Sequence record: SRR31156797_5117
Reading direction: 5' to 3' (one strand)
DNA: 34,317 nt
Part shown: in pieces, positions 1 to 34,317 of the stretch
How the letters are laid out: the number at the start of each line of letters is the position of its first letter
Position numbering within the stretch: the first letter of the stretch is position 1
The notes under the pieces: model-generated
Database searches by the model: none
Told to the model about the DNA's origin: nothing
What the model saw: the letters and a program-made list of their open reading frames with translations, nothing else
Made by a program: the position numbers and the translations under genes

Positions 1-1527
1 TGCAGTTGCTGCTTCAACTGCTGCATTTAGACTGAGGATATTTGTTTGGAAAGCGATTTGGTCGATCACTTCTATTGAGTCATGGATCGCATTTACTTTT
101 TCATTGATCTCATCCATCGAAAGGCTTGTTTCATTTGCTAGGTCTTGTCCTGTTTTTACTGATGTTGTTACATCATTTGCATATCTTGCCATTTGGATTA
201 CATTGTTTGTATTATTTGCTATATTTGAAGTGATCTCTTCAAGGGCTGCAGCTGTTTCTTCTAATGATGCAGCTGCTTCATTTGAAGAGCTATTGAGTTT
301 ATCAACATTTGTTAAAAGTGTTGATGAGCTTGTTTGTAAGGTTGAACTATTTCGTTTGTTTTCTATTAATATATTTGTAATAGAGTCTCCAAGTTTATTT
401 ACACCCTGTGCAAGATGTAAAATATGCTCTTTCATTTGACCTGTTTCAACTTTATTCATATAGTCATAGTTTGTATATTGATCTAAGATTGTTAAAACAT
501 CTTTGATATTTTGCTCTAAGTGATCTGCCATTTGGTTCAGTAATCCTTTTAGTCTATTTAATGCTGGATTTACAGTATTGGCATTTACTCTTTGTGAAAG
601 ATCACCTTTTTCAAACTCTGAGAGGACATCGATAGTAGTATTGATCACTTCTCTATCTTGATCAATTTGTAGTTTTGTTTTATCAATATTTTGATTGATC
701 AGTTTTGCCATGGTTCCTAGTTCATCTTTTGAAGAGTCATCAAGATGTGAGATCTCTTTTGTTTCTTGGTTTAGGTATTTAAAAAAGTTATTGATCCCAG
801 TTTCAAAATTGTGTAAAGGCTCAACAAATACTTTTTTTACGATTATAGTGATGATAAAAGCAGAGAGTAAAATAAGTATAGTCACCACAACACCTGATTT
901 TACAAGGGTAGATATTAAAGTACTTTGGTTCTTTTGCTCCATGACATCTACTTGTTTGTACACATCATCTACATAGATACCTGTAACCAATGTCCAGTTA
1001 AGTTCAGGAATAAACTTAGAATAGGCAATCTTTTTTAAGATCTGATCAGTATTTGGTTTTTGATAATAGTATGTGACAAATTTATCTTTAGAACCATTTT
1101 TAATCAAAGCTTCTCTAAATGCAAAACCTTTGATATCAGGCTTTGTGATATCTGTTTTTTTACTATTTAGCTTTGATTTTGTTCCATGAAAAGCAAAAAA
1201 GTATTCTGAGCCTTTTTTCTCATAAGCAAAAAAGTAGCCACTTTTGTTTTCTAGATATCTGATCCCTGATAACAAAGAGATGATCTCTTTTTTTGCATCT
1301 TCTTTGTTGTCATATTTGTCTAAAACGGTTTTGGTAATGCTCTCAGCTGAGAGTATTTGATTTTTTATAAGACTTTGTTTCTCTTTTAACATATCATGTT
1401 CATAAAATGAAAGCATATCTTGATTACTACTAATAAGACTAAAGATACTTACAGCAGAGATAAGAACCATAGAGATAAGTAGAGGAGAGATAGATGTTGC
1501 TAAAAGTTTTGATTTTAGGGTATTCAC
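1..1527 (-). CDS. Methyl-accepting chemotaxis protein with a periplasmic single Cache-type sensor domain (3' end runs off the window)
   Basis: Not in the ORF track; translated by hand. GTG start at 1527 with AAGGA SD at about 1534-1538. N-terminal TM helix, Cache-like segment (GIRYLENKSGYFFAY...WTLVTGIYVDDV), second TM, then the MCP signalling motif IDQIAFQTNILSLNAAVEAATA at the window edge. Confidence 0.93.
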   Translation of the reverse strand, partial: MNTLKSKLLATSISPLLISMVLISAVSIFSLISSNQDMLSFYEHDMLKEKQSLIKNQILSAESITKTVLDKYDNKEDAKKEIISLLSGIRYLENKSGYFFAYEKKGSEYFFAFHGTKSKLNSKKTDITKPDIKGFAFREALIKNGSKDKFVTYYYQKPNTDQILKKIAYSKFIPELNWTLVTGIYVDDVYKQVDVMEQKNQSTLISTLVKSGVVVTILILLSAFIITIIVKKVFVEPLHNFETGINNFFKYLNQETKEISHLDDSSKDELGTMAKLINQNIDKTKLQIDQDREVINTTIDVLSEFEKGDLSQRVNANTVNPALNRLKGLLNQMADHLEQNIKDVLTILDQYTNYDYMNKVETGQMKEHILHLAQGVNKLGDSITNILIENKRNSSTLQTSSSTLLTNVDKLNSSSNEAAASLEETAAALEEITSNIANNTNNVIQMARYANDVTTSVKTGQDLANETSLSMDEINEKVNAIHDSIEVIDQIAFQTNILSLNAAVEAATA

Positions 1528-1625
1528 TTTTGATCCTTTGAATTGAAGATAACATTATATTCAAAAGTCAATTAAAAGATTATTGAAGTATTACAAATAT
1601 GTTTATCTATTTTAAGATCAATCAA

Positions 1626-2630
1626 TTATGTAACTAGAAAGCGATGTTCATCTACCCAATCTTTCCATTTAGGACTTGATTCAACATCGATCCCATTTTT
1701 TTGTAAATCTCTTACAAGTAGTATTGTAAACTCTCCATTAAGTTTTAGTGAAAACTCTAATACATTTGAAAGATATTCAGTGCAGAAGTTCTCTTTTAAA
1801 GCATAGGTGATACCGATACAAAGTGCATAAAGTGTAGAGTTTTTTGTAGGGATCTCTATATCAATCCCTTGAAGTATATGCTCAATATTTGGAAGCTCAT
1901 TCATCACTTTAGCGTAGTTTAAAAACTCAATCGCCACCTCTTTTCCTATGGCTCCTGCTATAACATTCTCTAAAAGTTGTGGTTTTACAGATGACTTTAA
2001 TATATCATCTACAAATTTCCAACTCCGTGGCGTTGCAAAAGATTTATTAGGTGATTTTGGATCAAACATAAAAAGATCACTTTGTTTATAACTAAGATAA
2101 GAAATAATCCTTTTATCAATATTACTTTTAAATGCCCAAAGCTTCCATGAATCAAAATCAAGATCAAAGTTAAGATGTACAAATCTATTGGCAAGTGGTG
2201 TAGGCATACGATATGTTACACCGCGATCACTTTCATAGTTTCCAGCAGCGATAATAGCAAAATTTTTTGGAAGTGTATATTCTCCAATTTTTCGATCTAA
2301 GATAAGCTGATATGCTGCTGCTTGGATAGTAGGAGGAGCGGAGTTTATTTCATCTAAAAAAAGGATTCCATATTCGTTAGAGTTACTATCAGGTAAAAAT
2401 TCAGGTTTTGCCCAAATAGCTTGTTTTTTATCACTTTCAAAAAAAGGGATCCCTCTTAGATCAGTCGGATCAAGAAGTGAAAGACGAAGATCGATAAATT
2501 GCATCTCTTTTTCATCGGCAATTTGCTGCACTAGTGAAGATTTTCCAACACCAGGATTTCCCCAAATAAAGGTTGGTATTTTACTTTCAATCAGTGGGAT
2601 TAGGGCTTGTTTTAAATCTGTTGCTATCAT
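1626..2630 (-). CDS. MoxR-type (AAA_5) AAA+ ATPase
   Basis: Walker A IWGNPGVGKS, Walker B ILFLDEIN, sensor-1 AAGN, Arg finger PLANRF, sensor-2 ATPRSW. Start overlaps the upstream stop (ATGA, 2627-2630). Confidence 0.88.
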   Translation of the reverse strand: MIATDLKQALIPLIESKIPTFIWGNPGVGKSSLVQQIADEKEMQFIDLRLSLLDPTDLRGIPFFESDKKQAIWAKPEFLPDSNSNEYGILFLDEINSAPPTIQAAAYQLILDRKIGEYTLPKNFAIIAAGNYESDRGVTYRMPTPLANRFVHLNFDLDFDSWKLWAFKSNIDKRIISYLSYKQSDLFMFDPKSPNKSFATPRSWKFVDDILKSSVKPQLLENVIAGAIGKEVAIEFLNYAKVMNELPNIEHILQGIDIEIPTKNSTLYALCIGITYALKENFCTEYLSNVLEFSLKLNGEFTILLVRDLQKNGIDVESSPKWKDWVDEHRFLVT

Positions 2631-4033
2631 AAAATCGTATCCATATAAGTATTTCGTTTAAATTGACTATCTCTATCAGAGATAATACCTAAAGAGTTTC
2701 TTGAAAACTCTTTATAGGTTTCATTATTAGAGACAATTGTATGGTATCTATTGTCTACTTGAAGTTGCATCAGAATATTGATCGGAGTATTTATATTTTG
2801 AGCCAAGGCTGTATTGATCTCATGAAGGCTCTTTTCATAAAGACTTTTAAGTATCTCTTTTGGTGTTTTGTTATTATATACCAATGCTAGGTTTACATCA
2901 AAATCATTTAATTGATATAAAGTATTGAAAATACTTTCTTCTAAAGCTTCATTTGAAGCGATAGTGATATTATATATTTTATCATTGAGCTTTAAAAATT
3001 GATCTATCTTTTCAATTGGACAGAGATCATTTTTTAATAGATTGATATTGACATTGTCTATGTTTTTTTCAAATAATTTTTCTATATGATTTATTTGAAG
3101 TGTTGGGTTTGAAGAGAGGTAGATAAAGTCTATCTTTTCTAAGTTTAAAGAAAATAGTTTAGAAGAAATCTCATCATTTAGCTCTATAGATTTTAAAAGC
3201 TCTTTTTTTAAGCTCGTATCCTCTATCACCTCATCAACATTTTCACTATCTATATTATTGGCTTGGATTAGGTTTTGAGTGATGGTTTTATCTTTAAGCT
3301 CAAAAAGTTTTTGCTGTATCATTTTTCCTATAGATTCATTTTGTGCTAAAAATTGCAGTTCTCTAATATTCTTGTTTTTTAATATCTGCATGAGAAGTGG
3401 TTTGGGTGTATTTGGATTTAAAGCAACTACCTCTTTTAATGTAAGAGGTTGATTTTCTCCAGCATTTCTATCACTGATTGAGAATTCAGGCATAGAATAA
3501 ATAGCTTCTAAAAGTTTTCCATTTGTAGCTTCTAATGCGGTATAGTATATTCCTATAGGGGAGTGTTGTATATTGTGATTTGTCTCAGTCAAAGAGCAAA
3601 ACCTAGCTGTAATAGCAGTGGCTACATCTCTATTTTCATCACTATCATAAATACCAGTATTATTCCAATTATAATATTTAAGTATTTTTATAAAGTTTTC
3701 ATCACTAAAGTAGCTGTTTTTTAAAAGGCTAATAATACGTGATTGATCTTTTGAGATTTTTAGAGCTAATAAAATAGAGTCTATATCTATAGTTTCACTA
3801 AACTCTTTTTCTATTTGTTCTATACTATAAAGTTCTTTTCCATCTTTTGAAAGGAGATAAAACTTATCTTGAAGATATACAGGGGTCATATACCCCTCTA
3901 TGATAATATCTGCATCATTTTCATTTTCAACAAGCTCACTACCATTTTGGATAAAGTATTTTATAAGTTCATCTTTGGCGATCTTCTCACCTTGACCACT
4001 AAAATAGAGTTTTTTATTATTGTATTTAATCAT
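2627..4033 (-). CDS. Hypothetical protein with an N-terminal BRCT-like domain and C-terminal LRV/HEAT-like repeats
   Basis: N-terminus KKLYFSG..IAKDELIKYFIQNG..LV..ADIIIEG resembles the BRCT consensus. Recurring motifs VALNPNTP, LAQNES, LSSNPTL, IASNEAL, LVYNNKTP and LAQNINTP are typical of leucine-rich-variant repeats. Confidence 0.6.
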   Translation of the reverse strand: MIKYNNKKLYFSGQGEKIAKDELIKYFIQNGSELVENENDADIIIEGYMTPVYLQDKFYLLSKDGKELYSIEQIEKEFSETIDIDSILLALKISKDQSRIISLLKNSYFSDENFIKILKYYNWNNTGIYDSDENRDVATAITARFCSLTETNHNIQHSPIGIYYTALEATNGKLLEAIYSMPEFSISDRNAGENQPLTLKEVVALNPNTPKPLLMQILKNKNIRELQFLAQNESIGKMIQQKLFELKDKTITQNLIQANNIDSENVDEVIEDTSLKKELLKSIELNDEISSKLFSLNLEKIDFIYLSSNPTLQINHIEKLFEKNIDNVNINLLKNDLCPIEKIDQFLKLNDKIYNITIASNEALEESIFNTLYQLNDFDVNLALVYNNKTPKEILKSLYEKSLHEINTALAQNINTPINILMQLQVDNRYHTIVSNNETYKEFSRNSLGIISDRDSQFKRNTYMDTIL

Positions 4034-4039
4034 AGAAAA

Positions 4040-4048
4040 ATAGTATCA
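4040..4048 (-). promoter_or_regulatory. Extended -10 promoter, probably giving a leaderless mRNA
   Basis: Minus strand reads TG-A-TACTAT-ttttct-ATG(4033); no SD upstream. Confidence 0.55.
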
Positions 4049-4073
4049 AGTATTGTTTAAAGATCTTTTAACA

Positions 4074-5027
4074 CTAGTTACTAATAAATCCTTCAAGGGT
4101 ATTTTCAAAGGTTTGCATATCTTTATATCGCTTCGCTACAATCTTTACATAGCCACTATCTAAAAAACAGTATTTTGAACAATCTTCAACGATAATATCA
4201 AACTTTGATAGCACCATCGCAAGCTCTTTTCCTGTAATACCATTGAGTTTTACAAGCATACTATTGGTATATGAGTATACAGTTTGATGAAAGATACTAT
4301 ACTCTTTTATGATCTTTTCTAAATAAGCTTTTGATCTTGCATTTGTTGCTTTTGATATCTTGGAAAATGTCACATCTTTTAGCATCTCTTGGATAAAAAG
4401 ATTATCATATGGGGAGATGTTATGCTGGATATTATATTGTTTCAGTCGTGAAATATTTGTTTCATTTGATATTACAAAAGCTGTTTTAATAGCAGGGATG
4501 TTAAAAAAGTATTCAAATGATTTGATGATGTAGAGATTGTGATAGTTTAATATATATTTTGAAACTGATTCAAAAGGGCTAAACTCTAGGTATGATTCAT
4601 CTATAATAATAAAGCAGTTCTTCTCTTGCCACATTTGTATCATAGGTTCAAGATCATAACAACTTCCATCAGGAATACTAGGATTTTGAAAGATCACTAT
4701 TGAATTTGATTTTACATTGTGTCTCATATCGATATATCTATTGATATACTCCACATTGATATCTTTTAAAAAAAGAGTTTCTGTAAAGAGTGTATCAATA
4801 GGTGCATAAATATAGCAGTTTCTAAGTCCTGAACTGTCTATAAGCTTATATAGTGCATTATTTACACCACTATACATCTCTAAAAAGTTTTGATCTATTT
4901 TATAATGGTTTGATACCACATTATAAAGGGTTGAAAAGTTTATAGCTTCATTGACCTTTATACTACTAAGATCAATATTTACATTGGGTGTCAAAAAATT
5001 ATGGTTTGAGGCTAGATCTATTTGCAT
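4074..5027 (-). CDS. Class I/II aminotransferase-fold CobD paralogue lacking the PLP-binding lysine
   Basis: Aligns by eye with the 15812-16828 protein: IDLASNHNF vs IDLSSNINF, NPSIPDG vs NPSTPDG, IIDESYLEF vs LVDESFLEF. However KSMTKFY becomes KSFEYFF. Confidence 0.75.
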   Translation of the reverse strand: MQIDLASNHNFLTPNVNIDLSSIKVNEAINFSTLYNVVSNHYKIDQNFLEMYSGVNNALYKLIDSSGLRNCYIYAPIDTLFTETLFLKDINVEYINRYIDMRHNVKSNSIVIFQNPSIPDGSCYDLEPMIQMWQEKNCFIIIDESYLEFSPFESVSKYILNYHNLYIIKSFEYFFNIPAIKTAFVISNETNISRLKQYNIQHNISPYDNLFIQEMLKDVTFSKISKATNARSKAYLEKIIKEYSIFHQTVYSYTNSMLVKLNGITGKELAMVLSKFDIIVEDCSKYCFLDSGYVKIVAKRYKDMQTFENTLEGFISN

Positions 5028-5033
5028 AAGTGT

Positions 5034-5039
5034 ATAGTA
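5034..5039 (-). promoter_or_regulatory. -10 box, probably giving a leaderless mRNA
   Basis: Minus strand reads TACTAT-acactt-ATG(5027); no SD. Confidence 0.5.
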
Positions 5040-5059
5040 TTATTTTTTTTCTAAAAGTT

Positions 5060-5920
5060 TTATATTAGTGAGAGAAGGAGTAAAATAGTTATAAACAAAA
5101 TATCAAGCCTTTTTTGAAAGGAAAGTGCTTTTAATATATCGTTTTTTTCTATTGTCTGTTTCCCCTCTCCAAAATATGGTTTTGATTTTATTTTACCAAA
5201 ATAAGAAGTGTCTCCACCAAGTTTCACCTCTATAGCTCCCGCCATTGCTGAGATAGGATATCCTGCATTTGGACTTTCATGTAGATGAGCAGACTTTAAA
5301 ATTGCTTTAAAGCTATTTGTACTAAAAAAGAGTAGGGCGATCAATAGTGCGGTGATACGAGAGGGGATATAGTTTGCTACATCATCAAGCTTTGCACTAA
5401 ATTTACCAAAGTTTTGGTACTTGTCATTTTTGTATCCTACCATAGAATCAAGAGTATTGATCGCTTTATAGAAAAATAATCCAATTATCCCAAAAAGAAC
5501 TAGATAAAAAAGTGGCGCAACCACGCCATCACTTAGATTTTCCCCATAAGTTTCTATGGCAGCTTTATTGATATCTGATTCACTTAGATCTTTTGTATCA
5601 CGACTTACAAGATATTGGATATTTTTAGGGTTTTGAAGAATATCTTTTACACTCTCATAAAGCATCTTTGAAGCGATCCCCATAGAAGCGATAATTGCTT
5701 GGAGATACCAAGGTAAAAAACTCAAAGGATAGCTAATAAGAAATACTATAAAAAGAAGTGAAAGAGTAAGAAGTATACCATTTATAAAAGAGTCTTTATA
5801 AAACTTCTTTTCAAACCACGAGATATATTCTCCCATAAATACTACAGGGTGTTTTATATACTTAAATTCTCCAAATATTCTATCTATGATATACGCACCT
5901 AAGGCTATTTCAAAAAACAT
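5060..5920 (-). CDS. cbiB: Adenosylcobinamide-phosphate synthase CbiB
   Basis: Membrane protein with HPVV, LVSRDT, ENLSDGVVAPLFY, YKAINTLDSMVGYK, DDVANYIPSR and SPNAGYP motifs. The ORF track starts at 5935; ATG 5920 is preferred because it follows an extended -10 (TG-A-TATTAT). Confidence 0.93.
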   Translation of the reverse strand: MFFEIALGAYIIDRIFGEFKYIKHPVVFMGEYISWFEKKFYKDSFINGILLTLSLLFIVFLISYPLSFLPWYLQAIIASMGIASKMLYESVKDILQNPKNIQYLVSRDTKDLSESDINKAAIETYGENLSDGVVAPLFYLVLFGIIGLFFYKAINTLDSMVGYKNDKYQNFGKFSAKLDDVANYIPSRITALLIALLFFSTNSFKAILKSAHLHESPNAGYPISAMAGAIEVKLGGDTSYFGKIKSKPYFGEGKQTIEKNDILKALSFQKRLDILFITILLLLSLI

Positions 5921-5949
5921 ATGCAATAATATCATAAGAAGGATTTATT

Positions 5950-7365
5950 ATGAAAGTTTTACTTACAGGTTCTACAGGATATATTGGTCGAAGATTAAAA
6001 CAAAAGCTTTTAGATGATGAAAAGATAAAATTACGACTTTTGGTCAGAAATAAAAGTTCCCTTTCCCAAGAGGCTTTAAAAGGATCTAAAGTGATCGAGG
6101 GTGATACTTTTAATAAAGAATCCATTAGAACTGCTCTAAAAGGTGTAGATGTAGCATATTATCTTATCCATTCACTCAATAAAGATGATTATAAAAACTT
6201 AGATAAAATCTCTGCTGAAAACTTTATAACTGTAGCAAAAGAGTGTGGTGTAAAAAGGGTAATTTACCTTGGGGGACTGGGAGTAAAAAATGAACATACT
6301 AGTGAGCATCTTTTAAGTAGGCTAGAAACTGGAGAGGTTCTGAGCTCAGAAACAAAGGTACAAACTCTATGGATAAGAGCAGGAGTAATAATCGGTTCAG
6401 GAAGTGCCAGCTTTGAGATCATTAGAAATCTTGTTGAAAAGCTTCCTATTATGCTTACTCCAAAATGGGTCTCAACACAGGCTCAACCTATTGCTGTAGA
6501 TGATGTCCTAGAGTATCTTTATCAATCTTTATATTTGGAGTATAATAAAAATCTTGTCGTAGATATAGGCTCAAAAAGGCTTAGTTATAAACAGATGATG
6601 TTAAAAACGTCGGAGGCTTTGGGTCTTAAAAGAAGACTTATCCCTGTCCCTTTTATGAGTATAGGACTCTCATCATATTGGCTTAACCTTTTTACACCAG
6701 TTCCTTTTATTGTTGCAAAAGCTTTGATAGAAGGTTTAGAATCAGAAGTAGTTATACAAAATAAAAATGCCAAAAAATACTTTAAAAAGATAAAACCGAT
6801 GAGCTATAAAAAAGCGGTACAAAAGGCAGAAGATGAGATCAAGCATAATCAAGTCCAAAGTAGATGGAGTGACAATGGTGGAAAAGTATGGGACGAGGTG
6901 CATGATAGAGAATTCAATGATGCGATCTTTGTTGATAGAAAAATAGCTGATATTTCCCATCTTGATAAAAACAAAGTATATGAAAGCTTTACTTCAATCG
7001 GTGGAGAGAATGGTTGGTTTGATTTTGATTTCCTTTGGGAGATACGAGGAATCATCGATAAGATGATAGGGGGAGTAGGACTTAAACGAGGAAGAAGAAG
7101 TGAATGTGATCTTCGAACAGGGGATTGTCTTGACTTTTGGAAAGTGGTAGATCTCAAACAAGATGAGAGACTTTTACTCTATGCTCAGATGAAAGTTCCT
7201 GGAAGTGCATGGCTTGAATTTAAGATCAAAGATAATACTTTGATCCAATCAGCCTATTTCTACCCTAAAGGGGTTTGGGGGAGGTTATATTGGTATAGTT
7301 TGATCCCTTTGCATTATTTTGTCTTTAAAAATATGATCAAAGGGGTCATTGAAAAAGCCTCATAA
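5950..7365 (+). CDS. NAD(P)-binding SDR-family oxidoreductase, YbjT-like, with a C-terminal DUF2867-like domain
   Basis: Rossmann motif VLLTGSTGYIG; AYYLIHS, SEHLLSR and GSGSASFE motifs; C-terminal IGGENGW...DFWKV..AQMKVPGSAWLEF..GRLYWY. AAGGA SD. Confidence 0.88.
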   Translation: MKVLLTGSTGYIGRRLKQKLLDDEKIKLRLLVRNKSSLSQEALKGSKVIEGDTFNKESIRTALKGVDVAYYLIHSLNKDDYKNLDKISAENFITVAKECGVKRVIYLGGLGVKNEHTSEHLLSRLETGEVLSSETKVQTLWIRAGVIIGSGSASFEIIRNLVEKLPIMLTPKWVSTQAQPIAVDDVLEYLYQSLYLEYNKNLVVDIGSKRLSYKQMMLKTSEALGLKRRLIPVPFMSIGLSSYWLNLFTPVPFIVAKALIEGLESEVVIQNKNAKKYFKKIKPMSYKKAVQKAEDEIKHNQVQSRWSDNGGKVWDEVHDREFNDAIFVDRKIADISHLDKNKVYESFTSIGGENGWFDFDFLWEIRGIIDKMIGGVGLKRGRRSECDLRTGDCLDFWKVVDLKQDERLLLYAQMKVPGSAWLEFKIKDNTLIQSAYFYPKGVWGRLYWYSLIPLHYFVFKNMIKGVIEKAS

Positions 7366-7416
7366 AATCTCTTCTTTCTCTATACTCAAAAACTAATCTT
7401 ATAATTCACATTTTCC

Positions 7417-7442
7417 AATTGTCAAGAATTGTCAAGAGTTGT
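7417..7442 (+). promoter_or_regulatory. Tandem 10-bp direct repeat, candidate OmpR-family regulator site
   Basis: AATTGTCAAG-AATTGTCAAG-AGTTGT, upstream of a candidate -10 (TATGAT, 7468-7473) and the AAGGAG SD of the cytochrome operon. Confidence 0.55.
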
Positions 7443-7496
7443 ATTTTGCAACTTTACAAACTTCTTTTATGATTTTACTATCAAAAAGGAGATGAT

Positions 7497-7910
7497 ATGC
7501 AAAAAATACTACTACTATCTATCTTTCCTTTTATGGTTTTTGCAAATAGTTTTAATACGCAGATGCAAAACTATATTGAAGGATTAAAGATAGAAGCAAA
7601 AAAAGCAGATGAAACTTTTAAGGACTTTGATGCCACAAGAGGGGAAAAGATATTTACCTCTAAGCATATAGGCAAAAGAGGTGAAAAGATCTCTTGCACC
7701 AGTTGTCATAGTACCAATCTATCAAAAGAGGGGAAGAATGCTTTTACGAATAAAATGATCGAACCAATATCTCCAAAAACAAATCCAGATAGACTCACTT
7801 CCGTAAAAGAGGTGAAAAAATGGCTTCGTAGAAATTTTAAAGATGTGTATGTCCGTGAAGGGACGGCAATAGAAAAAGGTGATGTACTTTATTACATCAA
7901 TTCAAAATAA
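7497..7910 (+). CDS. SHP-like (DUF1924) monoheme cytochrome c
   Basis: Signal peptide, RGEKIF, CTSCH heme motif, and C-terminal RLT..EVKKWLRRN...EKGDVL resembling sphaeroides heme protein. Confidence 0.8.
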   Translation: MQKILLLSIFPFMVFANSFNTQMQNYIEGLKIEAKKADETFKDFDATRGEKIFTSKHIGKRGEKISCTSCHSTNLSKEGKNAFTNKMIEPISPKTNPDRLTSVKEVKKWLRRNFKDVYVREGTAIEKGDVLYYINSK

Positions 7911-7920
7911 AGGGGATAGG

Positions 7921-8445
7921 ATGAAAAAGATATTTTTAATGGTATTTATATTGGTATGTTCTCTTTTTGGAGATGATGATTACTATTTTTTTAAAAGCTC
8001 AAGTGGGGTAAAACCTGTTAGCGATAAAATATATATGAATGAATGTGCAAGTTGTCATTTTGGCTTTCAGCCAGGACTTTTACCCAAAAGATCTTGGGTA
8101 AAGATGATGGAAAGTCTTGAAGATCATTTTGGAACGGATGCTTCCTTTGATGAAAAAGATCGAGAATATATCTTAAAATATCTCGTTGATAACTCTGCAG
8201 ACAATGTTTCAGGATACAAAAGAAGTAGAAAAATGGATAGTTCTATCTCGAGATATGATACACCTCTAAAGATAACAGAGGTGCCATATTTTAAAAGAGA
8301 ACATAATGAGATACCTAAAAGATTGATCACGCAAAAAGAGGTGGGATCACTGAGTAACTGTACCGCTTGCCATACTAGTGCAAAGAAAGGAATATACAGT
8401 GAAAGAGCAATTAAAATACCAAACTACGGAAGATGGGATGACTAA
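7921..8445 (+). CDS. Diheme cytochrome c (DHC)
   Basis: ATG 7921 after AGGGGATAGG; signal peptide; ECASCH and NCTACH; LLPKRSWVKMMESLEDHFGTDAS typical of DHC. Confidence 0.88.
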   Translation: MKKIFLMVFILVCSLFGDDDYYFFKSSSGVKPVSDKIYMNECASCHFGFQPGLLPKRSWVKMMESLEDHFGTDASFDEKDREYILKYLVDNSADNVSGYKRSRKMDSSISRYDTPLKITEVPYFKREHNEIPKRLITQKEVGSLSNCTACHTSAKKGIYSERAIKIPNYGRWDD

Positions 8446-9556
8446 AAGTTTTATATGGCCTCTTTTTAGCCGAGTACTACATATATTATTAATACTCTTT
8501 TTCTTGATCACTTATATTTTAGGTGATATGGATGAACTTTTAGATTATCATGCAGTTTTTGGAATACTTTTTATTCTTTTGTTTCTCTATAGGATAATAT
8601 GGGGGTTTATTGGACCGAAGTATTCCAAATTTAAAGATTTTAATTTTAATAAGAATGATCTAAAAGAGTATTTGCTTTCACCTTTTTCTCATATCAAAGA
8701 ATATGTAGGACATAATCCAGCATCAAGTTTTGTTATCGTTTTTATGATCATTTTGAGTATCTTAGCGACACTTAGTGGAATGTTTGTATATGGGATCGAG
8801 GAAAATCACGGAGTGTTTGCTTTTTTACATAATGAATACTATAGGAGTATGGAGTTTTTAGAGGATAGCCATGAATTTATCGTAAATCTTCTTATCGGTG
8901 TGATCATTATTCATGTAGTAGGATCACTTATAGATAAATATATCAAAAAAGGTGATGCTATAGATTCGATGATAAGTGGATATAAAAATACTACAGTGAA
9001 AGGTGATATAAAAGTCAATATATTTCAAAAGCTTTTTACAACTTTTTGTATCGGGTTTTTTCTTTATGCTAGTTATTATCTGTTAGATACACAAAAAAGT
9101 ATTTTTACCCAAGGGGGCTATGAAAAGCAAGAGTATGCAATGCTTCATGAAGATTTTTATAATGAGTGTGGAAGTTGTCATATCACTTATCCTCCGTATC
9201 TACTTCCAAAAAAGTCTTGGGCTTTGATGATGGATGATCTGGAAAATCACTTTGGTGATGATGCCAGTATAGATAAAATGACAAATATCTCTATCCGTTC
9301 TTTTTTGGAAAAAAATAGTAGTGAAAACTCTACCCATGAAGCGGCTTTTAAAATTTTAAAAACTCTCAAAGAGAATCATAGTACAATAGCAATCACAAAA
9401 ACCCCATATTGGGAAAAACGGCATAAAGATATTGATGAAAAGATATTTTTATCCAAAGAGGTCAAAAGCAAAGCAAATTGTAGTGCTTGTCACCAAGATA
9501 TTGAGTATGGGCTATTAGAAAACAATTTAATAAAACTTCCTAAAAAAGGGGAATGA
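8438..9556 (+). CDS. Cytochrome b (Ni-hydrogenase cyt b type) fused to a C-terminal DHC domain
   Basis: ATG 8438 overlaps the DHC stop. TM helices with His ligands (RVLH, DYH, DSHE, IIHV), YRIIWGFIG and GHNP; C-terminal ECGSCH, LENHFGDDAS and NCSACH. Confidence 0.85.
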   Translation: MTKSFIWPLFSRVLHILLILFFLITYILGDMDELLDYHAVFGILFILLFLYRIIWGFIGPKYSKFKDFNFNKNDLKEYLLSPFSHIKEYVGHNPASSFVIVFMIILSILATLSGMFVYGIEENHGVFAFLHNEYYRSMEFLEDSHEFIVNLLIGVIIIHVVGSLIDKYIKKGDAIDSMISGYKNTTVKGDIKVNIFQKLFTTFCIGFFLYASYYLLDTQKSIFTQGGYEKQEYAMLHEDFYNECGSCHITYPPYLLPKKSWALMMDDLENHFGDDASIDKMTNISIRSFLEKNSSENSTHEAAFKILKTLKENHSTIAITKTPYWEKRHKDIDEKIFLSKEVKSKANCSACHQDIEYGLLENNLIKLPKKGE

Positions 9557-9939
9557 TGAAATATATATTGCTACTACTAATATCTACACTTCTATTTTGC
9601 GATGATCATGAGCATGAAAAAAGAGATCATTATTATCATAAAGATCTCAGTCATCTTGAATTAACATATGATCAAAAAAAGAGTATCAAGAAATTTTTAA
9701 GACAATATAGAAAAGAGCTTAAAGAATATAGAGAATTTAAAGAAGATATTCTAGAAGAAAAAGAGGATATTTTTGAAAAAGAGAACTTTAAAAAAGAGAA
9801 GTTTATAGAGATAAATCTTAAGCTAGCAACTGAAGCTTCTAAAATAGAGATTAGATTTTTAGAAAATATCCATAAGATACTCTCTAAAAAACAAAGGGAG
9901 CGTTTTATTGAGCATATGGATGAGTGGGAGATAGAATGA
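9553..9939 (+). CDS. Periplasmic Spy/CpxP/ZraP-like helical protein with a His-rich N-terminus
   Basis: Signal peptide, DDHEHEKRDHYYHK, and two LTxxQ-like motifs (LELTYDQK, ILSKKQR); directly upstream of a two-component pair. Confidence 0.65.
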   Translation: MMKYILLLLISTLLFCDDHEHEKRDHYYHKDLSHLELTYDQKKSIKKFLRQYRKELKEYREFKEDILEEKEDIFEKENFKKEKFIEINLKLATEASKIEIRFLENIHKILSKKQRERFIEHMDEWEIE

Positions 9940-10604
9940 ATATCCTACTTATAGAAGATGATCTCGATATGCAAGATCTTTTACAAGACTATCTTAAAAA
10001 TTATGAGTTTGAAGTATCAGCTTATGCAGATCCTATTATAGGTTTAAAAGAGCTTCAAAAACAAAAACATTATGATCTTGTGGTACTTGATCTTATGCTT
10101 CCAAATCTTGATGGATTTGATGTGTGCAAAAAGATACGAGAATCTTCCAATATCCCTATCATTATCTCAAGTGCTAGGGGAAATTTAGGAGATAAAGTAG
10201 CAGCATTTGAGTATGGGGCTGATGATTATCTTGCAAAACCTTATGAACCCAAAGAGCTTATCATAAGAATACATGCCATCTTGAGAAGAATGGCATTTAA
10301 AAGTGGTAAAAGAGTCTTTGGAGAATTTGAGATAGATGAGAAAAAAATGGAGATATCTCAAGATGGACATCCTTTAAGTTTGACACAAATAGAATATGAG
10401 ATATTTTACCATCTTTTAAATAATTCTGCTCAAGTGTTATCGCGAGAAAGTATCGCACAGTATCTAGGAAGTGAACATAAAAACATCAAAGATAGAGCAA
10501 TAGATATGCATATAAGCAATATAAGAAATAAGATACTCGATGATCCAAAAGCACCTAAATATATAAAGTCAATTTGGGGTGTAGGATATAAGTTTATAGG
10601 ATAA
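9936..10604 (+). CDS. OmpR/PhoB-family response regulator
   Basis: LLIEDD, LDLMLP (phosphoacceptor Asp), GADDYLAKPY, winged helix DMHISNIRNK...IWGVGYKF. ATG 9936 forms an ATGA overlap. Confidence 0.95.
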   Translation: MNILLIEDDLDMQDLLQDYLKNYEFEVSAYADPIIGLKELQKQKHYDLVVLDLMLPNLDGFDVCKKIRESSNIPIIISSARGNLGDKVAAFEYGADDYLAKPYEPKELIIRIHAILRRMAFKSGKRVFGEFEIDEKKMEISQDGHPLSLTQIEYEIFYHLLNNSAQVLSRESIAQYLGSEHKNIKDRAIDMHISNIRNKILDDPKAPKYIKSIWGVGYKFIG

Positions 10605-10606
10605 AT

Positions 10607-11818
10607 ATGTCAATATTAACGAAAATAGTATTTTTATTTCTTATAAGTATCTCTTTGATGTTTTATCTCTCTATAAAAACAGATGCTATTACCAGTGAGA
10701 AGATAGAGTTTATTCATAAACAAAAATATATTCAAGCCTCAAAAGAGCTTTTTGAACTCCTTATTAATGCTGATACTATAAAACTCGATAAAACTATAAA
10801 AGCTTTAAATTATGAAATAGTTACAATGAATATTCTTGATAAAAGTGCATATGTTATCTATGAAAATAAAGTCTCTTTTGGAAGTATTAAGATATATAAA
10901 AAAGATGATAGATATTTTTTATATATGAGCTATCTTGATGATGAAGTATTGTATTTCGACAACTCTCAAAATGAGGAGGAAAAACAAAAAAAACTGCTTA
11001 ATTCTCTTATAGTTATTGATATTGTTGTTCTTTTTATTATGCTTTTTATTATATTAAAAATGCTTTTTCCTCTTAAAACACTTTCAAAAGGGATAAAAAA
11101 GTTTGGTAGTGGAGATTATTCGTATAGATTACCAAAGTTATCAACTAATGATGAAATAGCGCAGACAGTAGATAGATTTAATACTATGGCTGAAAACCTT
11201 GAAAGACTTATCGTATCAAGAGCTCAGTTCTTAAGTGATATAAGCCATGAGCTGAGAACTCCTATTTCAAAGTCTAAGCTTGCATTGGAGATGATAGAAA
11301 AGAGTAAATACAAAGAGATACTTAAAAAATCGATCCTTCAAATAGATGAACTGACAAATGAGATACTAGAGCTTGAAAAACTTAATTCAAATAGTCTGCA
11401 ACTGGAGTTCAAAGAGTATAATATAGAAACAGTTTTAGCTCAGGTGTTTTCAAAAATGATTATAGAAGATGATGAGATTGAAGTTGATATACAAGAAAGC
11501 TTTTATTGTACGGCTGATCTTAATTATCTTGCAATAGCTATTAAAAACCTTATAGATAACGGACTCAAATATAAACAAAGCGGAAAAGTAAAAATCGTTA
11601 TAAAAAATAATTCCATAGAGGTTCTTAACAAAGGGGAAAAACTTCAGCATAATCTTGAATTTTATACAAGAACTTTTACCCAAGAGGATAGTTCAAGATC
11701 AAAAAGTGGCTATGGACTAGGACTTAATATTGTGAAAAGAGTTTTAGAATATCACAATTATAAACTTGAATATACTTATCAAAAGTCATTGAATAGTTTT
11801 AAGATACTATTGAGTTAG
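10607..11818 (+). CDS. Membrane sensor histidine kinase with HAMP domain
   Basis: Two TM helices, HAMP (DEIAQTVDRFNTMA), H-box ISHELRTP, N-box NLIDNGLKY, G-box GYGLGL. Confidence 0.95.
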   Translation: MSILTKIVFLFLISISLMFYLSIKTDAITSEKIEFIHKQKYIQASKELFELLINADTIKLDKTIKALNYEIVTMNILDKSAYVIYENKVSFGSIKIYKKDDRYFLYMSYLDDEVLYFDNSQNEEEKQKKLLNSLIVIDIVVLFIMLFIILKMLFPLKTLSKGIKKFGSGDYSYRLPKLSTNDEIAQTVDRFNTMAENLERLIVSRAQFLSDISHELRTPISKSKLALEMIEKSKYKEILKKSILQIDELTNEILELEKLNSNSLQLEFKEYNIETVLAQVFSKMIIEDDEIEVDIQESFYCTADLNYLAIAIKNLIDNGLKYKQSGKVKIVIKNNSIEVLNKGEKLQHNLEFYTRTFTQEDSSRSKSGYGLGLNIVKRVLEYHNYKLEYTYQKSLNSFKILLS

Positions 11819-11957
11819 TCAAAAGCTTTGAAAAGTTTCTTGAGATAGAGAGGTTGTTTCATCCTCTTTACAAACTCATATATACTTTCTTTTTTATATG
11901 CTGTGGAACACAACATGTATCTAATAATATAATAATCAATACAAAACTGGAGTGAAT

Positions 11958-12425
11958 ATGCAAGATTTTATAGATAGTTATAAGATAACTTTTGAGATAG
12001 ATAAAAATGTAAAACTAGATGAATCTTTAGAGGTAGGGGATATAAAAGTTACGGAAGATACTTACTTTATCAATGCTACGAAAGACCCTGAAGTAATTGA
12101 ACAGCTAGGGAAGATAAAACTACATGCTACTTTAAATGATGATAGAGTACTTAAACCTACAACAAAACTGATGAGTATCTTAATGCTTGGATGGATATAT
12201 AAAACTATGTCAAAACAACTAGAAGTGATAGAGATGGATCTTTTACTTGAGAAACTTCTCATCAAAAAAGAAGATTCACCAATTGAGTCTTATTCTGTTT
12301 TAAAAGCTTTGAATGCAGATCCTGTTTTAACTGGGGCAGATTCAAGTCTGATAGATAGATTTATCATGCTTGATCCAAGTGCTGCTATGCTAGATGAAAT
12401 TGAAAAGATCGAAGAAGAAATTTAG
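11958..12425 (+). CDS. Hypothetical acidic protein
   Basis: Open frame; GGAG SD before ATG 11958 (the ORF track uses GTG 11952); no recognised motif. Confidence 0.7.
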   Translation: MQDFIDSYKITFEIDKNVKLDESLEVGDIKVTEDTYFINATKDPEVIEQLGKIKLHATLNDDRVLKPTTKLMSILMLGWIYKTMSKQLEVIEMDLLLEKLLIKKEDSPIESYSVLKALNADPVLTGADSSLIDRFIMLDPSAAMLDEIEKIEEEI

Positions 12426-12433
12426 GTAAAGAG

Positions 12434-13762
12434 CTATTGGATACTATTTAAGATAGTATCCACATCTAGCCTTTTTTTCATCTCCTCAACAAACTCTTTT
12501 ATATTTTGTTTTTTATAGTTTTCAAACCACTCATCTATAAAAAGCCCATGGGAAAAAGTTCCATAGATATTTTCTGTTTTATAGGTATTTGAGTATTTTT
12601 CACTTATTCCATGATGTATTTCAAAAAGGTGTCCCTCTTTTTTTAAGACTTTTTCTTTTTGAAAAACTATTTCATCATCAATAAACCCAAACCCCTCTTC
12701 AATAGTTGGCTCCAAGACTTCTATACACTTATTATCAATGATCCTTTCAAATAGCATCTGATACCCACCACAGATCCCTACGATATGGTTTTGTTTTTTT
12801 GCTTCTTTTTGTTTGATTTGCTCAAAAAGTCCAGTTTCTTTGAGCCACCTTAGATCTTTGATCACAAGTTTACTTCCAGGTAAGATAACACACTCATACT
12901 GTTCAAGGGACACATTGGTATCTATAAACTCTACACAAGTGTTTGGATCAGCGATCAAAGGCTCAAAATCATTGTAGTTACTCATATAAGGATAAGAGAT
13001 GATAGCTACTTTTCTAGTAGACTTAGAACAATCTTGGGTAAAGTTCTTTAAACTAGCACTATCTTCAAAGCCAAGATTAAAAGGCTTATAAGGGAGTACT
13101 CCAAGCACAGGGATACCAAACTCTTTTTCTATGATCTCTATCCCTTTATCAAATAAAGACAAATCTCCACGAAACTTATTAATAATCACACCGATCACAT
13201 TTTTTTGAAGTTTTTTAGGGAGTAGATTATACACTCCATAGATACTAGCAAATACTCCACCTTTTTCAATATCAGCTACAAGTATGATCTTGGTATTAAA
13301 AGTATCCGCTATATAGATATTGGATAAGTCCTTATCCATAAGATTCAGCTCCACAGGACTTCCAGCTCCTTCACATACTACACAATCATATTGAGAGTCT
13401 AGATAAGTAAAAGCCTCTTTAACTGCAGGCTTAAGCGAATCAAGATCACGATAATACTCCCGCACATCTTTATCTTTTACCACTTGTCCATTGACTATAA
13501 GTGAAGCAGAACTTCCTCGACCTGATTTTAATAAGATAGGGTTTAAGTGATAAGAAGTAGGTACATCTAAAACACTCGCTTGAAAATACTGAGCGATAGC
13601 GATCTCACTTCCATCATCTGCAACGTGTGAATTGTTGGATACGTTTTGTGCTTTAAATGGAACGACAGAGTATCCTAGGTCTTGGAGTATCTTTGCTATG
13701 ACAAAGGTTATTGTTGATTTTCCTGCATCGGAGCTTGTGCCGAAGATTGAGATATTATTCAT
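12434..13762 (-). CDS. cobQ: Cobyric acid synthase CobQ/CbiP
   Basis: GTSSDAGKS, PFKAQN, LNPILLK, EGAGSPVELN, ADIEKGG, NKFRGD; glutaminase triad residues in GICGGYQML and GTFSHGLF. Confidence 0.95.
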   Translation of the reverse strand: MNNISIFGTSSDAGKSTITFVIAKILQDLGYSVVPFKAQNVSNNSHVADDGSEIAIAQYFQASVLDVPTSYHLNPILLKSGRGSSASLIVNGQVVKDKDVREYYRDLDSLKPAVKEAFTYLDSQYDCVVCEGAGSPVELNLMDKDLSNIYIADTFNTKIILVADIEKGGVFASIYGVYNLLPKKLQKNVIGVIINKFRGDLSLFDKGIEIIEKEFGIPVLGVLPYKPFNLGFEDSASLKNFTQDCSKSTRKVAIISYPYMSNYNDFEPLIADPNTCVEFIDTNVSLEQYECVILPGSKLVIKDLRWLKETGLFEQIKQKEAKKQNHIVGICGGYQMLFERIIDNKCIEVLEPTIEEGFGFIDDEIVFQKEKVLKKEGHLFEIHHGISEKYSNTYKTENIYGTFSHGLFIDEWFENYKKQNIKEFVEEMKKRLDVDTILNSIQ

Positions 13763-15047
13763 TTGGTAGGATACCTGATTCTATGAAGTCATTTATTTTC
13801 TGAAAAGTTTCTTCATCAATGTTTGTTGGTATTCCTATACTAAGAAAGTGTAAACTTTTAAAAAGTTCTTTATCCTGTTTTATGCTTTCTTCTGAAACTT
13901 GAATGTTATTATGTTTTTTAATCTCTGAATCAATTTTAATTTTTCCAATTAAATAATTTATGATATTTAGTTCTCGATTATAGCCATCAGGTATTAATCT
14001 TCTGATAGGTTGGACAATATTGTGATCAATTTTATATTCTCCTTTAACAAGAATAATTGGTATATATTTTCCCGTTCCTTCTCTTAGCTCTCCATAAGCA
14101 TGAGGTTTAAATTCTTCAACTTTACTCATACTAAAAGTTTTATGATTCAAAACAAAATTTATATTGACTAAAATTAAACATCGAATAATATCTTCATTTT
14201 TTTTTAAATTACCTTCAATCCATTCTAGTAGATTATATAAAACTTGAATATAAATTCTTGCATTTAATTCTTTTGTTTCTTCAATTGTTTCAAGTATAGT
14301 TTCTTTATATTCATCTAGTTTTTGATATTTTTCATCACTATTATAAATGAGTTCAAAAAGTTCTTCAATAATTGGTGAATAATATAGATATTTTGATACA
14401 GTCTTTTCTTTAACATTTGAAAATATCTTTTTCTCTTCTCCTTCAAATACATCATCATTTAATATAATGACAACTTTACATCTAAACTCAATAGTAAGTT
14501 GAGAAATAAATCCAAATAGATCATTGAGGTCTATATCTTTTGATTTTCGTTCAAAATCATCAAAACAGATAATAGCTCCACTATTTAGATAATTGATTGT
14601 GTCTTTTAATTTTACTTTATCCACTTTTTTTTCTAAAATATTAAAAGTTTTATCTGTTATTTTCGATAGATCAGCATTCACTCCAAATATACTTAAAGCT
14701 TTTGGAATATCTGTAACTACACCAATAGTGTTTTTTACTATTTCTAAGCCTTTTCTTCCAAGTTCTAATGGATTTGAACTTAAATATATTTCAGTAAAAA
14801 CTTCATTTTTTATTTGTTCAATAGAAGTTTTTCCATAGAGGCTTATATAGTGATTTGGAATAATATGTTTTCTTTTATATTCATTAACTTCATTATTTAA
14901 AATAGGTACAATATCACGTTGCCAAAAATAAGTTTTTCCACTTCCCCATTTACCAGAAAGCATAATAGTTTTATGGTTATTATCAGGATTTAATAAATAT
15001 CCATTTTCCCCAACTAAATAGTTTTTTAAAGTTTCTCTATCTGCCAT
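13755..15047 (-). CDS. KAP-family P-loop NTPase
   Basis: Walker A MLSGKWGSGKT, YISLYG, Walker B ICFDDFER, VVIILN, EKTV. ATG 15047 is preferred over TTG 15059. Visibly more AT-rich than its neighbours. Confidence 0.8.
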   Translation of the reverse strand: MADRETLKNYLVGENGYLLNPDNNHKTIMLSGKWGSGKTYFWQRDIVPILNNEVNEYKRKHIIPNHYISLYGKTSIEQIKNEVFTEIYLSSNPLELGRKGLEIVKNTIGVVTDIPKALSIFGVNADLSKITDKTFNILEKKVDKVKLKDTINYLNSGAIICFDDFERKSKDIDLNDLFGFISQLTIEFRCKVVIILNDDVFEGEEKKIFSNVKEKTVSKYLYYSPIIEELFELIYNSDEKYQKLDEYKETILETIEETKELNARIYIQVLYNLLEWIEGNLKKNEDIIRCLILVNINFVLNHKTFSMSKVEEFKPHAYGELREGTGKYIPIILVKGEYKIDHNIVQPIRRLIPDGYNRELNIINYLIGKIKIDSEIKKHNNIQVSEESIKQDKELFKSLHFLSIGIPTNIDEETFQKINDFIESGILPNE

Positions 15048-15074
15048 AACTAAATCCAATAAGTATTTTAAATA

Positions 15075-15377
15075 TTATGATACATAGATAAAGTCATCTT
15101 TTGCATCTAGTTTTATAAGAGGATTCATCTTTTTTTCTCGTACAAGATCAACTTTTGTATGAAGATTGCTTTCTAGTTCATTTAGAAACTCAAGATATTT
15201 GTCTAAAGATAACTTGTAAGATGATTCTAATTCATAAAGTATATCTATATCACTATCTTTTTTAGCATCATCTCTAGCATATGATCCAAAAAGAGCTAGT
15301 TTTGAGAGATGATATTTTTGAGAATAGTTTTCTTTATTTTGTGAAAGAAAATTTAAAATATCTTTTTTACTCATCAT
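15075..15377 (-). CDS. Minimal nucleotidyltransferase (MNT/MntA antitoxin family)
   Basis: LFGSYAR-x6-SDIDILYE and KVDLV motifs; own TATAAT (15397-15402) and AAGGAG SD. Confidence 0.88.
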   Translation of the reverse strand: MMSKKDILNFLSQNKENYSQKYHLSKLALFGSYARDDAKKDSDIDILYELESSYKLSLDKYLEFLNELESNLHTKVDLVREKKMNPLIKLDAKDDFIYVS

Positions 15378-15418
15378 AACTCCTTTGTTTGTATAGATTA
15401 TATCCTATTTGCTCTTAC

Positions 15419-15766
15419 TTAAAGAAAAGTAAGCTCATCAGGTTCAGTAGTGATCATACATAAAAACTCATAATCACTTCCATAACACGCTTCATAATAG
15501 TGAGCAGCACCAGCTGGGATATAAAGATAGTCTCCGGCTTTTGCATGAAAAGTCTCATCGCCTATAACTACTTTTGCTTCACCTTTTAGGGCTACTTGTT
15601 GATGCGCTATTTTATTGATATGATTTGGCATCATACCACCATCTTTTAGTGTGATCTTTCTTACGATAAACTCTTTTTCTTCTTTAGGGCTTAATACTTG
15701 GATATACGCTTCTTTTGTTTTTGGTATATGATTTGATTCTACACTTTGGATTGTTGTACATGACAT
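15419..15766 (-). CDS. Cupin-domain protein
   Basis: GGMMPNH..., LKGEAKVVIG, AGDYLYIPAGAAHYY cupin motifs; AAGGA SD and TATAAT at 15794-15799. Confidence 0.85.
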   Translation of the reverse strand: MSCTTIQSVESNHIPKTKEAYIQVLSPKEEKEFIVRKITLKDGGMMPNHINKIAHQQVALKGEAKVVIGDETFHAKAGDYLYIPAGAAHYYEACYGSDYEFLCMITTEPDELTFL

Positions 15767-15811
15767 ATGGATTCCTTTGCTTTGTTTAGAGTAATTATAT
15801 TGAAGTTTATT

Positions 15812-16828
15812 TTATAGTTGTTTAAGTGCTTTTTCTAATAGTTTAATATCTTCTAAAGATTTTACTGCAATACGTACAAAGCTTTCATCTAAAAAGTCAA
15901 AGTTAGAACAGTCACGTATAAGTATCTTATAGGGTTTTAGCTCCTCTTGAAATTCACTTGCTGTGAGCTCTTGTAGTTTCATTAGAAAAAAGTTTGCAGA
16001 TGATGGGAAAACTGTTTCAAATAAACTACATGATGAGAGTAGGGTAAAAAGTTTTTCTCTATTTAGATCATTTTGTTCTTTTGCTTGTTGTTTAAAAGTA
16101 GTATCTCTTAGTACCTCTTGGATATATAGAGAATCAAACTGTGATATTTTCCATGCAGGCTCTTTTGCTTTTAGTTTTTTGATATTTTCTTCATTTGAGA
16201 TAATAGCTCCTAGACGGATTCCCGCACTACTATAAAACTTGGTCATAGATTTTAATATATAAAGATTTGGATACTCTTCTAGGTATTCTATAGCACTTTT
16301 ACCATCCGTAAACTCTAAAAAAGATTCATCTACTAATACAGTACATCGTAAACTATACCATCTCTTTAAAAGCTTTTCTATATCGTAATACGATCCATCA
16401 GGAGTAGAAGGGTTTACAAAGACAACTAAAGAGTGTGGAGTAGGGCTCTCTTCAAAGTTATCAAATCTATTGATCATATGGAGTTTATATCCAAAGTTTA
16501 TAGCTGCTTTTTTATACTCTAAATAAGCAGGGGAATAGATAGTACAAGTTCTTAATTTCAAAAATTGAAAAAGGGAAAATATCCCACTACTTCCACCATT
16601 AAAAAGCTCCAATTTATCTTCTTTTATATGATAGTTATTTGCTATGACTCTATATAGTTCATCATAATTTGGATAAGAGGAGATATCTAAAGAGTTGAAA
16701 TCTATACTAAGTGTTGGTTTGATAAAGTTAATATTGGAAGAAAGATCAATGATCTCTTCTGTACTACAACGTAACTCTTTTGCAAAGCCTTGTATATCTC
16801 CCCCATGGGCAAACTTTCTTATAGCCAT
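15812..16828 (-). CDS. cobD: L-threonine-O-3-phosphate decarboxylase CobD
   Basis: HGG..IDLSSNIN, NPSTPDG, DESFLEF, KSMTKFYSSAGIRLG (PLP lysine), IRDCSNF, FVRIAVK; adjacent to cobS. Confidence 0.88.
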   Translation of the reverse strand: MAIRKFAHGGDIQGFAKELRCSTEEIIDLSSNINFIKPTLSIDFNSLDISSYPNYDELYRVIANNYHIKEDKLELFNGGSSGIFSLFQFLKLRTCTIYSPAYLEYKKAAINFGYKLHMINRFDNFEESPTPHSLVVFVNPSTPDGSYYDIEKLLKRWYSLRCTVLVDESFLEFTDGKSAIEYLEEYPNLYILKSMTKFYSSAGIRLGAIISNEENIKKLKAKEPAWKISQFDSLYIQEVLRDTTFKQQAKEQNDLNREKLFTLLSSCSLFETVFPSSANFFLMKLQELTASEFQEELKPYKILIRDCSNFDFLDESFVRIAVKSLEDIKLLEKALKQL

Positions 16829-17508
16829 AATAATATCCCTATATTAAGATAGATGAGCTCTTGAAGCTCTATATTAAATCCTAAAGTGTCTCCATTTAAA
16901 AAGCCAAGACGTTTTTTTAAAAGATTTAAAATCAGTTTTGTAAGAAAAGAAAATGGAACCATAGGAAGTCTTAGCCAAATAGGGGTTTTAAAGGCTTCTT
17001 GTAAAGAGAGGATAAAACTGCTTTTGTTATGATATTCGAGTTCCAATGCAAAGATAATAGAAGCTCGACTCAGTATCAAAGCTAAGATAATAGTGATATA
17101 ACATTCATAATAAAGTAAAAACCCAAGAGCAGTAAGCTTTAATAAAATAAAACAAAAAGCCCCAATAGCTCCTAAAGCTCCAACTTGAGGCTCTTTCATT
17201 ATCTCATACACATCTTTACCACTCAAACTTGCATAATACCCATCAATAGTATCAGCCACAGCTTCAAGGTGAATAAAGCCATATAAGCAAAGATAGATGA
17301 TAGAAACTACGATAGCCTTATAAAGAGTTGGCAATGGTAAGATGAGGTATAGTAAAACAGTAATAACGCCTAAAATAATGCCTACGAGAGGAAGTCCAAA
17401 GATCACACCTCTATAAAACTTTTTATTGGCTTTAAACTTTTCAAGCTTTATAGGCAAGATACTAAAATAGGAGATTGAGTAAAGAATACCGTTTATAATA
17501 TGTTTCAT
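16819..17508 (-). CDS. cobS: Cobamide synthase CobS (adenosylcobinamide-GDP ribazoletransferase)
   Basis: Membrane protein with GFIHLEAVADTIDG, IMKEPQVGALG and LNGDTLG. Confidence 0.92.
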   Translation of the reverse strand: MKHIINGILYSISYFSILPIKLEKFKANKKFYRGVIFGLPLVGIILGVITVLLYLILPLPTLYKAIVVSIIYLCLYGFIHLEAVADTIDGYYASLSGKDVYEIMKEPQVGALGAIGAFCFILLKLTALGFLLYYECYITIILALILSRASIIFALELEYHNKSSFILSLQEAFKTPIWLRLPMVPFSFLTKLILNLLKKRLGFLNGDTLGFNIELQELIYLNIGILLWL

Positions 17509-17999
17509 TTTATTTTTACCCCTATACCAAACTTCACTTCATACACTTCATCACACATTTCTGCTAGATATTGCCCTATGATTCCTGTTAGGTCTACAAA
17601 GCGTCGTGTCTCTTTTTCAAAAGGGATGATACCTCCATTGACATCATTAAGTACAAAGACGATATTTGCATTGGTCTTTGCTAGCTTTGCAAGTTGAGAG
17701 AATAGCTCACTATCTTCTAAGTCTATATTATTTAAAAGCCACACAGAGATACAGTCGATGAGGTAAGTATTATCATCTTGTATCACTTTGCTAAGATCTT
17801 TTGTCTCTTCAATGGTGATAAAGCTTGATTCTCTTTGGTTTTGATGGGTATCGATCCGCTGTTGCATCTCTTTATCACCATAAGAGTTATCATAGGTTGC
17901 TATATAGTAAGGCTTATGAGATGATAGCTCTAAGGCTTTTTGCTCGGCTAAAAGGCTTTTGCCGCTTTTTTGACCGCCGAAGTAGAGTATCTTATGCAT
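17505..17999 (-). CDS. cobU: Bifunctional adenosylcobinamide kinase/guanylyltransferase CobU
   Basis: GGQKSGKS, YIAT, EMQQRIDTHQNQR, LIDCISVW, RRFVDLTG. Confidence 0.93.
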   Translation of the reverse strand: MHKILYFGGQKSGKSLLAEQKALELSSHKPYYIATYDNSYGDKEMQQRIDTHQNQRESSFITIEETKDLSKVIQDDNTYLIDCISVWLLNNIDLEDSELFSQLAKLAKTNANIVFVLNDVNGGIIPFEKETRRFVDLTGIIGQYLAEMCDEVYEVKFGIGVKIK

Positions 18000-18000
18000 A

Positions 18001-18990
18001 CTATCGTCCTTTTTTTAACATTTTAGCTGTTTGATCTATTTGATTAATAAAATCTTTTTCAACACGAGATAGATCATTTTTTGTTTTTTCTTTATATATT
18101 AGATATTCTTCATTTGCTTTTTGTATCGCTTTTTCATGACTAATTTTCCCTGAATGGCTCAGTATATCTTTCCCAGTCATTTTTAAAAAATCATCAAGTC
18201 TTTCTATCCAATCTTTCATATACATTGGGGTTTGGCTCATCGCTTGAAGTTCTGCTATTTCAATATATGCCGTTACTATACGATTAAGGATATTTAACTC
18301 TTCTTCATTAAGATAGTTTTTAGCGATACTAGCTTCTTGTTTTGTCGGCTTTAGACCTTTAAAATTAGTAAGTCCCATATTTATTTTAGTTGCGTCTACT
18401 CTTTCATATATGATTTCAGCTGCCGTGTTACCATGAGTTGCCCAGTGCATTTTATTTTGTACTGTTTGAAAAAACTGTATTGAAAGTTCGGCTTTAGGGT
18501 CATAATCAATGCTTGTAGCATAAATATCAAGAACCTTTCTCCAAAACACTTTTTCACTGCTTCGTATATCTCTTATACGAGCTAAAAGCTCCTCAAAATA
18601 GTTTCCACCACCTGCATTTTTAAGAAGCTCATCGTTCATAGTAAAACCTTTTACTATATACTCCTTGAGTCTTGCAGTTGCCCATTGGCGGAACTTTGTA
18701 CCTTGAAGGGATTTGACTCTATAACCTACAGATATGATTACATCGAGATTATAAAAATTTGTAGGCTTGGTAGAAAAATCGGAATTTCCGATTTTTCTCA
18801 TACTACTATCTTTTTCTAGCTCTCCTTCTTTGAAAATATTTAATATATGTTCATTGATAGTTGAGCGACTTTTTTGAAAAAGTTCTCCCATCTGATCAAT
18901 TGTAAGCCAAACAGTTTCATTTTCTAGTCTAGTTTGGATTTTTGTTTGACCGTCTTCTGTTTGGTAAATTAAGATTTGTGAATTGGGCAT
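18001..18990 (-). CDS. RhuM-family (virulence-associated, putative DNA-binding) protein
   Basis: ETVWLT..MGELF, YNLDVIISVGYRVKS, FRQWAT..LKEYIVKGF, RIRDIRSSEK, QNKMHWA..TAAE, AKNYL. Confidence 0.88.
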   Translation of the reverse strand: MPNSQILIYQTEDGQTKIQTRLENETVWLTIDQMGELFQKSRSTINEHILNIFKEGELEKDSSMRKIGNSDFSTKPTNFYNLDVIISVGYRVKSLQGTKFRQWATARLKEYIVKGFTMNDELLKNAGGGNYFEELLARIRDIRSSEKVFWRKVLDIYATSIDYDPKAELSIQFFQTVQNKMHWATHGNTAAEIIYERVDATKINMGLTNFKGLKPTKQEASIAKNYLNEEELNILNRIVTAYIEIAELQAMSQTPMYMKDWIERLDDFLKMTGKDILSHSGKISHEKAIQKANEEYLIYKEKTKNDLSRVEKDFINQIDQTAKMLKKGR

Positions 18991-18996
18991 ATTTAT

Positions 18997-20055
18997 TTAT
19001 CCTAAAAAATTTTCAACTCGTCGTGTAATTTGTTCTTTTGAAAGCCCATTTAATGCTCCATAGACAAGTGCTCCACCAGCTCCAACTCCCTCTTTAGCTT
19101 CCCCCTCATCATAAAGCTTAAGGGCAGGATGCTTACTTAAAGAGAAGTCAAAGTTGGAATAATAGCTATTGATAGGAAAAGAAAGGAACTCTAGTAACCC
19201 TTTGATATCACTATTTTTATCTTCTACAACCCACTTAGTAGTACAAAGAGCAAGGTTAGAAGTCTCGATTTTTCCATCCATCACTTCTAGCATTTTATTG
19301 ACAATAAGAAGCACACAAGCCATTTGTGTACCACCTGCTAGGATAGTTGGGATCTTATTATTAAGTCCTAGGATCAACCCTGCATTAAATATAAGCATAT
19401 TATCACTTACATGTGAGAGTATAGAAAATATATCATCCTCTTTGTTCACATTGTTTAAAGCTTTTTCAATAGTCTGTTCTCTTATATCATTTGGAACCTC
19501 TTTAAAACTACTGCTAAACATCTCTTTTACATTATATCCAAGAGCTAGAGCCGTTGCACATGCTGTTGTAGTACCACTAGGAACTGATTCACTTAGGATG
19601 ATATAATCATCTTCACATTCAAAGTTTTGTCCAAATTCTACCGCTTGTTCAAAAAGCTCTATGGCATTGATATTGGCATCAATATTGATACTTCCACTTG
19701 GGAGTATATTAAAACTATGTTTTTTGACATAGTGGATATTTGGTTGCACTTGTAATCCAAGGTCTAATAACTCTATATTGTTAAAAGGTTTTAAAGTATG
19801 TACTGCACGGGTAAGTAGAGCAGGGGTTGGGACTCCTTTTGGTGTCTCAGCGATATTTTCCAAGCTCCGTACTTCTCCTGTGCAAACAAACTCTGCATCA
19901 AGTGTAGGAGTAAGGTGGATAAGCCCTGGGATTCCCGCTTGGGTGATCCCTACGATATTAGCAGTTGCCGTATTTGACATACTTAGTAAAAATGAAGCAG
20001 ATTTTCCTCGTAAAAATTCTATAAAATCGACTGTTCCAGTAAGCGTTTTTATCAT
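18997..20055 (-). CDS. cobT: Nicotinate-mononucleotide:base phosphoribosyltransferase CobT (TIGR00303-like, archaeal/cyanobacterial type)
   Basis: GITQAG, TPTLDAEF, PTPALLT, ESVPSGTTTA, LAGGTQM, YDEGEAKEGVGAGG. Confidence 0.85.
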   Translation of the reverse strand: MIKTLTGTVDFIEFLRGKSASFLLSMSNTATANIVGITQAGIPGLIHLTPTLDAEFVCTGEVRSLENIAETPKGVPTPALLTRAVHTLKPFNNIELLDLGLQVQPNIHYVKKHSFNILPSGSINIDANINAIELFEQAVEFGQNFECEDDYIILSESVPSGTTTACATALALGYNVKEMFSSSFKEVPNDIREQTIEKALNNVNKEDDIFSILSHVSDNMLIFNAGLILGLNNKIPTILAGGTQMACVLLIVNKMLEVMDGKIETSNLALCTTKWVVEDKNSDIKGLLEFLSFPINSYYSNFDFSLSKHPALKLYDEGEAKEGVGAGGALVYGALNGLSKEQITRRVENFLG

Positions 20056-20822
20056 AGTTTTTTGATCCTTTTTAAAAGTGAATTATAGTCTCTATTATCT
20101 AAATATCTAGTTGTAGCATAATAAAGTAGTGCATATTTCATATAGATTTTAAATTTTTTCAAACCTATCTTTGAATGATAGCTTCTTAGTAATACTTTAA
20201 CCTCTTTATCACTTTTACACCAGTCTATTGCTATAACAGCAAGGTCAAAATGAAAATCCCCATTACAAGCCTCGCTAAAATCGATAATAGCAGATATTTT
20301 GTTATGGTAAAATAGGGAGTTGTCACTAAACAAATCTCCATGAATGATCCCATCATCATTAAGTTTAATATGTAAATTATTATAGATCTTTAAAAGTTTA
20401 ACATTTTTAGTTTTTAATATCAGTTTTTTAAGATATTTTTTTGAAAAGATATTTTTATTGGTGGAGGTTTTATTTTGTGTTCTTTGATGAAATCTCCTTA
20501 GAAATTTCCCAATCTGTTTTATATGTTTAGAGTTGATCTTTTCTAAGCTTTTCCCTTTAGATCTCTTGTAGATAAGAGCATATCTCCCTTTTATTTTTAT
20601 AGGAGTTTGTATAAGTTTAGAGACCTTTAAGTCTTTACAAAGTGTGAGAAGCTTTTGCTCCTCTTTGATATTTGCTAAAGTGCTGTTTTCAAAGAGTTTT
20701 AAAACATATTTATCATCTAAGATATAAACAGTATCACTTACCCCATCTTTTGTTTTTTGGAGTTTTTTGACTTTAAAATAAGGCTTGATATCCTTTTTTG
20801 TAAGCTTTGTTTTAATCCCCAA
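20052..20822 (-). CDS. APH/type II homoserine kinase (ThrB-like) family phosphotransferase
   Basis: Likely TTG start at 20822 (MGIKTKL) after GAGG. GVSDTVY, YVLKLFE, IHGDLFSDN and IIDF kinase motifs; stop overlaps the cobT start (ATGA). Confidence 0.85.
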   Translation of the reverse strand: MGIKTKLTKKDIKPYFKVKKLQKTKDGVSDTVYILDDKYVLKLFENSTLANIKEEQKLLTLCKDLKVSKLIQTPIKIKGRYALIYKRSKGKSLEKINSKHIKQIGKFLRRFHQRTQNKTSTNKNIFSKKYLKKLILKTKNVKLLKIYNNLHIKLNDDGIIHGDLFSDNSLFYHNKISAIIDFSEACNGDFHFDLAVIAIDWCKSDKEVKVLLRSYHSKIGLKKFKIYMKYALLYYATTRYLDNRDYNSLLKRIKKL

Positions 20823-22917
20823 GATTAGCCTCATCCTTTTGTATAAATAGCTGTTCATAGAGGTTTAAATAAGATTTTAGCTGTTTTATATCCTCTTTTT
20901 GCAATCCATCTTCACACCAATCTTTTATGTTCTTAGGAAAGCTTTGTATCAATGGCTCCATTATCTCATCAAATTGTTTTTGCACGATCTTTTCATGTTC
21001 TAGTAAAAGCTTTATATGCGCTATAATAGTGGCACTTTGTACCCCTCTAATATTTGCTATATCTTCAATCGTTTTCCCATCCTCTACTAGCTCTAAAGTA
21101 TCATGGTAGGTTTTAGTGAGTTTTTTCTTTTGTTGTGGTTTAAACTGCTGTGTTAGCTTTAAAAACTGCTCTCCGTACTTCTGCCATTTTGCTTCACCAA
21201 CTCCATTGATAGCTAAAAACTCCTCTTTGGTTTGGGGAAGCTTATCAGAGAGTTCCACTAGTACCTTGTCACTAAAGATAATATAAGGTGCTACTTGTTC
21301 TTCTTGTGCGAGCTTCGTTCGTAAAGCTCTAAACTCTTCAAAGAATTGTGAATATTCTTTAGAACTTGTAGGCTCTTTTTCTTCTTTGTGTACCACACCG
21401 ATCTTATCAATATCGATATCGATTGTATGTTGTCCCTTCATGATCTCTAAGCCATAAGTTGTAAGCTTTATAGCTCTATGATCCCCTAGAGTTAAAGCCT
21501 CTATATCAAAAAGCCTATCAGCTATGGCATCCCATTCATTCTTACTTTTATCTTCACCTATCCCATAAACTGAAAGCTCTTCGTGTCCAAACTGATAGAT
21601 TTTTTTATTTTTAGAACCTCTTAGGATATCTATTAGGTGGTTTTGTCCAAAGGATTGATTTACTCTCATAACAGTTGATAAAAACTTTCTTGCTTCTGTA
21701 GTGATATCTACAGTTTCAACTTCCCCTTTGGTACAATTATCACATTTAGTTCCACAAGGCTCTATACGGTCATCAAAATATGAGGCGATACTTTGGTGCC
21801 TGCAAGTTGAGTTATTGGAAAATAGGTACATTGCATGAAGTTTTTGAGCAAGTATCTGTTTGTATTCAGGATTTTGAATATCATCCATCATAGCAAGTCG
21901 GCTTATCTCATCTGCTTTTGTATATAAAAGTAAGGTCTCACTCTCTAAGCCATCACGTCCCGCACGACCGATCTCTTGGTAGTAGTTTTCTAAAGTTTTT
22001 GGCATAGAAGTATGCACTACAAAGCGGATATTGCTTTTATCTATCCCCATCCCAAAAGCGATCGTTGCTACGACGATATTGACCTCATCGTTTAAAAACT
22101 CTTTATACACATTATGGCGAATCTCATTATTTAACCCTGCATGATACGCTTTTGCTTTAAATCCATGGCTTTGTAAATATTTGGCAACAGATTCGGTTTC
22201 TTTTCGTGTAAACGTATAGACAATCCCCGTTTTATCTTTTTTATCTTTTAAAAATTCAATCAATTGAGCCTGACCATTTCCAACTCTTTTTTGCGTTTTG
22301 ATAGTAAGGTTATCCCTTTTTGTTTGTCCTCGTAATACTAGAGGATCATTTAAAAGTAGGGTGCTTATGATGTTTTCTTGCACTTTAAGCGTTGCAGTTG
22401 CTGTAAATGCTACTACGGGTGTAGTTGGAAAGTTTTGTTTTAAAAGTGCAAGCTTTTGATAATCGGCTCGAAACTCATGCCCCCATTCACTCACACAGTG
22501 AGCTTCATCAATTACAAAAAAAGATATCTTGATCGAGGATAAAAACTCCATAAACCCATAAGCACTAAATCGCTCAGGTGCTACATATAAAAGCTTTATA
22601 TCTCCATTTCTCGCATCTTCAAAGACCTGTGCCACCTCATCATTATTTTGAGAGGAGTTGATCATAGAAGCTTTGATATTATTTGCTCTTAAAGCTACCA
22701 CCTGATCTTGCATAAGTGCAATTAGTGGAGAAATGACTATCGTTAATCCCTCCATCATCAAAGCAGGAAGTTGATAACAAAGGGACTTTCCCGCTCCCGT
22801 TGGGATAATAGTCACAAGATCACGACCACTTAAGATAGTATCGACCGCTTCTTCTTGAAAAGCTCTAAAAGAGTCGTGTCCAAAAACAGTTTTTAGGATT
22901 TCGTGTTTTTGATTCAT
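20812..22917 (-). CDS. recQ: ATP-dependent DNA helicase RecQ with HRDC and a C-terminal HTH extension
   Basis: FGHDSFR..Q, PTGAGKS, DEAHCVSEWGHEFR, TATA, YYQEIGRAGRDG, Zn cysteines (CRHQ, CGTKCDNC), HRDC (APYIIFSDKVL). Confidence 0.96.
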   Translation of the reverse strand: MNQKHEILKTVFGHDSFRAFQEEAVDTILSGRDLVTIIPTGAGKSLCYQLPALMMEGLTIVISPLIALMQDQVVALRANNIKASMINSSQNNDEVAQVFEDARNGDIKLLYVAPERFSAYGFMEFLSSIKISFFVIDEAHCVSEWGHEFRADYQKLALLKQNFPTTPVVAFTATATLKVQENIISTLLLNDPLVLRGQTKRDNLTIKTQKRVGNGQAQLIEFLKDKKDKTGIVYTFTRKETESVAKYLQSHGFKAKAYHAGLNNEIRHNVYKEFLNDEVNIVVATIAFGMGIDKSNIRFVVHTSMPKTLENYYQEIGRAGRDGLESETLLLYTKADEISRLAMMDDIQNPEYKQILAQKLHAMYLFSNNSTCRHQSIASYFDDRIEPCGTKCDNCTKGEVETVDITTEARKFLSTVMRVNQSFGQNHLIDILRGSKNKKIYQFGHEELSVYGIGEDKSKNEWDAIADRLFDIEALTLGDHRAIKLTTYGLEIMKGQHTIDIDIDKIGVVHKEEKEPTSSKEYSQFFEEFRALRTKLAQEEQVAPYIIFSDKVLVELSDKLPQTKEEFLAINGVGEAKWQKYGEQFLKLTQQFKPQQKKKLTKTYHDTLELVEDGKTIEDIANIRGVQSATIIAHIKLLLEHEKIVQKQFDEIMEPLIQSFPKNIKDWCEDGLQKEDIKQLKSYLNLYEQLFIQKDEANLGD

Positions 22918-23027
22918 ATTATTTTATTCCCTTATTTGGTGCTTCTATTATTGATTATCTGATTTTTTGGATAGTTTAACTTAAAATTTTATTTCTTTTT
23001 AAATATATTGCAATATGTCATATTTTA

Positions 23028-23453
23028 CTATTCACTTTTATCTATCTCTTGTAAAAACTGCTCACTCGTCATGATCTCTACACCACACTCATAAAACCCA
23101 CCATCATTACTTAAAAATATATCACAACTATTCTCTTTTGCACAAAGACATTGTAAAACATCTTCTAAGTCAAGGTTTTTTTCTAAAGATATTTGTATGG
23201 AGTCGCTTGTGACCTTAGTTCCAAAAGAGGATATAGTCCATATATTTTGAATATTTTGAAAGAGTTCTAAAACTTGTTGTTTATTTTTGTGGATATAAAA
23301 AATCGTGCTTAGCATATCTTCACTTATTACGATTTCTATCTCATACATTGCTATAAGTCTCCATATAGCAATGGAGTTTTTACTATGAGGTCTTGTGGGG
23401 TCTAAAAAGTCAAGTACTATATTGGTATCTAGATATATTTTATTCCATACCAC
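23028..23453 (-). CDS. PIN-domain (VapC-like) toxin
   Basis: IYLDTNIVLD, DLEDVLQ and IFLSND acidic PIN motifs; start overlaps the upstream gene. Confidence 0.88.
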   Translation of the reverse strand: MVWNKIYLDTNIVLDFLDPTRPHSKNSIAIWRLIAMYEIEIVISEDMLSTIFYIHKNKQQVLELFQNIQNIWTISSFGTKVTSDSIQISLEKNLDLEDVLQCLCAKENSCDIFLSNDGGFYECGVEIMTSEQFLQEIDKSE

Positions 23454-23742
23454 ATTTGGCCTTTGCTACTTCCTCTTTTAAAGCTTTTCCTTCCAATCCT
23501 TTAAATCTATTTTCCATCTCAAACTTACCCGCAAATTGCTCAATAATATCTAAATGCTCTTGGACTCTTCTTTGTTTTTCCTCTTCTAAGTGTTTTTTTA
23601 TAGATTCGGCATATTTTTCACTTACATAGATCCCTTTAGGTTTATGAGTCTTTTTATCTTCAATCTCAAGATAATCATATTCATCGATTAGTTTGGTATT
23701 TCTAGCAAGTTCTCTTAGTCCTATTTTCATTTTTCTTGTCAT
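23440..23742 (-). CDS. Putative antitoxin (Phd/YefM-like N-terminus)
   Basis: 100 aa, charged, N-terminus KIGLRELARN; upstream of and overlapping the PIN gene; AGGAG SD. Confidence 0.7.
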   Translation of the reverse strand: MTRKMKIGLRELARNTKLIDEYDYLEIEDKKTHKPKGIYVSEKYAESIKKHLEEEKQRRVQEHLDIIEQFAGKFEMENRFKGLEGKALKEEVAKAKCGME

Positions 23743-23769
23743 AGTTTACTCCTATATTGTCTTTTGTAG

Positions 23770-23798
23770 ATTATACGATATTAGAAATTTATTGTCAA
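23770..23798 (-). promoter_or_regulatory. Perfect consensus sigma70 promoter of the toxin-antitoxin operon
   Basis: Minus strand reads TTGACA (23798-23793), 17 nt, TATAAT (23775-23770). Confidence 0.85.
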
Positions 23799-23804
23799 AC
23801 TAAA

Positions 23805-24758
23805 TTATTTCCTTCTTTGAATAATGATATAAATAAAAAAAGGCCCACCGATAAATGAAGTCACAACTCCAATAGGAACTTCACTTATTGTTCCAAGGTT
23901 TCTAGCTATGAGATCACAAAGAACTAAAAACACTCCTCCATAAAAAAACACAGGCCAAATAAGCTGATCGCTACTTTGTTTATAGATCATCTTTACAAGG
24001 TGAGGGATAATAAGTCCTATAAATCCAATAGGTCCTACGATACTGACACAAACTCCTACAGCTAAAGATACGGAGATCAAAAGTATAAGATTGATCTTTT
24101 TTATCTCTATCCCTTTTAAAAAGGCATTTTCATATGAGGTAAGTAGGAGTTTAAATTCTGATTTGTATCTTAGGATAAATAGGAGTAAAAGGATAGCTGA
24201 TATACTCATAATATAGACATTATTAAACCCTACGATATTCAGACTTCCCATGGTAAATCGCATAATGGTATAGCTTTGTTGAAAGTCACTGATAAAATAA
24301 AGCACCATTAAAAATGCAGAATAGAAAAAAGATAGAGCAATACCTATCAGAAGTAGTGAGTTTGTTTGAGTCCCTTTGAGTTTACTTGAGAGTAAAAAAA
24401 GGATAATGATCGTTAAAAAAGCTCCTAAAAAACTAAATACATAAGTAAGAAAATAAAGGCTAAGAGGTAAAAAGATGATAGCAACAGCTGCTCCAAGGGT
24501 CGCTCCACTTGCAACCCCTAGGGTAAATGGAGTCGTAAGAGCATTTCTAAATACAGTTTGAAAGATAAGTCCACCAAGGGCTAAGATAGCTCCACTAAAA
24601 AAGGCTATGATGGTTCTTGGGAATCGTAAGTCCCAAAAAAGCATATGGTGAGAATGTTCTGTATTGAAAATATTTGATATATCAATTGATATCTGACCAA
24701 AAAATGGTGAAATAGCTATAATGATCAAAGATAAAAAAAATATAAAATACCGCATCAA
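23805..24758 (-). CDS. btuC: FecCD/BtuC-family ABC permease (cobamide uptake)
   Basis: LRFPRTI, QTVFRNAL..PFTLGVASGA, GPIGFIGLIIPH, VPIGVVTSFIGGPFF; substrate inferred from the cob context. Confidence 0.85.
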   Translation of the reverse strand: MMRYFIFFLSLIIIAISPFFGQISIDISNIFNTEHSHHMLFWDLRFPRTIIAFFSGAILALGGLIFQTVFRNALTTPFTLGVASGATLGAAVAIIFLPLSLYFLTYVFSFLGAFLTIIILFLLSSKLKGTQTNSLLLIGIALSFFYSAFLMVLYFISDFQQSYTIMRFTMGSLNIVGFNNVYIMSISAILLLLFILRYKSEFKLLLTSYENAFLKGIEIKKINLILLISVSLAVGVCVSIVGPIGFIGLIIPHLVKMIYKQSSDQLIWPVFFYGGVFLVLCDLIARNLGTISEVPIGVVTSFIGGPFFIYIIIQRRK

Positions 24759-25453
24759 TAGTTCACCATATAGTATCCATCTATTTGTTTGATAGAGTTT
24801 CCAAAGAATTTTTGTAAATTATTTGGTTCAAAAAACTCTTTAGAACTTCCATCAAATGATACCGTTCCATGGTCTATATTGATGATACGATATCCAAGTT
24901 TATAGGCAAGATTTAGATCGTGAGTGATCACGATATTAAATCTTTTTGTATGGTTTTGTAAGACCTTATATATATTGATCTTTTTATCACTATCAAGATT
25001 TGCTGTAGGTTCATCAAAGATCATATAGATACTATTTTGTAAAAGGGCTGAAGCAAAAAGGAGTAGCTGAGATTCTCCACTACTTAATTGTTTACAGCTT
25101 TTATTTGCTAGATGTTGTATATCTAAAAGTTTCATCACTTTTTCTAATTGATCTTCCTCTATTCCATTAAGAATAGATAGATACAAGTACTCTTTAACAG
25201 AGATATACTCATCAAAAACTTCTAGTTTTGAAGGGATATAGTTTAAAAACTCAGCTCTTTTTTTTGAACTGAGTTTATTAAATGGCGTATCATCTATAAA
25301 AATAGCGTCATTTTCATAGAGTCCTACAATAGCTTTTGCTAAAGTGGTCTTTCCCGCTCCATTGGCTCCAAGGATGGTGATATTTTCATTCTCACACTCA
25401 AAAGAGATATCTTTTAAATACTCTGTTTGGAGCTTATCTATTTTGAGCTTCAA
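24755..25453 (-). CDS. btuD: ABC ATP-binding subunit (BtuD-like)
   Basis: Likely TTG start at 25453 after GAGG; GANGAGKT, LSSGE, FDEPTANLD, ITHDLN. Confidence 0.85.
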   Translation of the reverse strand: MKLKIDKLQTEYLKDISFECENENITILGANGAGKTTLAKAIVGLYENDAIFIDDTPFNKLSSKKRAEFLNYIPSKLEVFDEYISVKEYLYLSILNGIEEDQLEKVMKLLDIQHLANKSCKQLSSGESQLLLFASALLQNSIYMIFDEPTANLDSDKKINIYKVLQNHTKRFNIVITHDLNLAYKLGYRIINIDHGTVSFDGSSKEFFEPNNLQKFFGNSIKQIDGYYMVNY

Positions 25454-26261
25454 GTAAAAATCCTCTAAAATCATCGATAAAGTGTTTGAGTCTATGGCTT
25501 GGAATCCCTGCATATTCATTTGGTTCTACAAAGATGGAGTTGGTTTTGGCTGCATTGATAGGGATATTTTGCCATGGTTTTATGAGTATCTCTTTTGTTA
25601 AGTTTTTATCTTTCATAAATGGACTAATTAAGATCACAATATCAGGATTGAGATGGATGATATTTTCTAGATTTAATACAGGTTGCCCTTTTCTTTTACT
25701 TTGCAGTGCATTTGTATTACCACTAAGGTTAATAATATCATCATAATAAAGGTTTTGTCCTGCCACATATATCTGTTTTGAAAGATCAAGGTTATGTCCA
25801 ATAGCTATCAATATCTTTTTATCTTTTATGATCCCTTTTAAGTTTTCTAACGAAGTATCGATAGAGGAGATGATCTGTGCTGCTTTTTGCTTTTTTTCTA
25901 CGATCTCGCCAATGGTTTTAATAGCATTTTTAATAGAGTCTAGTTTATCTATAGTGATCACTTTTGTCTCTATTCCAAAATGGTTTAATTGTTTTGAGAG
26001 TTCTATACTACTAGTTTGCATGATTACCATATCTGGTTTTAGTGAAAGTATCTTTTCAAGGTTAGGGGAGAAGTATCCCCCAACTTTTTGTTTCTTTTTT
26101 GCTTCTTCTGGATAGGTACAATAGGTAGTATTTCCTACTATTTTATCTCCACTTTCTAGTGCAAATATGATCTCATTGATCGCTGGGCTTAGAGCTATAA
26201 TACGCTCATATCCAAAGAGTTGTAATGAGAGAAAAGATAGTAATAGGAGTTTTTTAATCAT
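25434..26261 (-). CDS. btuF: Periplasmic substrate-binding protein (BtuF-like)
   Basis: Signal peptide; RIIALSPAINEIIFAL, YCTYPEEA, PNLEKILSLKPD. Confidence 0.85.
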   Translation of the reverse strand: MIKKLLLLSFLSLQLFGYERIIALSPAINEIIFALESGDKIVGNTTYCTYPEEAKKKQKVGGYFSPNLEKILSLKPDMVIMQTSSIELSKQLNHFGIETKVITIDKLDSIKNAIKTIGEIVEKKQKAAQIISSIDTSLENLKGIIKDKKILIAIGHNLDLSKQIYVAGQNLYYDDIINLSGNTNALQSKRKGQPVLNLENIIHLNPDIVILISPFMKDKNLTKEILIKPWQNIPINAAKTNSIFVEPNEYAGIPSHRLKHFIDDFRGFLLEAQNR

Positions 26262-28108
26262 TAGAAACTATACTTTATTCCAGCATAATATGCCCTTGGA
26301 CTTGTGGCATATCCATCAACGGTTTGGTAATATTTATCTGTAAGATTTTCTATTTTTCCAAAAAGTTTTATATCTTTTGTAAGATCATAGTTAAGGTTTA
26401 GATGTGCAATTGTATATTTTCCTGTTTGCTCCCCTTGTTTATTGGCACTATCATATCGTGTACCAATGTATTCACCATTTAGTCCAATGTGAAGTTTAGA
26501 GATTCCATAGTAATCAACTCCAAATTTTAGAGTTTGTTCAGGACGTCTTGCAAGGTATTTCCCATCTTCATCTTTTGCACTTAGTTTCGTATAATTCAGT
26601 GTAAAAAGTGTATTTTCAACTACTTCTTTAGAGTATTCTATCTCTATCCCTTTAAAAGTTGATTTCCCATCAAGGTTTTTATATATACCAATAGTAGCTC
26701 CCATATATCCATCAGGATCATACCAGTCAATAAGATCTTTTACCTTTTGATAAAAATAAGTGATCTTAAGGTCTTTATATCCTACGCTGATATCAGCACT
26801 ATAGCTATTTTCTGGATTAAGTTCAGTATTTGGGGCACCCCAAGGGTTAAGCTCTTGGACTATATTTGGAACATTATAGGCAGTTCCTATATTAGAAGAG
26901 AGATAAAGCTCTTTTAAAAAGTTATGTTTTACTCCAAGTTTTCCAGTTAGTTTATTATCAAAGTTATCATAATTATCGTATCTTAAACTTTGAGTAAGTA
27001 CTGTAGTATCAAATTTATTAGAGTTAGTTACATAAAGATAATAGCTTTTATTCTCTTTTGTTCCAGAACTATTTGAAACAGTTGAATAGTCTGCATCATC
27101 TTTTGTGGCTCCAAATCCAAAAAGTGCAAAGCTGTTATCCATATATTTATAGTTGTCATTTAGTTCTAGATTATCACTTTCACCATTGAACTCTTTTACT
27201 CCATAGGTTGTTCCTATCTCTTCTCTTGCAAAGATACTTTTATCGTATTTTGCTTTTAATGTATGTTTATCAAGTGTTTGAGTATAGTATAATGAATAGA
27301 AAGAATCATCTATATCACTTTTCATATTCTCATCATCAGGGCTTGCATAGCTGTCATACTCTTTTTTGGCATCTATTTTTATATATTGAACTCCTACACT
27401 TGCAGAATCATTTATAAAGTAGTTTCCATCAAGATTAAAAGTTGTATTCTCATAGCTATCATCTTCATAGTTATCTATATCATCACCTCTTGGGGCTTGG
27501 GTAGTAAAACTATCACTTGTTATCCTTGATCCACTAAGTTTTAGATCAAACTCTTCTTGTTTATGTGAAAGAGTGGCTCCATATTTTTTAGTGTTAAAAC
27601 TTCCAAGTTCTAGATTTAGAGATCCATGGGTTCCATGTTTTGGTTTTTTTGTGATGATATTGATAACTCCAGAAGCAGCATCAGCTCCCCAGATACCACT
27701 TTGTGAACCTTTGATAACTTCTATCTTTTCTATTTCACTATTCATAAGATGAGCAATAGTTGCCCCACTTGTATTTGATGGATTTTGATATCTGATCCCA
27801 TCAATGAGTACAAGAACTCTATTATTTCCACTTCCTCTTAAAAGTATGGAAGTTGTAGATCCAAGTCCTCCGTTTGAAGTAAAGTTTATTCCGCCAGCTA
27901 GATTTAAAGCTTCTGCTACGGTTTTAATATTTTTTTCCTCTAGTTCTGTATTTGAAATAATTGAAGTATTACTTGTCACATCCTCTATTGATTGTTCTGA
28001 TTTTGTTGCACTTGAGATTGTCAGTGTTCCTAGATTAAAATTATTTTGTGCAAAAGCACATGTTGTAAGTAAAAAAGCACCAGCAATGCTTAATGGTATT
28101 TTGTTCAT
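26261..28108 (-). CDS. btuB: TonB-dependent outer-membrane receptor (BtuB-like)
   Basis: Signal peptide, TonB-box-like TLTISS, plug motifs LRG..VLVLIDG and IEKIEVIKG..SGIWGADA.SGVINIITK, C-terminal Phe; 615 aa; heads the btuFDC-cob cluster. Substrate is inferred. Confidence 0.82.
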   Translation of the reverse strand: MNKIPLSIAGAFLLTTCAFAQNNFNLGTLTISSATKSEQSIEDVTSNTSIISNTELEEKNIKTVAEALNLAGGINFTSNGGLGSTTSILLRGSGNNRVLVLIDGIRYQNPSNTSGATIAHLMNSEIEKIEVIKGSQSGIWGADAASGVINIITKKPKHGTHGSLNLELGSFNTKKYGATLSHKQEEFDLKLSGSRITSDSFTTQAPRGDDIDNYEDDSYENTTFNLDGNYFINDSASVGVQYIKIDAKKEYDSYASPDDENMKSDIDDSFYSLYYTQTLDKHTLKAKYDKSIFAREEIGTTYGVKEFNGESDNLELNDNYKYMDNSFALFGFGATKDDADYSTVSNSSGTKENKSYYLYVTNSNKFDTTVLTQSLRYDNYDNFDNKLTGKLGVKHNFLKELYLSSNIGTAYNVPNIVQELNPWGAPNTELNPENSYSADISVGYKDLKITYFYQKVKDLIDWYDPDGYMGATIGIYKNLDGKSTFKGIEIEYSKEVVENTLFTLNYTKLSAKDEDGKYLARRPEQTLKFGVDYYGISKLHIGLNGEYIGTRYDSANKQGEQTGKYTIAHLNLNYDLTKDIKLFGKIENLTDKYYQTVDGYATSPRAYYAGIKYSF

Positions 28109-28115
28109 TTGATTA

Positions 28116-28167
28116 TCCTAAATTTTTAATATTGATTATTTTTATAATGAATAGTTAAAATTTAGAA
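28116..28167 (-). promoter_or_regulatory. Hairpin that sequesters the btuB Shine-Dalgarno
   Basis: mRNA sense: UUCUAAAUUUUAAC-UAUU-C-AUUAU [AAAA] AUAAU-C-AAUA-UUAAAAAUUUAGGA. The arms pair along their length and the 3' arm ends in the AGGA SD (28119-28116). Confidence 0.65.
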
Positions 28168-28318
28168 AAGGTGGAGAGGTCTTATATTCTTGGTATTCAA
28201 AAGCTTTAAGGTGATATTGGAAGTTTGTATCGACTCTACATAGTTTGTATAATGTTGAGTACATAGCAATGATTGCTAGACTAAAGTATCGTTTTGTATA
28301 TCCTCTTAAGTGTTTCAT
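28142..28318 (-). CDS. Unannotated 58-aa upstream ORF (candidate leader/arrest peptide)
   Basis: MKHLRGYTKRYFSLAIIAMYSTLYKLCRVDTNFQYHLKAFEYQEYKTSPPFLNFNYSL*. Fills most of the folP-btuB gap and falls just under the shortest ORFs in the track. ATG is 6 nt after a TAAAAT -10 box. Confidence 0.65.
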   Translation of the reverse strand: MKHLRGYTKRYFSLAIIAMYSTLYKLCRVDTNFQYHLKAFEYQEYKTSPPFLNFNYSL

Positions 28319-28324
28319 AGGCGA

Positions 28325-28330
28325 ATTTTA
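28325..28330 (-). promoter_or_regulatory. -10 box for a leaderless uORF-btuB transcript
   Basis: Minus strand reads TAAAAT-tcgcct-ATG(28318); no SD before the ATG. Confidence 0.6.
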
Positions 28331-28347
28331 TCTAAAAATGACTTATT

Positions 28348-29502
28348 TTATAAAAGAGGTTGATTTAAAATAGCATTTTGGACTTTTAAAGCTTGAAAAT
28401 GCTCTTTTACATCATGACATCGCACTATTGAAGCTCCGCGTCTTACATTATCAAGATGTATTGCAAGAGTTCCTGGGAGTCTATCTTTTATCTCACTTGG
28501 AGTGATCTTATCGATCATCGTTTTTCTACTTGCTCCTATTAAAAGTTCATATCCAAAATGTAAAAAATGTTCAGTGTTTTTTAAAAGCAGTAAGTTATGT
28601 TCTAATGTTTTTCCAAACCCAATTCCCACATCTAGGATAATGTTTTTTATCCCAAATGCTTTTGCTTTTTCTATTCGTTCTTTAAAGAACTGATCTACTT
28701 CTAAAACCACATTATCATAGCTTGGATTGTGTTGCATATCTTTTGGCTTCCCTTGCATATGCATAATTACAATAGTTGCATTAAACTTTGCAGTGAGTTT
28801 TGCCACTTCATCATTAGCTAAACCTGTGATATCATTAACAATTTGAAATCCAGATTTTAGTGCATACTCAATCACACTTGGGGTAAAACTATCGATACTA
28901 AAGAGTACTTTTTCATAGAGCTTTTTTTCTTTGATAATATCACAAATAGGGATGATACGATTAAGCTCCTCTTGTTCATCTACCATATCACTTCCAGGAC
29001 GAGTTGAAACTCCTCCAATGTCTATAATATCTGCACCATCTTCTATCATAGAATAGATTTTTTCAATGGCTGAATCCCCTTGAAATCTACTTCCATCAAA
29101 AAAGCTATCATCATTGGCATTGATTATTCCCATAATTCTTGTAGGGAAAGTTGGAGTATTAACAAAACTTTGAAGCTCTTTAGCTAAGCTTTTTAATCCA
29201 AATGGTTGAGCTAACTCTTTTTTACTAAGTATTTCAAAATGTTTCGTTGTTCCTAAAAGAATAGCATCCACATATTTATCACGAGCTAAAATAGTTCCAG
29301 TAGGAACAGCAAGATCAGCTCCTATAGATAAGGCATCTTGCTTTAAAATATTCGCAGCTCCCACATGAAGATCTTTTATAAATAGGGCATGGGAAAAGCT
29401 CTTTTTTGCCATGATCTTTGAGCCTGCATCTTCTGAGCCAAGATGGGTAAAAAGTTCTTGCGCTTGCGCTTGGTTTTTTAAAGAGAGTTTATAAAACTCC
29501 AT
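28348..29502 (-). CDS. folP: Dihydropteroate synthase with N-terminal extension
   Basis: IMGIINANDDSFFDG, IDIGGVSTRPG, MHMQG, LDVGIGFGK, IGASRK, IVRCHDV. Confidence 0.95.
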   Translation of the reverse strand: MEFYKLSLKNQAQAQELFTHLGSEDAGSKIMAKKSFSHALFIKDLHVGAANILKQDALSIGADLAVPTGTILARDKYVDAILLGTTKHFEILSKKELAQPFGLKSLAKELQSFVNTPTFPTRIMGIINANDDSFFDGSRFQGDSAIEKIYSMIEDGADIIDIGGVSTRPGSDMVDEQEELNRIIPICDIIKEKKLYEKVLFSIDSFTPSVIEYALKSGFQIVNDITGLANDEVAKLTAKFNATIVIMHMQGKPKDMQHNPSYDNVVLEVDQFFKERIEKAKAFGIKNIILDVGIGFGKTLEHNLLLLKNTEHFLHFGYELLIGASRKTMIDKITPSEIKDRLPGTLAIHLDNVRRGASIVRCHDVKEHFQALKVQNAILNQPLL

Positions 29503-29503
29503 T

Positions 29504-30121
29504 TTATCTCTTTTGAAGAAGGTTAAGTAAAACTGTCGTTAAAATAGAAATAGGGCGAGAGTTAAGCTCAAGTAGTTTCATAGCAGTACTAAAGCTTTGG
29601 AGTTGTTTAGAGTTTAACTGTATCCTATTTTTATTAGCACTATAAAGGATCGATTCAATCACTTCTTTTGCTTCATGTTTTGAGATACGCTGATTCTCTT
29701 TTAAGTATCTATAGATATCTTTAAGTTCTAAGTTTCGTAGATCTAGTTCAAACTCATGTAAAAGTTTTTTTGTTTTTAAGTATTTTACTTCTAAACGTGA
29801 AAGTACTGTGGGTAAAATAGAGTTTTTTGAACTAGTGATGATCACAAAGATAATATTTCTTGGAGGCTCTTCAAGTACTTTTAAAAGTGAGTTTTGTGCT
29901 TCTATTCCAAAAGATTCTCCACAAAGAAAAATATATTTTGTTTCATTTGATGCGATATAGGCTTCTTTGATCGCTTTTCTAGCTTCTTTTAATAAAAACT
30001 CAGTTTTTCCTTCTTCCTCATTTTGAACCACTCTAACAGAGTGTTTTGGGAGAGTGGAGCTTAGGGTTTCAAGATGTTGATCAATATTATTTACGATAAA
30101 AAGTGAAGATTTGTTGATCAT
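29504..30121 (-). CDS. holB: DNA polymerase III delta' subunit (short Campylobacterota type)
   Basis: AQNSLLKVLEEPP and ILPTVLSR; lies in the lysC-hobA-holB-folP order. Confidence 0.88.
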   Translation of the reverse strand: MINKSSLFIVNNIDQHLETLSSTLPKHSVRVVQNEEEGKTEFLLKEARKAIKEAYIASNETKYIFLCGESFGIEAQNSLLKVLEEPPRNIIFVIITSSKNSILPTVLSRLEVKYLKTKKLLHEFELDLRNLELKDIYRYLKENQRISKHEAKEVIESILYSANKNRIQLNSKQLQSFSTAMKLLELNSRPISILTTVLLNLLQKR

Positions 30122-30673
30122 CTATTTATTAACATCAACTTGTGCACACAAAGCGCCATCAAGTGTTTTATTAAAAAGTCTATACATATTAAGAAGCCTT
30201 ATATCCAAAGCCTCATCATTGCTATCAAGATAAAAGCTATTTGAAAGCTCTTCATCCATCAACCAAAGAAATGGTTGTTTTGATATTTTTGCTAAAGTTG
30301 CCCGTTTACTTTGGCTTTTCCCTATATACCAAAAAAAGTATCCATTTGGAAAAGAGGTATCTAAAAGATCATGGATAAGTTGAATATCACTTTCCGTTTT
30401 CACTCCATCCACATTAGGATACAAAGACTCTAAAGAGTAAAATGGAAAATACGGACGTCCTAATTTTTTATGATTTATATGTGATAAGATATATTGTTTA
30501 AACCATTCATGTTCATGATCGGTGATAATAAGGACTGATTTGTTTTTCTCTAAGATATTGTTAATGCATTGAGATATTAAAGGGATCCAGTCAAATTTTC
30601 TCTCTTCCATCCAAGCTCCAAGGAGCTTGTCTTTTCGAATAGTTTCAACGGTCCAGTTAGTAAACTCTTGCAT
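30122..30673 (-). CDS. hobA: DnaA-binding replication regulator HobA
   Basis: WTVETIR..WMEERKFDWIPL, RPYFP, FFWYIG, LFNKTL; conserved position between lysC and holB. Confidence 0.88.
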   Translation of the reverse strand: MQEFTNWTVETIRKDKLLGAWMEERKFDWIPLISQCINNILEKNKSVLIITDHEHEWFKQYILSHINHKKLGRPYFPFYSLESLYPNVDGVKTESDIQLIHDLLDTSFPNGYFFWYIGKSQSKRATLAKISKQPFLWLMDEELSNSFYLDSNDEALDIRLLNMYRLFNKTLDGALCAQVDVNK

Positions 30674-30681
30674 CTAAAGCC

Positions 30682-31893
30682 TTATTTGTCCAGTTGATAG
30701 ATATCGTGAAGTGAACGAACTGCTAGTTCTGCATATTTTTCTTCAATGATCATAGAGATCTTGATTTCACTTGTACTGATGATTCTGATATTGATATTAT
30801 TATCTGCTAGTGCTGTAAAAGCTTTACTTGCAACTCCTGTGTGAGATTTCATCCCAACACCTACGATTGAAACTTTACAGATATCTTCTTTATAATCGAT
30901 CTTTTCAGTTTCAGGCTCAAATTTTGCCATAACCTGTTTTGCTTTTTCAAAATCAGTTGTAGGGATAGTAAAGTCAAGATTTGTTTTACTATCATTGCCA
31001 ATAGTTTGTACTATCATATCCACATTGATATTTGCATCAGCCAAAGCTGTAAAAATAGCTGAAGCGATCCCTGGTTTATCACTTACTCCATACATTCCAA
31101 CTCTTAATTGATTTCTATCAAGTGCAATACCACTTACTACAGGTTGTTCCATAATATTTTCTTCCTTTGTTATTAATGTTCCTTCAATATCTGGGCTAAA
31201 GCTACTTCTTGATACAAGATTTACATTAAGCTTTTTAGCCATCTCTACTGATCTGTTTTGTAAAACTTTGGCTCCAAGACTTGCAAGTTCTAACATCTCA
31301 TCGTATGAGATCTTTTCAAGTTTTTTAGCCTTTGGCTCAATTCTTGGATCTGTAGTATAGATCCCATCCACATCAGTGTAGATCTCACATAGATCAGCTT
31401 GAAGAGCTCCTGCAAGTGCCACAGCAGTAAGATCACTTCCACCACGACCTAGAGTTGTCACTCTTCCATTTTCGATATTTACCCCTTGAAATCCTGCTAC
31501 GATAATAATCTTATTATCTTTAATAGCATTATTCATATTAGTTGTATCGATCTTTTCTATTCTCGCATAAGTATGTTCAGACGTGGTCATAATACCAGCT
31601 TCTCTACCACTCATAGAAGTTGTAGGGTATCCTTGCTCATTTAAAGCGATTGAAAGTAGGGCTGATGTTACTCTCTCCCCTGAACTTAAAAGCATATCTA
31701 CTTCAGCTGCATTTGGAGTTTTACTATAATATTCTGCATATTCGATAAGTTTGTTTGTTTCACCACTCATTGCACTTACTACTGCAACGATATCGTCACC
31801 TTGGTCTTTAAATTTTTTTATAATATTAGCAACATTTTGGATACGATCAAGTGTCCCAACACTTGTCCCACCAAATTTTAATACTCTTAGCAT
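30682..31893 (-). CDS. lysC: Aspartate kinase
   Basis: VLKFGGTSVG, VVSAM, TTLGRGGSD, YTDVDGIYTTDPR, two ACT domains. Confidence 0.97.
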   Translation of the reverse strand: MLRVLKFGGTSVGTLDRIQNVANIIKKFKDQGDDIVAVVSAMSGETNKLIEYAEYYSKTPNAAEVDMLLSSGERVTSALLSIALNEQGYPTTSMSGREAGIMTTSEHTYARIEKIDTTNMNNAIKDNKIIIVAGFQGVNIENGRVTTLGRGGSDLTAVALAGALQADLCEIYTDVDGIYTTDPRIEPKAKKLEKISYDEMLELASLGAKVLQNRSVEMAKKLNVNLVSRSSFSPDIEGTLITKEENIMEQPVVSGIALDRNQLRVGMYGVSDKPGIASAIFTALADANINVDMIVQTIGNDSKTNLDFTIPTTDFEKAKQVMAKFEPETEKIDYKEDICKVSIVGVGMKSHTGVASKAFTALADNNINIRIISTSEIKISMIIEEKYAELAVRSLHDIYQLDK

Positions 31894-31896
31894 ATG

Positions 31897-32400
31897 TTAA
31901 ATATATCCCTCTTTTTTGAAGTATTTAAGAACTTTTTTATAGACAGTTCTTTTAAAAAATGTTATATAATCATTTAGTTCATCTGTTTTTACAAATTTAT
32001 ATTCACTAAATTCAGGTATTTTTGTTTTGATATTTATCTTTGCACCTTTTTTAAGCTTCACTAAATAATATTTTTGAGTTTGACCATCATAAGGAGCCAT
32101 CCTTTCAGCTACAGCTGGTGGAAAGTCATAACTTACCCATTTAGGATATTCTGCGACGATATCCACCTGGTCCGTTCCTATCTCCTCTTTCAATTCTCGA
32201 AATAAGGCTTCTTTAGGAGACTCCCCTTTATCGATCCCACCTTGAGGAAATTGCCAAGCATCTTCAACATCGATCCTTGAAGCAATAAATATCTCACAAC
32301 GAGAAGGATAAGATGAAGATAATACGATCGCAGCGACATTTGGGCGATAGTTCTTTTTTGAAGTATCATCGCTTAGTTTTGCTTTGATTTTATCTTTCAT
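31897..32400 (-). CDS. rppH: RNA pyrophosphohydrolase RppH
   Basis: YRPNVAA, WQFPQGGIDKGE..EALFRELKEEIG (Nudix box), GQTQKYY, FFKRTVY. Confidence 0.95.
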   Translation of the reverse strand: MKDKIKAKLSDDTSKKNYRPNVAAIVLSSSYPSRCEIFIASRIDVEDAWQFPQGGIDKGESPKEALFRELKEEIGTDQVDIVAEYPKWVSYDFPPAVAERMAPYDGQTQKYYLVKLKKGAKINIKTKIPEFSEYKFVKTDELNDYITFFKRTVYKKVLKYFKKEGYI

Positions 32401-32475
32401 TAAATAATTTACCTTATACTTGTATTTTTAAATGATTAAACGTAATCGTGATAATAACAAAAGGATGCTTTATAT

Positions 32476-33537
32476 ATGCTTTTATACCTCCATATCCCAT
32501 TCTGTGATAGTAAATGTCACTATTGCTCTTTTAACTCCTATGTGGAGCTGTTCGCTTATAAAAAACAATATATAGAAGCGTTAAAAAAACAGCTTGTCTA
32601 TGAGCTTGAACTCTATAAGCCTATAATTGAAACAATCTTTATAGGTGGTGGAACTCCAAGTACTATAGATGCAGATGAATATCAAAAAATAATAGAGATA
32701 ATCTCACCATATTTTCACAATAAAAACATAGAAGTTACTATAGAAGCAAATCCAAATTCAGCCCATGATGTATGGCTAAAAAAGATCTATAAAAACGGAA
32801 TAAACCGTATAAGTTTTGGAGTACAAAGTTTTAATGAGGAAAAATTAAAATTTTTAGGAAGAAATCACAATCAAAACCAAGCTGTAAAAGCAATTAAAAG
32901 CGCAAAAGAGGCTGGATTTGTACATGTTAATATGGATATTATCTATGATACAAAATTGGATACTCAAAACCTCCTTGATGAGGATTTGAAGATTATCTCT
33001 TCACTTCCTATTGACCATATCAGTGCATATAGTTTAACAATAGAAGAAGGTACAAAGTTTTTTTCTAAAAATAATGTAAGAGTTGAAGATGAAAATATGG
33101 CACGAAAGTTTTTTGAAGATTTAAAAACTTTAGGGTTTGAACAGTATGAGATCTCTAACTTTGCTAAAAAAAATGAATCAAAAAGTCAGCACAATTTAGG
33201 GTATTGGAGATATAAAGAATATTTAGGAATTGGAGCAGGAGCAGTAGGATATATTAATGGACAAAGATACTATCCTTATAGAGATGTTTTTCAATATATA
33301 AAAACTCCTACAGAGTATGAATCTACAGAAAAAATAACCATAGAAGATCAAAAACTTGAAAAGCTTTTTTTAGGACTTAGAAGTGAAGTTGGAGTTTCAA
33401 CAGGTCTTTTAAATAAAGAGGGTTTAGAAAGACTCAAAGAATTAGAAAAAGCAAAAAAGATTACGCTTAAAGATCAACGTTTTTACAATAGTGATTTTCT
33501 TTTAGCAGATGAGTTAGCACTTTTTTTAGATATTTAG
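32476..33537 (+). CDS. hemW: Radical SAM heme chaperone HemW (HemN-like)
   Basis: LYLHIPFCDSKCHYCSF (CxxxCxxC), GGGTPS, RISFGVQSF, YEISNF, HNLGYW. Confidence 0.92.
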   Translation: MLLYLHIPFCDSKCHYCSFNSYVELFAYKKQYIEALKKQLVYELELYKPIIETIFIGGGTPSTIDADEYQKIIEIISPYFHNKNIEVTIEANPNSAHDVWLKKIYKNGINRISFGVQSFNEEKLKFLGRNHNQNQAVKAIKSAKEAGFVHVNMDIIYDTKLDTQNLLDEDLKIISSLPIDHISAYSLTIEEGTKFFSKNNVRVEDENMARKFFEDLKTLGFEQYEISNFAKKNESKSQHNLGYWRYKEYLGIGAGAVGYINGQRYYPYRDVFQYIKTPTEYESTEKITIEDQKLEKLFLGLRSEVGVSTGLLNKEGLERLKELEKAKKITLKDQRFYNSDFLLADELALFLDI

Positions 33538-33557
33538 CCTGCTCTTAATCAATTTTT

Positions 33558-33566
33558 TGTTAAAAT
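33558..33566 (+). promoter_or_regulatory. Candidate extended -10 promoter of argG
   Basis: TG-T-TAAAAT upstream of the GGAG SD and TTG start. Confidence 0.45.
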
Positions 33567-33602
33567 ATAAGCTTAATAATCTACATAATAATGGAGTTTA
33601 AT

Positions 33603-34317
33603 TTGAGCAAAAAAGAAGTAAAAAAAGTAGTTCTCGCATATAGTGGAGGACTTGATACAAGTACTATTTTAAAATGGTTACAAGATGAATACAATGCAGA
33701 AGTGATCACTTTTACAGCTGATCTTGGACAGGGTGAAGAGGTAGAGCCTGCTCGTGCAAAAGCTCTTGCTTGTGGTATTAAGCCTGAAAATATTTTTATT
33801 TTAGATATCCGTGAAGAGTTTGTAAAAGATTATGTATTTCCTATGTTTAGAGCAAATGCTATCTATGAGGGTGAGTATCTTTTAGGTACATCTATCGCAA
33901 GACCACTTATTGCTAAAAAGCAAATTGAGATAGCAAATAAAATGGGTGCAGATGCTGTAAGTCATGGTGCTACAGGAAAAGGGAATGATCAAGTGAGATT
34001 TGAGCTTGGATACCTTGGACTAAATCCAGATATTACAGTGATTGCACCTTGGAGAGAGTGGGATCTAAATTCACGTGAAAAACTTTTAGCATACGCTGCA
34101 CAGCATGGAATAGAGATCGATAAAAAACATATCGATGCTGATGGAAATCCTGCTGTTAGTCCATACTCAATGGATGCAAACCTTTTACATATCTCGTATG
34201 AGGGATTACATCTCGAAAACCCAAATAATGAACCAGAAGATTCTATGTGGCTTTGGACAACTGATCCAATAAAAGCTCCAGATGAGCCAGAATATATCAC
34301 TATTGGATATAAAAATG
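33603..34317 (+). CDS. argG: Argininosuccinate synthase (3' end runs off the window)
   Basis: Not in the ORF track. TTG start after [52 protein letters not shown]. Confidence 0.96.

Follow-up and report, generated by a model that had tools for sequence, protein, structure and literature searches.

Here we describe a kinase gene of the APH fold that lies within a cobamide gene cluster. From its linkage to cobD and its co-occurrence with that gene, we propose that it probably encodes an L-threonine kinase feeding CobD, as a non-orthologous substitute for PduX and BluE; the L-threonine kinase reaction is EC 2.7.1.177. We infer L-threonine as the substrate and L-threonine-O-3-phosphate as the product, and we regard the kinase as the leading candidate for the missing phospho-threonine enzyme of the B12 linker in sulfur-oxidising Campylobacterota. 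An APH-fold L-threonine kinase was not found described in the literature searched.

The window, by which we mean the whole 34,317-nucleotide stretch of DNA analysed, contains the following genes (model cut-offs in bits where given):

4074..5027, minus strand: second CobD-like gene, divergent, of aminotransferase fold, immediately downstream of cbiB (TIGR01140, 79.8 bits)
5060..5935, minus strand: cbiB, adenosylcobinamide-phosphate synthase, which attaches aminopropanol phosphate (PF03186, E 2e-88; TIGR00380, 237 bits, cut-off 166)
12434..13762, minus strand: cobQ/cbiP, cobyric acid synthase (NF001989, 443 bits, cut-off 273; TIGR00313, 395 bits, cut-off 310)
15812..16828, minus strand: cobD, L-threonine-O-3-phosphate decarboxylase type (TIGR01140, 229.6 bits; 1LC5, 120.7 bits)
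16819..17508, minus strand: cobS, cobamide synthase (PF02654, E 1e-32)
17505..17999, minus strand: cobU, adenosylcobinamide kinase / guanylyltransferase (PF02283, E 1e-39)
18997..20055, minus strand: cobT, archaeal type, NaMN-dependent phosphoribosyltransferase (TIGR00303, 254 bits, cut-off 240; NF003372, 369 bits, cut-off 306)
20052..20822, minus strand: candidate L-threonine kinase, APH fold, 256 aa from TTG (PF01636, 82 bits)
23805..24758, minus strand: btuC, corrinoid uptake (Pfam FecCD)
24755..25519, minus strand: btuD, corrinoid uptake (Pfam ABC_tran)
25434..26261, minus strand: btuF, corrinoid uptake (Pfam Peripla_BP_2)
26261..28108, minus strand: btuB, corrinoid uptake (Pfam TonB receptor)

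The genes cobD, cobS, cobU, cobT, cobQ and btuBFDC all share the strand of the kinase, and the btu block (23805..28108) stands upstream of it in the same orientation, as it also does in the related loci L002-L008, L021 and L022; BtuC and BtuD rank among the top NCBIfam matches, yet below cut-off. For the protein encoded by cobD, TIGR01140 is the best NCBIfam match, under the cut-off of 290.55 bits, and the full-length match to Salmonella CobD (1LC5) is stronger than that to 6OUX (72.1 bits); this CobD is the proposed consumer of the kinase product. The second CobD-like protein is 31-34% identical to CobD proteins of relatives. The preliminary description had placed the kinase in a cluster with cobD and cbiB and without a PduX- or BluE-like gene. 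The first part stands for cobD and not for cbiB, which is in the window but 14 kb from the kinase, with unrelated genes between; the second agrees with a Pfam scan of 37 distinct window ORFs, which found no GHMP-kinase domain in any of them. No cobalamin riboswitch reached the Rfam gathering score in the window, none appeared at E <= 1 in 20700-28600, and none was found in seven related loci; predicted promoter and terminator sites were no more numerous than in shuffled sequences.

The kinase reading frame is intact and appears in the ORF listing as 20052..20858 (268 aa from ATG). We prefer the TTG at 20822, giving 256 aa, because the N-termini of homologues, their lengths and an upstream GAGG agree: an MG[IV]KT-type N-terminus stands at the TTG position in 17 of 23 aligned homologues, most database homologues are 255-260 aa long, and the GAGG lies 6 nt 5' of the TTG. 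This favours the gene end at 20822 given earlier. The AlphaFold2 pLDDT falls below 50 at residues 1-12 in the long (268-aa) form only. Read from the TTG, the gene shares 11 nt with the end of recQ, and at the other end its TGA (20054-20052) shares ATGA with the cobT ATG (20055-20053), an overlap that had been reported and that the nucleotide sequence bears out; likewise, the motifs HGDLFSDN and IIDF, cited as marks of an intact kinase, are both present in the translation.

The profile score, the catalytic apparatus and the bilobal protein-kinase-like fold all place the protein in the APH family. The match to PF01636 (APH; E 7e-23, 82 bits against a cut-off of 23.2, residues 37-228 of the 268-aa form) is far beyond chance, and Lys42, His161-Gly-Asp163, Asn168 and Asp181 (numbered on the 256-aa form) do not vary among 24 aligned homologues or among 29 clade members. 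In a Foldseek search with the AlphaFold2 model (pLDDT 92.6, pTM 0.88), the closest fold was 2PPQ, a type II homoserine kinase (TM 0.79), which is also the sole strong PDB sequence match (E 8e-17); the search gave 448 PDB fold matches at E <= 0.001, of which the best 50 were APH, choline-kinase or homoserine-kinase II chains. No GHMP family is among the Pfam or NCBIfam matches of the kinase, so that it does not belong to the GHMP type of PduX and BluE. In a protein atlas, the clusters of one homologue (P0027) carry only the name 'phosphotransferase family protein' and are commonest in Campylobacterota, and its structural neighbours are homoserine-kinase-like. A search for kinase-CobD fusions among proteins of 470-2000 aa returned none at E <= 1e-10, which is weak evidence.

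Linkage to cobamide genes extends well beyond the window, as the preliminary description had required of relatives: 34 of the 39 kinase-clade members examined have cobamide-gene neighbours. The gene cobD lies within 500 bp of the kinase in 21 clade rows and within 5 kb in nine more, the window among them; two rows have btu or cobT genes as neighbours, and another two come immediately after cbiM-cbiK-methylase. In the remaining five, the queries used found no cobamide neighbour, and two of these are on contigs or loci too short for a judgement. The kinase-cobD linkage survives differing layouts (co-directional and adjacent, divergent, or separated by cobT-cobU) and spans Arcobacteraceae, Sulfurimonadaceae and Sulfurovaceae, with proteins only about 30% identical. 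In locus L011, the order cbiA-nitroreductase-kinase-cobD-cbiB sets the three linker steps consecutively. In the Pseudomonadota sister clade, only one of 44 rows is near cobD. The kinase of that row, near cobD-cobQ in Methyloglobulus (L058), was considered as a second linked lineage outside the phylum and rejected: it passes the homoserine-kinase cut-offs and is the sole case of its kind in the 44 rows, so we read its proximity to cobD as chance.

Co-occurrence was determined across 401 Campylobacterota genomes. The kinase is present in 34 of them and window-type cobD in 39, with both in 33, the kinase alone in one (G320) and cobD alone in six (Fisher p = 5e-41, uncorrected for phylogeny); the co-occurrence with cob genes that had been put forward as a check is therefore borne out in 33 of 34 kinase genomes. 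Among the 48 genomes with cobS, the kinase is found in 33 of the 38 with window-type cobD and in none of the 10 without. Three of these ten have a norcobamide-type cluster, with a CobD-like protein scoring 879 bits to PDB 6OUX and a gene order equal to that of the published norcobamide cluster (PMC7755780, table A5). A cluster that uses phosphoserine would not be expected to require a kinase. Because all cluster genes co-occur, co-occurrence alone cannot single out the threonine step; the sole contrast that isolates it is that of the cobS genomes without cobD, ten in number and uncorrected for shared ancestry. The six of 39 genomes with cobD and no kinase include G402, G384 and G272, whose clusters and CobD proteins (60-63% identity) are the closest to those of the window; the kinase is therefore dispensable there, or these genomes have another source of threonine phosphate. 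In 35 of the 40 cobamide-gene genomes searched, there are only two GHMP-domain genes. The kinase-less loci L088 and L089 have a 200-aa ORF that overlaps the end of cobD; it was considered as an alternative kinase and rejected, because it occurs only in these two and has no PDB match, the L088 copy has no Pfam family, and the L089 copy has a weak transglutaminase match.

It is possible, though we consider it unlikely, that the kinase serves the cobamide pathway with a different substrate. This could be L-serine, if the linker is made from ethanolamine phosphate; free (R)-1-amino-2-propanol salvaged from corrinoid breakdown; or an intermediate of the lower ligand, alpha-ribazole for instance. 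A substrate cannot be read from gene linkage, the APH fold has a broad range (aminoglycoside, choline, capreomycin and macrolide kinases are among the matches), and the six cobD genomes without the kinase also fit this reading. In addition, the kinase stands directly before cobT, not cobD, in the window and in L003-L006 and L022. The coupling to cobT emphasised in the preliminary description thus holds in the window; in relatives, however, the commonest immediate partner is cobD. Moreover, the presence of the kinase goes with cobD and not with cobS across genomes, and its nearest relative by both sequence and fold is an amino-acid kinase (2PPQ). The individual substrates meet further objections. 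With an aminopropanol kinase in place, CobD would not be needed, and the 55 PDB matches listed up to E 10 include no amino-alcohol kinase. Phosphoserine is already supplied by serine biosynthesis, and the three 6OUX-type clusters have no such kinase, which argues against L-serine. As for alpha-ribazole, ribazole salvage is superfluous because cobT is present.

A small-molecule kinase unrelated to cobamides, for example an antibiotic-modifying passenger gene whose link to the cluster is a historical accident, is very improbable. The window cluster is indeed broken up by several genes of mobile or defence type (a toxin-antitoxin pair, recQ, rhuM and a KAP NTPase), and the kinase weakly matches APH(3') and APH(2'') models; but recQ and rhuM are absent from related loci in which the kinase is present, the linkage is kept across three families and several gene orders, and the score against the aminoglycoside 3'-phosphotransferase model NF033068 (40.2 bits, cut-off 205) leaves the protein outside that family.

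The protein encoded by the window kinase gene does not belong with the type II homoserine kinases. It falls below both equivalog cut-offs (NF003558, 96.3 bits against 271; TIGR00938, 59.8 against 255.9), as do five of five other clade members, whereas five of five Pseudomonadota sister-clade proteins pass. In a tree built from a quick search (83 rows, with three fragments and one duplicate left out), the Campylobacterota kinase clade (39 rows) separates from the Pseudomonadota sister clade (44 rows) with an SH-aLRT of 99; members of the former are about 60 aa shorter than homoserine kinases and keep a Lys in strand beta-3 where those have Thr. A separate GHMP thrB, which the preliminary description had proposed to look for, scores above its curated cut-off in all 34 kinase-bearing Campylobacterota genomes. 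Neither equivalog score, nor tree grouping, nor a role as the homoserine kinase of the genome (judged in the genomes of relatives) thus assigns the protein to that family. We therefore regard it as scarcely credible that the gene supplies threonine biosynthesis with an additional homoserine kinase, of type II, and is merely located near cob genes: the two homoserine-kinase models are the best NCBIfam matches of the kinase, 2PPQ is its closest structure, and homologues are annotated 'homoserine kinase type II' in their source records, but the scores are about one-third of cut-offs that true members pass, the clades are separate, thrB is already there, and presence in only 34 of 401 phylum genomes, nearly all with cobD, is unlike the pattern of a threonine-biosynthesis gene.

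Comparison with known enzymes places the candidate L-threonine kinase closest to ThrB_alt (TIGR00938 / NF003558; 2PPQ from Agrobacterium tumefaciens), with which it shares the APH / protein-kinase-like fold, the HGDLFxDN catalytic loop, the Mg-binding Asp, His112, Tyr215 and Arg239, and whose substrate, homoserine, is an isomer of threonine. In contrast, ThrB_alt has about 310-322 aa against 256, so that some 60 residues of loops and C-terminus are missing from the window kinase, which moreover accompanies cobD and does not act as the homoserine kinase of the cell. The proposed reaction and pathway role are those of PduX (Salmonella enterica), a GHMP-family protein of unrelated fold that provides CobD with L-threonine phosphate in the making of the aminopropanol linker (PMC6249242) and carries GHMP motifs I-III (PMC10906522). 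The same reaction is carried out by BluE of Rhodobacter, whose L-threonine kinase activity was shown in E. coli (PMC6249242); like the window kinase, BluE is lineage-restricted and encoded with cobamide genes, but it shares GHMP and L-Thr-kinase motifs with PduX (PMC10906522) and is for this reason of a different fold. The earlier suggestion that the step is filled with a fold unlike that of the known suppliers is thus consistent with the descriptions of both proteins. Similarly, CbiU (Dehre_1608) of Dehalobacter restrictus is a candidate non-orthologous L-threonine kinase; the proposal was based on its location within a cobamide operon and its likeness to a homoserine kinase (PMC4285132). This putative enzyme belongs to the phosphoglycerate-mutase-like / archaeal homoserine-kinase type (TIGR02535) and does not have the APH fold. 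The resistance enzymes APH(2'') and APH(3') have the same fold and catalytic motifs (fold-match ranks 2 onward), but their sequence similarity is weak (E 9e-5; NF033068 as above), and the window kinase is set among genes for cobamide assembly, not for resistance.

Our data suggest a model whereby the kinase would phosphorylate L-threonine with ATP on an APH / protein-kinase-like fold, doing the job that falls elsewhere to the GHMP-type kinases PduX or BluE. CobD would decarboxylate the resulting L-threonine-O-3-phosphate to (R)-1-amino-2-propanol phosphate, and CbiB would join this to adenosylcobyric acid, which may derive from corrinoid precursors imported through BtuBFDC together with CobQ, or in some relatives from the de novo cbi pathway; CobU, CobT and CobS would then complete the nucleotide loop. 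As to its origin, we lean slightly towards one more L-threonine kinase of independent origin, which diverged from the type II homoserine-kinase lineage, its sister, as the substrate moved from L-homoserine, phosphorylated on the gamma-hydroxyl, to the isomer L-threonine, phosphorylated on the beta-hydroxyl.

Where L-threonine phosphate comes from is a recognised gap in cobamide biosynthesis: a pduX annotation is absent from most experimentally verified cobamide producers, and the step is omitted from genome-based predictions of B12 producers (PMC6461909). If our proposal is correct, it would close this 'missing pduX' gap in the linker pathway across an entire phylum of sulfur oxidisers. The absence of the kinase from norcobamide-type clusters would then mark threonine-phosphate against serine-phosphate cobD genes, so that its presence or absence may help to distinguish the two types of CobD. 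Metabolic engineering would also gain a small enzyme to use in place of PduX and BluE, and homoserine kinase II and the kinase clade would form a natural pair for studying a change of the phosphorylated hydroxyl. Campylobacterota are abundant in vent, seep, mat and sediment communities, and a recognisable family for this step would allow better predictions of cobamide producers there.

The kinase gene ends at 20052 (minus strand) and may begin at an ATG at 20858 (268 aa) or a TTG at 20822 (256 aa). The TTG is the likelier start, because database homologues are mostly 255-260 aa long, 17 of 23 aligned homologues have an N-terminus of the MG[IV]KT type at this position, a GAGG can be read six bases 5' of it, and disorder in the AlphaFold2 model is limited to residues 1-12 of the 268-aa form. 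From the TTG, the gene shares 11 nt with the end of the upstream recQ and, as the preliminary description had stated, the kinase stop (TGA, 20054-20052) and the cobT start (ATG, 20055-20053) overlap in ATGA; the HGDLFSDN and IIDF motifs that it quoted are both present in the protein. The surrounding genes, all on the minus strand, are arranged in the order btuB, btuF, btuD, btuC, a PIN toxin-antitoxin pair, a recQ-family helicase gene, the kinase, an archaeal-type cobT, a RhuM-family gene, cobU, cobS, cobD, a cupin, a nucleotidyltransferase, a KAP NTPase and cobQ.

Features of the window
4074-5027, minus: a second CobD-like gene of the aminotransferase fold, divergent (TIGR01140 only 79.8 bits) and immediately downstream of cbiB
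5060-5935, minus: cbiB, separated from the cluster by an unrelated cytochrome and two-component block
13755-15059, minus: KAP P-loop NTPase
15075-15377, minus: nucleotidyltransferase
18001-18990, minus: RhuM-family gene
20812-22917, minus: recQ-family helicase with a C-terminal HTH_40 domain
23028-23742, minus: PIN toxin gene preceded by a small partner
30122-30673: HobA gene

The HobA gene places the organism in Campylobacterota. Clustering of the kinase with cobD and cbiB had been proposed, and this holds for cobD; cbiB lies in the window but beyond the unrelated block. The CobD-like protein next to cbiB is 31-34% identical to CobD of relatives, and downstream of its gene (1626-4033, minus) are encoded a 468-aa protein without a Pfam or NCBIfam family and a MoxR-like AAA ATPase (AAA_3), both possibly in the cbiB operon. 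Mobile- or defence-type genes interrupt the cobamide cluster; neither recQ nor rhuM turned up in the 80 related loci, and the KAP gene is again located between cobD and cobQ in loci L089 and L090 (49-51% identity).

The kinase matches Pfam APH (PF01636) with 82 bits (E 7e-23). Its best NCBIfam matches are two type II homoserine-kinase equivalogs, at about one-third of the cut-offs (96.3 versus 271 and 59.8 versus 255.9), both of which it fails. The AlphaFold2 model (24-sequence alignment; pLDDT 92.6, pTM 0.88) is structurally closest in the PDB to 2PPQ, a type II homoserine kinase from Agrobacterium (TM 0.79), with aminoglycoside and choline kinases ranking next. A sequence-profile search of the PDB likewise gave 2PPQ as the sole strong match (E 8e-17; no other below 9e-5), and none of the 55 listed matches with E up to 10 is an amino-alcohol kinase. 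We know of no ligand-bound structure of a type II homoserine kinase. The beta-3 Lys, the HGD catalytic loop, the Asn and the Mg-binding Asp are invariant in the alignments, and the kinase looks active. Through the loss of loops and of part of the C-terminus, members of the kinase clade are some 60 residues shorter than type II homoserine kinases. Their strand beta-3 keeps Lys (100% of 29), against Thr in the homoserine kinases (90% of 31). In bona fide type II homoserine kinases (loci L027-L080), this Thr replaces the otherwise universal ATP-binding Lys of the APH/protein-kinase fold.

Eighty related loci, found by scanning a single genome of each species, were searched for cob and btu genes by tblastn with the window's own proteins as queries, and a quick-search tree was built from 83 kinase sequences, leaving out fragments L010, L020 and L048 and duplicate L094. 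Two clades make up the tree (SH-aLRT 99 for the split), one of 39 Campylobacterota rows and one of 44 rows, nearly all from Pseudomonadota. All five sister-clade proteins tested passed both homoserine-kinase cut-offs, whereas five of five further Campylobacterota-clade proteins failed them, as did the window kinase; therefore, the sister clade is the true ThrB_alt family and the kinase clade is something else. Within the kinase clade, cobD lies no more than 500 bp away in 21 of 39 rows and within 5 kb in nine more, the window among them; two rows have the kinase beside btu or cobT genes, and two others, unlinked in the first screen, have it directly after cbiM-cbiK-methylase in a de novo cbi operon. 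Linkage to cob genes in relatives, on which the preliminary description had made its proposal depend, is thus borne out, as only five of the 39 rows had no cobamide neighbour found, two of these having the kinase close to the end of a contig or on a contig of 2.5 kb. Of the 44 sister-clade rows, one has cobD nearby. This locus, L058 of Methyloglobulus (6589-10876), has a type II homoserine kinase 1 kb downstream of cobD-cobQ; with 327 bits against a cut-off of 271 its protein is a bona fide homoserine kinase, and its position near cobD is put down to chance, not to a second cobD-linked lineage.

The most telling arrangement is that of related locus L011 (cbiG, methylase, cbiA, nitroreductase, kinase, cobD, cbiB), in which the kinase, the decarboxylase and the product-attaching enzyme stand in a row. 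A nitroreductase-family gene between cbiA and the kinase occurs in several relatives (L003, 6284-6886; L011, 9387-10010) and could encode an enzyme akin to BluB or to a corrinoid reductase; no counterpart turned up in the ORFs of the window that were scanned. In one subclade (L086, L087 and L096, from genomes G328, G277 and G356) a cbiM-cbiK-methylase operon ends with the kinase, which lies far from cobD, the separation being about 1 Mb in two complete chromosomes; in L086, btuBFDC directly follows the kinase.

Kinase (E <= 1e-10), window-type CobD (E <= 1e-40) and cobS were searched for in the same sample of 401 Campylobacterota genomes.

Co-occurrence of the kinase and window-type CobD
Kinase present: 34/401 genomes
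Window-type CobD present: 39/401
Both: 33/401
Kinase without window-type CobD: 1/401 (G320)
Window-type CobD without kinase: 6/401
Neither: 361/401

The expected co-occurrence with cob genes was therefore found, 33 of 34 kinase genomes also having window-type CobD (Fisher p 5e-41, which ignores shared ancestry and is descriptive only). In these 33 genomes, the gap between the two genes is at most 3 kb in 26 (at most 50 bp in seven of them) and 12 kb in one, and in six the genes are far apart or on separate contigs. Among the 48 genomes with cobS, the kinase is present in 33 of 38 with window-type cobD and in none of 10 without, and therefore follows cobD rather than nucleotide-loop assembly in general.

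From these comparisons, the simplest account, and one we consider reasonably probable, is that the kinase would be an L-threonine kinase that feeds CobD and takes the place of PduX and BluE, to which it is not orthologous. Homoserine and threonine are isomers, the latter with its hydroxyl in the beta position, so little chemical change would separate the enzyme from its sister family. Action on another cobamide-pathway substrate, such as serine, aminopropanol or ribazole, is rather unlikely. Three of the ten cobS genomes without window-type cobD (G075, G321 and G340) carry a longer CobD-like gene near cobS, whose G075 product scores 879 bits to PDB 6OUX, a 'threonine phosphate decarboxylase-like enzyme'. 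This gene reportedly governs norcobamide synthesis, according to a 2016 paper. Its neighbours in G075 (cbiB, cobU, cbiP, cobT, cobS, cobC and cbiK) match the gene order published for the Sulfurospirillum norcobamide cluster, as tabulated in table A5 of PMC7755780. The search of the 401 genomes found no kinase in any of the three. The CobD-like enzyme of norcobamide synthesis uses serine phosphate, and a cluster drawing on phosphoserine would need no dedicated kinase. The window CobD scores 120.7 bits to the Salmonella threonine-phosphate decarboxylase 1LC5 versus 72.1 to 6OUX.

Several observations count against an L-threonine kinase. Six cobD genomes lack the kinase, among them G402, G384 and G272, whose clusters are most like that of the window (CobD 60-63% identical; two of the three also have the KAP gene of the window at the same place, between cobD and cobQ). 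No kinase fusion was found among proteins of 470-2000 aa (E <= 1e-10), and no cobalamin riboswitch was detected in the window at 20700-28600, including the 240 bp upstream of btuB, or in seven related loci (L011, L013, L015, L086, L087, L095 and L096); these B12 uptake and assembly operons may be regulated by another mechanism or by a divergent RNA. Separately, two of the clusters that lack the kinase share a conserved 200-aa ORF overlapping the cobD end (L088, 10928-11530, plus; L089, 9341-9949, minus; 82% identical to each other); it has no Pfam family, apart from one weak transglutaminase match of the L089 copy, and no PDB sequence match, and is absent from the window and all other loci.

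That the kinase is an unrelated passenger gene is very unlikely; its linkage to cobamide genes is kept across several gene orders and between proteins only about 30% identical. A spare homoserine kinase, for which the 2PPQ match speaks, is more improbable still: a separate GHMP thrB, on whose presence the preliminary description had hinged, scores above the curated cut-off in 34 of 34 kinase-bearing genomes of relatives (an earlier check found it in four of five), and the kinase is not needed as a homoserine kinase, at least in relatives. The absence of a PduX/BluE-like gene from the window was confirmed, a GHMP-kinase domain being found in none of 37 distinct ORFs scanned. Forty genomes with cobamide genes have exactly two GHMP-domain genes (35 genomes) or three (five); the common two would, by expected sizes, be IspE and ThrB, so a PduX-like extra GHMP kinase is not generally present.

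The gap in threonine-phosphate supply is already known: a passage of PMC6461909 describes pduX as absent from most verified cobamide producers, and a passage of PMC4285132 proposes a different candidate threonine kinase in Dehalobacter, CbiU, from comparable evidence. PduX and BluE, whose activity was shown in E. coli according to an excerpt of PMC6249242, are both described in a section of PMC10906522 as GHMP-motif enzymes, whereas the kinase has the APH fold. Our literature searches returned no description of a threonine kinase with the APH fold, and homologues are annotated at source as 'homoserine kinase type II', 'phosphotransferase' or 'hypothetical protein'. An L-threonine kinase of this kind would be a combination of known fold and known reaction that has so far been neither described nor proven. 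The gene set of the window (uptake, CobQ, CbiB, CobD and CobU/T/S) is what is needed for finishing a cobamide from an imported linker-less corrinoid, a process that requires aminopropanol phosphate and therefore threonine phosphate.
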